NCBI GenBank assembly: GCA_036505055.1
Contig: DASXUE010000021.1
Coordinates: 42,467 to 106,466, forward strand
Length of the DNA: 64,000 nt
From: Gemmatimonadales bacterium
Lineage (GTDB): Bacteria > Gemmatimonadota > Gemmatimonadetes > Gemmatimonadales > GWC2-71-9
Direction of reading: 5' to 3'
Shown: piece after piece, positions 1-64,000 of the stretch
Layout: each line of letters begins with the position of its first letter
Numbering within the stretch: position 1 is the first letter of the stretch
The notes under the pieces: generated by a model
Database searches by the model: none
Told to the model about the DNA's origin: nothing
The model's input: only the letters and a program-made list of their open reading frames with translations
Made by a program: the position numbers and the translations under genes

Positions 1-236
1 GTCCCCGAGCGGCTGCGGAGCGTGGAGAACTGCGAGCTGTGCACCGACGACAGCCCCGAAACGATCGCGGCGGCGCTGGAGCGCGTGCTGCGGCGCGGAG
101 GCCGCTGCGATGGGCGGCGCACCGTCCTGTCCCTCGCGGAGGAAGCGCTCACCCAGCGCGTGATCGCCGTGTATCGTTCCGTGCTCGACGCGCAGGGCGC
201 GCGCGCGGGGGTCTCACCCTCAGGAGTCGCATCGTC

Positions 237-252
<16 letters not shown>
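1..252 (+). CDS. 3' end of a probable glycosyltransferase gene (5' part upstream of window)
   Basis: Frame +1 is open from nt 1 to TAG 250-252. The tail ...CELCTDDSPETIAAALERVLRRGG... resembles GT1/GT4 C-termini. It overlaps the asnB start by 16 nt. The family call is weak. Confidence 0.4.
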
Positions 253-2229
<1,977 letters not shown>

Positions 2230-2249
<20 letters not shown>

Positions 2250-3762
2250 ACACGTTGAACTGTGGCCCCGGCGTGATCGGCGGATGGGGGCTGCCGCCGA
2301 TCGGCAAGGGCGGCGCCACCGCACTCATCGGGAAGTTGACAGCGGCGCCCGTGTAGGTACCGGTCAGCACCGGCGACCCCCACAGATTCATCACGTTCCG
2401 CACTTCGAACTGCAGCCCGGTGGACAGACCGATGCCCGCGAGGCTCACCGGCACGGTCGCGGCCCCGCCCCAATTGACGATCGCGACCATCGCGGCGCCG
2501 GGCAGGTACTGGTGCGGGCGCACCATCACGAACGGCGCGCTCGGCGTGCCCGCCACGGCATTGTCCGTGGCGCTCAGGCTCGTGTTGGTCTTCCAGGTGG
2601 CGAAGTTCAGGTTACTGCCGTTGAAGCGCCACGCGGTGGCAGCGGGATCGCGGTAAAACATGTTACCGGCCCAGTTTTGCGCTGGCGACGGCGTGCCGTC
2701 CAGCTGTCGTGTCATCATCGCGCTGCCGATAAACGTGTTGTTCAGCATCTTGAGGTCGGTCCAGTCGGAGACCTCGACCGCCGGGTTGCCGTTCACCACA
2801 TAGTTGTCGCGAAACACCGCGACACTGTCGAGGGGTCCCCCGGGATAGCCGACCCGCACGTTGTAGTCGGTCGTGGCGCTGGGCGAGAAATAGAACAGAT
2901 TGTTCCGCACGGTATCGAAGTTCGCGATGTTGTCCCCGCCGATCTGGAAATTCGGGTTCACGTCGTCTGAGGTGGTGCTGTTGTTGAACGAGACGTTGCC
3001 CTCGAACACCATGTGCTGGAGCTTGCCGCTGCTTCCCGAACCCGTGTAGCCGTGGATGCCGAAGCCGAACTGGTCGAAGATCACGTTGTCCCGAAAGATC
3101 TTCTTGCCCGCGGTCGCGAGGTTCTTGACGTACAGGCCGTGCCCATCCGACCGGCTCCCCACCCACTGGTGCCCGCCGTTGTACACGATCCAGCCGTAGA
3201 TCTCGATGTTGCCCGCATCGGGCTCCGTGTACGTCCCGTGCCCGGCGTCGTGCACGACGAAATTGATGAACTTGAGGTCGTGCGCGTTCTGGACGTAGAC
3301 GCCGGTGGGCCGCACGCCAAGCATGTCCCCCGTGCGGGTCGTGTTCGTGTTCACGATCTCGAGACCCCAATAGTTCACCCACGATCCGTCCACGGTGAAC
3401 TGCTCGTTCGACAAGCTGTTGGTGGTCAGGGTGACGCGCTCGCCAGGGTAGGCGGACACGATGATCGGCGCGGCGCTCGATCCGGTGAGCGACGAGTAAA
3501 AGGTCCCGACGTAGTCGCCCCCGCGGATCCACAGGGTGTCGCCGGGATTGATGGCTGCGCCATCCAGCGCGTACTGCAGGCTCCAGGGGAGCGTGTCGCT
3601 GCCGTTTCCCTGCGGTGTGCCGGTGGTGCGCACGTACCACCCGGTGCGGGTGCCGGGCGGCGGGGGCGGAGGCTCGCCCGGGCTCGGACGCGCGCACGCG
3701 AGAACGGACAGCTGCAGCAACAGACCGGGCATGACGAGCAACATCGCAGACCGCCGGGACAT
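2230..3762 (-). CDS. secreted lipoprotein, right-handed parallel beta-helix module (paralog 1 of 3)
   Basis: ATG 3762 gives MSRRSAMLLVMPGLLLQLSVLAC (lipobox), followed by a poly-Pro linker. Full-length similarity to the C-terminal modules of the 5969-10345 and 10849-12915 products (GDTxWxRGG, HDxGHGTYTE, SDGHGxYxKN, FGFGIHGY). Confidence 0.75.
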
Positions 3763-3992
3763 GACAGCGCTCACTGGTGGAAACCGGGGGGACAATCATT
3801 CACCGAGGGCCGCGGCGACACAAGAAGCAACGTCACCACAAGGTGGTTTCCGGCGATGATTCAACTCTGTGGCAAGATGCTGGCAACCGGAGCGCGATCG
3901 GGCGCCGCGCGGCGCCCGCGGGCAACATCGTAACTCAGTGTCACAACGCCGGTTACGTGGATCATCCGTGGGGCGGGGGAACGGCACGAAAG

Positions 3993-5972
3993 ATGAGTAA
4001 CAGTACGCCGATGACCACCATCCCCCTGCGGGCAGGCAGCCCCGCCCAAGACGGCGTCGCCCGGTCACTCGGCGTCCTCGAGTCCGTAACGCTGCGCAGC
4101 TTCACGGTCCGCCGCCTCGTCAAGATCGCCCTCGACTTCGCCTGCGGCATGGCTGCCGTCGGCCTCGCCGTGCTGCTGGAGCGGCCTGCCGGGCCGGCGC
4201 CGGCGGGTTGGGGACTCCTTGCGGTCGGCACGGGCGCCGTGCTCGTGGCCAGCCACGCCCTCGGGGGCAGCTACCGGGCCATCTGGCGCTACACCAGCCT
4301 GCGTGAGGCGATCAGCACGGGAGTGTCCAGTCTCGCCGTGCTGGCAGCCTTGGCGATCGCGAATGCGGTCGGGGTTGTAGTCATTTCCCCCACGTTGGCG
4401 GTGCTGGTCACGCTCTTTTCCGTCGTGCTTTGCGCCGGCCTGCGGACCCTGCGGCGCTGGCAGGTTTCGCTCGCCAAGCGCGGCGGCGTTCCCGTCCGCG
4501 TGACGCAGAGCCGTGCGGGCCCGCACCGGGTCCTGATCGCGGGTGCAGGCGAGCACGGGCTTTCGATCGCGCGCGACCTGCTGCGGTCCACGAATGACGG
4601 CGTGACGCTGGCCGGCTTCCTGGACGACGACCCCGCCAAGATCGGCGCGGCACCCCTTGGCTTGCCCGTCCTCGGGCCGTTGGCGGACGTCCTCACGATC
4701 GCGGAGCGGCACCAGGTCAACGAGATCATCGTCGCCATGCCCTCGAGCGCCCCGGACGTGGTCCGCGGCTTCGTGCGGCACGTCGAGGATTCGGGGCTGC
4801 GCGTCCGGACCGTGGGCGGCGTGGCGCGCTTTGTCCGTGGAGCCGCGTTGCATCGCCCCGGGCAGACGACCATCGAGGAGCTGCTGGCCGAGGGCTCCAC
4901 GGGAGCCGCAGGAGCGGGGGGGGTCCGCCGCGTGCTGGTCACCGGCGGCGCCGGGTACATTGGCTCACACCTTACCCGCATGTTGCTGGAGCGCGGATAC
5001 CACGTGCGCCTGCTCGACCGCTTCGACTACGGCCGGGCGGCGCTCGAGGGCATCGCCGGGCACCCGCACCTCGAGGTGATCGCGGGCGACATCACGTCCA
5101 GCCGCGACTTGACGCGCGCCCTCAAGGACGTCGACGGCGTGATCGCCCTCGCCGCGATCGTCGGCGATCCCGCATGCAATCTCTACCCCGACGAGACCGT
5201 CAACCTCAATTACCTCTCGACCAAGATCCTGGTCGACGCCTGCAACTTCTACGGCGTGCGCCGCCTGGTGTTCGCTTCGAGCTGCAGCGTGTACGGGTCC
5301 AACAACGGCGGCTTCCTCACGGAAGCGTCGCGCTTGAACCCCGTCTCGCTGTACGCGCGCACGCGGGTGCTCAGCGAGAACCTGCTGTTCGACCGCCGCG
5401 GCGATGTCGAGCCGGTGGTGCTGCGCCTCTCAACGGTGTTCGGGCTGTCCCCGCGGATGCGCTTCGACCTGGTCGTGAACACGCTGACCGCGCGGGCCGT
5501 GCTCCAGCACAAGATCGGGGTGTTCGGCGGCAATCAGTGGCGCCCGCACGTGCACTGCCGTGACGCGGCCCGGGCGTTCATCCTCGCGCTCGAGGCGCCG
5601 GCGCCCATGGTGGCAGGTGAAGTGTTCAACGTGGGCGGCGACGCTTCCAACCTGCGCATCGATGCGCTGGGAGAGCTGGTCGCCGAGATCGTCGGCGGCG
5701 TGGAAGTGGCGCGCCATGGCGACGTCGCGGACCCCCGGGACTACCGCGTCAGCTTCGCGAAGATCCGGCGCGTGCTGGGCTTCGAGCCCGAGTTCTCCGT
5801 CGCCCGCGGCATCCGCGAGGTCGCCGCCGCCGTGCGTGCCAATGCGCACTTCCAGCGGTTCGACGACCCCGTCTACCACAACGTCGAGGCCTTCAAAGAG
5901 GCCGTCGACACGCCCCGCCGGCGGCGGGACGACCGGGTCTCCGCTCCCGTCCGGCAGCTCGCGCAGGCTTAA
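3993..5972 (+). CDS. membrane-anchored NAD-dependent sugar epimerase/dehydratase (WbpM/CapD-like architecture)
   Basis: ATG 3993 follows GGGGGA. Hydrophobic N-terminus with about 4 TM segments. A Rossmann-like VLIAGAGEHG segment is followed by VLVTGGAGYIGSHL of an extended-SDR epimerase domain. Confidence 0.8.
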   Translation: MSNSTPMTTIPLRAGSPAQDGVARSLGVLESVTLRSFTVRRLVKIALDFACGMAAVGLAVLLERPAGPAPAGWGLLAVGTGAVLVASHALGGSYRAIWRYTSLREAISTGVSSLAVLAALAIANAVGVVVISPTLAVLVTLFSVVLCAGLRTLRRWQVSLAKRGGVPVRVTQSRAGPHRVLIAGAGEHGLSIARDLLRSTNDGVTLAGFLDDDPAKIGAAPLGLPVLGPLADVLTIAERHQVNEIIVAMPSSAPDVVRGFVRHVEDSGLRVRTVGGVARFVRGAALHRPGQTTIEELLAEGSTGAAGAGGVRRVLVTGGAGYIGSHLTRMLLERGYHVRLLDRFDYGRAALEGIAGHPHLEVIAGDITSSRDLTRALKDVDGVIALAAIVGDPACNLYPDETVNLNYLSTKILVDACNFYGVRRLVFASSCSVYGSNNGGFLTEASRLNPVSLYARTRVLSENLLFDRRGDVEPVVLRLSTVFGLSPRMRFDLVVNTLTARAVLQHKIGVFGGNQWRPHVHCRDAARAFILALEAPAPMVAGEVFNVGGDASNLRIDALGELVAEIVGGVEVARHGDVADPRDYRVSFAKIRRVLGFEPEFSVARGIREVAAAVRANAHFQRFDDPVYHNVEAFKEAVDTPRRRRDDRVSAPVRQLAQA

Positions 5973-8900
5973 GGCGCGCGGCTGGTCACCACAAAGACGT
6001 TGAAGTCCGGCCCCGTGACGAGCGGGGCGTTCGGACTGCCCCCGATCGGCGCTTGCGCCGTCACACCGCCCATGGGGAAGGACAACGCTCCACCGCCGAA
6101 CGTGCCCGACGCCACCGGGGCGCCGAAGATCTGCTGCACGTTCCGGATCTCGTAGAGCCAGCCGGGCGGTACGATCCCCGTGAGATCGACGCTGACGCTG
6201 GACTGGCGGGTAGGGTTGTAGATCGCCACCGTCGCCCGCCCCGGCTCGTACAGGTTCGGCCGGACGACGATCTTGGGCGCCGTCGGCTTCCCCGCAATCG
6301 CTTGATCGGTCGCGGCCAACCCGGTCGCCTGCTGCCATCCCGCGAAGGTGTAGGACGTCCCCTTGAGAATCCACGCCTTCGCGGCGGGGTCGCGATAATG
6401 CAGATTGCCGCTCCATGTCTGCCCGCTCGTGCTGGGGTCGTTCAGGCGCGCCATGGTGGCGTCGCCCACGAACGTATTCCCGATCCACTGCAGGTTCTGC
6501 CAGTAGCCCACCTCGGTCATCTCGCCGCCGCCCACGATGTAGTTGTTCCGCACCGTCGTGGTGCCGTTCAGCAGCGTGTTGTAGCCCATCCGGATGTTCC
6601 AGAAGCCGTGCCCGGGCGAGAAGTACAGGATGTTGTCGGCCACGACGTCGTTGTCGGCCACCAGGTTGCCGCCGATTTGGAGGTTCGGGTTGTCGTCCGT
6701 CGACAGCTCGCCGTTGTTGAACAGCACGTTCCCCTCGAACGTCAGGTTCTTGAGGGTCCCGCTCGACTCCGAGTAGCCGTGAATGCCGAACCCGAACTGG
6801 TTGAAGATGATGTTGTCGCGCGCGACCTTGACGCCCGGGGTGTTGTTCTTGATGTAGATCCCGTGGCCGTCCGAGCGCGTGGACGTCTGGTGCCCGCCGT
6901 TGAAGATGATCCACCCGTAGATCTCGATGTTCTGCGCGTCGTACTCGGTGTACGTACCGTGCCCCGTATCGTGCACGATCAGGTTCACGAGCTTCACGTT
7001 GTTCGCGTTGCGCACGTACACGCCCGTCGGCCGCAGACCGAGGACGTCGCCGCTCCGCGCGGTCGAGGAGTTCATGACCTCGAGACCCCAGTAGACCGCC
7101 CACGACCCGTCCACGGTGAACCCTTCGAGCGCCGAGCCGTTGCCGTCCAGAATCGCCCGCTCGCCGGGGTAGGCCCGCATCACGATGGGCGCCGCCGACG
7201 TGCCCGTGAGGCTGCCCGTGAACGTCCCGACATACCTGCCGTCGCGCACCCAGACGGTATCGCCCGGCTTGATCCGGCCGCCGGCGCCCGACATCGCGGT
7301 GCGCAGATCCCACGGCCGCGAAATGCTGCCGTCGTTGCCGCTCGATCCCGTCGTCGTGACGTAGAACCCGGCGTGCACGGTGCCGCCGCCCGTCGTGACC
7401 GTGACGGTGGCCGAACCGCTCTTGCCTTCACTCGTGGCGGTGATCGTCGCGCTGCCCGCGAGCAGGCCGGTGACGAGACCAGTCCCGTTGACGCTCGCGA
7501 CCCCCGTGTTGCTGCTCGCCCACGTGACCGCCCGACCGGTCAAGACGCCACCGGCCGAGTCCTTGGTCGTGGCGGCGAGTTGCACTGTCCCGCCGGCCGC
7601 GACGCTCGCCGAGGCCGGACTGACCGTCACCGAAGCGACGGGGACGTTCGCGACCGTAACCGCCGCCGTCCCGCTCTTCCCTTCGCTCGTGGCGGTGATC
7701 GTCGCCGAGCCCGCCACCTTGGCCGTGACCAGGCCGGCGGCACTCACCGTCGCGACGGTCGTGTTGCTGCTCACCCAGGTGATCGCCCGCCCCGTCAACA
7801 CGTTACCGGCCGAGTCCTTGGTGGTGGCCGTCAACTGCGCCGTCTTGCTGACGAACAGGCTGACCGAGGCCGGCGCGATCGTCACCGAGGCCACCGGGAC
7901 CACCGTCACCGTGATCGCCGACGTGCCGTTCTTGCCTTCACTGGTCGCGGTGATCGTGGCCGACCCCGCCGCGACGCCTGTGACCAACCCGCTCGCCGAC
8001 ACCGTGGCGACGCCGGCCGCGCTCGTGCTCCACGTGACCGTGCGTCCGGTCAACACGCCTCCGGCCGAGTCCTTGGTCGTGGCAGTCAGTTGAGCCGTCG
8101 CACCCACGCGGATGCTCGCCGACACGGGACTCACCGTCACCGTTGCCACCGGCACTGCGTTCACCGCGACGATGGCGGTCCCGCTCTTCCCTTCACTCGT
8201 CGCCGTGATCGTGGCCGATCCCACCGCGACCCCGCTGACCAACCCACTGGCCGACAGCGTCGCCACCCCGGCCGCGCTCGTCGTCCAGGTAACCACACGC
8301 CCGCCGAGGACATTACCAGCCGAGTCTTTGGTGGTCGCCGTGAGCTGCACGGTCCCGCCAATCACCAGGCTCGGTGCCGCCGGACTCACTGTGACCGTCG
8401 CCACCGGGGCGAGCGTCACTGAGACGGCCGCCGTGCCGCTCTTCCCTTCGCTCGTCGCCGTGATCGTCGCGGACCCCGCCCCGACTCCGGTAACCAAGCC
8501 ACTGGCGGATACCGTAGCGACCCCTGCGGCGCTCGTCGTCCACGTGAGCGCGCGCCCGGTCAGTACGTTCCCGGCCGAGTCCTTCGGCGTGGCCGTGAGC
8601 TGGGTCGTACCGCCGACCCGGATGCCCGCCGACGCCGGACTCACCGTCACCGTCGCCACGGGCACGGCGCTCACGGTGACTGCCGCGGTTCCACTCTTGC
8701 CTTCGCTCGTCGCGGTGATCGTGGCCGATCCCACCGCGACCCCGCTGACCAACCCACCGGCCGACACCGTCGCCACCCCGGCCGCGCTCGTCGTCCAGGT
8801 AACCACACGCCCGCTGAGGACGTTACCAGCCGAATCCTTGGTGGTCGCCGTGAGCTGCACGGCGCCGCCAACCACCAGGCTGGGTGCCGCCGGACTCACC

Positions 8901-10345
8901 GTGACTGTCGCCACCGGGACGAGCGTGACGGAGATGGCCGCCGTACCGCTCTTCCCTTCGCTGGTCGCCGTGATCGCCGCGGACCCCGCGCCGACGCCAC
9001 TGACCAGGCCACTCGCCGACACCGTGGCGACGCCGGCTGCGCTCGTCGCCCACGTGACCGCGCGCCCGGTCAGAACGTTGCCTGCCGAATCCTTGGGGGT
9101 CGCCGTGAGCTGAGTCGTACCGCCGACCCGGATGCCCGCGGACGCCGGACTCACCGTCACCGTCGCCACGGGCACGGCGCTCACCGTGGCCGCGGCGGAT
9201 CCACTCTTGCCTTCGCTCGTGGCGGTGATCGTCGCGGATCCCGCCGCGACGCCGGTCATGAGCCCGCCGGCCGATACCGTTGCCACGGCCGGTGCGCTGC
9301 TCGCCCACGTGACCACGCGTCCCGTCAGCGGATTGCCATTCGCGTCCTTCGGAGTGGCGGTGAGCTGCGCCGTCTGACCGACCAGCACGCTCGGCGAGGC
9401 GGGGCTCACGGTTACCGAGGCCACCGGCACTGGGGTCACCGTGATCGCCGCCGTGCCGTTCCTGCCCTCACTACTGGCCGTGATCGTGGCCATCCCGGCA
9501 GCGCCGCCGGTCACCAGCCCGGTCCCACTCACCGCCGCCACCGGCGCGTTGCTCGTCGTCCAGGTGATCGTCCGCCCGGTGAGCGGATTCCCATTGGCGT
9601 CCCTCGGCGTCGCCGTCAGTTGCACGCTCTGGCCAGCCGTCACGCTCGCCGACGCGGGGCTCACCGTCACCGACGCCACCGGCACCACCGTCACCGTGAT
9701 CGCCGCCGTGCCGCTCTGCCCCTCACAGACGGCGGTCACCGTGGCGACACCCGCGGCCATGCCGCTCGCGAGCCCGCTGCCGTTGACGGTGACCACCCCG
9801 GGGTTGGTCGAGGCCCAGGTCACCACCCGCCCACTCAGCGCATTGCCGTCCGCATCGTACGGCGTCGCGGTCAGCTGCACCGTTTGCCCGATCATGACGC
9901 CCGCCGTGGCCGGACTGACCGCGACGGTCACCACCGTCGCGGGCGTCACCGTCACGACGGCCGTGTCAGACGGTCCTCCCGGATTCCCTTTGGCGACGAC
10001 TTTGACTTTTCCGGTATCCGCACCGGCCCGATAGCGTCCGCGATGCTGGCCGTTGGTCGTGCTCGTGTCGACGATGCTGCCGCTCGTGACGCTCCAGCTC
10101 ACCGCCATCGCGGCCGTGTCGCCCGTGCCCGTGACGCCGACGGCGGTGAAGTCGGTGGCTTGGTACTGCTGCAAGGTGAACGTCTTGGGGGAGACTTCGA
10201 GCCGATACGCATTCTCACCAACTGGCGGCCGCGTGGGCAACTCACACGAGACCACCGCGGCGATGGCCAGCGCCACCGCCGTGAAGCCGACGCCCTGCTG
10301 TCGCATCCGGGCCAGACGCTGGGCCAGCTTGAAGGTGAAAGGCAT
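5969..10345 (-). CDS. giant cell-surface protein: signal/lipobox, 1 divergent + 10 canonical Big_2 Ig-like domains, C-terminal beta-helix module
   Basis: ATG 10345 is preceded by GGAGGA (the ORF-track TTG at 10357 lies inside the SD). N-terminus ...AVALAIAAVVSC. Ten 85-aa units of the form VTVSPAS..QLTAT.KD..GN.L.GR.VTW..S...VATVS..GLV.G...GSATITATSEGKSG. The last ~470 aa are paralogous to the 2230-3762 product. Confidence 0.85.
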   Translation of the reverse strand: MPFTFKLAQRLARMRQQGVGFTAVALAIAAVVSCELPTRPPVGENAYRLEVSPKTFTLQQYQATDFTAVGVTGTGDTAAMAVSWSVTSGSIVDTSTTNGQHRGRYRAGADTGKVKVVAKGNPGGPSDTAVVTVTPATVVTVAVSPATAGVMIGQTVQLTATPYDADGNALSGRVVTWASTNPGVVTVNGSGLASGMAAGVATVTAVCEGQSGTAAITVTVVPVASVTVSPASASVTAGQSVQLTATPRDANGNPLTGRTITWTTSNAPVAAVSGTGLVTGGAAGMATITASSEGRNGTAAITVTPVPVASVTVSPASPSVLVGQTAQLTATPKDANGNPLTGRVVTWASSAPAVATVSAGGLMTGVAAGSATITATSEGKSGSAAATVSAVPVATVTVSPASAGIRVGGTTQLTATPKDSAGNVLTGRAVTWATSAAGVATVSASGLVSGVGAGSAAITATSEGKSGTAAISVTLVPVATVTVSPAAPSLVVGGAVQLTATTKDSAGNVLSGRVVTWTTSAAGVATVSAGGLVSGVAVGSATITATSEGKSGTAAVTVSAVPVATVTVSPASAGIRVGGTTQLTATPKDSAGNVLTGRALTWTTSAAGVATVSASGLVTGVGAGSATITATSEGKSGTAAVSVTLAPVATVTVSPAAPSLVIGGTVQLTATTKDSAGNVLGGRVVTWTTSAAGVATLSASGLVSGVAVGSATITATSEGKSGTAIVAVNAVPVATVTVSPVSASIRVGATAQLTATTKDSAGGVLTGRTVTWSTSAAGVATVSASGLVTGVAAGSATITATSEGKNGTSAITVTVVPVASVTIAPASVSLFVSKTAQLTATTKDSAGNVLTGRAITWVSSNTTVATVSAAGLVTAKVAGSATITATSEGKSGTAAVTVANVPVASVTVSPASASVAAGGTVQLAATTKDSAGGVLTGRAVTWASSNTGVASVNGTGLVTGLLAGSATITATSEGKSGSATVTVTTGGGTVHAGFYVTTTGSSGNDGSISRPWDLRTAMSGAGGRIKPGDTVWVRDGRYVGTFTGSLTGTSAAPIVMRAYPGERAILDGNGSALEGFTVDGSWAVYWGLEVMNSSTARSGDVLGLRPTGVYVRNANNVKLVNLIVHDTGHGTYTEYDAQNIEIYGWIIFNGGHQTSTRSDGHGIYIKNNTPGVKVARDNIIFNQFGFGIHGYSESSGTLKNLTFEGNVLFNNGELSTDDNPNLQIGGNLVADNDVVADNILYFSPGHGFWNIRMGYNTLLNGTTTVRNNYIVGGGEMTEVGYWQNLQWIGNTFVGDATMARLNDPSTSGQTWSGNLHYRDPAAKAWILKGTSYTFAGWQQATGLAATDQAIAGKPTAPKIVVRPNLYEPGRATVAIYNPTRQSSVSVDLTGIVPPGWLYEIRNVQQIFGAPVASGTFGGGALSFPMGGVTAQAPIGGSPNAPLVTGPDFNVFVVTSRAP
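7376..9925 (-). repeat. ten tandem 255-bp coding repeats (Big_2 domains)
   Basis: The 85-aa period can be read in the translation. Shadow ORFs 8161-8361 and 8671-8871 are near-identical at a 510-bp offset. Confidence 0.9.
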
Positions 10346-10355
10346 CGCTTCCTCC

Positions 10356-10485
10356 AAAAAAAAGAAGGCCGCCGGTTCGACCCCGAGAGGTCGACGCTGG
10401 CGGCCCGGCTGGCATGGCGGCTGATGCCGCGGTAGCCCCGTTAGCTCTGCGTCACCGCCTTTCGGCGGCTTTGCTCTGAGCAGCG
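10356..10485 (-). promoter_or_regulatory. structured 5' leader element, copy B (candidate riboswitch/attenuator) ending in terminator + U8, then SD and ATG of the giant gene
   Basis: Minus-strand RNA: CGCUGCUCAGAGCAAAGCCGCCGAAAGGCGGUGACGCAGAGCUAACGGGGCUACCGCGGCAUCAGCCGCCAUGCCAGCCGG + GGCCGCCAGCGUCGACCUCUCGGGGUCGAACCGGCGGCC + UUCUUUUUUUUGGAGGAAGCGAUG. Confidence 0.55.
10367..10405 (-). terminator. intrinsic-terminator-like hairpin with U-tract inside the leader
   Basis: Outer stem GGCCGCC/GGCGGCC plus inner stem UCGACC/GGUCGA, followed by UUCUUUUUUUU (A8 on the plus strand at 10356-10363). Confidence 0.55.
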
Positions 10486-10519
10486 CTGGTCGTCATTGTC
10501 CGACTCCCTGGCGGGCGGC

Positions 10520-10651
10520 GGAAAACGAAACCGGGCCGCCGCAATCGACTGGAGTCGATTCGCTGGCGGCCCGGCTGGCATGGCGGCTGGTGCCGCTGTA
10601 GCCCCGTTGGCTCTGCGTCACCGCCTTTCGGCGGCTATGCTCTGAGCAGCG
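10520..10651 (-). promoter_or_regulatory. structured leader element, copy A (tandem duplicate, 166-nt period)
   Basis: The 5' ~80 nt are nearly identical to copy B. The hairpin GGCCGCCAGCGAAUCGACUCCAGUCGAUUGCGGCGGCC keeps the outer stem but has a different, still self-complementary, inner stem. It is followed by CGGUUUCGUUUUCC. Confidence 0.5.
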
Positions 10652-10803
10652 TTCGTATTGCAACGCGGAGTCGGTCACCCGACTCAGCGCGTTTGGACCC
10701 CGGGGAGGCAAGATGTGTTCCCGACGCCACGGGAAAGGCGCTGCCGTGCGAGCCGCGCGTCACTTAGCGCGCGTGATTTGATGTGACTTGGGAGGCTGTT
10801 GTG

Positions 10804-10841
10804 GTACCGCAATATGCATTGAACAACGCAGTTTGCGGTAC
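10804..10841 (-). terminator. long stem-loop 7 nt after the stop of the 10849-12915 gene (no U-tract)
   Basis: GUACCGCAA-AC-UGCGUU-GUUC-AAUGCA-UA-UUGCGGUAC, i.e. 9 + 6 bp. Confidence 0.4.
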
Positions 10842-10848
10842 TTTGCGC

Positions 10849-12915
10849 TCACTGAGGTCGACTCGTGACCACAAAAACGTCGAATGCCGGCCCCGTCACG
10901 AGCGGGGCGTTCGGGCTCCCACCGATCGGTGCCTCGGCCGTCACGCCGTTCGTCGGGACCTGTACCACCCCGCCGCCGTAGGTGCCGCTCGCCACCGGCG
11001 GACCGAAGGGCGTCTGCACGTTCCGGATCTCGTACGCGTACCCCGGGGTCACGACCCCGCTGAGATCGACGCCGACGCTCCCCTGTCCGCCCCAATTGTA
11101 AATCGCCACCGTGGCCCGGCCGGCCTCGTACAGATGGGGACGGATCACGACCTTGGTCGACGTCGGCGGCTGCGCAATGGCCTGGTCTCCGCTGGCGAGT
11201 CCCGTCGCCAGCTGCCACTGGGGGAACGTGTATTCCGGGATCAGGTAGCGCCATTCGGCCTGGGTCGGGTCGCGGTAATGGAGGTTTCCGCTCCAGGTGT
11301 GCCCGCTGGTGTTGGGATCCTGCAGGCGAATCATGTCGGCCGTCCCGATGAAGCTGTTGCCCAGAACCTGTAGGCCCGCCCAGAAGCCCACTTCCATGAT
11401 CTCGCTGCCACCCACGATGTAGTTGTTGCGCACGACGGCGTGGCCGTTGGGATATATCGAGAATGGCTGCCCCATGCGGACGTTCAACCCGCCGTGCCCG
11501 GGCGAAAAGTAGGTCAGGTTGTCCGCCACGAGATCGTTGTCCGCGACGCGCAGGCCCCCGAGCAGCAGGTTCGGGTTGTGGTAGTCCGACAACTCGCCGT
11601 TGTTGAACAGGATATTCCCGGTGATCAGGAGATTCCGCAGCGCGCCGTCCGATTCGGTGTAGGCGTGGATCCCGTGGCCGAACTGGTTGAAGATCACGTT
11701 GTCCCGGACCACCACGTCCCCGGGGCCGTCGTGCTTCACATAGATCCCGTGCCCGTCCGAACGGGTGCCGTTCTGATGGCCGCCGTTGAAGATGATCCAC
11801 CCGTAGATCTCGATATTGTGGGCGAAGTACGCGATGAAGGTCCCGTGGCCGGCGTCGTGCACGATCAGGCTGATCAGCTTGACGTTGCTGGCGTTGCGCA
11901 CGAAGACCCCGGTCGGCCGGAGCCCCAGCCCGGCGCCAATCCGGTCGGTCATCGAGTTCATAATCTCGAGCCCCCAGTACACCGCCCACGAGCCGTCGAC
12001 GTCGAACGTGCTGCCGCTGTTGCCGCCGTTGCCGTCGATGATCGCTCGCTCGCCCGGATAGGCCCGCACCACGATCGGCGCGGCGGCGGTCCCGGCCAGC
12101 GAGGTCGTAAACGACCCCTGGTACGTGCCGCCCCGGACCCAGACCGTGTCCCCGGGGTGTACGCGCCCGCCGGCGCCCGAGAGGGCCGTCTGGAGGTCCC
12201 AGGGGGCGCCCGCGCTTCCGTCGCCGGCGCCCGAGCCATTGGGCGCCACGTAGTGGCCGACAGGCAGGACCACGACCGTGGCCGCCACGCCGGCACCAGC
12301 AAAGGTGGCGACGATCTGCGTCCCGCCCGCGCCCTGCGCCGTGACGGTGGCCGTGCTGTCGCTCGTCGACTTCACGGCCGCGACGCCGGGGGCGAGCGTC
12401 GCCCAGACGACCGGTCCGGCGACGGGATCGCCCAGCTCGTCCCGTACCCGTGCCGTGAGCACGCCCGAGTCGGCGACGATCAGGGTATCCAGGACCGGCT
12501 CGATCGTGATCGTGACGCTGCCCAGCGCGACCTCGATAGCGACCTGGCCGGAGAGCGGTGTGAGCGTGATTTGGATGGTCGGGGTTGACCCAGCGTGGAC
12601 GTCGAGGACCGTCGTGCCGCGGTGGGTCTCGATACCCCCCGCGTCGTACGCGTGCATCGTGAGCGTCCGGTTCGAACCGGCCGGCAGCGCGACGCTGCCG
12701 ATGGCGAGCCCGTTCGTGACCGGGATGTTGAAGACGAGCGGCGCCGTGATGTCGGGGGCGGTGACCTGCACCACGACGAGCGCCACCGAGGTCGCCGACA
12801 CGTCGGCCCGCAGCACGAGGGTCACGGTGGGGGGGACGGAAGGTGGGCGCGTCAGGTCGCCCGGCGCGCAGGCCGCCAGCCCTAAACACAAGCCTAACAA
12901 CGCGGAACGCGACAT
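10849..12915 (-). CDS. lipoprotein: Ig-like + Big_2 N-terminal module fused to beta-helix module (paralog 3)
   Basis: ATG 12915 gives MSRSALLGLCLGLAAC (lipobox). The N-terminal ~190 aa are paralogous to the 13726-14403 product. The C-terminal ~470 aa are closely similar to the giant protein tail. Confidence 0.8.
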   Translation of the reverse strand: MSRSALLGLCLGLAACAPGDLTRPPSVPPTVTLVLRADVSATSVALVVVQVTAPDITAPLVFNIPVTNGLAIGSVALPAGSNRTLTMHAYDAGGIETHRGTTVLDVHAGSTPTIQITLTPLSGQVAIEVALGSVTITIEPVLDTLIVADSGVLTARVRDELGDPVAGPVVWATLAPGVAAVKSTSDSTATVTAQGAGGTQIVATFAGAGVAATVVVLPVGHYVAPNGSGAGDGSAGAPWDLQTALSGAGGRVHPGDTVWVRGGTYQGSFTTSLAGTAAAPIVVRAYPGERAIIDGNGGNSGSTFDVDGSWAVYWGLEIMNSMTDRIGAGLGLRPTGVFVRNASNVKLISLIVHDAGHGTFIAYFAHNIEIYGWIIFNGGHQNGTRSDGHGIYVKHDGPGDVVVRDNVIFNQFGHGIHAYTESDGALRNLLITGNILFNNGELSDYHNPNLLLGGLRVADNDLVADNLTYFSPGHGGLNVRMGQPFSIYPNGHAVVRNNYIVGGSEIMEVGFWAGLQVLGNSFIGTADMIRLQDPNTSGHTWSGNLHYRDPTQAEWRYLIPEYTFPQWQLATGLASGDQAIAQPPTSTKVVIRPHLYEAGRATVAIYNWGGQGSVGVDLSGVVTPGYAYEIRNVQTPFGPPVASGTYGGGVVQVPTNGVTAEAPIGGSPNAPLVTGPAFDVFVVTSRPQ

Positions 12916-13084
12916 CTCGTCCCACAGTCGCAAGAAGAGGGCCGTGCTTGTCTTGGGGGGCGAGTCGCAAGCTTCCACGGTTTTGTATCACCGGAGTTAC
13001 ATGGCCGCCCGGAGGAGTGCTCAAACTGCCCACAGACTGGCGGCGCCGGAACGGCAAGGTCCTTGCGCCTGTGTTCGAATTCCG

Positions 13085-13729
13085 ATGCCGCTCCACCGTG
13101 TGGTCGCCGCCGCCGTTGCGGCGCAGCTCGCCTTGGCAGGGTGCTCTGACGCTGGTGGTCCACCGGCGCCCGCCACCATTGTCGTCCATGCCTCCCTGGC
13201 GGGGACCTCCGTCACGACGGTGGTCGTCGAGGTCAGCGCCGCCGACATTCCCTCGCCCCTCGTCTTCAACCTCACGGTGGCGAACGGTGTCGCCAACGGC
13301 GTGCTCACCCTCCCCGCCGGCTCGAGCCGCACGATCGCCGTGCGCGCCTATGACGCCGGCGGCATCCAGACCCACACGGGCACGACGACGCTGGACGTGC
13401 AGCCCGGCGCCACGCTGACCTTGTCGCTGACGCTGACCGGCCTGGTCGGCGGCATCGACATCACGGTCACGCTGGGGCACCTCACCATCACCGTGTCGCC
13501 CCCCAGCGGATCCGTCGCCGCCGGAGGGACGTTCCCGCTCACCGCGACGATCGCCGACGAGCACGGAGCTCCAGTGGCGGCCTCGGTTGTGTGGGCGACG
13601 GCCAACCCGGCGATCGCCACCGTGGACGGTGCGGGTCTCGTGACGGGAGTGGCCGCCGGTCAGACGAACGTCGTCGCGACGTTCGGCGGCGCGGCGGGCC
13701 ACGCGGCGATCACCGTCACCGGCCCGTGA
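13085..13729 (+). CDS. lipoprotein with Ig-like + Big_2 domains
   Basis: ATG 13085 gives MPLHRVVAAAVAAQLALAGC (lipobox). Same two-domain layout as its neighbours. Only the downstream part of ORF 12278-13729 is credible. Confidence 0.7.
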   Translation: MPLHRVVAAAVAAQLALAGCSDAGGPPAPATIVVHASLAGTSVTTVVVEVSAADIPSPLVFNLTVANGVANGVLTLPAGSSRTIAVRAYDAGGIQTHTGTTTLDVQPGATLTLSLTLTGLVGGIDITVTLGHLTITVSPPSGSVAAGGTFPLTATIADEHGAPVAASVVWATANPAIATVDGAGLVTGVAAGQTNVVATFGGAAGHAAITVTGP

Positions 13730-14403
13730 TCCGGTGCGCCGGCGGGTGGCGGACGCTCGCCCGTCGCGGCAGCCTCGCCGCCTGTCTGTGGCTCGCCGCG
13801 TGCCTGCCCGGCGACCCCACGCGCCCTGAGCCGGTGGGCGTCACCCTCGTCGTCCGGGCTCAGGTGTCGGCCACATCCGTCGCGCTGGTCGTGGTCCAGG
13901 TCACCGCTCCCGACATCACTACGCCACTCGGCTTCAACATCCCCGTGACGAGCGGCCTCGCGGTGGGGAGCGTCACGCTTCCGGCGGGGTCGCATCGGAC
14001 GCTCACGATGCGCGCGTACGACGCCTCGAGTGTCGAGACCCACCGCGGCGCGACGATCGTCGACGTCCATGAAGGGACGAACCCGACCGTTCAGGTGACC
14101 CTGACGCCGCTCAGCGGGCAGATCCCCATCGAGGTGGAGCTGGGCAGCGTGACGGTGACGATCGTGCCGGTGGCGGACACGGTGGCCGTCGCCGACTCGG
14201 GCCTGCTCACGGCACGCGTGCGGGACGGGGTCGGCGCTCCGGTGCCCGGCCCCGTGAGTTGGGCGACGCTCGCTCCCAACATCGCGCTCGCCCGTGCGAC
14301 GAGCGACAGCACGGCGACGGTCACCGCGCGAGGCACCGGCACGACTCAGATCTTCGCGGCGTTTGGCGGGGTCGGCGCCACGGCCACGATCGTGGTGCCC
14401 TAG
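13726..14403 (+). CDS. lipoprotein with Ig-like + Big_2 domains (close paralog of the N-terminus of the 10849-12915 product)
   Basis: GTG 13726 overlaps the upstream TGA (GTGA). Lipobox ...LAACLWLAAC. About three quarters identical by eye to residues ~30-218 of the 10849-12915 product. Confidence 0.7.
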   Translation: MIRCAGGWRTLARRGSLAACLWLAACLPGDPTRPEPVGVTLVVRAQVSATSVALVVVQVTAPDITTPLGFNIPVTSGLAVGSVTLPAGSHRTLTMRAYDASSVETHRGATIVDVHEGTNPTVQVTLTPLSGQIPIEVELGSVTVTIVPVADTVAVADSGLLTARVRDGVGAPVPGPVSWATLAPNIALARATSDSTATVTARGTGTTQIFAAFGGVGATATIVVP

Positions 14404-14882
14404 CGCAGCAGCGTCTTCAGCGGCACGTCGCCGCTGCCGCGCAGCGCGACGCGCTTGTCGCCGAGCGGCGTGTCGAGCAGCACGGCGCCGGTGATCCCGT
14501 AGCGCAGCCCCTGGCGCGTGAGCAGCCCGCGCGCCGCCGCCCCCACCCCGGACCACTGAAACCGCACCGGCATCACGACCTGGCTGTGGTTCACCGGCGA
14601 GAGATCGAGCGGCTTGTCGATCAGCGCGTCACCGAAGTGGGTGCCCTCGAGGTCGAGGCCGACCTCGAGACGGGTGCTGCGAATGCGGTAGTCGTTCGGG
14701 TTGTACACGTCGAACACGAGGTCGAGCGTGCCGCCGGTGAGGCTCATCCCCGTGACGTTGATCTGTTTCAGCTGAATTTGCGGCTCCTCGAACTTGAGGA
14801 CGGCGCGGAGGGTGGCACAACCGGACGCCACGAGACAAGACGCCAAGACGCCAACGAGCACGGCGTGGCGTCTTGGCGTCAT
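14400..14882 (-). CDS. LEA_2/WHy-like lipoprotein
   Basis: ATG 14882 gives [22 protein letters not shown]. The body (INVTGMSLTGGTLDLVFDVYNPN...) resembles LEA type-2/NDR1-like domains. ATGA overlap with the rarA stop. Confidence 0.65.
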   Translation of the reverse strand: MTPRRHAVLVGVLASCLVASGCATLRAVLKFEEPQIQLKQINVTGMSLTGGTLDLVFDVYNPNDYRIRSTRLEVGLDLEGTHFGDALIDKPLDLSPVNHSQVVMPVRFQWSGVGAAARGLLTRQGLRYGITGAVLLDTPLGDKRVALRGSGDVPLKTLLR

Positions 14883-14888
14883 GGCGTC
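14837..14888. repeat. inverted pair of (GGCGTCTT)n octamer arrays forming a 14-bp perfect hairpin
   Basis: 14839-14852 (gacgccaagacgcc) is the reverse complement of 14867-14880 (ggcgtcttggcgtc). The loop is 14 nt. Confidence 0.85.
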
Positions 14889-16198
14889 GCCTTTTTCTTG
14901 AGATCCTCCCACCACTCTATCCTCTCTTTCACGGTCTTCTCGTACCCAAACTCCGTCGGCTCGTACCATTTCACCCCCCGCAGCGTGTCCGGCAGGTATT
15001 CCTGTGGCGCGTACGCATTGTCGTGTGCGTGCGCGTACTTGTACCCCGCCCCGTAGCCCAGGTCTTTCATCAAGGGTGTCGGCGCATTGCGCACATGGAG
15101 CGGCACGGCGTCGGCGGGGTGGTCACGGGCCGCGTCCATCGCCCGCCCGAACGCTTCATACACGCGGTTCGATTTCGGCGCCGTGGCCAGATAGACGGCG
15201 GCTTCCGCCAGCGCCAATTCCCCCTCGGGCGAGCCCAGGAAGTGGTAGGCATCCTTGGCCGCCAAGGCGACCGAGAGGGCCCGCGGGTCCGCGAGCCCCA
15301 CATCCTCGGCGGCGATGCGCACCAGCCGGCGCGCGAGGTACAGGGGGTCCTCGCCTCCCGCCAGCATCCGGGCGAGCCAGTACAGCGACCCCTCGACGTC
15401 GCTGCCACGCACCGCCTTGTGGAGCGCGGAAATCAGATTGAAGTGGGATTCACCCGACTTGTCGTAGACAGGAAGGGGCTTCTCGAGGACCTGCAGCACG
15501 ACGTCGCGGGATACGGGATGCGGGATGCGGGATGCGTGAATGTGTTTGAGCACCGCTTCCAGCGTATTGAGACCGCGTCGGGCGTCACCTTGAGCGTGAC
15601 TGACGAGCAGCTCGACTCCTTCGGGGCTCACGCATCCCGCATCCCCCATCCCGCATCCCGCCTGCTCCAGCGCTCTCCGGATCACCGTCCGGATGTGCTC
15701 GTCCGTCAGCGGCTCGAGCACGAACACCCTGCACCGTGAGAGCAGGGCGCCCGTCAGCTCGAAGCTCGGGTTCTCGGTGGTCGCGCCGATCAGGGTGATG
15801 ATACCGTTTTCGACCCAGGGGAGAAACGCGTCTTGCTGCCCGCGGTTGAACCGGTGAATCTCGTCGCAGAAGAGGATCGTCCCCTGGCCGTTGTACTTGA
15901 GGCGCTCTTCGGCCTCTTTGATGATCTCGCGCACCCGGCCCACCCCTTCGGTCACGGCGGAGAAGGGCTCGAAGTGACGCTCGGTGTAATTGGCGATGAT
16001 CCGCGCCAGCGTCGTTTTCCCCGACCCGGGCGGCCCCCAGAAAATGCACGACCCCACGTCGCCGCGGCGGATCAAGTCGCCCAGCGCTTTCCCAGGACCA
16101 AGGAGGTGCTCCTGCCCGAGGAACTGCTCGAGGTTGCGAGGCCGCATGCGCGCGGCGAGGGGCTCGGTGGAGCCTTGGAAGAGCGTGGGTTCAGACAT
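14879..16198 (-). CDS. rarA: replication-associated recombination protein A (AAA+ ATPase)
   Basis: ATG 16198 (MSEPTLFQG...). Walker [10 protein letters not shown], Walker [10 protein letters not shown], and the [23 protein letters not shown] and YWLARML motifs. Confidence 0.9.
15506..15661. repeat. inverted pair of (GCGGGAT)n heptamer arrays inside rarA
   Basis: Arm 15506-15536 is gcgggat acgggat gcgggat gcgggat gcg. Arm 15631-15661 is cgc atcccgc atccccc atcccgc atcccgc. The spacer is 94 nt. Confidence 0.9.
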
Positions 16199-16199
16199 G

Positions 16200-16691
16200 T
16201 CGGGATGCGGGATGCGGGATGCGGGGTGCGTGCAAACCGCACCAGCACGCGGCGAATTGATGGTGAGCAACGTGCTGCCGGAGCTTACCTTCTCGAACGT
16301 GAGCAAGCTCAATCGCCTGGATGCTTGGCGCACAGCCCAAGAACTCGCCTACCAGTCTCATCTCCTGACCCTCGCTCCTCAGTTGAGCCGGCATTTCGCT
16401 CTCATTGATCAGATTCGTCGGGCCGCACTCTCTGTTCCTGCGAACATCGCGGAGGGCTACGCCCTGGGGACGACACCGCAGTTCCTTCGTGGTCTCAAGA
16501 TTGCGCTTGGATCTAACACGGAGCTCTACAGCCATCTGACCGTGCTCGCCAGACTTGATCTCGTCCCATCGCCGGACGTGCGCCTGGTGCTTGATTTGTG
16601 TAATCGAGTAATTGCGATGACCATCGGTCTCATTCGCAAGCTGAGTCTTCGCCCATCGTAACGCATCCCGCATCCCGCATCTCGCATCCCG
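16200..16691 (+). mobile_element. IVS-like/miniature cassette: four-helix-bundle gene bounded by ~30-bp inverted heptamer arrays
   Basis: Arms at 16200-16230 and 16662-16691 are reverse complements. The cargo is on the opposite strand to its neighbours and is visibly more AT-rich. The unit fills the gap between the ZIP stop and the rarA start exactly. Confidence 0.5.
16260..16661 (+). CDS. four-helix-bundle protein (23S rRNA-IVS protein / Avd-like family)
   Basis: ATG 16260, 133 aa. Family hallmarks ...QIRRAALSVPANIAEGY... and ...IALGSNTELYSHL.... The upstream part of ORF 15990-16661 is antisense to rarA and was rejected. Confidence 0.8.
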   Translation: MVSNVLPELTFSNVSKLNRLDAWRTAQELAYQSHLLTLAPQLSRHFALIDQIRRAALSVPANIAEGYALGTTPQFLRGLKIALGSNTELYSHLTVLARLDLVPSPDVRLVLDLCNRVIAMTIGLIRKLSLRPS

Positions 16692-17411
16692 TCAAGACAC
16701 AGAGTCCAGAATTGCCTTCGTTACGAAGAACACCACCGCACCCGCAAAGAAGACGGTAGGAAGTTTCCAGCCGGCCTTCCCTTGAAACTCGGGCACCAGG
16801 TTCGACGCCGCGACGTAGAGCGTCACGCCGGCGGACAGCGCGAGGCCGTGCCGCACGAGGAAGCCCACGTGATCGGTCAGCAGCACCCCGAGGAGCGTCG
16901 CCGCTCCCAGGAGCCCGGCCGCGCCGACGCCCTGCCCGCCCGAGCGCCCCCCGGCCACGATCAGACTCGAGATCATGACCCCTTCCGGCAGCTTGTGCAG
17001 GAAGATCGCCACGAACACCATCACGCCGAGCTCGGGGCGCACCAGAAACGCGCTCGCGATCGCCACGCCATCGAAGAAGGTATGGAGCAGCAACCCGACC
17101 AGCGCCGACGTGCCGGCAATCCGCGTCACCGCGTGCGTCTCCTCACCGAAGTGGAAGTGCGGCGTGACGGTGTGTTGCGTGAGATGCACGGCCAGGTAGC
17201 CGGCGAGCACGAGGGCGGGCGCGAACGGACCACTCCGGCTCAGGGCCGCGGGGAGGATCTCGACGATCGCGACGGCGAGCATGAACCCGGCCCCGAACGC
17301 GACGAAGTGCTCGATGAGCTTGAGGCTGCCGGCGGCGCGGCGCGTGACCGCGAGGCCGCCGATGACGTTGCCGAGCGCCGCGACCAGCGCGTACACCAGG
17401 GCGTTAGACAC
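16692..17411 (-). CDS. ZIP family metal transporter
   Basis: HKLPEG signature, HTFFDG motif and multiple TM segments. Putative GTG 17411 overlaps the upstream TAA. The start is uncertain. Confidence 0.8.
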   Translation of the reverse strand: MSNALVYALVAALGNVIGGLAVTRRAAGSLKLIEHFVAFGAGFMLAVAIVEILPAALSRSGPFAPALVLAGYLAVHLTQHTVTPHFHFGEETHAVTRIAGTSALVGLLLHTFFDGVAIASAFLVRPELGVMVFVAIFLHKLPEGVMISSLIVAGGRSGGQGVGAAGLLGAATLLGVLLTDHVGFLVRHGLALSAGVTLYVAASNLVPEFQGKAGWKLPTVFFAGAVVFFVTKAILDSVS

Positions 17412-17655
17412 GGGAGAGGAGGTACGCCTTGGTGTTGCGCGCAGGGTCCTCGAGGACCTCGGCGAGCAGGCGCCGCAGCATCTCGCCGACGTCCGGCCCG
17501 GGCCGCACACCGGCGGCGATCAGGTCCTCGCCCTTCACCGCCAAATCCTTCAGCGTGAGGGGCGGATTCGCCGCCCGAACCGCCGTGACCGCTTTCCGGA
17601 CGGGTTCCGGCCCCAGCACGAGCAGGTCGTCCGCGTACTCCCCGACCTGCGACAA
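17404..17655 (-). CDS. cca: C-terminal domain of the CCA-adding enzyme, in frame immediately after an internal TGA
   Basis: Same frame as 17656-18567. ...LAVKGEDLIAAGVRPGPDVGEMLRRLLAEVLEDPARNT... matches the typical CCA/PcnB-family C-terminal tail. There is no SD of its own. Confidence 0.5.
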   Translation of the reverse strand: MSQVGEYADDLLVLGPEPVRKAVTAVRAANPPLTLKDLAVKGEDLIAAGVRPGPDVGEMLRRLLAEVLEDPARNTKAYLLSRV

Positions 17656-18567
17656 TCAGCGTCGAACCGCCGCCCCATCCTTCGGATCGGGATATTTGTC
17701 CCGCCACGCCCCGATCGCGCGGCCGCGCTCGATCTCCTTGTTGGAGCTCTTCAGCCGCGTGAGCAGCGACGCGGGATCCTTCGCGAGGTAGGCCGTAATC
17801 AACACGGGATCGCGCGGCAGCTTGTCGACGTGCGGGCCATCGCCCAGCTCCGGCAACCAGATCCTGGCGGCGCCCACATCCCGCCAGAGAGCGACGAGGC
17901 GCGACACCTTCTTGGCAGTCTCGATCCCCTTGAACCACTCGTCGCGCACCCGCTCGGCGGACAGCTGGGCGAGCCCCTGCGCGTTGGCCTTGGCGGCCTC
18001 GAGCGTGCGGGCTTGAATGCGGAACTCGAACCGCGCGCTGAAGCGCAACGCCCGCAAGATCCGCAGGTAGTCCTCCTGGAAGCGCCAGTTCGGATCGCCG
18101 ACGGCGCGGATCAGCTTTCGGCCCAGATCCTCCTCGCCCTTGAACGGGTCGCGCCACTCGTGCTTCAGCGGGTGATAGGCGATCGCGTTGATCGTGAAGT
18201 CGCGGCGCGCCAGGTCGTCCATGAGCGAGACGCCGAACTCGACCACCGCGTGGCGGCCGTCGGTCTTGATGTCCTTCCGGAACGTGGTCACCTCGTGCAT
18301 GCGGTTGTCCTTATCGAGGACTCCGACCGTCCCGTGCTCGATGCCGACCGGGACCGTGCGCTTGAACAACGTGCGCACGACATCGGGCGGCGCCGCCGTG
18401 GTGAGGTCGATCTCGGCTTTCGGGAGGTTGTGCGCCGGGCTGCTCAGGCCGAGGAGCGCGTCTCGGATCCAGCCGCCGACGCACCACGTTTCGTAGCCGG
18501 CCTCCTCGAGCGTCTTGGCAATCTTGAGAGCCTCGGGGGGGACCGGCAGCCGCTCGGGAAACGCCAT
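17656..18567 (-). CDS. cca: CCA tRNA nucleotidyltransferase (head/neck/body), terminated by in-frame TGA
   Basis: ATG 18567 (MAFPERLPVPPEALKIAK...). The WCVGGWIRDALLG, DLTT and RDFTINA motifs are those of class II nucleotidyltransferases. Confidence 0.85.
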   Translation of the reverse strand: MAFPERLPVPPEALKIAKTLEEAGYETWCVGGWIRDALLGLSSPAHNLPKAEIDLTTAAPPDVVRTLFKRTVPVGIEHGTVGVLDKDNRMHEVTTFRKDIKTDGRHAVVEFGVSLMDDLARRDFTINAIAYHPLKHEWRDPFKGEEDLGRKLIRAVGDPNWRFQEDYLRILRALRFSARFEFRIQARTLEAAKANAQGLAQLSAERVRDEWFKGIETAKKVSRLVALWRDVGAARIWLPELGDGPHVDKLPRDPVLITAYLAKDPASLLTRLKSSNKEIERGRAIGAWRDKYPDPKDGAAVRR

Positions 18568-18578
18568 CGCGCGTCCCG

Positions 18579-18956
18579 TCAACCCTCGAGAATGACGGTG
18601 GCGGCGGCGATCCCGGGCTGATGCGACAGACTCACGTGGATGCGCCGCACGCCGCGCTCCTCGGCCCGTGCCGCGGCGGGACCGGTGAGCCGCAGCTCCG
18701 GCTGGCCGCCGTTCGCGCGCACGACTTCCACGTGCAGGAACGACATCCCGTAGCCGAAGCCGATGCCCAGCGCCTTGAAGCACGCCTCCTTGGCGGCGAA
18801 GCGCGCGGCAAAGGCCTGGGCCGCGTCGACCCGCCCGCTGCAGGCGCGGCGCTCCGCCTCGGTGAACACGCGCTCCGCGAACCGGGCCCCGTGTCCCGCC
18901 AGCAGACGCTCGATCTGCGCGGTCTCCACGACGTCGAGGCCGACGCCGACGATCAC
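18579..18956 (-). CDS. acpS: holo-[acyl-carrier-protein] synthase
   Basis: MIVGVGLDVVE..., FAAKEACFKALG, 125 aa. Confidence 0.9.
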   Translation of the reverse strand: MIVGVGLDVVETAQIERLLAGHGARFAERVFTEAERRACSGRVDAAQAFAARFAAKEACFKALGIGFGYGMSFLHVEVVRANGGQPELRLTGPAAARAEERGVRRIHVSLSHQPGIAAATVILEG

Positions 18957-18963
18957 GGCGCCC

Positions 18964-19698
18964 TCATCCGCACAGCACGCTCCCCCCGTTGACGTTCAGA
19001 ATCTCCCCGGTGATATGCCGGGCGAGGTCGGAGCACAGGAACGCGATCGGTCCGGCGACGTCTTCCGCGCTCGCCACGCGCCCGAGCGGGATCGTCCGCT
19101 CGATCGCACCCCTCCCCCGTCCCCCGTCCCGTTCGTACGGTCCCTGGCTCATCTCGGTATCGACCCACCCCGGCGCCACGCAGTTCACGGTCACCCGCGG
19201 CGCCAGCTCCACGGCGAGCGACTTCGTGAGCGAGATGACCGCGCCTTTGGTGGCGGCGTAGTCGGCGTGGAACGCTTCGCCGCGCTGGCCGGCCGTGGAT
19301 GACACGAGGACGATCCGGCCGCCGTCCGGCAGGTGCGGAATGGCGGCGCGGCACACGTAGAACACGGCGTCGAGGTTGGCCCGGCGGGTCGCCTCCCACT
19401 GCGCCTCGGGCAGGCGGGCGAGGGGCACGTCGTCCGATGGCCAAATGCCGTGGTTCACGATGAGGAGGTCGAGGCCGCCGAGGCTCCGCACGACGTCGTC
19501 CACGGCGCGCTTGGCCGTGGCCGCATCACCGAGATCGCCCTGAATCGTCGCGCTGACCGCCGGGTCGGGCTCGGGCTTCCGGCTGCGGTATCCGGCGGCG
19601 ACTTTCGCACCCGCGCGGGCGAGCAGCCGCGCCGTGGCCAGCCCGATTCCCCGCCCTCCGCCCGTGACGAACGCGCGCTTGGCCGCGAGGTCGATCAC
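18964..19698 (-). CDS. SDR family oxidoreductase (FabG-like)
   Basis: TGGGRGIG cofactor motif, YAATKGA active-site region, 244 aa. Confidence 0.85.
   Translation of the reverse strand: MIDLAAKRAFVTGGGRGIGLATARLLARAGAKVAAGYRSRKPEPDPAVSATIQGDLGDAATAKRAVDDVVRSLGGLDLLIVNHGIWPSDDVPLARLPEAQWEATRRANLDAVFYVCRAAIPHLPDGGRIVLVSSTAGQRGEAFHADYAATKGAVISLTKSLAVELAPRVTVNCVAPGWVDTEMSQGPYERDGGRGRGAIERTIPLGRVASAEDVAGPIAFLCSDLARHITGEILNVNGGSVLCG
19109..19131. repeat. orphan (GGGGGAC/GTCCCCC)n heptamer array inside the SDR gene
   Basis: cccctcc cccgtcc cccgtcc cg; the first 21 nt are identical to the left arm in accB. Translated as ...ERDGGRGRGAI.... Confidence 0.8.
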
Positions 19699-20270
19699 CC
19701 CCGCAACCCCTCCTCCACCACGTGACAGATCACGTGCTCGATGGCGAGGTGCAGCTCCTGGATGCGGGCGGTGTCGTCGGCGGGGACGACGAGCGCGGCG
19801 TCGGCGAGATCCTTGAGCTGGCCCCCACCCTTGCCGAGGAACGCCACCACGGCGACGCCGCGTGCCTTGGCTGACTGCGCGGCGCGGATCATGTTGGGAC
19901 TCTCCCCGCTCGTGGAATGCAGGACCAGGAGGTCGCCGGGCTTCGCCAGCGCCTCCACCTGACGCGCGAACACCTCGTCGAAGCCCATGTCGTTGGCGCA
20001 GGCGGTGAGGAGCGACGTGTCGGTCGTGAGCGCTACGGCCCGCATGGCGGGCCGGCTGTTCTGGTACCGCACCACGTACTCGGTGGCGATGTGCTGCGCG
20101 TCGGCCGCGCTGCCGCCGTTGCCGGCGAAGAACAGCGTCCCGCCGCCGCGCAGCGTCCCCTCGTAGCGCTCCGCGATCGCGGCGATCTCCTCCGCCCGCT
20201 CCGCCGCGATGCGGGCGACGAGGGTCGAGAGCGCCTCGAGCGAATCCCGGATCCGCTCGAACGGCGTCAC
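19695..20270 (-). CDS. gmhA: SIS-domain D-sedoheptulose-7-phosphate isomerase
   Basis: GTG 20270 overlaps the upstream TGA (GTGA). Contains GNGGSAADAQH, LHSTSGES, and GG motifs. Confidence 0.8.
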   Translation of the reverse strand: MTPFERIRDSLEALSTLVARIAAERAEEIAAIAERYEGTLRGGGTLFFAGNGGSAADAQHIATEYVVRYQNSRPAMRAVALTTDTSLLTACANDMGFDEVFARQVEALAKPGDLLVLHSTSGESPNMIRAAQSAKARGVAVVAFLGKGGGQLKDLADAALVVPADDTARIQELHLAIEHVICHVVEEGLRG

Positions 20271-20986
20271 CGCACCGCCTCGACGAACGCCCGCAGCCCG
20301 CCGGCGACGCCGCCCTGTTCTTCCAGCACCGTGCCGATCACGACGAAATCCGCGCCCCCCGACCGCGCCGCGCGCGCCTGCGCGGGGGTGCGGATCCCGC
20401 CGCCGACGAACAGCGGCCGGTCGGGCACCGCGGCGCGGCAGGCGACGATCACCGGCAGGGGCACGGGCCGCTCGGCGCCGCTGCCGGCGTCGAGGTACAG
20501 CGCCTGCATCCCGATCAGCGATGCCGCAGTGGCGTGCGCCGCCGCGATCTCCGGCTTGTCGGCGGGGAGCGGGCGGGTTTGGCTCACCGCCTCGACGCTC
20601 GTCACGCGCCCGCCGTCGATCAGGATGTAGGCGGTCGACAGCGTGGCCACGGGATGCCGCTGCAGGAACGGCACGGCCCGGACGTGCTCCTCGATCAGGT
20701 ACTGCGCGTTGCGGCCGGACACGAGCGACAGGAACAGCACCAGATCCACCTCGTCGGTCAGCTGCATCGCGGAGCCCGGGAACAGCGCCAGCGGGACGTC
20801 CGGCGCCGCCTCGCGCACGGCGCGCGCGACGATGTGGGTCTGGGCGGCGCCGTCGAACGAGGAGCCGATCAGCACGCCCGCGACACCCGCCGCCTGCGCC
20901 TCGCGCCCCAGCCGGGCCGCGTCGGCGCCGGACGTCCGGGCGGGGTCGATCAGGACCAAGAGGCCGCGCTCTCCCAACGCTTTCAC
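20267..20986 (-). CDS. geranylgeranylglyceryl/heptaprenylglyceryl phosphate synthase family protein (PcrB/GGGPS homolog)
   Basis: LIDP...IGSS...FPG...YLDAGSG...FVGGGIR...GADFVVIG follows the order of conserved blocks in B. subtilis PcrB and archaeal GGGPS. Confidence 0.8.
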   Translation of the reverse strand: MKALGERGLLVLIDPARTSGADAARLGREAQAAGVAGVLIGSSFDGAAQTHIVARAVREAAPDVPLALFPGSAMQLTDEVDLVLFLSLVSGRNAQYLIEEHVRAVPFLQRHPVATLSTAYILIDGGRVTSVEAVSQTRPLPADKPEIAAAHATAASLIGMQALYLDAGSGAERPVPLPVIVACRAAVPDRPLFVGGGIRTPAQARAARSGGADFVVIGTVLEEQGGVAGGLRAFVEAVR

Positions 20987-21269
20987 CAGGGGACTCCCTC
21001 CGCCAAGCGAGCAATGCCGCCCACGGCCTGCTCGGCCTGTGCCTCGAAGGCGTACGTGATGAGGGCGTCGGCGGCGAGGAGGTCGAGCGCCAGCTCGCGG
21101 CCGCCCTGCGGCCGGGAGGCGACGCCCTCGAGCAGGACGCGGCCCAACGCCGCCAGATGCTCGGGGAGCGGCAGCTCACCCCCCGTCATGCTCGTCTCGA
21201 GCCGGGCCCGCAATGCTGCCGGAGGCACGGGGCGCCGGGTGTCGAGCCAGGTCAGGAGCTGAGCGCGGG

Positions 21270-21273
<4 letters not shown>
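20983..21273 (-). CDS. small hypothetical protein (96 aa)
   Basis: GTG 21273 overlaps the alaS TGA, and its own stop overlaps the next ATG (operon-coupled). No recognisable family. Confidence 0.5.
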
Positions 21274-23885
<2,612 letters not shown>

Positions 23886-23921
23886 GGCAAGAATATACTG
23901 CGGCTGTGTTACCTTCCGCCC

Positions 23922-25076
23922 ATGGCTAGCCGCATTGTCCCGTTCGCGCCCGAGCACGTGCCCGCCGTGCAGGCGTTCAACCGGCGGCTCGCGGCCGCCG
24001 GTGCGCCGTGGCGGTTTCCCGAGAACGCGGTTCCCGACTGGCTGCCGCATGCGGGCGGGGCGCCGGTCTGGCAGGAATACTTCCTGCTGCTCGAGGACGG
24101 CATCGTGCGCGGCGCCAATGCGCTGAAGCGACAGGACGCCGCGGTCGGCGGCGCGCACGCCCGCGTCGCCACGTTCTATTGGCCGATCTCCGAGGGGGCG
24201 ATCAACCCCGCCTACGCCCTCGTCGCCACGCGGCTGTTGCGCGCCGCGGTCGCCCAGGAACCCCTGCTCTTCCTCGTTGGCATTGGGGGTCCCGAAACCC
24301 CCGTCGCCCGGCTCATCCGCGCGTTCGGATGGCGGATTGCTCAGGTGCCCCTCTACTTCAAGCCGCTGCGCCCGGCGCGCTTTCTGCGCGGCGTGCGCTA
24401 CATGCGCCACCGCCCGGTCGTGGGGGGACTGCTCAACCTCGCCGCTGCCACCGGCACGGGCTGGCTGGGCCTCAAGGCCCTAGGGCTCGCCCTCTCACGG
24501 TTCTCCCGCCGCGACCGTTCCGTGCGCACTGACGTGGTGGAGCAATTCGGCGACTGGGCCGACGTCATATGGGCGGCGAGCGCATCGGCCTACTCGTTCG
24601 TGGGCGGCCGAAACGCCGCGACGTTGAATGCCACCTACCCGCCCCACCGGCCCACCTTCGGGCGGCTCCGGGTGAGCCGCGGCGCTACGACGATCGGATG
24701 GGCGGTGATCGAGGATGTCCCGGCGCCGACGGAGCACTTCGGCGACCTGCGCGTCGGCGCCATCGTCGACTCGCTCGCGCTGCCCGAGCACGCGAAAGCG
24801 GTGACGCGCGCGGCCGCCGAGGCGCTCGCAGACCGGGGCATGGACGTCATCGTCGCGAACCAGAGCCACCCCGCCTGGCGCCGGGCCCTGGCGGCGGCCG
24901 GGTTCCTGCCCGGTCCGGCCTCCTGGGGGTTCGCGGCCTCCCCCGCCCTCGCCCGGCTCATCGATGCGGCCGATCCCGAGGGCCAGGGGCTCCATCTGAA
25001 CCGCGGCGACGGCGACGGACCGTGGGGAATGCTGCTCGATTCAGCGCCGGCCGCGCGTTCTCGGGCGGCGGGCTGA
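23922..25076 (+). CDS. FemAB-like / GNAT-fold acyltransferase
   Basis: ATG 23922, divergent from alaS, 384 aa. The overall pattern resembles FemAB-related GNAT proteins of EPS loci. The call is by resemblance only. Confidence 0.55.
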   Translation: MASRIVPFAPEHVPAVQAFNRRLAAAGAPWRFPENAVPDWLPHAGGAPVWQEYFLLLEDGIVRGANALKRQDAAVGGAHARVATFYWPISEGAINPAYALVATRLLRAAVAQEPLLFLVGIGGPETPVARLIRAFGWRIAQVPLYFKPLRPARFLRGVRYMRHRPVVGGLLNLAAATGTGWLGLKALGLALSRFSRRDRSVRTDVVEQFGDWADVIWAASASAYSFVGGRNAATLNATYPPHRPTFGRLRVSRGATTIGWAVIEDVPAPTEHFGDLRVGAIVDSLALPEHAKAVTRAAAEALADRGMDVIVANQSHPAWRRALAAAGFLPGPASWGFAASPALARLIDAADPEGQGLHLNRGDGDGPWGMLLDSAPAARSRAAG

Positions 25077-25078
25077 CG

Positions 25079-26566
25079 TTACGACTTCAGCAGGGCGGCC
25101 AGGTCGTGCTTGCCGCTCACCAGGCGCGGTAAGGCGTCGCGCACCTCAAAGCGGCTGGGTTGCATGTAGCGAGGGAGCTCGGCGGCACAGTACCGCTTGA
25201 GCCGATCGAGTGCGCCGCCTTCCGCGATGACCACGAAGGCCACGATCCGCTGGCCGCGCTCCGCGTCCGGCTCCGAGGTGACCACGCATTCGACGATCTC
25301 CCCGGATGCGTTGAGCACGTTCGCGATCTCGTCCGGGCTGACCCGATACCCCAATGTCTTGATCATCCGGTCGCGGCGCCCGACGAAGTAGAGGAACCCT
25401 TCACGGTCCCGCCGCACCAAATCACCCGAAAACACGACCCGCTCCGAGGCTGACGCATCGAGGCACAGCGGGTTCGGCCGGTAGACGCGGGCCGTGGCCT
25501 CGGGATCGTTCCAATATCCGAGCGTCACGGTCGGGCCGCGGTGCACGAGCTCGCCAACCTCATTGACGCCGCACGGCTCGAGGTGTTCGTTCAAGACCAG
25601 GACTTCGGCCCCCGGGATCGCGCGCCCGATAGAGTCGGGACGGCGGTCCACCTCCTCGGGCGCCAAATAGGTGCTGCGCAGCACCTCCGTCAGCCCGTAC
25701 ATCAGGACGAGCGCGGCCTGCGGCTGCGCCTGGCGCAGCTGGCGCACCGCCGCCGGCGGCAGATGCCCGCCGGCGTTTGTGAGGATGCGCAAGCTCGGCA
25801 GCGGTGACCGGAAGGCCGCGACATTGAGGAGCTGCTGCCACAGCGGAGGCACCGCGGCCAGCACGCTCACGTCCCGCGCCCGCAATGTCGCCACCAGCTG
25901 TTGGGGGAGCGGCGACCGCTCGATCACCAGCGTGGCCCCCGTGCCGACGGCGCAGAGCACCTGGTTGAAGCCGTACACGAAACTGAACGGCAGCAGGCTC
26001 GCGATGCGATCGCGCGGCGTGATCCCCAGGTATCCGACGACCGCTTCCATCACGCTCCACAGGTTGCCATGGGTGATGACCACGCCCTTCGGCAGCCCGG
26101 TGGATCCCGACGTATAACAGATTTGAACGGGGTCGGTGCCCGCGCGCTCGAGTGGCGTGAAGGCACCCGCAGCGGCTACGTCCTCGACGTAGACCTGCCG
26201 GCTGGGAGGGGACGTTTCGATCGCTCGGGGGAGTTGCGCGACCAGCGTCGCCGACGTGAGCAGCGCTCCCGCGGTGGCATGGTTGAGCATGTGCTCGATT
26301 TGTCGGGGGCGGAGCGACTCGTTGACGACGATCGCGATCGCCCCAGCCGCGGCCACGCCGAAGAACGCGGCGATCGCATCGGCCCCCCCGTCCAGCAGGA
26401 TGCCGACGCGATCGCCCGGCCGCACCCCAGCGTCCGCGAGAGCGGCGGCGATGGCCGCCGCGCGAGCCTGGAGGCCTCGATAGGAGGTCTCGCGCTCGCG
26501 CTCCACCACCGCCGGGTGGTCCGCGGCGTGGGCGACGGTGCGCCACAACAGCTCCGCCAAGTTCAC
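25079..26566 (-). CDS. AMP-dependent acyl-CoA/acyl-ACP ligase
   Basis: YTSGSTGLPKGV AMP-binding motif and the GDLVRRDREGFLYFVGR...K tail. GTG 26566 is preceded by GGGGAGGG; the alternative start is GTG 26602. Confidence 0.85.
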   Translation of the reverse strand: MNLAELLWRTVAHAADHPAVVERERETSYRGLQARAAAIAAALADAGVRPGDRVGILLDGGADAIAAFFGVAAAGAIAIVVNESLRPRQIEHMLNHATAGALLTSATLVAQLPRAIETSPPSRQVYVEDVAAAGAFTPLERAGTDPVQICYTSGSTGLPKGVVITHGNLWSVMEAVVGYLGITPRDRIASLLPFSFVYGFNQVLCAVGTGATLVIERSPLPQQLVATLRARDVSVLAAVPPLWQQLLNVAAFRSPLPSLRILTNAGGHLPPAAVRQLRQAQPQAALVLMYGLTEVLRSTYLAPEEVDRRPDSIGRAIPGAEVLVLNEHLEPCGVNEVGELVHRGPTVTLGYWNDPEATARVYRPNPLCLDASASERVVFSGDLVRRDREGFLYFVGRRDRMIKTLGYRVSPDEIANVLNASGEIVECVVTSEPDAERGQRIVAFVVIAEGGALDRLKRYCAAELPRYMQPSRFEVRDALPRLVSGKHDLAALLKS

Positions 26567-26769
26567 GGACTCGCGCCCTCCCCGGTTGGTGCGACACGCC
26601 ACACTCCGCTGCGAACAGAAGTGTCAGTGGGCGGCAACACCGACCCCCCCGGGCAGCTCGGATGGAGCTCGGCATTGCCCATAAGTTATTCCGTAACAAT
26701 ATGTTATGCCAACGCTCGCGGGAAGTGGCGGTCCCCGACGAGGGCTCCAAGCTTGCATGTGCACCTGCC

Positions 26770-27795
26770 ATGCCCCGCCCACCCAGCCCCCGGCTCCTGC
26801 AGGATCCAAGGCTCCTCGATCCGGCCGATGCCACGGCCCGCATCGCCTCCGCATTGCGCCACCAGCTGGGGGAGGTGCTCCAACGCCGCGGCCTCGTCGT
26901 GGCGATGAGCGGCGGGATCGACAGCTCGGTATGCGCGGGGTTGGCGGTCCGCGCCGTGGGGCCGAAGCGGGTGTTCGGGCTCTTCCTCCCGGAGCGCGAA
27001 TCGGACCCGCAGAGCCTGATCCTTGGGCGCGAATGGGCGGAGCAGCTCGGCATCGACTCCACTGCCGAAGACATCGCGCCGATTCTCGAGGCATCGGGGT
27101 GTTATCGCCGGCGCGATGACGCGATCAGGCGTGTTGTGCCCGAGTACACGGCGGCGTGGCGCAGCAAGATCGTGCTCGACGTCGACCGGCTCGAGTCCGA
27201 CCGCCTGAACGTGTCGTATCTCGCGGTCCAGCCTCCGCACGGCGCCCTGCGTCGCGTGCGCCTGCCGGCCGCCGAATACCGGCAGATCGTAGCGGCGACC
27301 AACTTCAAGCAGCGCGTGCGCAAGATGCTCGAGTACTACCACGCCGACCGCCTGCACTACGCCGTGGTCGGCACCCCCAATCGGCTCGAGTACGATCAGG
27401 GCTTTTTCGTCAAAGGCGGCGACGGGCTCGCCGACGTCAAGCCGATCGCCCACCTCTACAAGACGCAGGTCTATCACCTGGCGGAGCATCTCGGGGTCCC
27501 GGCCGCAATCCGGACCCGCGTCCCGACGACCGATACGTACTCCCTGCCACAGACGCAGGAGGAGTTCTACTTCTCGCTCCCCGTGCGCACCCTCGACCTC
27601 GTGCTGCACGCGCGGGACGAAGGGCGCGGTGCCGCGGAAGTCGCGGCCGAGCTGGGGTACCGGCAGGAGCAGATCGAGCGGGCGTTCACCGACATCGATC
27701 GGAAGCGCTCGGCGGCCGAGTACCTGCATCACGGCCCGCTGCTGGTGGAGCCGGTCTCGCCGGGCGAACGGCACGCGCCGCGGGACATCGCGTAG
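26770..27795 (+). CDS. NAD+ synthetase-like ATP pyrophosphatase (NadE family)
   Basis: SGGIDSS PP-loop motif and the KPIAHLYKTQVY region. The start is uncertain (ATG 26770 chosen; the ORF is open from 26662). Confidence 0.75.
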   Translation: MPRPPSPRLLQDPRLLDPADATARIASALRHQLGEVLQRRGLVVAMSGGIDSSVCAGLAVRAVGPKRVFGLFLPERESDPQSLILGREWAEQLGIDSTAEDIAPILEASGCYRRRDDAIRRVVPEYTAAWRSKIVLDVDRLESDRLNVSYLAVQPPHGALRRVRLPAAEYRQIVAATNFKQRVRKMLEYYHADRLHYAVVGTPNRLEYDQGFFVKGGDGLADVKPIAHLYKTQVYHLAEHLGVPAAIRTRVPTTDTYSLPQTQEEFYFSLPVRTLDLVLHARDEGRGAAEVAAELGYRQEQIERAFTDIDRKRSAAEYLHHGPLLVEPVSPGERHAPRDIA

Positions 27796-29786
27796 TGTGC
27801 GGGTTTGCCGGAGTCGCCCACAGCGACGCACAGGGCGTCGCCCCCGAGATGTTGGCGCGGATGGCTGCCGTGCTCCGTCATCGGGGCCCGGACGGCTATG
27901 GCTACTACGCGGGCGCGCGCGTCGGGCTCGCGCACGTGCGCCTCAGCGTCATCGACCTCGCCGGTGGCGCGCAGCCCCTCAGCAACGAGGACGGCCGCGT
28001 CCTGATCGCCTACAACGGCGAGGTCTATAACTACCGCGAGCTGCGCCACCAGCTGGAAGCCGCCGGCCACCGGTTCCGCACCCAGAGCGACACCGAAGTC
28101 CTGGTCCACGCCTACGAGCAATGGGGCGAGGAGATGCTCGCCCGCTTGAACGGCCAGTTTGCGTTCGCGATCTACGACCGGCGTAGCGAAACCGTGCTGC
28201 TCGCCCGCGATCGCTTCGGCGTGCGGCCGCTGCACTACGCCGAGCGCGGTGGCACGCTCTACTTTGCGTCGGAGATCAAGGCGCTGCTCGCCACCGGCGA
28301 CATTTCTGCCGAGCCCGACTACGCCGGTCTCGACGAAGTGTTCACTTTCTGGGCCGTGCGCCCACCGCGCACGCCCTTCGCGGGGGTCCGCTCGCTCGAG
28401 CCGGGCTGTGCCGCGGTGTGGCGCCGCGGCCGGCTCCAGGTGCGCCGCTATTACGCGCTCGATTACGCCGAAGTCGGAACGGAAGCGCCCGGCGCGCTCG
28501 CCGAGATCGACCACCTGCTGCGTACGGGTGTGGACCTCCGGATGCGGGCGGACGTGCCGGTCGGGGGGTACCTGAGCGGCGGCCTCGATTCGAGCGTCAC
28601 GTGCGCGCTCGCGGCGGCGCAATCGCCCTACGAGCTCCGGACCTTCTCGGTCACCTTCAACGACCCGCAGTTCGACGAGAGCGCCGCCCAGCAGGCCGTG
28701 GCACGGAGCCTGCACACGCGGCACGCCGTCCAGCCGATTCACGGCAGCGAAATGGCGGAGGCCTTTCCCGACGTCATCTGGCACACGGAGACCCCGCTGG
28801 TCCGCGCCGCCGCGGCGCCGATGTACCTGCTCGCGCGCCTGGCGCGCGCCAACGGGATCAAGGTGGTGCTGACGGGTGAAGGAGCCGACGAGCTCTTCCT
28901 CGGGTACGATTTGTTCAAGGAGACGGCGGTCCGCGAGTTCTGCCTGCGGCAGCCTGCGTCCCGGTGGAGGCCGCGATTGTTCGACCGGCTTTACCCCTAC
29001 CTCAGCGGGGACGGGACGAGCACGGCAGGCAGCCGCGGCGGCGAATTCTGGCGCCGCTTCTTTTTGGACGCGGGTCCGGCGGACGATCCGCTGTTCTCGC
29101 ACCTGCCGCGCTTTCTGCTCACCTCGCGAATCAAGGACTTCTACACGGCCGACATGCGCGCGGCGCTCGCGCACGCCGACCCGCTCGAGGAGCTGCGCGC
29201 GAGCCTGCCCGCGGGGTTCCGCGCGTGGTCGGCCCTCAACCGCGCCGCCTACCTGGAGATGGTGACGCTGCTGTCGCCCTATCTCCTCAGCTCGCAGGGC
29301 GACCGGATGGCGATGGCGCACGGGGTCGAGGGCCGCTTCCTCTTCCTCGATCATCGCCTGTTCGAATTCGCCTCCGCCCTCCCCACCCGGAGCAAGCTGC
29401 GCGGATTGCGGGAGAAAGACATCCTGCGCCGCTGGGCGGCCGGGGTGCTGCCGGCGTCGGTGGCGCAGCGCCCCAAGCAGCCGTACCGCGCACCCGACGT
29501 ACCGGCCTTCTTCGGTTCGGCGGGCCGCCCCGCGTACGTCGCGGAGCTGCTCGAGGCGTCCAGCCTGGCACAGGGCGGCATCTTCGAGCCGGCCGCCGTG
29601 GCCGGCCTGGTGCGGCGCGCGGAGGCGGGCCGCGCCAAGGGCGTCGGCGAGAGTCAGGCGCTGGTGGCAATCCTGTCCACGCAGCTGTGGCACAAACAAT
29701 TCGTGCAGACGCCGGTCGTTCCGCCGACCTGGACGCTGGGCCGTGCGGACGTAGCGCTGCAAGACGAAGTGTCGGTCGCGACGTGA
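27795..29786 (+). CDS. asparagine synthetase-family amidotransferase (second copy)
   Basis: GTG 27795 overlaps the NadE-like TAG by 1 nt (TAGTG). Gives (M)CGFAGV... with the SGGLDSS motif. 663 aa. Confidence 0.9.
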   Translation: MCGFAGVAHSDAQGVAPEMLARMAAVLRHRGPDGYGYYAGARVGLAHVRLSVIDLAGGAQPLSNEDGRVLIAYNGEVYNYRELRHQLEAAGHRFRTQSDTEVLVHAYEQWGEEMLARLNGQFAFAIYDRRSETVLLARDRFGVRPLHYAERGGTLYFASEIKALLATGDISAEPDYAGLDEVFTFWAVRPPRTPFAGVRSLEPGCAAVWRRGRLQVRRYYALDYAEVGTEAPGALAEIDHLLRTGVDLRMRADVPVGGYLSGGLDSSVTCALAAAQSPYELRTFSVTFNDPQFDESAAQQAVARSLHTRHAVQPIHGSEMAEAFPDVIWHTETPLVRAAAAPMYLLARLARANGIKVVLTGEGADELFLGYDLFKETAVREFCLRQPASRWRPRLFDRLYPYLSGDGTSTAGSRGGEFWRRFFLDAGPADDPLFSHLPRFLLTSRIKDFYTADMRAALAHADPLEELRASLPAGFRAWSALNRAAYLEMVTLLSPYLLSSQGDRMAMAHGVEGRFLFLDHRLFEFASALPTRSKLRGLREKDILRRWAAGVLPASVAQRPKQPYRAPDVPAFFGSAGRPAYVAELLEASSLAQGGIFEPAAVAGLVRRAEAGRAKGVGESQALVAILSTQLWHKQFVQTPVVPPTWTLGRADVALQDEVSVAT

Positions 29787-29809
29787 CCGGTGAGATCCCG
29801 AGGGGGAAC

Positions 29810-30079
29810 ATGACCGTCCCGGAAATCCTGGAGCGAACCCGCGCCTACGTGCGCGAGAACTTTCTTTACATGCGCCCCGACTTTCCTTTGGGGGACGGCG
29901 ATCGGCTGCTCGCGAAGGGCATCGTCGACTCCATGGGCGTGGCGGAGCTGCTCGGCTTCCTCGAAGCCGAGTTCGGCGTCATGGTCACCGACGAGGACAT
30001 CACCGAAGAGCATCTCGGCACGCTGAACGCCATCGCCCGGTACGTCGCCCCCCGCTTGCGCCGCACGGACGCCGCGTGA
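29810..30079 (+). CDS. acyl carrier protein
   Basis: ATG 29810 follows GAGGGGGA. DSMGVAELLGFLE carries the phosphopantetheine-attachment Ser motif. 89 aa. Confidence 0.8.
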   Translation: MTVPEILERTRAYVRENFLYMRPDFPLGDGDRLLAKGIVDSMGVAELLGFLEAEFGVMVTDEDITEEHLGTLNAIARYVAPRLRRTDAA

Positions 30080-31152
30080 GCGCCGCGCTCGTGGCTGCCA
30101 CCCGCCGGCTCGGGCCCGACGCGGTCGCCGTTTCGGCGATCGGCTTCGGCTGCATGCCCCTCTCACTTGGCCGCCGGCCCTCCGAAGCCGTCGCGCTGAA
30201 CGTCCTCCACGCCGCGCTCGACGCGGGCGTCACACTGCTCGACACCGCCGACGCCTATTGCCTCGACGAACGCTACGAGCTGGGCCACAACGAGCGCCTG
30301 GTGGCCAAGGCGCTGCGTACTTGGGGGGGGCCGAGTAGCGAGGTCGTCGTAGCCACGAAGGCCGGGATGCGGCGCCTGGGAGGGTCGTTCGAGCCCGATG
30401 GTCGGCCCGAGCATCTGCGCCAGGCCTGCGACCGATCGCTGCGGGCGCTGGGCGTCGACCAGATCGGCTTGTATCAGCTCCACACCCCGGATCCGCGGGT
30501 GCCGTTCACCGAGAGCGTGGGCGCGCTCGAGCGCCTGCGGGAGGCCGGCAAGATCCGTTGGGTCGGTCTGTCGAACGTCGATATCGACCAGATCACGGCC
30601 GCGCGCGCGATCGTGCCGGTGGCCAGCGTCCAAAATGAGCTCAGTCCCTTCAAACGCGACGAGCTCGCCAACGGCGTCGTCGCGCACTGCGCGGGGGCCG
30701 GTCTGGGCTTTCTCGCGTACAGCCCCGTCGGCGGCGGCCTCAACACCCGGCTGCGCGAGCATCCCGTGCTCCGGGAGATCGCCGCGGAGCGCGGCGTGTC
30801 GGTGTATGCCGTGGTCCTGGCGTGGCTCGTCGCCCAGGCGCCGAACATCATTCCGATTCCGGCGGCCCGGAGCGTGGAGCACGCGCTGGACTCCGTTCGG
30901 GCCGCGGACCTGGCGCTGAGCGCGGCGGAGGTCGAGGCAATCGATCGGGCGACGTTCGCGCTCCCGTTACGCCGGGTGCTGCGGACCCATCTCGCCAACC
31001 AACCCTGGCTCAAGGCCGCCTTCCGGTGGGCGCGCGGCACGCTGCCGGAAGAGCGGCGGTTTGGGGAGCGGCGCTATGCCTCCAGCACGCTCGTGACGGA
31101 GCGGCGCTCGGGTAGGGATCGCCGAGCTGTGGTGAGAGGAAAGCTAGGCTAG
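30076..31152 (+). CDS. aldo/keto reductase
   Basis: GTGA overlap with the ACP stop. Contains IGFGCMPLS, LDTADAY and GLSN AKR motifs, plus an Arg-rich C-terminal extension. Confidence 0.85.
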   Translation: MSAALVAATRRLGPDAVAVSAIGFGCMPLSLGRRPSEAVALNVLHAALDAGVTLLDTADAYCLDERYELGHNERLVAKALRTWGGPSSEVVVATKAGMRRLGGSFEPDGRPEHLRQACDRSLRALGVDQIGLYQLHTPDPRVPFTESVGALERLREAGKIRWVGLSNVDIDQITAARAIVPVASVQNELSPFKRDELANGVVAHCAGAGLGFLAYSPVGGGLNTRLREHPVLREIAAERGVSVYAVVLAWLVAQAPNIIPIPAARSVEHALDSVRAADLALSAAEVEAIDRATFALPLRRVLRTHLANQPWLKAAFRWARGTLPEERRFGERRYASSTLVTERRSGRDRRAVVRGKLG

Positions 31153-31771
31153 CGGCACAGCCGGTCGACCAGCTCGCGGACGGCCGCGCCCTGGTAGCCG
31201 CGCCGCACCAGATACGCCGTGAGCCGTCGCTTGCGGACGGGCACGGGCAGTCCCGCGAGCTGCCGCGCGCGTTTCTCCGCCACCGCCGGCGCCGTCCGCG
31301 CCGGATCGAGATCCTCGTCCGCTACCGCCTGCGCCACCGCCGCTTCCGCCAGGCGCCGCTCGACGCCTTGCGCGAGCAGGTCCCGCACCAGCCGCGTGGG
31401 GCCGCGGCCTCGGGCGGCGCTGCTCGCGGCATAGTCCCGCGCAAATGTCGCGTCGTCCAGCAGACCCTGAGCCGCCAACCGGTCGAGCGCGCCGTCCGCG
31501 GCGGCGGGAGGATGCTGCTTATTGAGGAGGCGGCGGCGCAGGTCGAGGCGCGCGTGGGCCCGCCGCCCCAGGGCCCGGAGGGCCGCGCGGTGAGCGGCCT
31601 CGACGTCGGCCAACTCCTGGAGCCGTTGGAGCACCCGGGGTCCCAGCTCGGCGCCGACGACAAGGTTGAGCCCGAGGAGCGCCTCGGCGGGGAGTGAAGC
31701 AAACCGCCCCCGATCCACTTCGACGAGCCGGTAATCCGGCCGGCGGGGATCGGGGGCGAGTCCGGTGAGAA

Positions 31772-31775
<4 letters not shown>
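31149..31775 (-). CDS. recX: recombination regulator RecX
   Basis: Lies directly downstream of recA with a 4-nt overlap. Helical repeat pattern typical of RecX. Confidence 0.8.
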
Positions 31776-32854
<1,079 letters not shown>

Positions 32855-32903
32855 GGTTGGGAGCCTCCCTGGTTGGAGGCCCGAATATATACCGAAACCA
32901 GCT

Positions 32904-33296
32904 TCAGCGCCACCCGGGACGAAACGCGTCCTCGACGTGCTCCAACTTATTCCCGGTCAGTGCGATACAGTCGAAGCGGTAGATGTCGGAGGGCCGGCCG
33001 CAGCGATCCACCCACACCCGGGCCGCCTTCACGATTTCCCGCCGCTTGGCGCCGGTGATCGCTTCGAGGGGGCTGCCGAACCCCTCCCCCCGCCGCGCCT
33101 TCACCTCCACGAACGCTACCACGGGCCCCCGCCGGGCGACGAGATCGATCTCGATCCGGCCGACCCGGAACCGGTGCGCCGCGATTTCCCAGCCTCGCGA
33201 CTGCAGGTAGCGGATCGCCTGCTCTTCAGCCGCGAGGCCCCGCCGGTGCCGCTCGTCGGTCCACTGCTCCGGGTCGCTTCTGATGCCGCTCTCCAC
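32904..33296 (-). CDS. YraN-family (UPF0102) endonuclease-like protein
   Basis: GEIDLVA...FVEVK motif, 130 aa. Confidence 0.8.
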
Positions 33297-33355
33297 GCCG
33301 GCAACCTAGCGGCTCGCCGTCCTACCCGCGTAACCCAATCTACGCGCGGGGTGCC

Positions 33356-35533
33356 CTATTCACTCAAGTCTTCGAGGCCCACGAGCACGTCTCGCGGTTT
33401 CGACCCGTTGGCCGGACCCAGGATTCCCGCCAGCTCGAGCTGATCGATGATGCGCGCCGCGCGGCCGTACCCGATGCTCATGCGCCGCTGCAGCAGCGAC
33501 GTCGAGCCGAGCTGGTTCTGAATGCACACCTCGGCGGCCTGTCGGAACAGCGGATCGCGCTCCCCTGACTCCTGGCTCCCAACTCCTTCTTCGCCTTGCT
33601 TCTCGGCCTCCTCGATCGCCGCCACCTGCTCGTCGATCGTCGGCTTGCCGGGGACTGGGGCGGCCGCGCGGGGCGCGTGCGCCTTGTACCACTCCATCAG
33701 GCGCTCCGTCTCGTCCGTCGAGATGAACGCCCCCTGCACACGCATCGGCTCGCTCTTGCCCGGCGGCAGGAATAGCATGTCGCCGTTCCCGAGCAGCGTC
33801 TCGGCGCCGTTCTGGTCCAGGATCGTGCGGCTGTCCACCTTGGCCGAGACGCGGAACGCGACCCGGCAGGGGAAGTTGGCCTTGATGAGTCCCGTGATCA
33901 CGTTCACCGACGGCCGCTGCGTGGCGAGGAGGAGGTGAATCCCGACGGCGCGGGACTTCTGGGCCAGCACCGCAAGCGGCGTCTCGATCTCGCTCTGGAC
34001 GGTCAGCATCAGATCCGCCAGCTCGTCCACGATGAGCACGACGTACGGGACGATGCCATCGGTGTACTCGGCATCGAACGGCAGCTCCTTTTGGATACCG
34101 GCCTGGGTGGCGAGCGTCTCGCGTGGGCCCTGCAGCGGCCGCTTCTCTTCCACCTTCTTGTTGAAGTCGGCGATGTTGCGCGCGTGGTTGGCGTGCAGCA
34201 GCCGGTAGCGCCGCTCCATCTCCCACACGGCCCACTTCAGGACGTTCGCCGCTTTGTGGTGGCTGGTCACCACCGGCAGCCCCAGATGGGGCAGTGCCGC
34301 GTACATCGACAGCTCCACCATCTTCGGGTCGATCATCAGCAGCTTCAGTTTATCGGGCGGATGGGCGTACACGAGGCTCGTGATGATCGCGTTGATGCAC
34401 ACCGACTTCCCCGACCCGGTGGCGCCAGCGATCAGCAGGTGGGGCATCTTGGCGAGGTCGTCCACCACCTCGTCGCCTTCCAGGTTGCGGCCCAGCACGA
34501 CCGGCAGCGTGCGGGTCGGGCGTCGGAACTCCGCCGTGTCGATCAGCTCGCGGACGTGCACCATGCGCGGCGTGGGATTCGGCACCTCGATGCCGATCGC
34601 CGCCTTGCCGGGAATCGGCGCGACGATCCGCAGCGACTGGGCCCGCATGGCGAGCGCCAGATCGTCGGCGAGCCCCGCCACGCGTCCCACCTTCACGCCG
34701 CGTCCCGGCGTCAGCTCGAATCGCGTCACCACTGGTCCCACGGTGCGGTCCGCGATCTGCGCCCCGACGCGGAACGTCTCGAGCGTCGCCACCAGCCGGC
34801 GGCCCATTTCCTCGATCTGCGCCGCGTCGGCATCGGCGACAGCGCCGGGACCTTCGTTCAACAACTCTATAGGCGGGATCAAAGAGCCCGCAGGGGGCGG
34901 TGTGGGCTTGGGGAGCAGTGCGCTCTTGGACTTGCGCTCTTTCGGGAAACGAGAAACGGGAAACGGGGCAGGCGCAGCCGACGCGTCCGGCTCGCGCTTC
35001 GCCTTGAGACCTACCCTCTCCGTTTCCCGTATCTCGTTTCCCGTTTCCCGGCTTCTCAGCAGTGCCAGCGGATGCCACCCGATCGTCACGATGCCCAGCG
35101 CCGAGAGCGCGAACACTCCCGCCAGAACGCCGCCCGCCGTTCCCACGGCGCCCTGGAGGCCCGCGGCCAGGAATGCCGGCAGCAGGCCGACGAGTTTCTG
35201 GGTCGCGCTCCATAGCGCGTAGTCGAACGGGAAGTGGGGGCCGATCGCGATGCCGATGCCGTAGGGCACGAGCAGGATCAGGCCGGCGCCGAGCACCGCG
35301 GCGCGTCCCGACGACAGGGGCCCCAGCCGTCCGAACGCGGCCAGCGCCCACCCGACGCCCAGCATCGGCACGATCACAGCCCCCAGGCCCAGCACCTTCC
35401 ACAACAAGCCGCCGATGGAGCGCCCCCAGCTGCCCGTCAGGGGCAGCTGTAGCAGCGTGAGGCCCAGGAACAGGCCCACGACGAGGGCCGCGATGCCGAT
35501 GAGCTCTTGCCGGTGCGCGTCCTTCGGCTTCAT
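33356..35533 (-). CDS. ftsK: DNA translocase FtsK
   Basis: ATG 35533 (ATGA overlap with comB). N-terminal TM segments, IAGATGSGKSV Walker A, and a C-terminal winged-helix gamma domain (IGYGRAARIIDQLE). Confidence 0.95.
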   Translation of the reverse strand: MKPKDAHRQELIGIAALVVGLFLGLTLLQLPLTGSWGRSIGGLLWKVLGLGAVIVPMLGVGWALAAFGRLGPLSSGRAAVLGAGLILLVPYGIGIAIGPHFPFDYALWSATQKLVGLLPAFLAAGLQGAVGTAGGVLAGVFALSALGIVTIGWHPLALLRSRETGNEIRETERVGLKAKREPDASAAPAPFPVSRFPKERKSKSALLPKPTPPPAGSLIPPIELLNEGPGAVADADAAQIEEMGRRLVATLETFRVGAQIADRTVGPVVTRFELTPGRGVKVGRVAGLADDLALAMRAQSLRIVAPIPGKAAIGIEVPNPTPRMVHVRELIDTAEFRRPTRTLPVVLGRNLEGDEVVDDLAKMPHLLIAGATGSGKSVCINAIITSLVYAHPPDKLKLLMIDPKMVELSMYAALPHLGLPVVTSHHKAANVLKWAVWEMERRYRLLHANHARNIADFNKKVEEKRPLQGPRETLATQAGIQKELPFDAEYTDGIVPYVVLIVDELADLMLTVQSEIETPLAVLAQKSRAVGIHLLLATQRPSVNVITGLIKANFPCRVAFRVSAKVDSRTILDQNGAETLLGNGDMLFLPPGKSEPMRVQGAFISTDETERLMEWYKAHAPRAAAPVPGKPTIDEQVAAIEEAEKQGEEGVGSQESGERDPLFRQAAEVCIQNQLGSTSLLQRRMSIGYGRAARIIDQLELAGILGPANGSKPRDVLVGLEDLSE
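34942..35049. repeat. inverted pair of (CGGGAAA)n heptamer arrays in the ftsK linker
   Basis: Arm 34942-34967 is cgggaaa cgagaaa cgggaaa cgggg. Arm 35019-35049 is ccg tttcccg tatctcg tttcccg tttcccg. The spacer is 51 nt. Confidence 0.9.
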
Positions 35534-36252
35534 GCCGTGATGCGGCGGTCGGCGTACACGGGCACGACGGCGACGCGATCGGGAGCGGCGCACACGGCCA
35601 CATCTTCCGCCAGCCCCGCCTCGACCAGCTGGCGCGCGGCGGCGCTGGCCGCGAACGCGTCGCGCCACCCCCCCTGCTGGCCCGCGAGGTCGAGCGAGAC
35701 CTGGGCCGCGTCGTTCAGGGCCAGCTTGCGGATGCCCTTTTTCACGGCCTTGATGAGCCGTCCGGCCGTGTAGGCGTCTTCCAGCGCGAACTGTTTTTCC
35801 CGGCCGGCGCACAGGATGACCAGCTCGCCCCGCTCGTCGAACGCGGCGCGGGCGCGCTCGGTCACGGCCGTGAAATTGAGCGCCGCGGCCACCAGTACCG
35901 GGTCGCCCCCTTGCGCGACCACCAGCGCGGGCGTGCCGTTGGTCGTGGCGAGAAAGACCGTCTTCCCTCCCACCGCCTCGGGGGTCATTTCGCGGGGCGA
36001 GTTGCCGAGACCGAACCCCTCGATCTTCAGGCTGCGACGCTCCCCCGCCAGCACGATCCCGTCCTTCTCGAGGTTCGCGGTCAGGCGCACGGCTTCCTCG
36101 GACGTGGCGGCCGGGACGATCGCTTTGGCGCCCGCGGCGAGCGCCGTGACGATCGTGCTCGTGGCCCGCAGCACGTCGATGACGACGACCGCCCGGCCCG
36201 CGAGATCTCCCGCATTCAGGCCGGAGGGGGTGAAGTAGACGTCGATCTTCAT
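35530..36252 (-). CDS. comB: 2-phosphosulfolactate phosphatase family protein
   Basis: [13 protein letters not shown] and TTNGT motifs, 240 aa. Confidence 0.75.
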
Positions 36253-37607
36253 GGGTGGTCTTTGAGGAGCTGCGGCTCGCGCTCGAGGAACTTCGTATCC
36301 ACGGTGCCGGCCACGAAGTCCGGGTGTCGCATGACGCGGCCCAGGAACGGAATGGTCGTGGTCACGCCTTCAATGATAAACGAGTCGAGCGCCTGGCGCA
36401 TGCGGGCCAGCGCCTCGCTCCGGTTGTTGCCGTGCACGATGACCTTCGCGAGCAGCGAGTCGTAGTACGGGGGCACGGTGTAGCCCGCGTAGATATGGGT
36501 ATCGACGCGCACGCCGGGGCCGCCCGGGGGATGGTAGGCCGTAATCAGCCCGGGCGAGGGCTGGAAATTGCGCGCCGGGTCCTCGGCATTGACCCGGCAT
36601 TCGATCGCGTGCCCGCGCAGCCGGTTGCCGTTCATCACGAACGACAGTGGCTCCCCGGCCGCGATGCGGATCTGCTCCTTCACGAGGTCGAAGTTGGTGC
36701 ACATCTCGGTGACGGGATGCTCGACCTGAATCCGCGTGTTCATCTCCATGAAGTAGAACGATCCGTCCTCGTCCAGCAGGAACTCGATCGTGCCCGCCCC
36801 CACGTAGCCGATCGATTCCGCCAGCTTGACCGCCGCGTCGCCGATGTCCTCACGCAGCGTCTGATCGACCGCGGGACTCGGCGCTTCCTCGATCAGCTTC
36901 TGGTGCCGGCGCTGCACCGAGCAGTCGCGCTCGCACAAATGCATCACTTTTCCTTGCGTGTCCCCCATGATCTGGATCTCGATGTGGCGGGGGCGCGCGA
37001 GGTACTTCTCGAGGTAGACCTCGCCCGACCCGAAGGCGGCGAGCGCCTCCTGCTTGGCCAAATTGAAGGCCTGGCCAAACTGCTCCGCATCGGTGGCGAC
37101 CCGCATCCCCTTCCCGCCCCCGCCCGCCGCCGCCTTGATGATGACCGGAAACCCGATCTTGGCGGCGACCTTCAGCGCGTCCTCCACGGCCTCGATGGGG
37201 CCCGGCGAGCCCGGTACGGTCGGCACCTTCTGCTTCTGCGCGAGCTTGCGGGCGGTCGCCTTGTCCCCCATTTGGCGGATGTGGTCGGGCGTCGGGCCGA
37301 TGAAGGTGATGTTGGACGCGCCGACCTTTTCGGCGAACTCGGCGTTCTCGGCGAGGAAGCCGTAGCCGGGGTGGATCGCGTCGGCGCCGGTGATCTCGGC
37401 GGCCGCGATCAGGCGGGGAATGTTGAGGTAGCTGTCACGGCCCGGCGCGCGTCCGATGCAGACGTCGTCGTCGGCGAAGCGCACGTGCAGGCACTCGCGG
37501 TCCGCCTCCGAATACACGGCGACCGTTTCGATGCCGAGCTCCTTGCACGCGCGAATCACCCGCAGGGCGATCTCCCCGCGGTTTGCGACGAGCACTTTCT
37601 TGAACAT
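36249..37607 (-). CDS. accC: acetyl-CoA carboxylase biotin carboxylase subunit
   Basis: ATG 37607 gives [20 protein letters not shown], followed by an ATP-grasp body. 452 aa. Confidence 0.95.
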
Positions 37608-38767
37608 CAGGGCGTCAGCTCGATGCCACCGGCCGCCCGACCCCCCGCTCCCGCGGCACCGAGCCGATTCCCCGACGAATCGACGCCCGAGACCTTCAGC
37701 GCGAACTCGCTCGGGTTCGAGGAATAGAACAGGGCGCTCTCGTAGCTGATCACCCCTTGCTGGTACCACTGGAACAGCGACTGATCGAACGACTGCATCC
37801 CGTACTGCACCGACCCTTCGGCGATCAGGTCCGGGATGCTGAGCGACTTGGAGAGGTCGCGGATGTTATCGGCGACCGCCGCCGTGTTGATCAATACCTC
37901 GGCAGCCGGCACCCGGCCCTTGCCGTCCTTGCGGGGCACGAGCCGCAGCGAGATCACCGAGTGCAACGCGGTCGAGAGCAGGTGCCGGATCTCGTCGTGC
38001 TGGTGCGGCGGGAAGAACGAGATGACGCGCGTGATCGACTGCGTCGCATCCGTCGTGTGCAGCGTGGAAAACACCATGTGGCCGGTGTCCGCGGCCTTCA
38101 GCGCCGTATCCAGCGTTTCCACGTCGCGAATCTCGCCGATCAGGATCACGTCCGGGTCCTGGCGCAGCACGTGACGCAGCGCCGAGTTGAACGACAGCGT
38201 ATCGTTCCCCACCTCACGCTGCGAGATGTTGGCGAGGTTGTCGCGGTGCAGGAACTCGATCGGGTCCTCGATCGTGATGATGTTGACCCGGCGGTTCGTG
38301 TTGATGTGGTTGATCATCGCCGCGAGCGCCGTCGATTTCCCCGACCCGGTCACGCCCGTCACCAGCACCAGCCCGCGCGGCTTCAGCGCGATTTCCTCGA
38401 GCACCGGCGGCAGCGAGAGATCCTTGATCTGCTTCACTTCATAAGGAATCGCCCGGAACGCGAACGCCACCGTGCCGCGCTGCTGGTACACGTTCGTCCG
38501 GAACCGGCCCACCCCCGGCACGCCGATCGCGAAGTCCGCCTCTTTGTGCTCGGCGAACTCCTTGACCTGCCGCGGCGTCATGATCTGCTCGGCGAGCGAC
38601 TTCAGCTCCTCCGGCTTGAGCGGCTGCGTGTCGAGGCCCACCAGATCGCCGTTCACCCGGATGGTCGCCGGCCGCCCGACCTTGAGCAGCAGATCGGAGC
38701 CGTTCCGTTGCACCATGTGGGTAATGGCTTGCTTGAAGTTGAATGGGACGGGAGGCGCGTCAGCCAT
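37607..38767 (-). CDS. pilT: type IV pilus retraction ATPase PilT family
   Basis: GVTGSGKST Walker A, and the [19 protein letters not shown] and [11 protein letters not shown] motifs. Confidence 0.9.
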
Positions 38768-39254
38768 TGGGATCCACCCGGAAGAGGACTTGCCCGAACT
38801 CGACCGGCTGCGCGTTCTGCACGCACACTTCCTTCACGACTCCGCCGACCTCGGACTCGATCTCGTTCATGATCTTCATCGCTTCGATGACGCACACCAC
38901 CTGACCGACAGTGACGCGGCTCCCGACCTTCACGTAGGGCTGAGCGCCGGGCTCGGGGGCCGCATAGAAGGTCCCGACCATGGGAGACGGAATCCCGAGC
39001 AGATGGGAGGCGGGGGCTGCCACCGACCCCTCCCCCGTCCCCCGTCCCCCTTCCCCGGGCCGGGAGAGGGGGGACGGGGGAAGGGTGGGCTGCGCCACCA
39101 CGACGTGGCCGCCCGCGTTCCCCACCGCGTGGCCGGCTTTCGAGACCCGGACGGACGACCAAGCGCCGAACCACCCGCGCCGGATCTCGATGGCGCCCAC
39201 GTCCGGGGCGTCCTTCAGGATCTGCACGAGCTGCGCGATGATGTCGAGCTTCAT
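38760..39254 (-). CDS. accB: acetyl-CoA carboxylase biotin carboxyl carrier protein
   Basis: ATG 39254. The C-terminal biotinyl domain carries EAMKIMNEI. Only the C-terminal 164 codons of ORF 38760-40130 are credible. Confidence 0.9.
   Translation of the reverse strand: MKLDIIAQLVQILKDAPDVGAIEIRRGWFGAWSSVRVSKAGHAVGNAGGHVVVAQPTLPPSPLSRPGEGGRGTGEGSVAAPASHLLGIPSPMVGTFYAAPEPGAQPYVKVGSRVTVGQVVCVIEAMKIMNEIESEVGGVVKEVCVQNAQPVEFGQVLFRVDPNG
39027..39089. repeat. imperfect inverted pair of (GGGGGAC)n heptamer arrays in the accB linker
   Basis: Left arm: cccctcc cccgtcc cccgtcc cccttcc ccg. Spacer: ggc. Right arm: cgggagaggggggacgggggaagggtggg. Confidence 0.85.
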
Positions 39255-39280
39255 AGGGGGAAAATACGCCTCCTCGGGCC

Positions 39281-40375
39281 CTACACCAGTTCCACGAGAT
39301 CGGTACGGCCGTCCGACAGGAGCACGGGCCCGGCCGCCGACAGGTGTACGTCGTCTTCGATGCGCACCCCGCCCTGGCCCGCCAGATACACGCCCGGCTC
39401 GATCGTCACCACGGCGTCCAGCGGCAACGGGTCGGTCGCGGTGCGCGCGAGGCGCGGCGCCTCGTGCACCTCGATCCCGAGCCCGTGGCCCGTCGAATGG
39501 CCGAACGCGTCGCCGAAGCCCCGCGCCTCGATCGGATCGCGCGCCAGCGCGTCGGCGTCGCGTCCGGCAAGCCCGGCACGGACGCCCTCGCGGGCCCGCC
39601 GCTGCGCGCCCTGGACCAGCTCGTACAGCGCGCGCTGCACCTCCGTGGCCCGCGCCCCAACGACGACCGTTCGCGTCAGGTCGGCGCAATACCCGTCGAC
39701 GACGGCGCCGAAGTCTAGCAGCAGCCACTCCCCGGCCGCCACCGGCCGGCGGCTGGTTTGCGCGTGCGGCAGGGCGCTGCGCGGTCCCGACGCCACGATC
39801 ACGGGGAAGGGGTGCGCTTCGCTCCCCCGCCGCCGCAGCGCGCCCTCGAGCGTCCCCGCGATCTCGAGCTCGGTCAGGCCCGGCCGCACCGCCGTCAGCG
39901 TCTCGCGCAGCGCGTCGCCCGCGAGCTCGGCGGCGGCGCGAATCGCGGCCACCTCCCCCGGATCCTTGCGCGCCCGCAGCCGCTCCACCAGCTCGCCCGC
40001 CACCGTCCAACGCCACGCCTTCCCCGGCCCGGCGAACCGCTCGGCGTCCTTCACCGTCAGCGCGTGGGCCTCGTAGCCGATCGTGGTCACCGCGCCGAGC
40101 GTGGGCAGCTCCTTGAAGAGCCGATCCCACACGCTCGTGCCTTCGATTTCGACCCGGGCAACCCCGCCCGCCTCCTCCCGCGCCTGCGCGTCGTACCGGA
40201 AGTCGGTGACGAGCAGCAGGTCCGCACGCGTCGCCACCGCCACGCCCGCCGACCCGCTGAAGCCGGTCAGGTAGCGGATGTTGGGGCGCGACGTCACCAG
40301 CAGCGCGTCGAGCCCCGCTGCTTCGAGCAGTCCGGCGAGCGCGTCGTGCCGCTCGCGTCGTCGGTCAGCGCCCAT
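39281..40375 (-). CDS. pepP: Xaa-Pro aminopeptidase (M24 family)
   Basis: HSTGHGLGIEVHE metal-binding motif and an N-terminal creatinase-like domain. Confidence 0.85.
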   Translation of the reverse strand: MGADRRRERHDALAGLLEAAGLDALLVTSRPNIRYLTGFSGSAGVAVATRADLLLVTDFRYDAQAREEAGGVARVEIEGTSVWDRLFKELPTLGAVTTIGYEAHALTVKDAERFAGPGKAWRWTVAGELVERLRARKDPGEVAAIRAAAELAGDALRETLTAVRPGLTELEIAGTLEGALRRRGSEAHPFPVIVASGPRSALPHAQTSRRPVAAGEWLLLDFGAVVDGYCADLTRTVVVGARATEVQRALYELVQGAQRRAREGVRAGLAGRDADALARDPIEARGFGDAFGHSTGHGLGIEVHEAPRLARTATDPLPLDAVVTIEPGVYLAGQGGVRIEDDVHLSAAGPVLLSDGRTDLVELV

Positions 40376-40820
40376 CGCGGGACGCGAGGTGGCCGAGATG
40401 ACTCACCAGGGCCTCGAGTCCCAGCCGGTAGCTGTCGGCGCCGAACCCCGCCACCACGCCGACCGCGAGATCCGCGAGCAGCGACCGGCGCCGCTCCGCC
40501 TCGCGGGCGAAGATGTTCGACAGGTGCACCTCGACGAACGGCACGCGCACGGCGAGCAGCGCGTCGCGCACCGCCAGGCTCGTGTGGGTAAACGCCGCGG
40601 CATTGATCAACGCGCCGTTGGCCCGCCCCTGGAGCTGCTGAATCGCCTCGACCAGCTCGCCTTCGTGGTTCGTTTGCGTCCAGCTGCAGTCGACGCCGAG
40701 GGTGCGCGCGCGTTCCCGCGTGGACGCTTCGATCTCGGCCAGACTGGTGCGGCCGTACACCTCGGGCTCGCGCTCGCCGAGCAGATTCAAGTTGGGGCCG
40801 TTCAGCACGGCGATGTGCAC
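40365..40820 (-). CDS. aroQ: type II 3-dehydroquinate dehydratase
   Basis: LNGPNLNLLG, and VHLSNI motifs. GTG 40820 overlaps the upstream TAG (TAGTG). The alternative start is GTG 40844. Confidence 0.9.
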   Translation of the reverse strand: MHIAVLNGPNLNLLGEREPEVYGRTSLAEIEASTRERARTLGVDCSWTQTNHEGELVEAIQQLQGRANGALINAAAFTHTSLAVRDALLAVRVPFVEVHLSNIFAREAERRRSLLADLAVGVVAGFGADSYRLGLEALVSHLGHLASRDGR

Positions 40821-42487
40821 TAGGACTTGAGCTTTTTCAGCCACTGCTGGAATTGATCGAGCTCTCCCTCGTTTTCCGGCGGCCGTTGCGTCCGGCCCGA
40901 GGCGCGGGCGGGTTGGCGCGGCTCGGCCGCGGCCGCGGGCGATGGCGCACCACCGGCGCCGCCGAAGAACTGATCGAACGAGAAGCCCCCTTCTGCAGTC
41001 TCCTTGACCTCACCGGCACCTTCCCCTTCACCGCCGCCGGCGCGGTCCTGAGGATCAGCGACCCCTCCCTCCGGCGCGGAGCGGCGGCTCGCGTCCTCGC
41101 CGAACACCGAGTCGAGTGAGATGTGATCGTCGGCGGGATGCGTCGGGTGACCCGGTGCGGGGCCGAGCGACTCCTCCGTCTCGGGCGCCGTCTCGAAAGC
41201 CGCCTCGAGTGTCGTCGGCGCCGACGGGGAGGGCGGGGAGGGGGACGCGGGGGCTGGGGGAGGAGCTGGCGGAGGCGCGGGCATCGCGGCCGCACCACGC
41301 CCGGCGAACACCCCCCTCAAGAACGACTGCGCCGACACGCCGGACCCACCCCCGCCCCCCCCGCCCCCCCCACCCGCCGCCCGCCGCCGGTGGCCGCCTC
41401 CGGACAGCTGGTCGACCTTGCGCTGCAACCCCGCGTCGCCAGGCCGCTGCGCGAGCAATGCCTGGTACACGCGGAGCGCGTCGTGCTGGTGCCCCTGCTT
41501 GAGATACAGCTCGGCCATCGTCTCGGTGAGCACCGGCTCCGCGCGCGACAGCGCGGCCGTGTCCGCAGCTCCGTCGTCGTCGGACAGCGCGACCGCTGCC
41601 GGGATCGACGCGCGGGGCCGCGGGGCCGGCGGCGGCACCGGCGGCGGGGGCGGCGCGGGAACGGCGGCCGACGGGCGCGACCGCCTGGGCAGATCGTCGG
41701 GCATGATCAGCGGCAGGTCTACCGGTGACGCCGACTCCTCGGTCAGCTCGGGCATGGGCGGCGCCTGCTCCGGCGGCGGAGGCGTATCGAGCTTGAACAA
41801 CCCGCCCCCCTCGTATTGCGTCCGGGCGAGTCCTTCGACCTCGACTTGCTCGACCTGCTGGGAGCTCAGCTCGACGTCCTCCTGGACCTCGAGCCCCTCG
41901 GCCTTGGCCGCGGCGTGCGCGTCGGCGTTCGCGTTGAGCGTCTCATCGAACACCTCGACGAGGTCCGGCGACGGCTTGGCTGCCGCCACGACGGGCGCCG
42001 CTTCGCTGACCGACGTGTGCTCGACCACGAAGTCGGGCTGCGGCATGGCCGCCGTCGGAGCCTCGGCGATCTTGGCCGACCCGGCTTTCGACTTGGCGCG
42101 CGCCAGCGCCTCGGCGGCGTCACCGTTCATGGGGTCGGCGGCCAGGAGGCGCGTCAGCCAATTGACCGCTTCGGCGAACCGGCTGTTGCGCTCGGCGATC
42201 TCCCCGAGAATCTTGAGCGCGATGATGTTCTCGGGATCCAGCGCCAGCACCTTGGCAAACACCTCGGACGCGCCGGCGTCGTTCTTCATGTCGATGAGGC
42301 AGCGCCCGTACACGATGTGGGCGCTCACGTAGTCGGGGTGGCGCTCGAGACCGCTCTTGCACAGGTCGATGGCCCTATCTAGTTCTCCCGCTTTACGATA
42401 GGCGTCCGCCAGGGGCGCGAAATTCCGCCCCTTTGGGTTCTCCAGCCACCGCCGCTCGAGCTTCTCGATCTCGCTGGTGTAGGCCAC
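40820..42487 (-). CDS. TPR-repeat protein with long Pro/Gly/Ala-rich low-complexity region
   Basis: N-terminal TPR units (YRKAGELDRAIDLCKSGLERHPD...), a second TPR block, and a G-run-encoded poly-Gly stretch. Confidence 0.7.
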   Translation of the reverse strand: MAYTSEIEKLERRWLENPKGRNFAPLADAYRKAGELDRAIDLCKSGLERHPDYVSAHIVYGRCLIDMKNDAGASEVFAKVLALDPENIIALKILGEIAERNSRFAEAVNWLTRLLAADPMNGDAAEALARAKSKAGSAKIAEAPTAAMPQPDFVVEHTSVSEAAPVVAAAKPSPDLVEVFDETLNANADAHAAAKAEGLEVQEDVELSSQQVEQVEVEGLARTQYEGGGLFKLDTPPPPEQAPPMPELTEESASPVDLPLIMPDDLPRRSRPSAAVPAPPPPPVPPPAPRPRASIPAAVALSDDDGAADTAALSRAEPVLTETMAELYLKQGHQHDALRVYQALLAQRPGDAGLQRKVDQLSGGGHRRRAAGGGGGGGGGGSGVSAQSFLRGVFAGRGAAAMPAPPPAPPPAPASPSPPSPSAPTTLEAAFETAPETEESLGPAPGHPTHPADDHISLDSVFGEDASRRSAPEGGVADPQDRAGGGEGEGAGEVKETAEGGFSFDQFFGGAGGAPSPAAAAEPRQPARASGRTQRPPENEGELDQFQQWLKKLKS

Positions 42488-42603
42488 GACCTAAGTCTAT
42501 GTGGGAATTGGACGAAGATAGTGTCCGCCCGGCGTCGCTGTCAATCAGACGCGGCGTCGGTCGCTTGAGTTTGTACGTTGTCGTTTCTAGCTTTAGCGCC
42601 CTT

Positions 42604-44430
42604 ATGCTACGCGCAATGCGCTCCAACGCGAAGTACGTCTTCTTTATTCTCGCTGGCTCATTCATCCTCTGGCTGGCGATCGGCCAGGTCATGAGCATCC
42701 TCGCGCCCAGCGCCAATGTCGTGCTGCGCGTGAACGGCCGCGAAGTCCAGATCACCGAGTACCAACAACGTCTCCAATACGCCTACGAGCAGTACCGCCG
42801 GCAGTACGGCAATGCGACGCTGAGTCGTGAGGACGAGGACGAGATCCAGAAGCAGCTGATCGATCAGATCACCAACGAGATCCTGCTGCAGCAGGAGTAC
42901 CGCCGCCTCGGCATCGGCGTGAGCGACGCGGAGGTGATCGAGGCAGCCCGCACGTCCCCGCCGCCGGAGATCACCCGCGACCCCCAGTTCCAGACCAACG
43001 GCCAGTTCGACCCCGCCAAGTGGCAGCGCTTCCTCTCGTCCGGCGCCGACCGCCAGACGCTGGCGCAGCTCGAGGCGATCTACCGCGAGCGCATTCCGCA
43101 GATCAAGCTGGCACAGTACTTGACCTCGGACGTGTACATCTCGGACGCCAAGCTCTGGCGGATCTATCGGGACCAGCACGACTCCGTGACGGTCGCGGTC
43201 CTGCCCGTGTTCGCCAGCATCGTCACCGACTCGATGCCGGTGTCCGACGCCACGCTGAGGCGCTATCTCGCGGCGCACGAAGACGAGTTCAAGCGACCGG
43301 CGGTCGCGTTTGTCCGGTTTATCGCCCAGCCGCGCCTCCCCGACCCCGCCGACACGGCGGCGGCGCGGGCCCGCGTGAACCGCATCCGCGCCGAGTTGGT
43401 GCGAGGCGCCAAGTTCGAGGACGTCGCCCGGCGGGAATCGGGCGACACGGTGAGCGGCCGGCAGGGCGGCGATCTGGGGTGGATCAAGCGCGAACAGTCG
43501 GGGTTCGACCGCCGGTTCATGGAAGCCGCGAAGGCGCTGCGGCCCGGGCAAGTGTCGGCGCCGGTGCTCAGCGACTTCGGCTACCATCTGATCCGCCTCG
43601 ACGCGGCCAGGGGCGACTCGCTGCACGTCCGGCACATTCTCGTGCCGATCGAGCTGCAGGAGCCGCACCTCGACTACGTCGAGGCCCGCGCCGACTCGAT
43701 CGAGCGGCTTGCTGCTGAGCAACCCGACGGCGCTCTGCTGGACAGCGCGGCGCGGCGGTACAACCTGCCCGTGTCTCCCTTGCATCAGGTCGTCGAGGGG
43801 CAGCCGCTCGTGCTCGGCCGCTATCGGATTCCCGATGTGAGCGTGTGGGCCTTCGAAGCCAAGGTCGGCGAATCGGGTCCGATCGTCGAAGCGGAGCCGG
43901 CCTACTATGTCTTCCGGCTCGACTCGCTCGTGCCCGGCGGCGTGCCCCCGCTCGACGTCGTGCGGGCGGAGGTGCTCCAGGCGGTGCGGCGCGAGCAGCA
44001 AGCGATCATCGCGCAGCAGCGCGCCGAATCGCTGGCGACCGCGCTGCGCGGCGTCCCCAATCTCCTCGCGGCCGGCGCGGCGCGCGGCCTGCGCGGCGAC
44101 CGCCTGGGCCCGTTCACGCGCCTGGCCCCGCCGGGTTACCTCGGGCAGCAGCCGCTCGTCGTCGGCACGGCGTTCGGGTTGCGGGTGGGAGAGCGGAGCG
44201 GCGCGATCCAAGGGGAAGCGGGGTCGTTCCTCGTCGAATCGCTGGGCCGGAAGCAGGCTGATTCGTCGGCATGGCTGGCGCAGCGCGACGCGCAGCGCGC
44301 GCAGCTGCTGACTGCCGTGCGGCAGGCCCGGATCCAGCAATGGGTCGACGGCCTGCGCGCCCGGGCGAAAATCGTGGACCGGCGCAAGGACATCTACCGG
44401 TCGCAGGCCACCGAACCCATCTCCCTCTAG
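42604..44430 (+). CDS. periplasmic chaperone/peptidyl-prolyl isomerase, PpiD/SurA-like
   Basis: ATG 42604. N-terminal TM anchor (YVFFILAGSFILWLAIG). Parvulin domain with GGDLGW...FGYHLIRLD. Confidence 0.75.
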   Translation: MLRAMRSNAKYVFFILAGSFILWLAIGQVMSILAPSANVVLRVNGREVQITEYQQRLQYAYEQYRRQYGNATLSREDEDEIQKQLIDQITNEILLQQEYRRLGIGVSDAEVIEAARTSPPPEITRDPQFQTNGQFDPAKWQRFLSSGADRQTLAQLEAIYRERIPQIKLAQYLTSDVYISDAKLWRIYRDQHDSVTVAVLPVFASIVTDSMPVSDATLRRYLAAHEDEFKRPAVAFVRFIAQPRLPDPADTAAARARVNRIRAELVRGAKFEDVARRESGDTVSGRQGGDLGWIKREQSGFDRRFMEAAKALRPGQVSAPVLSDFGYHLIRLDAARGDSLHVRHILVPIELQEPHLDYVEARADSIERLAAEQPDGALLDSAARRYNLPVSPLHQVVEGQPLVLGRYRIPDVSVWAFEAKVGESGPIVEAEPAYYVFRLDSLVPGGVPPLDVVRAEVLQAVRREQQAIIAQQRAESLATALRGVPNLLAAGAARGLRGDRLGPFTRLAPPGYLGQQPLVVGTAFGLRVGERSGAIQGEAGSFLVESLGRKQADSSAWLAQRDAQRAQLLTAVRQARIQQWVDGLRARAKIVDRRKDIYRSQATEPISL

Positions 44431-44438
44431 CGGGGGCG

Positions 44439-44651
44439 CTACTCCAGCAGGCGCTTTGGTTTCGCGTCCCGCGGCGGCTCGTTCTCGGGGAGCCGCTGGA
44501 TGCTGTCCTCCGCGTCGGAAAGGGCGCGCTTGAACTCTCGCAGCCCCTTCCCCACCGCCCGGCCCGCGTCGGGCAGGCGGTTGGCCCCGAAGACGAGCAG
44601 CACGATGAGCAGGAGAATCAGGATCTCGCTGCCGCTCAGATTGCCGAGCAT
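44439..44651 (-). CDS. tatA: twin-arginine translocase subunit TatA/E
   Basis: MLGNLSGSEILILLLIVLLVFGANRLPDAGRAVGKGLREFK. Confidence 0.85.
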   Translation of the reverse strand: MLGNLSGSEILILLLIVLLVFGANRLPDAGRAVGKGLREFKRALSDAEDSIQRLPENEPPRDAKPKRLLE

Positions 44652-44660
44652 CAGCGCCGC

Positions 44661-44882
44661 CTACTCACTCAGCCGTTTGGGGCCGGCGCCTGAGGTCGGG
44701 GGAGGCGGCAGGGGCTTCTCGGACGGAGGGGCGTCCGAGCTGTCGTCCTGCAGGCCCCGTCTGAACTCCCGCCAGCCTTTCCCAATCGACCCGCCGATCT
44801 CCGGAATGCGCTTCGCCCCGAAGAAGAGCACGAGGATGAGCAGGAGAATCGCGATTTCTGTGAAGCCGAGATTACCGAGCAT
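44661..44882 (-). CDS. tatA: twin-arginine translocase subunit TatA/E (tandem paralog)
   Basis: ATG 44882 gives MLGNLGFTEIAILLLILVLFFGAKRIPEIGGSIGKGWREFRR. Confidence 0.85.
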   Translation of the reverse strand: MLGNLGFTEIAILLLILVLFFGAKRIPEIGGSIGKGWREFRRGLQDDSSDAPPSEKPLPPPPTSGAGPKRLSE

Positions 44883-44893
44883 AGCAACTCCGA

Positions 44894-45166
44894 TCAGAAG
44901 AGCGATCGGGCGACGGAGTACGCGATCGCGACGCCGAGCACCGCGAGCAGCGACACATCCAACCCGATCGGCCCCAGCGTAAGGGACACCACCAGCAGGT
45001 CCACGTGCACCGGCCCCAGGGTCGGCGCCACGGACCACGTGAAAATCTCCTTGGCCGGTCCCTGCGGCAGGAAACGCCGCAGGAACGCGTTCAGGAGCCC
45101 GCCCAGCACGAACCCGGCGGCGAGCACGCCGAAGTAGAACAGGGGACGGCGCGGGCCCTGGGCCAC
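44894..45166 (-). CDS. small membrane protein (DUF4321-like)
   Basis: 90 aa with two hydrophobic segments, operon-coupled. The family call is tentative. Confidence 0.5.
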   Translation of the reverse strand: MAQGPRRPLFYFGVLAAGFVLGGLLNAFLRRFLPQGPAKEIFTWSVAPTLGPVHVDLLVVSLTLGPIGLDVSLLAVLGVAIAYSVARSLF

Positions 45167-45169
45167 CTG

Positions 45170-46159
45170 TCAGCTACGCCGCTCCACGGCGTACGCGATG
45201 CTGTCCCGCAGGGCGTCCCGCGCGGCCGACGGCGGCAGCCCCTCGAGCTCCGCCTCCGCCTGCTGGGCGAGCTCCAGGGCCCGTTGCCGTGCCGTCTCGA
45301 GCCCTCCCGCGGTGTCCACCAGACGGATGACCTCCGCCACCAGCTCGTCGGGCGGCTCTGCCGCGTCCATCAGTCGGGCGACGGCGCGCCGGTCCTCCGG
45401 GGGCATGCGCGCCAGGGCCGCGATCAGCGGCAGCGTCACCTTGTGCTCCCGCAGATCCAACCCCGACGGTTTGCCCGTGACGGCTTCCGTCTGCGTGTAG
45501 TCCAGCAGGTCGTCGGTGATCTGGAACGCCATGCCCAGGAGCATCCCGAAGCGAGCCAGCGCCTTTCGGTGCCCCGGCGCCGCCCCGAGGGCGCCCACTT
45601 CGCACGCGCCGGACAAGAGGGACGCCGTCTTGGCGCGAATCAGCTGGTCGTAGGCCGCTTCGCCGTATGACAGCTTGTCGTGCGCCTCGAGCTGCCGCAT
45701 CTCGCCGACGGTCATCTCGTTCGTCACGCGCGCCAGCACGCGCAGCGGCTCCGGGTCGTCGAGCTTCACCAGCTCGATGATGGCCCGCGAGTAGAGGTAG
45801 TCGCCCATGATCACGGCGATCTGGTGCGAGAACAGCGCATTGATCGTCGGCAGGCCGCGCCGCAGCACGGAGTGATCCACGGAATCGTCGTGCACCAGCG
45901 TCGCCAGGTGGATCAGCTCCACCACGGCGGCCAAGGTCACGGCGCGGGGATCGCTCCCGCCCGCCGCCCGGTGGGAGAGCAGCAGCAACGTCGGGCGGAA
46001 CAGCTTCCCCTTCATCGTCAGCAGATGCTCGTTCACGTCGCTGATGATGGGGAAGTCGGCCGCGATGATGCGGCGCAGCTCGTCGATGACGCGGTCCAGC
46101 TCCACGGCCACGGGGCGCTGCACGTCGGGCAGTGAAACGCGGGCGACCTGTTGGCTCAC
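45170..46159 (-). CDS. long-chain polyprenyl diphosphate synthase
   Basis: Two Asp-rich motifs (LVHDDSVD and ITDDLLD). 329 aa. Confidence 0.9.
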   Translation of the reverse strand: MSQQVARVSLPDVQRPVAVELDRVIDELRRIIAADFPIISDVNEHLLTMKGKLFRPTLLLLSHRAAGGSDPRAVTLAAVVELIHLATLVHDDSVDHSVLRRGLPTINALFSHQIAVIMGDYLYSRAIIELVKLDDPEPLRVLARVTNEMTVGEMRQLEAHDKLSYGEAAYDQLIRAKTASLLSGACEVGALGAAPGHRKALARFGMLLGMAFQITDDLLDYTQTEAVTGKPSGLDLREHKVTLPLIAALARMPPEDRRAVARLMDAAEPPDELVAEVIRLVDTAGGLETARQRALELAQQAEAELEGLPPSAARDALRDSIAYAVERRS

Positions 46160-46160
46160 G

Positions 46161-48668
46161 TCACCGCGCCTTGGCGAGCGCCTTCACGCGCTCGCCCACG
46201 TCCAAGAAGCGGATTTCGACGGCGAACACCCGCCCGTATAGATCGCGCGCATCCACCTTCTTCCCCTGTTCCTCGAGCGCCCGCGCCAGCCAGTACAGCA
46301 CGCCGAGCCGCTCCTGATCCCCGGACGCGGGCAGGTCCAGCCCGCGGCGCAGGATCGACTCGGCGACGCCGTAGGCGCCCTTGTCGAAGAAGCAGACCCC
46401 GAGCAGCTCGGACGTCCGCAGCTTGCCCTCGGGAGCGCGCAGCGCCTTCTGGAACTCCGCGATCGCTTCGTCGAGGAGACCCATTTCCTTGAACGCCACG
46501 CCCAGATCGTAGTGCGACTGGAAGTCCGCCTCGTCGATGTTCTCGTCGATGCCCTGCTTGAACCGGGCCAGCATGTCGTGAAAGTCCTTCTCCTCGTCGC
46601 CGGTCGGCTCCTCGTCGGCGACCGTCATGCGGCTGTCTTTGGCGGGCGTGTCATCCTCCATCATCATCGACCCGAGATCGATGAAGTTTCCGCCCAGGTC
46701 GGCCTCGTCACGCACTTTCATCTTTGCGTCCTTGGCCTTGGTCTTCCCTTCCTTCGGCGGCTCCGCGGACGCCGGCGCGAGCATCGCGAGCGCCGCTTTG
46801 GCCCGCTCGTTCCGCGGATCGTGCTCGGCGCAGCGAAGGTATACGGCGCGCGCCTTCTCCGGCAGGTCGGTGCGCAGTAGCGTGTCGGCGAGCTCGAGGT
46901 ACGCGTCGACAAGCTTGCTCTTGTCCCCGGCCTTGAACGAAAACTCCACCGTCTTCTGGCGGTGCCGCACGCTGTTCGGATCGAGCCGTAAGATCTCGTC
47001 CACCAGATCCTGCGCCTGCTGCAAGTTGCCGGCGTTCTCGTAGCCCGTCGTGGCGAGGTCGAGCTCCTCGATCCCGCGATCCCGGTCGCCCCCCTCGATC
47101 AAGGCTTCCCCGAGCGCCTGGTGCGCCTCCGGATCGTCGGGGTTGTCCGCCACCCGCGACTCCAGCTCGTCGATCGACGCCGCGGCGGGGGCCGCTTCGA
47201 TATTCCCGAAAACGAGCGACCCGGACTGGTCGCCCTGATTCATGATGCCGTCGAGCCCCAGATCGATGAACCCCGACTTGCGGCCCACGGAGATCGACGT
47301 GTCGTCGTCCGTCGTGATAAAGCTGGGGTGCGCGTGCCCCTCCTCGATCGCGAGCGGCTCGTCGTCGACGTCGTGACCCGCGTCGGTCGTCGCCGTCTCG
47401 AAATCGGGTTCCAACTCGAGCGGCGGCACCTCGACCACCGTCTTCCGCTTCTCGGGTGGAGGCGCGGGCGTGGGCGCCGACGGACGCTTCGGCACCACCG
47501 GCTTGACCTTCGGCGGCTCGGCTGCGGGGGCCGCCGGCCGTCCCAGCGGCTTGAGCGTGGGCGGCCCCGCCTTCGCCGCAGCCGGCGCTTGCTTCGGCGG
47601 CGCCGGCGGCGGCGGCGGTGTCTTCCGGAGCGGCGGTGGAGGTGCGCGACGGGGAGGCGGTGGCGGCTCGTCGTCGAGGTCGAGGTTGCCGTCCAGAACG
47701 AGGTCGGCCTCCTCGAGGGCGTCCGCCTCCTCCGCGTCGGCCGCAGTGGGCTCGAGCTCGCTCATGGGCTCGAGATCCAGATCCGCGGGATTCAGCTCCT
47801 CGCGGATCGACGGCGTGCGGGTCGCGCCCGCCCGCACCTCGCCGAAGTCGGCGTGCGTCGTCTCCAACCCCTCGAGCATCCCACCGCCCGGCTGCGCGGC
47901 GTCTTCGGACAGGCTCGTGGTCTCGATCTCCAGCGACTCGTCGGGCTCGGGCTCCGGCGCCGGCGCGCGGAGGGGGGGGGAGGGGGCCGCCCTGGAGAGT
48001 GGCGGCGCGGGCGCGATGCTCGACTTTCCGCCTTTGGGCGACGCTGGCGCGTTGACATCGAGGAACACGAGGCTCGACGTCTTGCGCTTCCCCGACTTGG
48101 AGAGATCGTCTGCCGCTGGGGGTTTCGCGGCGGGTGGGACGTTCGCGCGCACCGACGACCGCCGCCCCGGGTCGCCGTACATCTTGAGGTGCTCGTACAG
48201 GATCTCGCGGAGGTTCTCGCTCTCGGGCGAGATATCGGTGAACTCCTTCAGCGCCGCGAACGCCAGCTCGATTTTCCCGGCCTTCTGCATCCGCTCGGCG
48301 TACTGCACGAAGTTGTGTTGCGCCTCGGCCATGAAGCCCTTCGCGGCGTACAGCTTCGCGAGCTTTAAGTACGTCGCTTGCCGCGCCGGCGCGTTGCGCA
48401 CCACCTTGTTGCACATCGCGATGGCGTTGTTGTGAAAGCCGAGCTCGGCATACTTGTCCACCGCGCGGTCGTAATAATCCGCCGCCTCGGCGGGGTCCTT
48501 CAGCTTGATGTAGAGGTCACCGATGCGGTTGTAGATCGCGAGGTCGGGGTTCGCTTCCCCCTCGGATTCCTGCACCTTGAGCGCGTCGATCCAAGTGTCG
48601 ATGGCCTTTTTGGGGTCCCGGGCCTCCAGGCCCTTGGCCCTGTCTTTCAGCTGCTCAAGTTTGGACAT
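46161..48668 (-). CDS. TPR-repeat protein with ~350-aa Pro-rich disordered centre
   Basis: ATG 48668. TPR-like helices at both ends and a central PPPPxP-rich region. Confidence 0.7.
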   Translation of the reverse strand: MSKLEQLKDRAKGLEARDPKKAIDTWIDALKVQESEGEANPDLAIYNRIGDLYIKLKDPAEAADYYDRAVDKYAELGFHNNAIAMCNKVVRNAPARQATYLKLAKLYAAKGFMAEAQHNFVQYAERMQKAGKIELAFAALKEFTDISPESENLREILYEHLKMYGDPGRRSSVRANVPPAAKPPAADDLSKSGKRKTSSLVFLDVNAPASPKGGKSSIAPAPPLSRAAPSPPLRAPAPEPEPDESLEIETTSLSEDAAQPGGGMLEGLETTHADFGEVRAGATRTPSIREELNPADLDLEPMSELEPTAADAEEADALEEADLVLDGNLDLDDEPPPPPRRAPPPPLRKTPPPPPAPPKQAPAAAKAGPPTLKPLGRPAAPAAEPPKVKPVVPKRPSAPTPAPPPEKRKTVVEVPPLELEPDFETATTDAGHDVDDEPLAIEEGHAHPSFITTDDDTSISVGRKSGFIDLGLDGIMNQGDQSGSLVFGNIEAAPAAASIDELESRVADNPDDPEAHQALGEALIEGGDRDRGIEELDLATTGYENAGNLQQAQDLVDEILRLDPNSVRHRQKTVEFSFKAGDKSKLVDAYLELADTLLRTDLPEKARAVYLRCAEHDPRNERAKAALAMLAPASAEPPKEGKTKAKDAKMKVRDEADLGGNFIDLGSMMMEDDTPAKDSRMTVADEEPTGDEEKDFHDMLARFKQGIDENIDEADFQSHYDLGVAFKEMGLLDEAIAEFQKALRAPEGKLRTSELLGVCFFDKGAYGVAESILRRGLDLPASGDQERLGVLYWLARALEEQGKKVDARDLYGRVFAVEIRFLDVGERVKALAKAR

Positions 48669-48674
48669 GGCCTT

Positions 48675-49889
48675 CTAAGATACCGGGACGGGAAGTTCGC
48701 GACAAGCCGAACCCCCTGTCCAGACGGCGCTTACGACGTTCGCACCCATCCAATACGCCACTTCCCGCCAGTCGTCCACCCGGGCAATCACGAGGTCCGC
48801 CGCGAACCCGGGGGCCAGCTGGCCACGCTCCCCAGCCAGTCCGAGCGCCGCGGCGGCATTCACGGTGACCGCCGTCAGCGTTTCCGTGTGACGCATGCCC
48901 AATTGGGAGACGCCGAGCGCCATCACGAGCGGCAGGCTCACGGTGGGTGAGGATCCCGGGTTGAAATCTGTGGCCAACGCTACCGCCGCTCCCGCCTCGA
49001 TCAACCGCCGCGCGGGGGCCTGCGTGCGCTTGCCGAGAAACAGCATCGTCGCGGGGAGGAGGACCGCCACCGTCCCGCTCGCCGCGAGCGCGCGGATCCC
49101 GGTCTCCGAGACGCCGCCGAGGTGATCGGCCGATAGGGCGTCGATCTCCGCCGCGAGCTCCGCGCCGCCCGATCCCTCGAGCTCGTCGGCGTGGAGCTTC
49201 AGGCCGAGCCCATGCCGCTGCGCCGCCCCGAGGATCGCGCGGCTCTCGGCCGGGCTGAAGACCCCCGGCTCGCAAAAGACGTCACAGCAGCGCGCCAACC
49301 CCTCGCGCGCCACGGCGGGAATCATCGCCTCGGAGACCAGCCGCACGTACCCGGCCCGGTCGCCCCGATACTCAGGCGGCACCTCGTGCGCGCCGAGGAA
49401 CGTGGGCACGAGCCTGGCGGGCTGCGCCGCGGCCACGCGCCGGATCACGCGCAGCTGCTTGAGCTCCGTTTCGAGGTCGAGGCCGTACCCCGACTTCACT
49501 TCGATGGTGGTGCTGCCCTGCGCGAGCAGGGTCGCCAGGCGCGTGCGGGTCACCGTCTCCAGCTCCACCTCGCTGCGCGCCCGCACGTCGCGCACCGACT
49601 GGAGGATCCCACCGCCCGCCGCCGCGATGGCCTTGTAATCCTCCCCCAGTGCGCGGCGCTGGTGATCGTCGAGCCTCGGCGCGCCGAATACCGCGTGGGT
49701 GTGACAGTCGATGAAGCCGGGCAGCACGACGCCGCTGACCTCGACCGTGCGGTCGGCGGCGGGGGCGTCGGCGCGCGGACCCACCCACGCGATCCGCTCG
49801 CCGTCGATGAGCACGGCGGCGTCGGTCAGGACCTCGACCTCGCGCATCTCGGCGCCGCGACGGGCGCGCGCCGGCCCCCGGCAGGTCAC
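48675..49889 (-). CDS. hutI: imidazolonepropionase
   Basis: GFIDCHTH metal-binding motif within the hut operon. The start is uncertain (GTG 49889 or ATG 49847). Confidence 0.9.
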   Translation of the reverse strand: MTCRGPARARRGAEMREVEVLTDAAVLIDGERIAWVGPRADAPAADRTVEVSGVVLPGFIDCHTHAVFGAPRLDDHQRRALGEDYKAIAAAGGGILQSVRDVRARSEVELETVTRTRLATLLAQGSTTIEVKSGYGLDLETELKQLRVIRRVAAAQPARLVPTFLGAHEVPPEYRGDRAGYVRLVSEAMIPAVAREGLARCCDVFCEPGVFSPAESRAILGAAQRHGLGLKLHADELEGSGGAELAAEIDALSADHLGGVSETGIRALAASGTVAVLLPATMLFLGKRTQAPARRLIEAGAAVALATDFNPGSSPTVSLPLVMALGVSQLGMRHTETLTAVTVNAAAALGLAGERGQLAPGFAADLVIARVDDWREVAYWMGANVVSAVWTGGSACRELPVPVS

Positions 49890-49918
49890 GACCTGCCGCG
49901 CGCCCGCCAGCAGCGTCT

Positions 49919-51583
49919 TCAGTCGAGTGCCTCGCGCATCGGCAGCCGGATCCCATGCCGGCGGGCGGTCTCGAGGGCCTCCGGGTAGCCCGCGTCCGCG
50001 TGCCGCGCGACGCCGATGCCAGGATCATTGGTGAGCACGCGCTGGAGCCGCCGCTCGGCGGCCGCCGTCCCGTCCGCGACGATCACCTGCCCCGCGTGCA
50101 AGGAGTTACCGATCCCCACACCCCCGCCGTGGTGGAACGAGACCCACGAGGCTCCGGAGGCCGTGTTCAGCAGGGCATTCAGGATCGCCCAGTCGGCGAT
50201 GGCATCCGAGCCATCGCGCATTCCCTCGGTCTCCCGGAACGGGGAGGCGACGGACCCTGTGTCGAGGTGGTCGCGGCCGATCACGATCGGCGCCGACACC
50301 TCCCCTCGTTTCACCAGCTCGTTGAGCGCGACGCCGAACCGGGCGCGTTCCCCCTGCCCCAACCAGCAGATGCGCGCGGGCAGGCCCTGAAACGCGACCC
50401 GCTCCCGGGCCAGCGTGATCCAGCGCGCCAGGTGTGCGTTGTCGGGAAAGAGATCGAGAACGAGTTGGTCGGTGCGGTGCAAGTCCTTCGCGTCGCCCGA
50501 CAGCGCCACCCAGCGGAACGGCCCTTTGCCTTCGCAGAAGAGCGGCCGAATGTATTCGGGCACAAAGCCGGGGATCGCGAACGCGTCGGTGACCCCCGCG
50601 TCTCGCGCCTCGGTACGGAGATTATTGCCGTAGTCGAACGTGACGGCGCCGGCGTGCTGCAGCGCGAGCATGGCGCGCACGTGCGCCGCGATGCTCTCGC
50701 GCGCGCGGCGGACGTACTCGTCGGGGGCGCGGCGCCGCAGCTCCAGCGCCCCCTCCGGAGAGACGCCGGCGGGGACGTAGCCGTTCAACGGGTCGTGCGC
50801 GGACGTCTGGTCGGTCAGCACGTCGGGCGTGAATCCGCGCCGTGCGAGGTCGGGCAGAACGACGGCACAGTTGCCCACCAGTCCGACCGACAGCGCCGTC
50901 CCACTCCGCTTCGCGTCCTCACACCAGGCCAGCGCCTGGTCCACGGAATCGGTGGACCGGTCCAGGTAGCGGGTGTCGAGGCGCCGCTGGACCCGCGCCG
51001 GATCCACCTCGACCGCCAGGCACACGCCCCCCTGCATGGTGGCGGCGAGGGGCTGAGCGCCGCCCATACCGCCCAACCCACCCGTCAACAGGATCCGGCC
51101 ACGGAGAGATCCTCCAAAATGCCGTGATGCGACGGACCCTAGCGTCTCATACGTGCCTTGCAGAATTCCTTGGGTGCCGATGTAGATCCAGGAGCCGGCC
51201 GTCATCTGACCGAACATGATCAGACCGCGGCGCTCGAGGTCGCGAAACACCTCCCACGTGGCGAAGCGGCCGACGAGGTTGGCATTGGCGATCAGCACGC
51301 GCGGCGCGTCGGGATGCGTCGTGAAGACCCCGACCGGCTTGCCCGACTGCACCAGCAACGTTTCGTCGTCCCCCAACGCGCGGAGCGTGCGGCAGATCGC
51401 GTCGAACGACGCCCAGTCGCGCGCCGCCTTCCCCGTCCCGCCGTACACGACCAGGTCCTGGGGCCGCTCGGCGACGTCGGGATCGAGGTTGTTCATCAAC
51501 ATCCGCAGGGCGGCCTCCTGGATCCAGCCCTTGCAGGACTTGGCGCTGCCGCGGGGCGCTCGGACGGTGCGGGGACCCGTCAC
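49919..51583 (-). CDS. hutU: urocanate hydratase
   Basis: Full-length urocanase similarity ([13 protein letters not shown]...). GTGA overlap with hutH. Confidence 0.95.
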
Positions 51584-53055
51584 GGCTCGAATCGCCCTTC
51601 GCGAATGGCGGCGGCGACGCGCTCGATGTCCGCGGTGAAGGACCGGTCGCCCGTGAGGGCGGCCGCCTCACGCCGCACCGCGGCGTGGAGCCGCTCGACG
51701 CCGTGCCCGGCTTTCATCGGGCGCAGGTACTCGAGGCCCTGCGCGGCAGCGAGGAGCTCGATTGCCACGATCCGCTCGCTGTTGGCGAGGATGCGTCCGG
51801 CTTTCCACGCCGCGCTCATCCCCATCGGCACGACGTCCTCCTGATTGCCTTCCGTCGGCACCGACTGCACGCTGGCCGGCGTCGCGAGCACCCGGCAGTC
51901 GGCCACGAGCGCCGCGGCCGCGATCTGCGGCGTCATGAATCCCGACTCGAGCCCCGGCTCCCGCGCCAGGAACGCGGGCAGCCCCGACGAGAGATCCGGA
52001 TTCACGACCCGCTCCAGGCGCCGCTCCGCCAGCCCCGCGAGCGTGGCCAGCGCGATCGCGACGACGTCGAGCGCCAGCGCGATCGGCTGGCCGTGGAAGT
52101 TGCCCCCGGACAGAACGTCGGCCCCGAACACCAGCGGATTGTCCGTAGCGGCGTTCAGCTCCGTGACGACGAGCCGCTCGGCGAACGCCAACCCCTCGCC
52201 CACCGCGCCCAGTACCTGGGGCGTGCAGCGCAGCGAGTAGGCATCCTGCACTCGCGGGTCGTTCTCGCGGTGCGACTCACGGATCTCGCTGCCGGCAAGG
52301 CAGTCGCGCAGCAGTGCCGCCGATCGCTGCTGCTGGGGATGCGGCCGCGCGTCGTGGATGCGGGCGTCGAAGGGATCGGGAGACCCGCGCACCGCCTCGA
52401 GGCTCATGGCCGCCGCGCCGTGCGCCGCCCGCCACAGCGTCCACGCGTCGTGAATGAGGAGCGCGGCCAGTCCGGTTTGGGCCTGGGTCCCGTTCACGAA
52501 CGCCAGCCCCTCCTTCGCCTCGAGGACGAGCGGGCGCAGCCCGGCGGCCACGAGGGCCCGCCCGTCCTCGCCTTCGCCGACCATCGCCAGCGCGAGATGC
52601 GACAGCGGGGCCAAGTCCCCCGACGCACCGACACTTCCCTGGGACGGCACACGCGGATGGAGCTGCTTGTTGAGCATGTCGACGAGCAGCTCGGGCAGAG
52701 CGGGCCGCACGCCGCTCGTGCCGCGCACGAGCACGTTGGCCCGCAGCAGCATCATCGCCCGCACCGCCTCAGCGGGCAGCGGATCGCCCACACCGGACGC
52801 GTGACTGCGGATCAGGTTGAGCTGGAGCTGGCGCGCCTGCCCGGGCGGGATGCTCACGTGGGCGAGCTTCCCGAACCCCGTATTGACGCCGTAGATCGTC
52901 TTGCCCGCGGAGGCCGCTTCTTCGACGGCGCGGCGCGAGGCCGCGACGGCTTTCAGGGCCTCGGGATCGAGGGTGACCGCCGCGTTCCCGCGCGCGACGG
53001 CGACGACGTCGGGAATGGAGAGGGAATGGCCATCGAGCGTGACGGACGTTGGCAT
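51580..53055 (-). CDS. hutH: histidine ammonia-lyase
   Basis: [12 protein letters not shown]-forming motif. ATG 53055. Confidence 0.95.
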
Positions 53056-53093
53056 GGCGCAGGGAAACTACGCATCGAACCGTCCCAACGCAC

Positions 53094-53122
53094 GTAGGGG
53101 CGCAGCATTGCTGCGCCCCTAC
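53094..53122 (-). terminator. 13-bp GC-rich perfect hairpin between the FN3 lipoprotein gene and hutH (no U-tract)
   Basis: gtaggggcgcagc att gctgcgcccctac. Confidence 0.45.
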
Positions 53123-53146
53123 GGCGTCTTGGCGTCTTAGCGTCTT
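53123..53146. repeat. orphan (GGCGTCTT)3 octamer array
   Basis: ggcgtctt ggcgtctt agcgtctt, directly abutting the hairpin. Confidence 0.85.
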
Positions 53147-53151
53147 GCTCG

Positions 53152-54324
53152 TTACTTCGACCCTGCCACCTGTGAACCCGTGGGTAGGGAGGTCGTCATC
53201 CCTCCCCACACAATCAGCTCCGGATTCCCCGGATCCGTCTGCATGCTCCAATCGAGGATCACATAATCCCGCGATACGTGGCTGACGCGCACGGCCCCGT
53301 ACCGCAGCGTCGTGCCCTCGACGATCTTGAACACGTATCCATACGTCGGGACCGCCTGGAACAGATTGCGGCTGTACCCAACCTCCGGGGCGAAGTCGAT
53401 CGAGGTGAGATCGGCCACCTGCCCGTACACTTGCATGCTCGTGCCGCTGAACCGGGGCTCGATCCACAACGTGTCACCCGCGGTGCGGGTCACCCGGAAG
53501 TCGATGTCCGTCGCGTTGCCGCTCTCGACCAGCCCAAGCTCCGAGCTCTGTCCGCGGCCGTCGCTGTTGGCGTCGTTCCAGAACCGGAACCCCGCCTGCG
53601 CCGCGTTTTGCTGCACCGCGTAGACGAGCACGTTGCGCGCGTCGGGGCGCGGTGTGTCCTGCCGCAGCGGCGACCAGAGGCTCTCGTAGCCCTCCCGGCT
53701 GACCGCGGAAATGCCGAAGCAGCGTGGGACGCCGTTCGTCAAGGCGCTGGCTAGGAACTCGGGAGCGACGGTGGTGCCCTCGAGCGACCAATTGGCGCCG
53801 CACAGGCCGAGATCGAGATCGTAGGAGGTGCTGTAGATACGGTACCACTTGAAGCGAGTCGAGTCGGCCGTGTACGCGTTATCCGACCACTCCAGGTGGA
53901 TCGCCCCGTTGAGCGAGATCGAGAGCAGGCTCGACGGGCGATCGAGCTGCATGCGCTCGTCGACCGTGATGACGTTGCTCGCATCGCTCTCGTTGCCGTT
54001 GTCGTCGACGGCCGTGACGAAATAATCCAGGTGCGGCACGCCGTTGTCGTGGAAGGTGTTGGACGTCGTTTCGCCGCGCAGCCCGTACCCGCCGGTGCTC
54101 GAGCCACGCGAGTAGATGCGGTAGCTCGCGAGGTCGAAGTCCGTGACCGGATCCCAGCTCAGCAGAATGCCGAGGGGGCGGTTCGGGTCCCCACTCGGCT
54201 CGAGTTCGTAGGAGAGATTGGCCGGCGTGGACGGTATGGAGCCGGAGCCGTCCACGAGGGCGTCCTGACACGCGGCGGCCACGAGAACCAAACCGATCGC
54301 GGAGTATTGAAGGACACGACGCAT
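53152..54324 (-). CDS. lipoprotein with fibronectin type III-like domains
   Basis: ATG 54324 gives MRRVLQYSAIGLVLVAAAC (lipobox). FN3-like segments such as P..L.....L.W....D.DLASYRIY.... Confidence 0.65.
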   Translation of the reverse strand: MRRVLQYSAIGLVLVAAACQDALVDGSGSIPSTPANLSYELEPSGDPNRPLGILLSWDPVTDFDLASYRIYSRGSSTGGYGLRGETTSNTFHDNGVPHLDYFVTAVDDNGNESDASNVITVDERMQLDRPSSLLSISLNGAIHLEWSDNAYTADSTRFKWYRIYSTSYDLDLGLCGANWSLEGTTVAPEFLASALTNGVPRCFGISAVSREGYESLWSPLRQDTPRPDARNVLVYAVQQNAAQAGFRFWNDANSDGRGQSSELGLVESGNATDIDFRVTRTAGDTLWIEPRFSGTSMQVYGQVADLTSIDFAPEVGYSRNLFQAVPTYGYVFKIVEGTTLRYGAVRVSHVSRDYVILDWSMQTDPGNPELIVWGGMTTSLPTGSQVAGSK

Positions 54325-54503
54325 AAGGGCCTCACGAGGTAGACGGCCCGAGGGTAGGCACGAGACGTGCCGACGGCTAACCCGTAGAGCTGCGGCTAGT
54401 TGCGCACGCCCGCCAAGCTTCAAGTGTCACTACGAGAGGACAGTGATCAGATGAGTTGCACAGACAACTTCTCTGAACGCTCGTGACTTGTTGTCTGGGA
54501 ACG

Positions 54504-57500
54504 TCAGGGGTTCGCGAACGTGTGCTGGTCGTAGTCGAACTTGATGTCCGTCTGATCGATGAGTGCAATGTTGAAGCTGAAGGCGAAGTTGCCGTTGGCG
54601 CTCTTGGTGATCACGAAGCTGGCGCGCCAGCGGTGCAGGTCCCGCTCGAACCGGACGTAGTGGTTGGCGAACTGGCGCGTGTCGAAGTCGTACTGCGTCG
54701 ACCAGTTGCCGGTCCAGTGAGGGGTGGGGCTGAACGACAGGTTCAGGGTGGCGGTCTGGCGCCCGCCGCGGCTGCGCAGGGCTGCCGTAGTGTCGCCCCG
54801 GCTGCGGCTACTCGAGTATCCCACCGTCAAAGCGAACTGGCGGCTCCCGCCCGCGCCAGGGCCAAACGGGCCTCCTGGTATGGGCGAGCCGGGATAGTGC
54901 GGTACCCCCCCCCCGCCGGGACCAGGCTGCGGCGCCGTTTGCGTGGTGTCGGGCGTGGGCTCCGGCGTAGACCGCCGCGCGGCGAGCCCAACCAGCGCCG
55001 CGAGGCCACGGAGCGTCCCGGGGTTGATCGTGAACGTCGAGAGCTGCACGCTGGTGAGGAACGGGTGGAACCGCGTCGTGTCCAAGCCGACGGTACCGTC
55101 CCACAGGTCGTGCGTGAGTGTGATCGAGAACCCCCGGATGAGATCCGAGGTGATAGTGTTAGACAGCGTCGGGGTCTGCCACCCGACCCGGTGGGCCTGC
55201 TTGGCCTGCTCGAAGTTATAGCTGATGGCGCTGGTGTTGATGCCGAGCAGCCGGATTTTGCGGGGTTCCGACGTGGTATCCCCGGGAGGCGGCTTGAGCT
55301 TCGCCTCGATGTTCTGCGACAAGCCGATCGAGATCGTCTGCTGGGGGTCGGTATGCGAGTTGAGTCTCGTTCCGGCGGGGTCGAAGGCCCGGGCGTATGC
55401 CTCCGGCACCTGGACACCGGGGGCATACTGGTAGCTGATCAGCGGCGACACCGAGTGGCGGATGCGCTGTAGCGGCCCGACCCCGGGGAAGAATCCGAAG
55501 AAGGCCGGCGACAGGCTGGCGGTGAAGGCCACGCGCTTCCCCTGCTGCACAAATTCTCCGCCGGAGAACTGATTCTTGAGCATGAACGGCCCGCTCGTGG
55601 TGTTGATGATCGCAATCCCCGGTTGGAGCTTCCACGTCCCCGTAAAGAACGAGGGCAGGTTGATGCTCGTCTGCCACTCCACGGCGGTTTCGAACGTCTG
55701 GGCGTAGGTCACGCGCCGAACGCCTCCTGGCGCCGTGGAATCGGGAATCACGAACGCCGCGCGCTGATCGCTCACGACGTCCGAGATGGCAATGCTGTTC
55801 GACCAGTTCCACCGCCCGATCCGCAGCGGCGTCTGGATGTTGATGGTCGTGTGCCGGTCGCCGAAGAACCGCGGCAGGGTGTCAACCGAGCTCGAGTCGC
55901 CGGGCGCGCTCGGGATGAGCAGACCCGTCGTCGGGTTGTGGAACGTCTGGGCATTCGAGAAACTGAACCCCGGCGACCACGTCATCCACGATGACACGTT
56001 GATGGGCGACGGCGTGAGATTCACCGTCGGGATCGATTGGTTCACGAGGCCCGTCGACAGCTCTTGACCGCGGCTCCCCCCGATGGCCAGCGTACCCCAC
56101 GAAAAGCGCTTGCTGAAGTTCACGTTGGAGGAGAGGCGCGCGGTGACCAGATTGGGATCGAGGCTGTTGCGCGCGATGATCACGGGCTTCGGGTCGTAAT
56201 TGATGCTCGAGGTGAGGCTCGTCCGCGAGTCGAACTGCTGGGAATGGTTCCACACGATGTGACTCGAGATCCCCTGCGCATCGAGTTGTTGCGTGCGCGT
56301 GTAGGACAGGCCGCCCCGCATGAAGCGATTGAGCCAGTTGTAGTTGGTCTCCGCGCGCAGCGCCAACACCCGCGCCGCATACCAGTCGGCCGACACGAGC
56401 AGATCCAGGTAGTCGTTGATGGCGAAGTAGTAACCGAAGTCCGTGACGTGCCGCTGGTAGCCGCGGCTGGTGCGCACGAGGTCGTTGAGCCCGAAGCGGG
56501 GCACCAGGATGCCGCTGCGCCGGCCCGACCGCATGTCCTGGAAGATGAACGGCAGCCACATGACCGGGACGTCGCGCACGTACAAGACCGCGGGACGTGC
56601 CACCATCACGTTCTTGTTGAGCCACTTCACCTGACCCGCCAAGAAGTGATAGTCCGGAACCGGCTGCTCGTCGGAGGTGAACCGCGCGCCTGCCCCGTAC
56701 ACGCGCGTCGTCCCCGAGTCCACTGCGAGGTTGCCGCGGACCCACCAGTTGGCTCCGCCCTGCTGCACGCTGGTCAGCGCCTCCCGGACGGTGCCGCGCC
56801 GGATGCAGGTGTCGTACCGCATCCCCTCCCCGACGAGGACGGTCCCCTGATCGAACAGCTTCGGGTCGCCGTCCGCGTCGAGCCGGCAGCTCGCCTGCCA
56901 ATAGCGGATCGCCTCCGCCTCGAGCTTCGTCCCTTCGCGATCCACGAATCCGTGCCCCTGCAGCGACAGGCTGTCCCCCTCGACGATGAGGCTGTCCGCG
57001 ACGTACTGGGTGATGCGGAAACCCTGCAGTTTGAGGAGCGAGTCGATCACCGGGTCGGACTTCGGGAAGCTGCGGCTCGGAGCGGTGGGCAGGCCGAGCC
57101 GGCGCGCGGTCGCGGAATCGACGCTCTGCCCCGTCACCGGCTTCACACCGAGCTTCTGGCTGTCCGCCGCCGTGGGCTTCCCCTGCGCCTCGAGGGAGCC
57201 GGCTCCCAAGGCCAGCAGGACGAGCAGCGCCGCTCCGGCGCCAGACGTGGCCTCGCGCCGGGCCCGGCGCCGGCTGGCCACATAGGCGCACCAGATGCTG
57301 ACTTCGTACAGCAGCAGCAGGGGCCCGAGCATCAGCATCATCGAGAGCGCATCGGGTGGGGTGAGGATCGCCGCGATGAACGCGGCGATGACAATGGCGT
57401 AGCGCCGGTGCCGCGCGAGGAACTGCGGCGTGACGAGCCCGAGCGAGGCGAGGATGGTCACCACGAGCGGCAGCTCCGCCACCACGCCGCAGCCGACGAC

Positions 57501-57995
57501 GAACGGCACCGCCATGGCGAAGTAGCGGTCGATCGTGATCATCGGCGCGAGGTCTTCGCGCTGAAAACTGAGGAACACCTTGAGGGCGGCGGGAAAGAGC
57601 CACAGGTAGCAGGCGACCGCGCCGGCGATGAACAGCACGACGCCGACGGCCAGCGCCGGCACGATGAGGCGACGTTCGCGGTCGTACAGCGCGGGGGCGA
57701 GGAACGCCCAGATCTGGTAGATCACGACGGGCGACGCGAGCAGGCACCCCACCGCGAGGGCCACCTTCAGGGTCAGGAGAAACGGCTCCGCCGGGCTCGT
57801 GAACACCAACCGGCCGCCCGGGAGATACGGCGCGATGGGCCGCTTCAGGATCTCGATGACGTCGACTTGCTGGACCGCGAACCACCCGATGGCCGTGCCG
57901 ACGGCGATGGCGAGCAGGCTCCACAGGATGCGCCAGCGCAGCTCCTCGAGGTGATCGAGGAACGGCATTTCGCCGCGCGACGACCGGTCAGGCAC
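54504..57995 (-). CDS. tatC: in-frame fusion: TatC translocase (aa 1-~245) + signal-peptide-like TM + LptD/OstA-like outer-membrane domain (~890 aa)
   Basis: N-terminus ...MPFLDHLEELRWRIL... with six TM segments typical of TatC. It is followed without a stop by RRRARREATSGAGAALLVLLALGAGSLEAQG. The LptD-like body contains RSGRRSGILVPRFGLND...YYFAINDYLD. Confidence 0.75.
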   Translation of the reverse strand: MPDRSSRGEMPFLDHLEELRWRILWSLLAIAVGTAIGWFAVQQVDVIEILKRPIAPYLPGGRLVFTSPAEPFLLTLKVALAVGCLLASPVVIYQIWAFLAPALYDRERRLIVPALAVGVVLFIAGAVACYLWLFPAALKVFLSFQREDLAPMITIDRYFAMAVPFVVGCGVVAELPLVVTILASLGLVTPQFLARHRRYAIVIAAFIAAILTPPDALSMMLMLGPLLLLYEVSIWCAYVASRRRARREATSGAGAALLVLLALGAGSLEAQGKPTAADSQKLGVKPVTGQSVDSATARRLGLPTAPSRSFPKSDPVIDSLLKLQGFRITQYVADSLIVEGDSLSLQGHGFVDREGTKLEAEAIRYWQASCRLDADGDPKLFDQGTVLVGEGMRYDTCIRRGTVREALTSVQQGGANWWVRGNLAVDSGTTRVYGAGARFTSDEQPVPDYHFLAGQVKWLNKNVMVARPAVLYVRDVPVMWLPFIFQDMRSGRRSGILVPRFGLNDLVRTSRGYQRHVTDFGYYFAINDYLDLLVSADWYAARVLALRAETNYNWLNRFMRGGLSYTRTQQLDAQGISSHIVWNHSQQFDSRTSLTSSINYDPKPVIIARNSLDPNLVTARLSSNVNFSKRFSWGTLAIGGSRGQELSTGLVNQSIPTVNLTPSPINVSSWMTWSPGFSFSNAQTFHNPTTGLLIPSAPGDSSSVDTLPRFFGDRHTTINIQTPLRIGRWNWSNSIAISDVVSDQRAAFVIPDSTAPGGVRRVTYAQTFETAVEWQTSINLPSFFTGTWKLQPGIAIINTTSGPFMLKNQFSGGEFVQQGKRVAFTASLSPAFFGFFPGVGPLQRIRHSVSPLISYQYAPGVQVPEAYARAFDPAGTRLNSHTDPQQTISIGLSQNIEAKLKPPPGDTTSEPRKIRLLGINTSAISYNFEQAKQAHRVGWQTPTLSNTITSDLIRGFSITLTHDLWDGTVGLDTTRFHPFLTSVQLSTFTINPGTLRGLAALVGLAARRSTPEPTPDTTQTAPQPGPGGGGVPHYPGSPIPGGPFGPGAGGSRQFALTVGYSSSRSRGDTTAALRSRGGRQTATLNLSFSPTPHWTGNWSTQYDFDTRQFANHYVRFERDLHRWRASFVITKSANGNFAFSFNIALIDQTDIKFDYDQHTFANP

Positions 57996-58004
57996 GGGCG
58001 CCCG

Positions 58005-58802
58005 CTAGGGCCGCAGGCGTTGTTGATTCTGGCGCGCGAGGTCGGCTTCGGGGGAGCGCGGATAACCCGCGATGACGCGCTGGTACAACGTGCGGGCACC
58101 GGCGCGGTCCCCCCGCTGCTCGGCAAGCAGGCCCTGCTTGTAGAGGGCCGACGGCGCACGCGGCGAGTTGGGATAGGTCTTCACGACCTGCTGATACACC
58201 GCGACGGCCGAGTCGGGGCTCTCCCGCTCGAAGCTCTCACCGATGTAAAACAACGCGTCGGCGGCCCGTTCGTTGGTGGGGAAGACGCGAAGGAACTCGC
58301 GGAAGCCCAGCCGGGCCGTGGACAGGCTCCCGCGCCGGTATTGTTGCAACGACAAGTCGTACATCTGGTCGGGGCCCGGACCCGCGGCGTTGCCGGAGGG
58401 ACCGACGGGCGCGCCTCCCGCCACGGAAGGCAGGATGGGCTCGGGTTGCTGCGCCCGCGACTCGATGCGGGACCGCAGCTCGGTGAGCCGCTGCTGGCTC
58501 TGCCCCGTCAATTCCTGCACCGCCACGAGCTGCTGCTGCACGGCGAGCAGGTCGGTGCGCAGGTCGCCGCGCAGTTGCACCAGATAGGCTTGCTGCGCCG
58601 CCAGAGTCTGCTGCACGACGCGGATCACGGCCAGGATCGAGTCCCGCTCCGCGGCCCGCGTCGAATCGCTGTGCGCCACGTCGGCGCGCAGCGACGCGAC
58701 CTGGAGCTCGACCTTCCGGACGTCGCCTCGCAGCGCGCAGCCGGCGACGAGCCCCAGGGCGACGACCAGCGAACTACGGCCGGCGGAGTGAGTCGCCACC
58801 AC
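58005..58802 (-). CDS. cpoB: Tol-Pal system protein CpoB/YbgF (coiled coil + TPR)
   Basis: GTG 58802 or 58799. Lipobox LGLVAGC, a coiled-coil region, and a C-terminal TPR block (ALFYIGESF..., ALYKQGLLAEQRGD). Confidence 0.7.
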   Translation of the reverse strand: MVATHSAGRSSLVVALGLVAGCALRGDVRKVELQVASLRADVAHSDSTRAAERDSILAVIRVVQQTLAAQQAYLVQLRGDLRTDLLAVQQQLVAVQELTGQSQQRLTELRSRIESRAQQPEPILPSVAGGAPVGPSGNAAGPGPDQMYDLSLQQYRRGSLSTARLGFREFLRVFPTNERAADALFYIGESFERESPDSAVAVYQQVVKTYPNSPRAPSALYKQGLLAEQRGDRAGARTLYQRVIAGYPRSPEADLARQNQQRLRP

Positions 58803-59391
58803 CGATGATCTCGAACTCGTCGCGGCGGTTCTGCGACCACGCGCTCTCGTCGTGGCCGTCGACGAGCGGCTTCTCCTCGCCCCACGACTGGGTCTCAATG
58901 CGTCCCGCGTCGATCCCGTGACTGACCAGGTACTGCTTGGCCGCCTGCGCGCGCCGGTTGCCGAGCGCCAGGTTGTACTCGTCGGAACCGCGCTCATCGC
59001 AGTGCCCGTTGATGCGGATGCGCGCTTCGGGGTTCGCCTGGAGGATGGCGATCTTCTGATCCAGCGTCGCCGCGTCCTCGGGGCGGATGTTCGCCTTGTC
59101 ATAGTCGAAGTGGATCATCGTGGCCAGCATGTTGCGCACTTCTTCGGTCGACCGGCCGAGGGCGGCCAGCGAGTCGGCCTCGCGCTGCCGGGCGACCCGC
59201 TCGGCTTCCTCACGCTGCCGGCGGTCGGCCTCTTCCCGCGCCAACCGCTCCTGCTCGGCCTGCTGCGCGGCCGCGGCCGAATCGGCGTTGGGCTGCGGAG
59301 CGGCCTGCTCGACGGGCTTCTTCCCGCCGCACGCGCTGGCGACCACCGCCGCGCTGAGGCCGATCACGAAGAGCAACGATACCGGTTTCAT
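58774..59391 (-). CDS. pal: peptidoglycan-associated lipoprotein (OmpA-like)
   Basis: Lipobox VVASAC and an OmpA C-terminal domain (HCDERGSDEYNLALGNRRA...NRRDEF). Confidence 0.85.
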   Translation of the reverse strand: MKPVSLLFVIGLSAAVVASACGGKKPVEQAAPQPNADSAAAAQQAEQERLAREEADRRQREEAERVARQREADSLAALGRSTEEVRNMLATMIHFDYDKANIRPEDAATLDQKIAILQANPEARIRINGHCDERGSDEYNLALGNRRAQAAKQYLVSHGIDAGRIETQSWGEEKPLVDGHDESAWSQNRRDEFEIIGGGDSLRRP

Positions 59392-59403
59392 CTATCTCTC
59401 CAA

Positions 59404-60777
59404 TCAGGGGGTGGAAGAGGTAGCCTCCGGAATCCGTGGAGACCAGGCCGGCAGCCGCGCGCCGCTCTGCTGCAGCAGCGGACGAATCCGGCCGGTGTCG
59501 AGATCGATGATCCACAACCGGCGGTACCCGGACCGATCCGAAACGAACGCCAAGTGCCGGCTGTCCGGGGCCCAGGTGGGATCTTCGTTGCGCCCCACCG
59601 AGGTGAGCTGCCGGACCGCGCGGGTACGCACGTCCAGCACGAACACCTGCAGCGTCCCGGCTACGTCGCGGTGGAACGCCACCGACTGCCCGTCGGGCGA
59701 CCACTCCGGCGCGTTGGACGAACCGGTGACACCGTAGTCGAACGGGGCGAAGAGCTGCTGGTCCGTCCCGTCCGCCGCCATCACGTACACCTGCGGCAAC
59801 CCCGGCCGCGTCGAGACGAACGCGACGCGCTGCCCGTCGGGACTGAACGTCGGGGACAAGTTGTCAGAAAAGCGCCCCACGGTCAAGCGCCGGAGACAGC
59901 AGTTGTCCTTGATGTTGATCGTATAGATATCGGTGCCCTCTTCGGTCGCACGGCTGAACGCGAGCGTCTGCCCGTCGGGCGAGAATGCCGGCGTGAAGTC
60001 CAGGGACTTCCCCGTCGTCGCCACGGCCGTTCGCTTCGCCGTCGCCACGTCGTAGAGGAAGAGCTGGCCGCGGCCCGCCTGAAACTCCATGTAGGCGAAC
60101 TTCCGCCCGTCTCTCGCCCAGGCCGGCGACATCGCCTGCCGGTCGCTGGACGACACAAGCTTGAGCTCGGCGCCGTCCTGATCGATCTGATAGACCTTCC
60201 CGTCGCGCACGAAGAGCACGCGCGTCGCCGCGATCCCCGGGACGCCGAGGGCGGCCTGGACGACCTGGTCGGTGAGCCGATGGACCGCCTGCCGGAAGTC
60301 GGGGGTGCCGGGCACCGGCAGCGTCGCGCGGAACGAGCGCCGCACACCTCCGGCTGCGACGTCGTGGAGCGTCATGACGGTCGTATCCCCCGCCGCGCGC
60401 ACATCCAGCGCGAAATCCGCGCCCAGCGCCTGGTACAACGGGTAATTCAGGTCCGCCGCCTGCGCGCCACCCGAGGGTGCACCCGCCGCCGCGCGGGGTG
60501 GAGCGCCCGGCCTCGGCACGGCCAGCCGGATCGAATCGCCGCCGGGGAGCGTGATCAGCTCAAACCGATCGCTGTAGTCCAGGTCCCGCACGAGCAACGT
60601 CCGCACCGAGTCGAGCCCGCCGCGGCGGGGCAGCATGACGAAGCCCGGCCGCACGCCGGGCCGGTAGATGATGCCGATCCGCACGCCGCGGTCGATCGAG
60701 GACGTGTCCTGACCGTCGGACGGTCGGACGGTCGGACCGACGGACAACAGCAAGGCAACAAACAGGGCACGCTTCAT
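59404..60777 (-). CDS. tolB: Tol-Pal system beta-propeller protein TolB
   Basis: ATG 60777 (ATGA overlap). Repeated SPDG/WSPDG propeller blades. Confidence 0.9.
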   Translation of the reverse strand: MKRALFVALLLSVGPTVRPSDGQDTSSIDRGVRIGIIYRPGVRPGFVMLPRRGGLDSVRTLLVRDLDYSDRFELITLPGGDSIRLAVPRPGAPPRAAAGAPSGGAQAADLNYPLYQALGADFALDVRAAGDTTVMTLHDVAAGGVRRSFRATLPVPGTPDFRQAVHRLTDQVVQAALGVPGIAATRVLFVRDGKVYQIDQDGAELKLVSSSDRQAMSPAWARDGRKFAYMEFQAGRGQLFLYDVATAKRTAVATTGKSLDFTPAFSPDGQTLAFSRATEEGTDIYTINIKDNCCLRRLTVGRFSDNLSPTFSPDGQRVAFVSTRPGLPQVYVMAADGTDQQLFAPFDYGVTGSSNAPEWSPDGQSVAFHRDVAGTLQVFVLDVRTRAVRQLTSVGRNEDPTWAPDSRHLAFVSDRSGYRRLWIIDLDTGRIRPLLQQSGARLPAWSPRIPEATSSTP

Positions 60778-61457
60778 TGGCGTTGCCCCGAGAAGTAGAA
60801 CCGTACGAATAGCACCTCCGCCGGCCATCCGGCCGGCAGATCGCCGAAGGCCTTGAATCGTCCCGCGGCTTCCACGGCGCCCTGCGCCTCCAGGTCGAAG
60901 CCGTAGTTGCCCGAGCGGTGAATGAGCTGCAGGCCCGTCACGGAGCCGTCGCGATGCACGAAGAACGAAACCTCCGCTTCGAGGGGCGTACTCTGCTCGG
61001 GCCGTTGCCAGCGCCGCAGCACTTGCGACACGATGTTCTGCAAGTACTCCGGGAAAGGAAACTCCACCCCTTCCGTGCTCACCGTCGCGACATCGTGCCC
61101 CGTGGACGGGCGCTCCCCCGGGAGCGGTTGGGCATTCGGCGTCGTCCGCGGCGCGGCTTCCCGTTGTGTGCGGTCCGCGTTGGGCGGCGGCGCGGCCCGC
61201 GACACGGTGCTCTTGGGCGGCGGCTTCGCGGCCGGCACGGGCGCCGGCTGCTCGGCTGCCGGCCGATCGAACGCCTCCGGAGCCCGGCGCGCTTCCTGAT
61301 CCGGCGCCGGCGCGGCGACGAGACGCACGCGATACGTCGGCGGAAGCGGCTGGCGCGCGTCGGCGGCGGCGAACAGAAACGCCCCCGCAACGGCGTGCAC
61401 CGCCACAGTCCCCGCCAGCGCGAGCCCCGAATGGGTCGGCGCGCGTCGCCGGCTCAC
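60774..61457 (-). CDS. TolA/TonB-family energy-transducer protein
   Basis: GTG 61457 (GTGA overlap). Single TM, a Pro-rich linker, and a TonB_C-like tail (YLQNIVSQVLRRW...GSVTGLQLIHRSG). Confidence 0.7.
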   Translation of the reverse strand: MSRRRAPTHSGLALAGTVAVHAVAGAFLFAAADARQPLPPTYRVRLVAAPAPDQEARRAPEAFDRPAAEQPAPVPAAKPPPKSTVSRAAPPPNADRTQREAAPRTTPNAQPLPGERPSTGHDVATVSTEGVEFPFPEYLQNIVSQVLRRWQRPEQSTPLEAEVSFFVHRDGSVTGLQLIHRSGNYGFDLEAQGAVEAAGRFKAFGDLPAGWPAEVLFVRFYFSGQRQ

Positions 61458-61891
61458 CGGTCGATCGTCTCCGGCTCGGCCACGAGTCCGACGTCCGCAA
61501 TGCCCGCAGCGCGGATCACCGCCAGGACCTGCACGACGCTGGCATACGCGACCCGTCCGTCGGCTCGCAGATACACCCCCGACGGGCGTTTGGTTCGCAC
61601 GAAGGCGGGGAAGGTGGCCCGGAAGTCTTCGTAGCTCAGCGCGGCCTGATCGAGGTAAATGCGGCCTTCCCGGTCGAGCGTCACTATGAGGCCCTGCTTG
61701 GGCTCGATGGGGCGGGCCTGAGCGCGGGGGAGCCGCACGTCGACGCCGCCCTGCATGATCGGGGCCGTGATCATGAAGATGATCAGCAGGACGAAGGCGA
61801 CATCCACGAGCGACGTGACGTTGATATCGGCGTTCAAGGGCAGCTCGCCGTGGCCCCGCAGCCCGCCCGCGCCGCCCAGCAGTCCGGCCAT
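61454..61891 (-). CDS. tolR: ExbD/TolR family protein
   Basis: ATG 61891. DINVTSLVDVAFVLLIIFMI motif. Confidence 0.85.
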   Translation of the reverse strand: MAGLLGGAGGLRGHGELPLNADINVTSLVDVAFVLLIIFMITAPIMQGGVDVRLPRAQARPIEPKQGLIVTLDREGRIYLDQAALSYEDFRATFPAFVRTKRPSGVYLRADGRVAYASVVQVLAVIRAAGIADVGLVAEPETIDR

Positions 61892-62628
61892 TAGAGCCGC
61901 CCTTCCCGGGCCATCGACGCGATGATCTCCTGCGCGAAGCCCTCGAGCTCGCCCGCAAACAGCCCGAGGCGGTTGACGAGAATGTTGTACGCCATGACGG
62001 CGGGGACGGCGACGGCGAGGCCGCCGACCGTGGTCACCAACGCCTCCGCGACGCCCGGCGCGACGGCGGAGATGTTGCCCGACCCGCCGACCGCGATCCC
62101 GATGAACGCGTCCATGACGCCGAGAACCGTGCCGAGCAACCCAAGCAACGGGCTCACCGAGCCGAACGTGGCGAGCCAGGGGATGAATCGGGCGGCGGCG
62201 TCCCGCTCCGCGGCGACCTCCTTGGCCAGCACCATGCGCAGGGCTTCGAGCTGCGTGGCCGTGAGCGTGGCGGACCCGCCGGAGGAGGGGGGGGGGGAGG
62301 CCGCCGCCGCCGGCTTCAGGCTGCCCGGTTTCAGCTCCGAGAAGAAATGGATCCCCTCGCGCAACAGCCGGTTGTACGGCGACGGCGGGAGGCGCATGGC
62401 GGCGTGGTAGGCGTCTTCCAGGCGGGGGGCCTTTTCCAGCTCGACGACGAACCCGTCGCCCAGCTGCCGCATGCGGCGGAATTGCCACCACTTCAACACG
62501 ATGAGGTACCACGACACCACCGAGAAGACCGCGAGGACCGCGAGGACGAACTGCGTCTCGCGGCTCGACGTGAGCACCAGCTCCCACGGCGTGGTGGGGA
62601 CCGCTCGGCCAACTTGTAGCAGCAGCAC
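61891..62628 (-). CDS. tolQ: MotA/TolQ/ExbB proton-channel protein
   Basis: GTG 62628 is preceded by GGAGG 5 nt upstream. C-terminal channel motifs (GLLGTVLGVM...APGVAEALVTT). Confidence 0.85.
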   Translation of the reverse strand: MLLLQVGRAVPTTPWELVLTSSRETQFVLAVLAVFSVVSWYLIVLKWWQFRRMRQLGDGFVVELEKAPRLEDAYHAAMRLPPSPYNRLLREGIHFFSELKPGSLKPAAAASPPPSSGGSATLTATQLEALRMVLAKEVAAERDAAARFIPWLATFGSVSPLLGLLGTVLGVMDAFIGIAVGGSGNISAVAPGVAEALVTTVGGLAVAVPAVMAYNILVNRLGLFAGELEGFAQEIIASMAREGRL

Positions 62629-62644
62629 GCTTGCCTCCACGAAG

Positions 62645-63628
62645 TCAGCTCCTGTACCCGCGCGGGTGGGCGCGGTGCCAACGCCACGCGCTCTCGACGA
62701 TCTCCTCCAAGCCCGAGCGCCGCGGGCGCCATCCCAGGACCGCGGCCGCGCGCTGCGCGGCCGCCACAAGCTCCGGCGGATCGCCGGGCCGACGCGGCGC
62801 GTCCGTTGTCGGGATCGGGTGGCCCGTGACGCGCCGAGCCATGGCGACGACCTGCCGGACCGAGCTCCCCTGGCCGGTCCCGAGGTTCAAGGCGACCGCG
62901 CCGTCGGGCGGCACGTCGAGCGCGCGCACGTGGGCGTCGGCGAGATCCTCGACGTGGATGTAGTCGCGCACCGCGGTTCCGTCGGGCGTCGGATAGTCGG
63001 TGCCGAACACGGCCACGGCGGGCCGCTGGTCCAGCGCCACCGCTAGAACGTTGGGCAGGAGGTGGCTCTCAGGATCGTGGTCCTCGCCATGCCGCTCGTC
63101 CGCCCCGGCGGCATTGAAGTACCGCAGGCTCACGGAGGAGAGTCCGTGCCCCGCGGCGTACTCGGCGAGCACGCGCTCGAACTCGAGCTTGGTCTCGCCG
63201 TACGGGCTCACGGGGGCCGTGGGCGTGGCTTCGTCGATCGGTACGGCTGCGGGATGCCCGTACACCGTGCAGGAGGACGAGAAGATGAAACGGCGCAGGC
63301 CGGCGGCCACCGCGGCGTCCAGCAGGACGCGGGCGGCCGAGACGTTGTTGGCGCGATACTTCTCCGGGTTCGCGACCGACTCCGCCACCAGCGCGAATGC
63401 GGCCATGTGCACGATGGCGTCCACGGGATGTTGGACGAAGAGGCCGGTGAGCAGGGCGCGATCGCCGATGTCGCCCTGCACGAACGTCGCGCCAGCGGGG
63501 ACGGCCTGCCGATGCCCGGTGCTGAGGTTGTCGAGCACGACGACGTCATGCCCGCGCTCGAGCAGCTGGTCGGCGACCACGCTGCCGATGTACCCGGCCC
63601 CGCCCGTGACGAGGACGCGGGCGGTCAC
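62645..63628 (-). CDS. galE: UDP-glucose 4-epimerase
   Basis: GTG 63628 (GTGA overlap with hemA). VLVTGGAGYIGS motif, the YGETK active-site region, and a DYIHVEDLA motif. Confidence 0.9.
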   Translation of the reverse strand: MTARVLVTGGAGYIGSVVADQLLERGHDVVVLDNLSTGHRQAVPAGATFVQGDIGDRALLTGLFVQHPVDAIVHMAAFALVAESVANPEKYRANNVSAARVLLDAAVAAGLRRFIFSSSCTVYGHPAAVPIDEATPTAPVSPYGETKLEFERVLAEYAAGHGLSSVSLRYFNAAGADERHGEDHDPESHLLPNVLAVALDQRPAVAVFGTDYPTPDGTAVRDYIHVEDLADAHVRALDVPPDGAVALNLGTGQGSSVRQVVAMARRVTGHPIPTTDAPRRPGDPPELVAAAQRAAAVLGWRPRRSGLEEIVESAWRWHRAHPRGYRS

Positions 63629-64000
63629 CGGGGCGACTCGAGGCCGAACAAGCGGCGCAGGGCCTCGAGCAGACCGTAGCCACGTCCCTGCTCCGCTGCT
63701 TCCTTGAGGGCGCGTGTGGGCTGGTGCAGGAACTTGTTGAGCAGGGCATGGCTGAACTGCTCCACGCGCGCGCGGTCCTCGGGAGACAGGTGGCCGAGCT
63801 GGCGCATCGCGCGCTCGAGCTCGGCAGCCCGCACTTGCTCGAGCTGCCCGCGGAAGGCTTTGATCACCGGGACCACGCCGAGCCCTCCGTACCACGCCCA
63901 GAAGAGATCGGTTTCCTCCTCCACGATGCGCTCGGCAGCGGGCACTTCCTCGCGCCGGCGGGCCGTGGCTTGCGCGGCGACGGTCTGCAGGTCGTCGATG
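63625..64000 (-). CDS. hemA: glutamyl-tRNA reductase, C-terminal part (gene continues beyond window)
   Basis: The frame is open to nt 64000. The tail ...IKAFRGQLEQVRAAELERAMRQLGHLSPEDRARVEQFSHALLNKFLHQPT... is typical of the HemA dimerisation domain. Confidence 0.8.
   Translation of the reverse strand, partial: IDDLQTVAAQATARRREEVPAAERIVEEETDLFWAWYGGLGVVPVIKAFRGQLEQVRAAELERAMRQLGHLSPEDRARVEQFSHALLNKFLHQPTRALKEAAEQGRGYGLLEALRRLFGLESPR

Follow-up and report, generated by a model that had tools for sequence, protein, structure and literature searches.

A duplicated leader on the minus strand of a 64-kb stretch of Gemmatimonadales DNA (the window, which here means the whole stretch analysed) consists of two riboswitches of the known GEMM-I (c-di-GMP-I) class, each with its own terminator, and is a new example of that class rather than a new kind of RNA. 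The two are very probably complete and independent units placed in series, acting as ON switches for 3',3'-cGAMP, or for cGAMP and c-di-GMP alike, and governing a lipoprotein gene with Big_2 and beta-helix domains. This arrangement explains the duplicated leader, and it predicts that the giant lipoprotein is made only at high cyclic dinucleotide. No description of GEMM-I riboswitches in Gemmatimonadota was found in the literature.

Leader layout and family assignment

Two 166-nt units, starting at 10651 and 10485 on the minus strand, lie in the leader (10722-10343) of a gene for a 1458-aa protein. A sequence-only reading of this DNA had reported the duplication with the same unit length and starts, and both are confirmed. 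It had also described an almost identical 5' part of about 80 nt; the near-identity holds, but it extends over about 91 nt. The aptamer parts of the two copies, designated A (upstream) and B (downstream), are identical at 86 of 90 positions (96%), and a pairwise alignment of the units shows mismatches at only four positions within columns 10-100. This unusual similarity is apparently due to gene conversion. The 321-nt leader folds with an energy of -164 kcal/mol (z = -5.3 versus dinucleotide shuffles).

A cmscan search of the whole window against Rfam returned only two matches at or above the gathering score. Both are full-length matches to the c-di-GMP-I family (RF01051, model positions 1-87 of 87), at 10651-10561 with 53.3 bits and at 10485-10395 with 56.1 bits (gathering score, 35 bits). 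The earlier reading had proposed a tandem riboswitch or attenuator resembling c-di-GMP-I and had named RF01051 among the families to search; the search bears it out, and both copies carry terminators and U-tracts. Its further suggestion that the element might be novel is not supported, as the leader belongs to a curated family. A permissive Rfam search of the window yielded no further member of the RF01051 clan. Two other candidates were discarded. A third, weak match to R1, a model of our own (46762-46836, 23.9 bits), lies inside the ORF of a TPR protein without Rfam support and is ascribed to chance, and miRNA-family matches at 39023-39089 correspond to a long G/C hairpin and are not miRNAs.

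Aptamer fold

Aptamer A (10561..10651, minus strand) and aptamer B (10395..10485, minus strand) both adopt the GEMM-I fold, and the R1 model scores them at 96.9 and 97.1 bits respectively. In the alignment to RF01051, P1 is formed by CGCUG pairing with CAGCG, which corresponds to 10651-10647 with 10565-10561 in aptamer A and 10485-10481 with 10399-10395 in aptamer B. P2 (10635-10620 in aptamer A) is capped by a GAAA loop. P3 starts just after GACGCA and runs as far as CCGGGCC, extending from G10613 to C10568 in aptamer A and from G10447 to C10402 in aptamer B, where G10447-C10402 is the first pair. The internal loop of P3, GGCUAC...CAUGCC, lies where the consensus has the tetraloop receptor CUAA/uAuG and is predicted to be a receptor-like motif. 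The GAAA loop of P2 and the CUA/AUG motif of P3 are visible in both aptamers, so that P1, a GNRA-capped P2 and a P3 with a receptor-like loop are all present. The sequence-only reading had found no second helix with a tetraloop receptor, and on this point it was mistaken. The minimum free energy (MFE) structure of an aptamer-only transcript of A is the three-helix fold.

The ligand contacts G20, A47 and C92 (Vc2 numbering) are only partly retained. The A47 equivalents (10614 in A, 10448 in B) and the ligand-pairing C, equivalent to C92 (10566 in A, 10400 in B), are present, and the G20 equivalent is an A in both copies (10641 in A, 10475 in B). This substitution places the element, as judged from its sequence, in an A-variant subclass without removing it from the GEMM-I fold family.

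Terminators and predicted switching

Each aptamer is followed by a GC-rich hairpin and a U-run, as expected of an intrinsic terminator. Hairpin A (10531..10574, minus strand; about 21 bp in the MFE structure) has the outer stem CCGGGCCGCC/GGCGGCCCGG and the inner stem AAUCGAC/GUCGAUU, and its U-tract, UUUCGUUUU (10522..10530), is interrupted. Hairpin B (10367..10405, minus strand), which is present in the MFE structure and was called by the terminator scan, has the outer stem GGCCGCC/GGCGGCC and an inner stem around UCGACC/GGUCGA. Its 14 pairs are arranged as two 7-bp stems with an internal loop, followed by the U-tract UUCUUUUUUUU (10356..10366), which was identified in the sequence and by the terminator scan. 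Terminator A was missed by the stem-loop rule of the simple scan and passes the test of overlap between terminator and aptamer; given its interrupted U-tract, it may be weaker than terminator B. The Shine-Dalgarno sequence GGAGGA (10350..10355) lies 4 nt before the start codon ATG at 10345 and is free in both predicted folds. These hairpins with their outer stems, the U-tract, GGAGGA and the ATG are all present as the earlier reading had described them. It had also regarded the differing inner stems as compensatory; both are indeed self-complementary, but they have a UCGAC/GUCGA core in common, and most of the difference comes from a change of register.

The 5' arm of terminator A (10574-10561) is made of the 3' strand of P3 of aptamer A, a G, the ligand-pairing C and the 3' strand of P1. 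The 5' arm of terminator B similarly overlaps aptamer B at 10405-10395, covering the last bases of P3, the ligand-pairing C and the 3' strand of P1. Each aptamer therefore has its own expression platform, and each platform overlaps its own switching strand; this geometry is observed directly. In ViennaRNA calculations, closing P1 costs at least 11.8 kcal/mol in unit A and 13.6 kcal/mol in unit B relative to the terminator fold. Because terminator and aptamer share strands, the two folds are mutually exclusive, which suggests ligand-induced ON switches in series. Among 70 related leaders, 59 have just one GEMM-I unit with its terminator; together with the separate platform of each unit, this argues that the two units are independent.

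In the proposed mechanism, the more stable terminator would fold when no ligand is present, and transcription would stop. Binding of a cyclic dinucleotide would lock P1 and P3, block the terminator and allow RNA polymerase to read through. The polymerase would thus meet two checkpoints in turn, and a full-length mRNA would require the ligand twice. Two serial switches should give a steeper and less leaky response than a single switch. We infer both the ON direction and the steeper response from this model. The GEMM-Ib riboswitch of Geobacter pilM is a proven ON switch whose terminator sequesters the ligand-pairing C (PMC9262584), and tandem riboswitches with multiple expression platforms have been termed pseudo-cooperative, with a steeper response expected (PMC9481103).

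Conservation and covariation in relatives

Related loci, at least 120 in number, were collected by a pattern scan with one genome per species. Among the matches listed, about half are Gemmatimonadota MAGs, and the rest belong to Nitrospirota, Clostridia, Chloroflexota, Desulfuromonadales and others. Sequences with such switches include OZ252244.1, CP070716.1 and CAWHMT010000002.1. The search pattern required an A at position 20, so that the sample cannot give the frequency of A-type riboswitches. A distinct A-type flavour is common to Gemmatimonadota, Nitrospirota and some Desulfuromonadales, Acidobacteriota and 'Eisenbacteria' MAGs. The Gemmatimonadota-type set, a collection biased towards A, comprises 81 aptamers, of which 74 have an A at position 20. 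The copies in relatives mostly stand upstream of an ORF on the same strand with a ribosome binding site (RBS). By a strict rule, 39 of 74 type-a relatives have, 3' of the aptamer, a sequence complementary to GCCGCC(AG) and then a U-run; the majority of the others narrowly miss this rule.

In an alignment of 91 related aptamers (A2), 92.4% of the cells in P1, P2 and P3 are paired. The core columns are invariant by construction, owing to the core-sequence pattern, and the covariation comes from the helices that the pattern left free. The covariation score of these 91 aptamers is 0.45, compared with at most 0.105 when the partners are slid by 1-3 columns, and none of 500 shuffles matched the observed value. 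Both sides have changed in 20 of 28 pairs, including all five pairs of P1, and all five helices are supported on the 91 sequences. Covariation in homologous leaders, which the sequence-only reading had proposed as a check, is thus observed.

The named homologues of the downstream protein come from Gemmatimonadales or Gemmatimonadaceae. In locus L001, the same doublet lies directly upstream of the gene for a protein 86% identical to the one in the window. In locus L004, where the protein is 58% identical, the doublet is found one gene further upstream, before a Big_2/beta-helix paralogue. The doublet is therefore conserved in orthologous Gemmatimonadota loci. Terminator A is conserved in both L001 and L004 with one compensatory pair; the inner stem in L004, AAUCGAU/AUCGAUU, is a true compensatory change (C-G to U-A) relative to hairpin A.

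Ligand

In both copies, A (10641 and 10475) takes the place of the unpaired, conserved G that immediately precedes P2, at model position 11 of RF01051. It is the last nucleotide of J1/2, directly 5' of the first P2 pair, as in GEMM-Ib riboswitches. The published topology of Gs1761 comprises J1/2 (A9-A14), P2 (C15-G40), J2/3 (A41), P3 (A42-U73) and J1/3 (G74-C75) (PMC6274999), and the specificity nucleotide A14 of Gs1761 corresponds to G20 of Vc2 (PMC6140456). From this topology, the A at 10641 and 10475 is equivalent to A14 of Gs1761 and G20 of Vc2, a mapping that rests on published helix and junction boundaries and residue names. This topology also predicts that the nucleotide after the J2/3 A forms the first pair of P3, and it does covary with its partner in the 91 aptamers (G-C in 70, A-U in 17 and A.C in 4), and the difference between GCAGAGC and GCAAAGC is thus a simple base-pair swap.

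An A at the G20 position marks c-AMP-GMP variants (PMC9481103), and the contact set A/A/C is, at the sequence level, the c-AMP-GMP (GEMM-Ib) signature. From this signature, the ligand is probably 3',3'-cGAMP, or both cGAMP and c-di-GMP in a bispecific manner. Known A-variants, natural and engineered, range from about 1000-fold selective to bispecific (PMC6140456). Vc2 G20A and Cbe 1-2 each accept both dinucleotides, and a protonated A allows pairing with c-di-GMP; Vc2 G20A binds c-di-GMP at 53 nM and cGAMP at 120 nM, and Cbe 1-2 prefers c-di-GMP (PMC6140456). By analogy with these variants, an A at position 20 is no guarantee of cGAMP selectivity. The J1/2 sequence in both copies, CUCAGA, is closer to Vc2 carrying G20A than to Gs1761. 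A GGDEF motif scan revealed no GGDEF gene or cGAMP synthase within the 64-kb window, and a strict GGDEF motif was absent from the 125 related loci scanned.

Several related Gemmatimonadota combine A-type and G-type aptamers in one leader. In L037, L078, L104 and L122, an A-type aptamer with a terminator comes first, and 65-90 nt further on a canonical G-type aptamer abuts the RBS. The order is reversed in L059 (G-type, then A-type), and L113 has the order A-A-G. The presence of both types in the same leader argues that they carry different inputs.

Alternative explanations

Two alternatives concern the architecture. It is highly improbable that the leader is a cooperative unit of the glycine-riboswitch kind, with a single expression platform and hairpin A as a mere linker. 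The 96% identity of the aptamers and their common P1 sequence make cross-pairing conceivable; however, a long GC hairpin with a U-run belongs to each aptamer and overlaps that aptamer's P1 and P3 strands, the unit stands alone with the same terminator in most related leaders, and published tandem c-di-GMP-I riboswitches are classed as having multiple expression platforms (PMC9481103). The other alternative, that a dispersed REP-like repeat or a recent functionless duplication merely resembles GEMM, draws on the two near-identical copies side by side and on relatives such as L113, which has up to six copies in 8 kb. It is effectively refuted by copy number, same-strand genes, covariation and the age of the doublet. 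The 64-kb window contains just two copies, the extra low-scoring match being inside the TPR gene; most copies elsewhere stand before an ORF that has an RBS and the same orientation; covariation preserves all the helices; and the doublet is older than the divergence between lineages that now have only 58% identity in the downstream protein. The sequence-only reading had named REP-like dispersal as a refuting condition.

The remaining two accept the pair of serial riboswitches and differ on the ligand. It is possible, though we consider it somewhat doubtful, that the same architecture responds to c-di-GMP alone, A20 being a lineage variant tolerated through a protonated adenine, and that no cGAMP is made. 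Vc2 G20A binds c-di-GMP at least as well as cGAMP, and Cbe 1-2 prefers it (PMC6140456); J1/2 of both copies resembles that of Vc2, c-di-GMP is well known to control surface and adhesin genes, and no cGAMP synthase was seen in the window or the related loci. On the other hand, A-type and G-type aptamers in one leader (the six loci listed above) would then be redundant, the A is kept in the great majority of Gemmatimonadota-type aptamers, albeit in an A-biased collection, and the G-to-A change in Geobacter and Desulfobacca shifts specificity to c-AMP-GMP (PMC6140456, PMC9481103). A far less credible proposal, which we regard as very unlikely, is that the A-type flavour (CUCAG-A-GC, first P3 pair G-C, GCCGCC-AG) senses a different, uncharacterized dinucleotide or nucleotide signal. 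The flavour is distinct across Gemmatimonadota, Nitrospirota and some other phyla, and the Rfam clan already contains orphan variants (RF03167), but the contact set A/A/C is exactly that of c-AMP-GMP riboswitches, the G at position 48 reflects only the exchange of an A-U for a G-C in one base pair, and the best match in the clan is RF01051 itself.

A wider proposal builds on the preferred reading of two serial GEMM-I switches for cGAMP or for both dinucleotides. Riboswitch-mediated cGAMP signalling has been found mainly in Geobacter and relatives, and the synthases are considered narrowly distributed (bioRxiv 10.1101/600031; PMC6456294). We tentatively suggest that the A-type switches of Gemmatimonadota, along with the Nitrospirota flavour, may be genuine 3',3'-cGAMP sensors, which would place a cGAMP pathway in phyla without known use of this signal. 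Their regulon would consist of Big_2 surface lipoproteins sharing the N-terminus MPFTFKLS.RLA, often launched by sigma54. In some leaders, an A-type switch in series with a G-type c-di-GMP switch could form a two-input gate (cGAMP AND c-di-GMP), of which the A-A doublet described here would be a single-input, sharpened version. The leader would gain in importance if A-type aptamers truly read cGAMP. Dozens of Gemmatimonadota MAGs with A-type switches, sometimes beside a G-type switch in one leader, provide a testable handle on the question of whether soil Gemmatimonadota use two dinucleotide signals for surface-protein display.

Comparison with known systems

The two copies share with Vc2 and the RF01051 consensus the three-helix fold, the GAAA tetraloop on P2, the GACGC and AGC blocks, the intercalating A47 equivalent and the C92 equivalent, and J1/2 reads CAG-N both here and in Vc2. 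They differ from Vc2 and the consensus in the A at the G20 position of both copies, in the first P3 pair, which is G-C instead of A-U, in the Gemmatimonadota host and in the predicted ON-type terminator platform.

With the GEMM-Ib riboswitches of Geobacter (Gs1761/pgcA and Gm0970/pilM), they have in common the A at the last J1/2 nucleotide. The terminator in both systems draws on the P1 strand and the ligand-pairing C in competition with the aptamer; this constitutes an ON switch in Geobacter (PMC9262584) and is predicted to do so here. Tandem GEMM-Ib pairs also exist in Geobacter, and that of omcAHG, like the present pair, precedes genes with extracellular or surface products (PMC6456294). 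The targets in Geobacter are cytochromes or pili, whereas here they are Big_2 lipoproteins. The junction of Gs1761 has A9..A11 and A12..A14 by published residue names, in contrast to CUCAGA here. In Gs1761, the loop of P2 is not GAAA, and the core differs in other respects too. We know of no Hypr GGDEF in this organism, unlike the Geobacter GEMM-Ib systems.

Tandem arrangement is frequent in this class. c-di-GMP-I riboswitches form the commonest same-class tandems, with 347 doublets and 12 triplets (PMC9481103), and the triple c-di-GMP-I riboswitch Bc3-5 of Bacillus thuringiensis has been characterized (PMC4759541). Such tandems resemble the present pair in consisting of complete riboswitches in series with their own terminators, for which a sharper dose response is expected (PMC9481103, PMC4759541). 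The present pair is different in that both members are A-type and are unusually alike. Desulfobacca acetoxidans is similar in that G-type and A-type GEMM-I riboswitches coexist in one genome, and its A-type shows improved c-AMP-GMP binding (PMC9481103). There, however, the partner is an AdoCbl switch, which clusters with c-di-GMP-I or c-AMP-GMP riboswitches, whereas in Gemmatimonadota the immediate partner of an A-type is a G-type or, as in the window, a second A-type.

Regulated gene and neighbourhood

The gene downstream of the doublet (5969..10345, minus strand) encodes a predicted lipoprotein of 1458 aa, as judged from Pfam domains and the N-terminus. The protein starts with MPFTFKLAQRLA, followed by a hydrophobic stretch and the lipobox VVSC (lipoprotein signal MPFTFKLAQRLARMRQQGVGFTAVALAIAAVVSC). 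Its Pfam domains are two Big_1, 10 Big_2 and, at the C-terminus, a right-handed beta-helix. No NCBIfam family was assigned to the protein, and a sequence search with its C-terminal 476 aa gave no PDB match. The genes under these riboswitches make up a set coding for Big_2 lipoproteins with a common N-terminus. Since the next gene (3777-5972, plus strand) is convergent, the regulated gene is probably monocistronic. This giant surface-protein gene is probably switched on by the riboswitch pair. Its neighbours encode a beta-helix/pectate-lyase-like protein, MgsA, an epimerase and an asparagine synthase, in an order that is syntenic with related loci. The remainder of the window is ordinary chromosome, with genes for AlaRS, RecA and FtsK, hut genes and others.

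Candidate promoter and upstream hairpin

A candidate sigma54-type promoter, GGGAACACATCTTGC (10708..10722, minus strand), lies 56 nt upstream of aptamer A. It has the form GG-N10-GC and matches 8 of 10 consensus positions, the consensus being scored as TGGCAC-N5-TTGC with GG and GC 10 nt apart. The site is nearly invariant in the window, L001 and L004, which differ by one substitution and a flanking base. Of 80 type-a aptamers, 19 are preceded at a distance of 11-57 nt by a sigma54-like site; with a background rate of 0.03 per 150 nt, the enrichment is about 8-fold. The assignment of a sigma54-type promoter is thus a candidate drawn from statistics and conservation. Between this site and aptamer A lies a small hairpin with a GNRA loop, GAGUCGG-GUGA-CCGACUC (10668..10685, minus strand), which is absent from L004 and is kept in L001 with a G-U change.

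Proteins encoded downstream of the riboswitches

Proteins encoded downstream of type-a riboswitches in Gemmatimonadota (the aptamer flavour of the window, relatives of which were collected with a pattern requiring A at position 20) have a common N-terminus, M[PT]F.[FH]KL[SA].RLA. This N-terminus is encoded at 10345–10240 on the minus strand of the window, in ORFs at L001, the locus of the 86% identical protein, and in ORFs at L012, L044, L072, L104, L109, L015, L048, L054 and other loci. Next come a hydrophobic segment, the lipobox Cys and, after it, the first Big_2 domain. No NCBIfam model was found for the protein set sharing this N-terminus. These genes appear to form a riboswitch-controlled regulon, the products being surface lipoproteins that share a signal motif specific to the lineage.

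The Gemmatimonadota-type riboswitch was also found on contigs labelled Bacillati, Chloroflexi and Armatimonadetes (L006, L012 and L122), and L012 additionally carries the MPFTFKLSKRLA-type N-terminus. These three contigs are probably mis-binned.

Leader upstream of aptamer A

A candidate sigma54-type −24/−12 element, GGGAACACATCTTGC (pattern TGGCAC-N5-TTGC), is located at 10708–10722 on the minus strand. Elements of this pattern occur 11–57 nt upstream of 19 of the 80 type-a aptamers, the background being 0.03 per 150 nt; L009, L049, L052, L104, L109, L119 and L125 are among the other loci that carry one. The candidate element is nearly invariant in the three orthologous leaders, with changes limited to one substitution and a flanking base. 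Between this candidate promoter and aptamer A lies a GUGA-capped hairpin of 7 bp (10668–10685, minus strand), which is retained in L001 and deleted in L004, the locus of the 58% identical protein. Upstream of the hairpin, all three leaders share the conserved blocks CTAAGTGACGC, GCAAACTGCGTTG and ATGCATATTGCGGTA (window 10740–10860, minus strand), which could be activator binding sites.

Tandem aptamers

Aptamer B of the window (10485–10395) was compared with its counterparts at L001:5862-5955 and L004:3086-3178. At both of these loci, the second aptamer is unlike the first, as it lacks the extra A after GCC, has GAG for GGG and contains CACGCC. Aptamer B of the window has the markers of the first copy, yet retains its own terminator type. 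This combination suggests that aptamer B underwent gene conversion by aptamer A in the window's lineage.

Mixed GEMM-I tandems, with an A-type followed by a G-type aptamer, were found in Gemmatimonadota leaders at L037:4668-4917, L078:5345-5621, L104:996-721 (minus strand) and L122:2875-2600 (minus strand). The order is reversed at L059:6751-7019, and L113:6983-7419 is an A-A-G triplet. All aptamers at these six loci were assigned to RF01051 or RF03167 in an Rfam check. In the four leaders with the A-type first, this switch bears its own terminator, and the canonical G-type aptamer lies 65–90 nt further on, abutting the RBS. Such tandems could be natural two-input gates, responding to cGAMP and c-di-GMP.

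A Deltaproteobacteria MAG (L096:7795-7435, minus strand) contains an array of four adjoining GEMM-I aptamers, with a small ORF downstream. Unlike the doublet in the window, these aptamers are spaced by 0–3 nt and have no individual terminators; position 20, read by eye, is A, G, G and A across the four.

Other features of the window

Two paralogous asparagine-synthase-family amidotransferase genes are present on the plus strand (39–2246 and 27156–29783), one of which shares the polysaccharide-type neighbourhood (epimerase and beta-helix genes) of the riboswitch-controlled gene. In L002 and L004, the asparagine-synthase-family gene of that neighbourhood adjoins the Big_2 gene.

Between genes for a T2SSE-type ATPase and an M24 peptidase, at 39023–39089, a run of C and a run of G form a long inverted repeat, CCCUUCCCCCGUCCCCCCUCUCCC...GGGGAAGGGGGACGGGGGACGGGGGAGGGG. 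The 131-nt stretch containing it has a folding energy of −90 kcal/mol (z = −3.4). Weak miRNA-family matches on both strands at this site were rejected as spurious products of the repeat.

A single 1163-aa ORF (54504–57995, minus strand) encodes a complete TatC domain (residues 14–225) and an LptD_2 domain (465–930). This ORF represents an unusual fusion or, alternatively, two same-frame genes with no stop between them.

Follow-up and report, generated by a model that had tools for sequence, protein, structure and literature searches.

Heptamer repeats have been known for decades to occur in unexplained excess in some bacterial genomes. Elements of other kinds provide further points of comparison: the Rickettsia palindromic element (RPE) is inserted as one contiguous piece, some 100-150 bp long, that belongs to a conserved family, adds residues to its host protein and is present or absent among orthologues; RAYT genes are flanked by REPs; and the stems of intervening sequences (IVS) in rRNA are cut by RNase III. 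Among heptamers proper, Mazel in 1990 and Vioque in 1997 reportedly described the cyanobacterial STRR heptanucleotide repeats, some of which are said to extend helix P12 of RNase P RNA. In Xanthomonas (GGGAATC) and Nostoc (GGGGAYT), G-rich heptameric SSRs form G-quadruplexes (G4) in vitro, have one dominant unit per genome and are intergenic in 89-93% of cases (Rehm et al. 2015, PLoS One, PMC4692102). REPIN/RAYT systems form a separate group (Bertels & Rainey 2011, PMC3116915, PMC3337134).

The arrays analyzed here lie in a window of 64,000 nucleotides from a Gemmatimonadales bacterium, the whole stretch of DNA under analysis, with a G+C content of 69%. Their host is a coding sequence on the minus strand (14879-16198, within a longer open reading frame spanning 14879-16333) that encodes a protein of 439 aa (identical to database protein P0001) with AAA+ and MgsA C-terminal domains (PF00004, PF16193 and PF12002) and aligns with E. 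coli MgsA (PDB 3PVS) across residues 10-432 (E = 8.8e-127). By its domain set and its full-length similarity to a solved MgsA, the host gene is rarA/mgsA. Sequence reading and repeat finders locate in it two arrays of 4.4 copies each, one of GCGGGAT (15506-15536) and one of CGCATCC (15631-15661), in agreement with an earlier note on this DNA, which had described two 31-nt reverse-complementary arrays with two mismatches, 94 nt apart within rarA. The arms can be extended to 34 nt (15506-15539 and 15628-15661) with 94% complementarity and 88 nt between them. On the rarA sense strand, arm 1 (15628-15661, minus) is the G-rich one, with about 4.4 copies of GCGGGAT and four GGG tracts, and it overlies an ancestral D-x-x-RGLG loop; arm 2 (15506-15539, minus) is its C-rich reverse complement and occupies a length-variable loop. 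Translation of the coding sequence bears out the observation that both arrays are translated and flank the GDARR block, and that the repeat DNA leaves this housekeeping frame unbroken, being read through in frame. The enclosed segment that contains the block (15540-15627, minus) is homologous in all RarA proteins and, hence, not part of any inserted element.

The abundance of the repeat is not a matter of chance, since the 14-mer GCGGGATGCGGGAT occurs 15 times in the window (allowing at most one mismatch) against 0.10 expected occurrences, and none of 100 shuffles reached 15. The arms can also pair, as the earlier note had supposed: the predicted RNA fold of 15480-15690 (minus) contains a long stem, with a free energy of -118.1 kcal/mol versus -86.9 +/- 4.5 in shuffles (z = -6.9). 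No Rfam family matches the locus at gathering thresholds, and the sequence around the rarA arms shows no target-site duplication. Both arrays lie between RarA helices, according to the alignment with 3PVS and to a low-confidence AlphaFold2 secondary structure; the model, built from a 31-sequence alignment, had a mean pLDDT of 51.8, too low for surface mapping, and its secondary structure alone was used. An assembly artefact can be rejected, since dozens of independent MAGs, as well as finished plasmids, have the same architecture.

The comparison of 80 orthologous rarA loci from distinct Gemmatimonadales species (1.15 Mb in total) places these arrays in an evolutionary frame. Complementary arrays are found at the same two rarA codon positions in about 47 species, built from at least 10 different heptamer units according to lineage (GCGGGAT, CGGGAAA, GCGGGAA, GGGAGCG/A, GGGGCGT, GGGGACT/AAT, GGGGGAC, GGGGAGA, GGGGAAG and GGGATTC), with the G-rich arm in 5' in every case and a GGGA core that is invariant across unit types. 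Another 25, more distant Gemmatimonadales orthologues display background pairing only and carry at site 1 a canonical D-x-x-RGLG-x-LG loop of the same length; E. coli MgsA can be aligned across both sites with essentially no length change, and the peptides at both sites are of equal length in all of the best 120 RarA relatives. The array at site 1 overlays, therefore, an ancestral loop and adds no length to it. Site 2 is a length-variable loop, arm 1 has been deleted in a few species within the clade, many orthologous pairs have decayed (4-8 mismatches in 32 nt), and in-frame length changes come in 21-nt steps, that is, three units (P0008 and P0105). Judged from this set of orthologues, the rarA arrays are a derived state over ancestral loops rich in Gly codons (GGN) and in Pro codons (CCN), respectively, and represent neither recent transposition nor an RPE-like contiguous element; the pair is old, being present throughout one subclade and absent from its sister clade and from E. 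coli. A peptide-level function for the translated arrays was considered and rejected, since they vary freely in sequence among species, conservation being limited to the periodicity and complementarity of the nucleotides.

These results bear out only in part the proposal that repeat DNA had been inserted into rarA. The loop at site 1 is as long in E. coli MgsA and in the array-free orthologues, where non-repetitive DNA encodes it, and this is precisely the observation that the earlier note had named as contrary to insertion. The two positions that it assigned to variable loops do lie between helices, and site 2 does vary in length. The notion of a housekeeping frame colonised after the manner of an RPE is not supported. 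The likeness to RPEs is limited to repeat-derived sequence being translated in frame at tolerant positions of housekeeping proteins; where an RPE is contiguous, rarA has two separate arms of 31-34 nt around native, conserved coding sequence, with site 1 unchanged in length, a variable unit and an old pair at orthologous positions. As opposed to a MITE, the interior of the pair is host coding sequence, and no target-site duplication can be seen next to its arms.

The rarA pair does not stand alone. In the same window, an in-frame GCGGGAT pair in alaS (23194-23344, minus; arms 23194-23217 and 23314-23344; coding sequence 21270-23885) brackets the peptide EIWNLVFMQ, its C-rich arm merging into the codons of the universal PLPxPSVDTG motif, and array-free alaS orthologues have native loops of equal length (…SERGKGD… and …SRKNLPKPSVDTG). 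The linker of ftsK contains an in-frame pair with a CGGGAAA unit (34943-35043, minus; arms 34943-34966 and 35020-35043, 24 nt each, 96% complementary and 53 nt apart), and a third inverted pair with the GCGGGAT unit, besides those in rarA and alaS, surrounds a small ORF upstream of rarA. Across the 1.15 Mb, 232 arrays of at least 3.5 copies have a period of 7, whereas periods 6 and 8 account for 47 and 9, respectively, and the rounded copy number of 343 arrays has its mode at four units (171 arrays, with 111 of three units and 58 of five). Of 104 inverted pairs, 97 begin with the G-rich arm, on either strand. Fixed positions recur in rarA, in alaS, in a PolyA_pol/CCA-type nucleotidyltransferase gene and in an hflX-like GTPase gene, and homology confirms rarA, alaS, ftsK, the cca-type gene and hflX as hosts; overall, pairs are found in about one gene in ten, with no functional theme. 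In hflX, the arrays add net length in comparison with the shortest orthologues, and their units (GCGGAAT and similar) have GG only and no G3 tract, so that a G4 block is not universal and a universal G4 explanation, which we had considered, is weakened. From the repeat architecture, the rarA pair belongs with the other convergent, inverted pairs of heptamer arrays, of about four units each, in a family that spans the Gemmatimonadales.

This family resembles the G-rich heptameric SSRs in its 7-nt unit with a tract of three or four Gs (the hflX-site units excepted), in its preference for about four units, in the frequency of convergent stem-loop pairs and in the occupation of the same loci in related species with varying sequence and length. 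The GCGGGAT array also fits the G3N4 x 4 pattern of a putative G4. There are differences as well. Instead of the non-coding bias of those repeats, 71 of the 78 short-spaced pairs lie inside open frames of at least 350 aa; Gemmatimonadales belong to another phylum and use many units per genome and per site; and their pairs bracket native coding sequence at orthologous codons, with both arms changing unit together. The link with PF05635 genes discussed below is likewise a feature of the Gemmatimonadales arrays that is not described for the SSRs (PMC4692102). Hence, the G-rich heptameric SSRs are the closest described class, and the rarA case adds to it orthologous in-frame pairs, multi-unit turnover and the PF05635 link. 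The cyanobacterial STRRs share with our arrays the tandem heptamers, the complementary arrays on either side of a native element and a unit that is strain-specific at the same position; they reportedly reside in non-coding RNA or intergenic DNA, whereas the rarA arrays are translated.

The small ORF upstream of rarA introduces a further component. Between the ZIP transporter gene and rarA lies a cassette (16199-16691, plus) composed of a G-array (16201-16232), an ORF (16260-16661) and a C-array (16661-16691), with arms of 34 nt that are 91% complementary, 429 nt apart and share their unit with the pairs in rarA and alaS. The ORF encodes a protein of the 23S rRNA-intervening-sequence/four-helix-bundle family (PF05635, E = 5.5e-23). 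The cassette fits exactly between the ZIP stop (16692) and the rarA start (16198), and a PF05635 gene is found at the rarA locus in 19 of 81 species, always at this site and always framed by arrays. In about 60 other species the site is empty and the ZIP stop codon overlaps the rarA start (…GTGTCGTGACCGAG), which identifies the array-ORF-array cassette of about 493 bp as a discrete insertion between two coupled genes; by inspection of the sequence, a short junction repeat is possible there.

The best 120 matches in a search for PF05635 homologues were same-locus orthologues only, and distant copies came from a tblastn search against plasmids, which returned 17 (28-41% identity). Among the 16 that were inspected, 11 lie between inverted short-period arrays with the G-rich arm first, at a distance of 360-520 nt and with a unit particular to each copy (in Calothrix, Nostoc, Geminocystis, Anabaena, Stanieria, Picosynechococcus, Azospirillum and Gemmatirosa); a further copy has a heptamer hairpin on its upstream side alone, and four have no flanking arrays, three of these being near-identical and adjacent to a transposase. 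Several plasmid PF05635 genes are located between cas genes. In most genomes with both, the units flanking the PF05635 gene and those in rarA are equal or one base apart. The literature on Gemmatimonadetes heptamers, on the IVS protein and repeats, and on Xanthomonas and S23p yielded no description of this association.

The anatomy of the cassette, as opposed to that of the rarA pair, recalls the 23S rRNA IVS that carry an S23p/PF05635 ORF in Leptospira and Coxiella, where the ORF is also enclosed by a long inverted-repeat stem at a precise point of a transcribed unit. Those IVS interrupt helix 25 or 45 of the rRNA, whereas the cassette lies between the ZIP gene and rarA (elsewhere, between cas genes), has heptamer arrays for stems and is found in a window that contains no rRNA. 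Both the pairs and the cassette are also reminiscent of REPIN/RAYT systems: there is an inverted doublet with a spacer that can form a hairpin, the doublets number in the hundreds per genome and form sequence populations particular to each genome, and, by analogy with RAYT, there is an associated single-copy gene framed by the same repeats. Nonetheless, REP arms are imperfect palindromes and extragenic, and those described here are tandem heptamers, mostly intragenic, with a spacer that can be conserved host coding sequence; and whereas RAYT is a Y1, IS200/IS605-like transposase, the array-framed gene encodes a small PF05635 four-helix-bundle protein without known catalytic activity. By its defining features, then, the rarA pair is not an RPE, a MITE or a REPIN.

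The orthologous pairs also show what co-varies between the arms. In a codon-anchored, ungapped alignment of 15 species with six unit types, 84.8% of the cells are paired in the arm-arm structure, both sides have changed in 13 of 33 pairs, and the covariation score is 0.268, a value that none of 500 shuffles reached (0.135 in shuffles). If the partner is slid by 1-3 nt, pairing falls to 31-55%, but a register shifted by a whole unit (7 nt) is as good as the original, with 83.6% paired and a score of 0.280. Register-specific covariation is thus rejected, and what co-varies is the shared unit and not the individual base pairs. There is no sense-strand wobble excess among the mismatches (30 of G:U type versus 43 of A:C type, p = 0.16); consequently, of the stem in mRNA or single-stranded DNA put forward by the earlier note, the capacity to pair stands, but an RNA-specific signature does not accompany it. 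Gradual vertical evolution of the unit is also rejected, since unit similarity at the rarA site is uncorrelated with RarA divergence (Spearman 0.04). Between sites of the same genome region, as measured across neighbourhoods of about 20 kb, units are identical in 32% of comparisons; a given site compared across species yields 12%, and the baseline is 7%. Nor is the heptamer the same one throughout, as had been claimed: units differ among species with their arms still matched, which points to concerted evolution in place and not to copies of one mobile sequence. Inherited positions, together with units that are quickly replaced in both arms and partly in concert with neighbouring pairs, lead to the same conclusion. 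A conventional, selected RNA helix would retain pairing yet lose periodicity.

On these grounds, we tentatively favour the explanation that the two rarA arrays are the arms of one nucleic-acid-level element, kept by concerted evolution through copying among units, arms and nearby pairs, with the peptides incidental and no selection on specific pairs of an mRNA helix; replication template switching would be the likeliest copying route. In the G-first geometry, each nascent DNA strand would make its G-array first and, about 100-450 nt further on, the polymerase would meet a G-rich template at the second arm, which could form a hairpin or, where the units contain G3 tracts, a quadruplex of four tracts. 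Once stalled, the nascent 3' end might then fold back onto the G-array made earlier on the same strand, in whichever 7-nt register, and use it as a template, so that arms and units would be homogenised together with the period preserved. Fold-back copying of this kind would explain why the arms match, why the period is kept, why covariation is not register-specific and why C-first geometry is so rare; inside a reading frame, survival would be limited to 21-nt changes, such as those of P0008 and P0105. G-rich heptamers with four units and convergent pairs offer a precedent (Rehm et al. 2015, PMC4692102). Against template switching, the spacing of the arms (88-430 nt) exceeds that of classical quasipalindrome correction, the hflX units devoid of G3 tracts speak against any need for a G4, and the decay of many pairs implies that homogenisation is not continuous. 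Moreover, the presence of pairs at fixed positions in essential genes, in spite of the frameshift hazard posed by a 7-nt unit, may instead indicate function, and a model of purely passive replication errors leaves the cross-phylum tie of the arms to PF05635 genes unexplained.

That tie is the main reason to consider a REPIN/RAYT-like system, in which the PF05635 protein would bind, maintain or mobilise array hairpins, ORF-less pairs like those of rarA, alaS and ftsK would be non-autonomous sites acted on in trans, and unit turnover would reflect co-evolution with the cassette or conversion from it. We regard this as possible, if rather doubtful. It is consistent with the identity of unit between the cassette and the rarA and alaS pairs, with the near-identity of PF05635-flanking and rarA units in most genomes that have both, and with the cassette being a discrete insertion that has an empty site in about 60 species. 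The arrays that bracket 11 of 16 distant plasmid genes with the G-rich arm first agree with it as well, and so do the concentration of the plasmid matches in the Nostocales, a group of known heptamer-repeat excess (PMC4692102), and the formal analogy to RAYT genes and their REPs (PMC3337134). Nonetheless, PF05635 has no known catalytic domain, the gene is present at the rarA locus in only 19 of 81 species, four plasmid copies are devoid of flanking arrays, and we found no published support for such a system. Classical transposition, in particular, is excluded at rarA, where the arms surround native sequence and leave the length of site 1 unchanged. The PF05635 four-helix-bundle protein is a relative of the DGR accessory protein Avd. 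In a broader formulation, which we advance by analogy and with similar reserve, PF05635 proteins and inverted heptamer arrays could constitute an unrecognised cross-phylum repeat system, either REPIN/RAYT-like or a generalised form of IVS, with an autonomous array-framed cassette that would insert at gene junctions and hundreds of ORF-less pairs (those of rarA, alaS, ftsK, a cca-type gene and hflX included) that would be kept or rewritten in trans.

It seems unlikely that the pair is a functional mRNA element, be it a stem of about 31 bp or a G-quadruplex/hairpin switch in the 5' arm, selected for mRNA decay by RNase III, for ribosome pausing at a domain boundary or for transcription-translation coupling. 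The stability of the predicted stem (z = -6.9) and the complementarity of the arms, kept across species, are what such a function would lead one to expect, the IVS stems of like anatomy are RNase III substrates in rRNA, and the four G-tracts of each arm are the minimum for a G4, a structure that similar repeats form in vitro (PMC4692102). Yet compensation is not register-specific, the sense strand has no excess of G:U, a helix does not require perfect unit periodicity, and many orthologues have a badly decayed stem or have lost one arm with the gene retained. Furthermore, pairs spread over about one gene in ten without a functional theme, cutting inside essential ORFs would be costly, and the locus matches no Rfam family. 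Finally, the model of the earlier note, by which two mobile repeat copies of RPE or MITE type would have inserted independently and recently into two variable rarA loops, is largely refuted and very improbable, for although it accommodates the GCGGGAT unit at several window loci, the net insertions in hflX, the length variability of rarA site 2 and a sister clade without rarA arrays, net length is unchanged at rarA site 1 and at both alaS sites, different units at the same two positions in about 47 species would call for repeated site-specific double hits, strict G-first pairing (97 of 104) is unexpected under it, and no target-site duplication is evident.

The concerted evolution that we favour and the cassette bear on the biology of these repeats in several ways. 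Complementary heptamer pairs can persist inside the reading frames of essential genes over long evolutionary periods, with array positions that are inherited and a 7-nt unit that is replaced in both arms together, and the same kind of arms consistently frames the gene of an enigmatic PF05635/IVS protein in three phyla. For annotation and for protein-family alignments this calls for caution, as peptides of the GCEMRDAGC type are repeat read-through and not conserved motifs. The many unit states found at orthologous sites, together with a cassette whose empty site is clean, provide systems in which to test whether the arrays are a self-perpetuating by-product of replication, an RNA-processing signal or the cis-site of a protein-linked element. 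If the cross-phylum system outlined above were true, it would account for the heptamer excess long noted in the Nostocales and now found in the Gemmatimonadales. More generally, the stability of sites combined with the lability of units in essential ORFs, and a cassette shared across phyla, are both unexpected and directly testable.

Two further genes in the window carry inverted array pairs in frame. The minus-strand alaS coding sequence (21270-23885) holds a GCGGGAT/GCGGGAA pair at 23194-23344, disposed around the peptide EIWNLVFMQ, and its C-rich arm runs into the codons for the universal PLPxPSVDTG motif. The arms are 81% complementary, and their unit variants follow one another in identical 5'-to-3' order, that is, unmirrored. 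The second pair, built on CGGGAAA, lies at 34943-35043 in the FtsK linker (minus-strand ftsK ORF, 33356-35812); its 24-nt arms are 96% complementary and 53 nt apart, and a GGG-to-GAG deviation is mirrored between them. The PolyA_pol/CCA-type nucleotidyltransferase gene has an array pair at this site in about 24 other species, and this genome has none there. The same gene, on the minus strand, contains an in-frame TGA (17656-17658), which coincides exactly with a Trp conserved among orthologues (…VRRWLSQVGEYADDLL). An assembly error could account for it, as could a nonsense mutation or pseudogene status.

Arrays of other composition are also present. Back-to-back inverted CCCGTCC/GGGACGG arrays at 39023-39089 (33-nt arms, 82% complementary, spacing 1 nt) show the rare orientation in which the C-rich arm comes first, and lone arrays built on related units are found at 19109-19130 and 21611-21641. 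Octamer arrays (AAGACGCC / GGCGTCTT) are located at 14836-14888 and 53123-53146. At the first site, where a lipoprotein-like ORF overlaps the stop of rarA, they make up an inverted pair spanning that ORF's start codon and signal peptide; at the second, the same octamer is present three times next to a GC-rich hairpin. Another octamer array (GACCGTCG / GGACGGTC-like, 4.4 copies, 60711-60745) appears to fall within the part of a minus-strand ORF that codes for its N terminus or signal peptide. The window further contains two tandem c-di-GMP-I riboswitch aptamers on the minus strand (10396-10485 and 10562-10651; Rfam RF01051, 56 and 53 bits) and some eight copies of a 255-nt tandem repeat (7416-9721), which probably correspond to domains that recur in a large surface protein. 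The two arms of a 558-nt inverted repeat (12269-12826 / 13839-14396) are 78% complementary and lie about 1 kb apart.

The heptamer of the rarA pair also frames an ORF for a PF05635 protein (23S rRNA-intervening-sequence / four-helix-bundle) at 16199-16691. This cassette is inserted exactly between the stop of the ZIP transporter gene and the start of rarA, which overlap at the empty site in about 60 other species. Only 2 nt separate the array from the rarA ATG and there is, therefore, no space for a Shine-Dalgarno sequence.

Among 16 distant PF05635 genes inspected (28-41% identity), 11 have inverted tandem arrays of heptamers, or of roughly 8-mers, on both sides (loci L081, L082, L084, L086-L089, L091-L093 and L096), with the G-rich arm first and a unit particular to each gene. 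Their plasmid hosts are Calothrix, Nostoc, Geminocystis, Gemmatirosa, Azospirillum, Anabaena, Stanieria and Picosynechococcus. A search for a published description of this framing in distant PF05635 genes returned none. Three PF05635 genes, in Anabaena sp. 90 (L088), Picosynechococcus (L093) and Pseudanabaena (L095), sit between adjacent cas genes, either cas6-cas4 or cas10-cmr3, a placement of the same gene-junction type as that between the ZIP gene and rarA.

Follow-up and report, generated by a model that had tools for sequence, protein, structure and literature searches.

A PF05635 gene between inverted heptamer arrays

In the window, that is, the whole stretch of 64,000 nucleotides that was analyzed, positions 16198-16694 are a discrete gene cassette, in which a gene of the PF05635 family is enclosed by two inverted heptamer arrays. 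The cassette and its neighbors comprise the following features.

14879..16198, minus strand: rarA/mgsA, AAA+ recombination-associated ATPase; downstream gene of the interrupted pair
16198..16232, no strand: left arm, made up of four G-rich heptamers in tandem, (G/T)CGGGAT three times and then GCGGGGT, directly after the rarA start codon
16286..16291, plus strand: TACCTT, a -10-like TANNNT box 13 nt upstream of GTG 16299; predicted internal promoter of a leaderless 4HB mRNA
16299..16661, plus strand: gene of a four-helix-bundle (4HB) protein (PF05635/TIGR02436; fold family of XCC0516, S23p, and Avd), probably 120 aa from GTG 16299
16659..16694, no strand: right arm, made up of four C-rich heptamers in tandem (CGCATCC-type) and reverse-complementary to the left arm, ending at the ZIP stop
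16692..17510, minus strand: ZIP-family metal transporter gene; upstream gene of the interrupted pair

The first-pass annotation of this DNA had described inverted (GCGGGAT)n arms adjoining the rarA start and the ZIP stop, and both points are borne out. A repeat search of the window returns the (GCGGGAT)~4 arrays as arms of 34 nt (16198-16231 and 16661-16694) that are 91% complementary and 429 nt apart, and TRF finds period 7 and 4.3 copies in each of them. The rarA start codon is the CAT at 16196-16198, the left arm beginning one base beyond it, and the right arm terminates at the ZIP stop, the TCA at 16692-16694. Judging by relatives, in which the ZIP protein has 234-240 amino acids, the true start of this gene is probably near 17400. 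Minimum-free-energy folds predict a closing stem of ~33 bp on both strands, close to the ~30-bp stem expected earlier for a read-through transcript. The sequence GCGGGATGCGGGAT, with at most two mismatches, occurs 20 times in the window, compared with 1.9 ± 1.2 times in shuffled sequences (0 of 100 shuffles reach 20).

The assignment of the enclosed ORF to the four-helix-bundle family, which had been left to an HMM search, holds. PF05635 is its sole Pfam match (81.6 bits, cut-off 33.8), TIGR02436 is matched with 82.6 bits (cut-off 24), and the structure of XCC0516 (PDB 2GSC) is matched with an E-value of 8.5e-16, query residues 18-128 corresponding to chain residues 12-122. PADLOC and PHROGs contain no match for the protein. 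Searches for PF05635/TIGR02436 homologues gave 1185 proteins in one case and more than 5000 in another, and the best match among the GTDB representatives is 59-60% identical. The gene is antisense to rarA and ZIP and, as its A/T-ending codons had suggested, deviates in composition: its GC content is 0.57 and its GC3 0.62-0.65, far below the GC3 of rarA (0.83), ZIP (0.89), and alaS (0.88).

The longest ORF does have the 133 codons reported previously, from ATG 16260; this length is probably overstated, because homologues begin at the codon aligned with GTG 16299, which would leave 120 amino acids. A scan of 15900-17000 for the sigma-70 consensus found no promoter. The TACCTT box was recognized by aligning 4HB alleles: a -10-only TANNNT box stands 11-13 nt upstream of the start codon in 21 of 36 distinct alleles, the background being 0.004 per position, and we suggest that it is the promoter of the 4HB gene. 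The gene is under purifying selection, being intact in 41 of 41 cassette loci with a median dN/dS of 0.20.

The ZIP-rarA junction in related genomes

Loci of relatives with RarA 67-93% identical were compared. The cassette is present in 41 related loci, and 39 others have ZIP next to rarA and lack a 4HB gene there. In the latter the ZIP stop and the rarA start mostly overlap in GTGA, and in some loci the genes are 3-25 nt apart. Empty sites with a coupled junction had been anticipated from the window alone, as had flanking arrays in those relatives that possess the gene, and both were found. The refuting conditions named in the first-pass annotation were all checked, and none of them held. Arrays are absent from all empty junctions except that of locus L140, which retains a single remnant array. 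By this comparison, the cassette lies precisely at the point of overlap between ZIP stop and rarA start in cassette-free relatives.

Fitch parsimony requires at least 19 gains or losses of the cassette, and there are 25 discordant nearest-neighbor cases, with RarA distances from 0.006 upwards. For instance, between L159 and L107 the cassette is a clean indel with identical flanks. In some other cassette/empty pairs the ZIP flank differs too, so part of the presence/absence variation can be put down to ordinary homologous recombination over a larger tract. The cassette itself can also be replaced. L004 and L006 have RarA proteins 93% and ZIP proteins 92% identical; their 4HB proteins are only 58% identical, and the arms consist of GCGGGAT in one and CGGGAAA in the other, the new arms of L004 being nested within remnants of older ones. 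With RarA identity matched, 4HB identity is 0.71 in pairs sharing the heptamer unit versus 0.59 in pairs with different units. In these alignments gene and arms change together, alleles being swapped for ones with another heptamer, and linkage alone can explain the correlation between gene and arm unit.

Ten 4HB proteins that were looked up or tested, 42-93% identical to that of the window, are encoded between rarA and ZIP, always in antisense, and every close homologue looked up (at least 61% identity) is at the rarA/ZIP locus; more distant paralogues are at other loci. The cassette had been called mobile. Repeated gain, loss, and allelic replacement agree with this, and hopping from site to site does not, as the close homologues share one locus. 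We conclude from these phylogenetic comparisons that the cassette has been repeatedly gained, lost, and swapped among related soil Gemmatimonadales.

Heptamer hairpins in the window and in other phyla

Further heptamer arrays of the window form the following inverted pairs.

15506..15663, no strand: gene-less inverted (GCGGGAT)n pair in rarA; arms 15506-15540 and 15628-15663, translated in frame
23193..23346, no strand: gene-less inverted (GCGGGAT/GCGGGAA)n pair in alaS; arms 23193-23218 and 23312-23346, native LEIWNLVFMQ between them
34943..35050, no strand: gene-less inverted (CGGGAAA)n pair in the linker region of ftsK
39026..39085, no strand: back-to-back (CCCGTCC)n/(GGGACGG)n palindrome in a lipoyl-domain protein gene; the rare C-first configuration

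One of the three GCGGGAT pairs in the window encloses a gene. The gene-less pairs of rarA, alaS, ftsK, and the lipoyl-domain protein gene are all in frame. The co-localization of arrays and 4HB genes that the first-pass annotation had raised is one-directional: other copies of the array exist, and many of them enclose no gene. The gene-less arrays stand in place of loop codons and hardly alter the length, if at all, and the 87 nt between the arms of the rarA hairpin are native coding sequence. This hairpin folds with z = -7.5, and its position is kept in 67 of 75 relatives while the heptamer unit turns over. It could have been a by-product of the neighboring cassette; this was rejected, as 30 of 38 empty loci still have it. 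Its arms co-vary, with 75% of cells paired versus 36-55% when the partners are slid, and with 279 double-change cells, a number attained in 0 of 500 shuffles (142 ± 11). RNAalifold on 77 rarA segments missed the long stem through shifts of repeat register in the alignment, and an explicit structure with pair counts recovered it. Alignments of this kind show that gene-less examples of such hairpins hold fixed loop positions inside essential genes and that their arms co-vary. With both gathering and E-value thresholds, Rfam gave no family on the arms or the cassette, only chance-level miRNA matches on the rarA hairpin, and no rRNA anywhere in the window.

Several families of heptamer units coexist in each genome. 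The rarA hairpin is built of GCGGGAT in 20 of 27 loci with a GCGGGAT cassette, versus 7 of 39 empty loci (p = 8e-6), and only 31% of the remaining arrays in a locus, versus 11% in the control, have the same unit as the 4HB arms there. The coupling between the cassette and the rarA hairpin can be due to local gene conversion ~540 bp away or to shared ancestry. Heptamer hairpins of the G-first type, in which the G-rich arm is 5' of the C-rich arm on either strand, occur throughout the genome, and the cassette arms are part of this population; the ratio of G-first to C-first pairs is 96:2 when they enclose a gene and 51:4 when they do not. A fixed polarity relative to the gene, with the G-rich arm upstream of it, was considered and dropped, as a G-first pair reads identically on both strands and the property is one of the pair.

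The architecture is not specific to Gemmatimonadales. In 76 of 82 4HB loci from many phyla the flanking inverted repeats exceed the 99th percentile of a null built on 690 intervals drawn at random from these loci, with arm periods of 7 or 8. There are 429 arrays of period 7, and periods 6, 8, and 9 are represented by 13-42 arrays. In Xanthomonas, the accB-4HB-accC locus (XCC0516 family) has arms of the GGGAATC type, and repeat #15 of Rehm et al. (PMC4692102) overlaps the start codon of XCC0516. By these sequence comparisons, almost every sampled member of this 4HB clade, in many phyla, is set in the same architecture. In the literature on PF05635, TIGR02436, S23p, STRR, and heptamer repeats we found no paper linking the family to flanking heptamer arrays. 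A paper on TAACTGA repeats concerns direct repeats upstream of start codons, seemingly a different phenomenon.

Relation to known systems and possible mechanism

We know of no function assigned to the very large PF05635/TIGR02436 family outside diversity-generating retroelements, and to our knowledge the tandem heptamer repeats of cyanobacteria, Xanthomonas, and Geobacter have been described without a function. The locus studied here ties the two together, as the gene is nearly always situated in the loop of an inverted-array hairpin and undergoes gain, loss, and replacement jointly with its arms, both at operon junctions and in rRNA.

Among the closest known counterparts of the cassette are the intervening sequences (IVSs) of 23S rRNA. 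Those that carry an ORF, in Leptospira, Coxiella burnetii, and Brucella, have a lower G+C content than the host, are sporadic, and show signs of horizontal acquisition (PMC4990558). The IVS of C. burnetii has a 28-bp stem whose cleavage by RNase III was demonstrated, and 3-4 tandem heptamers (GACAGAT) in front of the S23p ORF (PMC4990558). The cassette resembles them in its PF05635 family, its length (~430-490 nt in both), a stem of ~28-33 bp formed by terminal inverted repeats, the position of the ORF in the loop after tandem heptamers, low G+C content, sporadic distribution, and signs of horizontal acquisition. It differs in being located at the stop/start overlap of two protein-coding genes, rarA and ZIP, and antisense to both, instead of in 23S rRNA; in that both arms consist wholly of tandem heptamers and that it probably has a -10 box of its own; and in its intact ORF under purifying selection, the S23p ORF of Coxiella being in decay. 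By analogy, the cassette is an IVS-like element outside rRNA, whose stem would be cleaved by RNase III; such an element had been proposed from the window alone, and the heptamers of Coxiella make the analogy closer than was then realized.

The arms also resemble the dispersed repeats of Xanthomonas and the cyanobacterial STRR repeats in their G-rich heptamers, the preference for four units, and the convergent pairs. Rehm et al. (2015, PMC4692102) described G-quadruplex-forming GGGAATC and GGGGA(C/T)T heptamers in Xanthomonas and Nostoc, preferentially in four units, conserved in position between species and variable in length and sequence. The Xanthomonas repeats are found genome-wide, with 70-75 convergent inverted pairs per genome; no function was found, and the repeats were not connected to the 4HB gene (PMC4692102). 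The cassette arms have the GGGNNNN unit, ~4 tandem units, and convergent pairing of these repeats, and their folding into a G-quadruplex is putative. The repeats of Xanthomonas are mostly intergenic, whereas Gemmatimonadales have several unit families and many pairs in frame within essential genes. In Geobacter metallireducens, paired tandem 7-mer/8-mer "global regulator sites" include elements of four GGACCGG heptamers, no associated protein having been identified (PMC2700814), and the supplementary files of that paper contain no S23 or four-helix-bundle term. The likeness extends to 3-5 tandem heptamers or octamers and to many opposite-strand pairs with variable spacing, within and between genes, and a (CCGGTCC)x4.4 array is found by TRF at 21611-21641 of the window.

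A further parallel is the REPIN-RAYT system, since the 4HB gene is flanked by an inverted repeat that is also dispersed as gene-less pairs. There, a single-copy, vertically retained RAYT gene lies between inverted copies of a repeat, and the same repeat is dispersed as gene-less hairpin doublets. The RAYT protein is an HUH/Y1 transposase of known chemistry, and REPINs lie outside genes and do not consist of tandem heptamers. The cassette gene, in contrast, does not encode an HUH/Y1 transposase, we know of no catalytic activity of the 4HB fold, and gene-less pairs can have native coding sequence in their loop. The last point also sets the gene-less pairs apart from the Rickettsia palindromic elements. 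These are likewise palindromic repeats, tolerated in frame in protein genes and translated as loop insertions, but they are inserted whole, whereas here two separate arms overwrite loop codons and the native sequence between them is kept.

We assign a probability of roughly 55% to an explanation that combines the cassette as described with four mechanistic steps. Its descriptive part, that is, the cassette, its site, its turnover, its generality, and the population of G-first hairpins, we regard as very secure. The arrays would act in cis as the ends of the cassette; recombination inside an array or from one array to another would exchange cassettes, and intrastrand template switching would maintain the complementarity of the arms, a step for which we see about even odds. 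Somewhat less probably, the 4HB gene would use its -10 box as a promoter of its own and yield a leaderless mRNA lacking the left arm, and the ZIP-rarA read-through transcript, which would contain both arms, could form the ~33-bp stem, a putative RNase III substrate that would uncouple the two cistrons. More tentatively, the 4HB protein, whose crystallized relative is a homopentamer (PMC4990558), could be a trans-acting partner that binds 4-5 tandem heptamers, and the gene with its arms would then relate to the dispersed gene-less pairs as the RAYT gene does to REPINs. Finally, and doubtfully, the G-first rule might exist because a C-rich arm that is transcribed first would be an exposed Rho loading site.

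Of the alternatives, the one that survives best, although we consider it unlikely, is that of neutral or selfish hairpins combined with ordinary recombination. Arrays would arise by slippage and pairs by template switching (quasipalindrome correction), the 4HB gene would be merely linked to them, and neither arms nor protein would have a function here. Templated correction predicts that loop codons are overwritten at constant or nearly constant length, as observed, and the differing ZIP flanks of some cassette/empty pairs and the solo array of L140 agree with it. So does the wobble-asymmetry test, meant to separate selection at the RNA level from that at the DNA level, which was symmetric between the strands. 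It is hard, however, to obtain 4HB genes in loops in 76 of 82 loci, in many phyla and with unrelated units, by linkage alone, and purifying selection on the gene, the strong G-first polarity, and the constant position of the rarA hairpin despite the turnover of its unit also speak against neutrality.

A pure RNA-processing module, in which the arms only form a double-stranded stem for RNase III and the 4HB gene is a loop passenger unrelated to the repeats, is improbable as well. The stem predicted on both strands, the fold of the rarA hairpin, the cleavage demonstrated in the Coxiella IVS (PMC4990558), and the covariation of the arms are what it would lead one to expect. Yet in the wobble-pair test on both strands G-U pairs did not exceed A-C mismatches (34 vs 27, 82 vs 91, and 99 vs 145), so there is no sign of RNA-level selection on pairing. 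Further, the predicted leaderless 4HB mRNA would lack the 5' arm, and cuts at stems inside the coding sequences of rarA, alaS, and ftsK would destroy essential mRNAs. The tandem heptamers, the preference for ~4 units, and the location of 93% of the sampled 4HB genes in loops are left unexplained.

The cassette could also be a non-autonomous, MITE-like transposon, with the arrays as terminal inverted repeats for a transposase encoded elsewhere and the 4HB gene as cargo; we consider this quite improbable. Terminal inverted repeats are indeed present, the L159/L107 indel is clean, older arms surround one cassette, gains and losses recur in scattered parts of the tree, and the window cassette is flanked by an imperfect repeat of the junction (TGTCTTGAC ... 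TGTCTGAAC). This repeat is absent or different in L159 versus L107, however, and the comparison of cassette with empty loci yielded no convincing or consistent target-site duplication. Arms vary from 3 to ~10 units among loci, gene-less pairs enclose native host coding sequence and not inserted DNA, and among the close homologues looked up there are no multiple identical copies at unrelated loci. No transposase is encoded near the syntenic loci looked up, and no enzyme for mobility is present.

Two further explanations we consider very improbable. Coincidence, in which a resident 4HB gene happens to lie between two generic G-quadruplex-forming heptamer repeats at gene boundaries, as known in Xanthomonas and Nostoc, would draw on the abundance, four-unit preference, and convergent pairing of such repeats independently of any gene (PMC4692102) and on the several gene-less pairs of the window; it is highly improbable given the 76 of 82 flanked genes against 690 random intervals, the empty sites that lack both gene and arrays, and the joint replacement of the two. 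Least probable of all is an Avd protein of a diversity-generating retroelement, or its remnant: Avd belongs to the same fold superfamily (PMC10053308) and is a nucleic-acid-associated cofactor and four-helix-bundle pentamer, and the way in which arrays overwrite loop codons at almost unchanged length bears a superficial likeness to retrohoming, but the cassette has no template/variable repeat pair nearby, no reverse transcriptase is among the genes called within ~6 kb in the syntenic loci L001, L003, L004, L165, L167, and L170, and it is as a stand-alone gene that the 4HB gene is conserved.

Returning to the combined explanation, we gain from it the hypothesis that the 4HB protein is a repeat binder and the repeats are the cis sites of a repeat-protein system. 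In a wider form, which we put forward as a rather unlikely possibility, stand-alone PF05635 pentamers may be the missing trans-acting partners of G-rich tandem-heptamer arrays in general, including STRR, the GGGAATC repeats of Xanthomonas, the Geobacter pairs, and the hairpins of Gemmatimonadales. Each paralogue would recognize its own heptamer, one unit per subunit, from a gene in the loop of the cognate hairpin, in a system like REPIN-RAYT, and the ORF-bearing 23S IVSs would be a special case that landed in rRNA. A crystallized and genetically tractable model is at hand in XCC0516, between accB and accC of Xanthomonas.

Some 4HB homologues carry N-terminal extensions of 149 amino acids ("MRDAGC...") or C-terminal tails ("HPASRIPH..."); both are translated repeat arrays, of which annotators should be aware.

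The four-helix-bundle cassette at the rarA-ZIP junction

The gene encoding a four-helix-bundle (4HB) protein forms a discrete unit with the inverted arrays of tandem heptamers (arms) on its two sides, inserted at the overlap of a stop and a start codon. The window (69% G+C) has its closest relatives among soil Gemmatimonadales MAGs. The features of the cassette are:

16198-16232: left arm, about 4.3 tandem GCGGGAT heptamers
16286-16291: TACCTT, a TANNNT box located in the allele alignment
16659-16694: right arm, about 4.3 tandem heptamers, the complement of GCGGGAT

The arms, 34 nt long, are 91% complementary and 429 nt apart; a count of GCGGGAT dimers with at most two mismatches gives 20 for the window, where 1.9 are expected. 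The left arm lies one base on from the rarA start codon, and the right arm terminates at the stop codon of the ZIP transporter gene. Both these neighbors are on the minus strand and have a GC3 of 0.83-0.89, while the 4HB gene is on the plus strand with a GC3 of 0.62-0.65. Its product scores 81.6 bits against PF05635 and 82.6 bits against TIGR02436, and matches the crystallized Xanthomonas protein XCC0516 (PDB 2GSC) with an E-value of 8.5e-16. The first-pass annotation had proposed the bounding arms, their position against rarA and ZIP, the opposite strand, the compositional offset and the protein family, and all of these are confirmed. Its 133-codon reading frame is probably too long, as the alignment of 41 alleles places the conserved start at the codon aligned with GTG 16299, giving 120 aa. 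A TANNNT box is found 11-13 nt upstream of this start in 21 of 36 distinct alleles (background 0.004 per position). We infer from this sequence pattern that the box is an internal -10 element, which would produce a leaderless 4HB mRNA without the left arm.

Many database homologs (among P0002-P0036, P0073, and P0092) are annotated as a 149-aa form beginning 'MRDAGC...', and others have C-terminal tails such as 'HPASRIPHHASRISHPD'. These extensions are translated flanking heptamer arrays, and therefore are probably start and stop mis-annotations.

The close homologs looked up, together with more distant GTDB relatives (42-93% identity to the window protein), reside between rarA and ZIP, antisense to both. 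A metagenome scan with RarA yielded 80 loci (78-86% identity), which were pooled with the loci fetched earlier. The 4HB gene is present in 41 loci of the pool, with arms detectable on one or both sides in nearly all of them. In the other 39 (empty) loci the ZIP gene adjoins rarA, mostly by a GTGA overlap of the ZIP stop and the rarA start, and by a 3-25 nt gap in the remainder; this is the coupled junction expected by the first-pass annotation. No arrays were detected at these 39 junctions, except for a single array kept as a remnant in L140.

The cassette has been repeatedly gained, lost, and replaced. Its presence or absence changes at least 19 times on the RarA neighbor-joining tree, and in 25 cases nearest neighbors are discordant, at RarA distances of 0.006 or more. 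What separates L159 from L107 is a clean indel, the flanks being nearly identical. Other pairs diverge in the neighboring ZIP sequence as well, and therefore homologous recombination over a larger tract can account for some of the polymorphism. No consistent target-site duplication was seen in the cassette/empty junction comparisons. As for replacement, the occupied loci L004 and L006 are 93% identical in RarA and 92% in ZIP but only 58% in the 4HB protein, and have GCGGGAT and CGGGAAA arms, respectively; in L004, degenerate CGGGAAA remnants enclose the nested GCGGGAT arms. At matched RarA identity, the 4HB identity is 0.71 for the same arm unit and 0.59 for different units. The 4HB gene is under purifying selection, being intact in 41 of 41 cases with a median dN/dS of 0.20.

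Upstream of rarA, L118 and L121 contain symmetric nested arms, [ATGGGGG][ATGCGGG]-gene-[ATGCGGG][ATGGGGG], which suggests either successive insertions or layered arm growth keeping outer-outer and inner-inner pairing. The 84% identical homolog P0022, whose reading frame extends into rarA in antisense, is assigned to a Chloroflexi MAG; either the contig was misbinned or the locus was transferred between phyla.

Heptamer arrays outside the cassette

Arrays of this kind also occur outside the cassette, which corrects the first-pass picture. Further inverted pairs in the window, with no 4HB gene between the arms (gene-less pairs), are:

15506-15540 / 15628-15663: gene-less GCGGGAT pair within rarA, in frame
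23193-23218 / 23312-23346: gene-less GCGGGAT pair within alaS, in frame
34943-35050: CGGGAAA inverted pair in the ftsK linker
39026-39085: CCCGTCC pair in a lipoyl-domain protein gene

The inter-arm sequence in rarA and alaS is native, conserved coding sequence. The rarA arrays align to E. coli MgsA (3PVS) without gaps and differ by a single residue from an array-free relative; therefore loop codons were overwritten rather than inserted. The Gemmatimonadales heptamer units contain no stop codons in any of the six frames. Of 75 relatives, 67 have the rarA pair at the same position; among the empty loci it is there in 30 of 38. Its units vary (ATGCGGG, AAACGGG, AGAGGGG, CGTGGGG, ACACGGG, and others). 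In an alignment of 77 sequences, 75.3% of cells are paired in the named 31-pair stem, compared to 36-55% with partners slid by 1-3 columns. Double-change cells number 279 versus 142 +/- 11 in shuffles (0 of 500 reach 279), and the folding z is -7.5. Of the 27 loci with a GCGGGAT cassette, 20 use this unit in the rarA hairpin too, compared to 7 of the 39 empty ones (p = 8e-6), a coupling compatible with a shared trans-acting factor and equally with local gene conversion or shared ancestry. The alaS inter-arm segment (23219-23311) has 52% G+C, the gene overall 67%, and the rarA segment 62%.

The arms co-vary, and the association of 4HB genes with arrays is family-wide. A scan with one genome per GTDB species yielded 80 loci from Gemmatimonadota, Cyanobacteria, Alphaproteobacteria, Planctomycetota, Acidobacteriota, Armatimonadota, Chloroflexota, and others. 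When the 200 nt 5' of the gene were aligned to the reverse complement of the 200 nt 3' of it, the median score was 47.5, versus 18 for 690 random intervals of the same loci, and 76 of 82 4HB loci exceeded the 99th percentile of the null. The arms are almost always tandem 7-mers, at times 8-mers, with lineage-specific units; in 1.26 Mb of loci, 429 arrays have period 7 versus 31, 42, and 13 with periods 6, 8, and 9. The pairs follow a polarity rule, by which either strand read 5' to 3' meets the G-rich arm before the C-rich one (G-first to C-first, 96:2 for gene-enclosing pairs; 51:4, p = 2e-11, for gene-less pairs). The XCC0516 orthologs in Xanthomonas are placed in sense orientation after the accB stop and before the accC start, with a GGGAATC x4 array to one side of the gene and a CCCATTC-type x4 array to the other. 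The left array is repeat #15 of Rehm et al., noted for 'overlap with start codon' of XCC0516, with the gene family unremarked (PMC4692102). In L021 (Moorena sp.), very dense multi-unit heptamer arrays of up to ~245 nt surround the 4HB gene (~1700-13600), and its arms are among the few C-first pairs.

Known systems and a proposed mechanism

The closest known entity is the ORF-bearing intervening sequence (IVS) of 23S rRNA, which has in common with the cassette the protein family, size, closing stem, upstream heptamers, and compositional offset, but is defined by its location in 23S rRNA, where the cassette does not reside. These common features, the empty junctions, and the gain and loss support the first-pass proposal of an IVS-like 4HB cassette living outside rRNA. 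Two other known kinds of repeat match the arms. One is the G-quadruplex-forming heptamer repeat of Xanthomonas and Nostoc, a repeat of no known function that favors four units and forms convergent pairs (PMC4692102); the other is the paired tandem-repeat site described in Geobacter metallireducens (PMC2700814). REPIN-RAYT systems follow a similar logic, but the cassette protein is not a transposase. A diversity-generating retroelement is rejected, as the syntenic loci have no nearby reverse transcriptase. In the literature, incompletely covered, no paper linking PF05635 genes to flanking heptamer arrays was found; the cassette has the broader implication of connecting the 4HB family with the tandem heptamer repeats, both of them so far unexplained.

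We propose a mechanism of four steps, given in decreasing order of confidence. First, the arrays would be the cis-acting ends where cassettes are exchanged, and arm complementarity would be maintained by template switching between the arms, which fits the nesting of arms, the solo array left in L140, and an overwriting that nearly preserves length. Reading the arms as RNA structures only is disfavored by the lack of a G-U excess over A-C mismatches on either strand (34 versus 27 in the cassette arms of this locus, 82 versus 91 at other loci, 99 versus 145 in the rarA hairpin). Second, the ZIP-rarA read-through transcript is predicted by folding to contain a stem of ~33 bp, close to the ~30 bp of the first-pass annotation; by analogy with the Coxiella IVS, whose stem is an RNase III substrate (PMC4990558), it could be cleaved by RNase III, uncoupling the two cistrons. 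Third, the 4HB protein, a crystallized relative of which is described as a toroidal homopentamer (Lin et al. 2006, cited in PMC4990558), would bind the 4-5 tandem heptamers. The fourth step concerns the G-first rule, by which RNA capable of loading Rho would not be transcribed first. Since C-rich, G-poor RNA is known to load Rho at rut sites, the rule may reflect avoidance of such RNA.

Other repeats and elements of the window

A tandem-octamer inverted pair (GACGCCAA / TGGCGTC, 12 nt apart; 14824-14888), an 8-mer version of the heptamer-hairpin theme, covers the stop of rarA and, in the gene downstream, which encodes a LEA_2-family lipoprotein, the start and the region coding for the signal peptide. 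Unpaired arrays are (CCCGTCC)x3 within an SDR gene (19107-19131) and (CCGGTCC)x4.4 (21611-21641), the latter heptamer being the one reported from Geobacter metallireducens as a 49-copy element, GGACCGG. A tandem repeat with a 255-nt period (7416-9721; ~8 copies, 72% matches) is probably the repeated Ig-like domain array of a large surface protein gene. The 558-nt inverted repeat (12269-12826 / 13839-14396; 78% complementary) corresponds to two divergent paralogous genes with similar N-terminal regions (Ig-like/lipoprotein). Finally, two c-di-GMP-I riboswitch aptamers (56 and 53 bits; gathering score 35) are found in tandem on the minus strand at 10396-10485 and 10562-10651, with ~80 nt between them.
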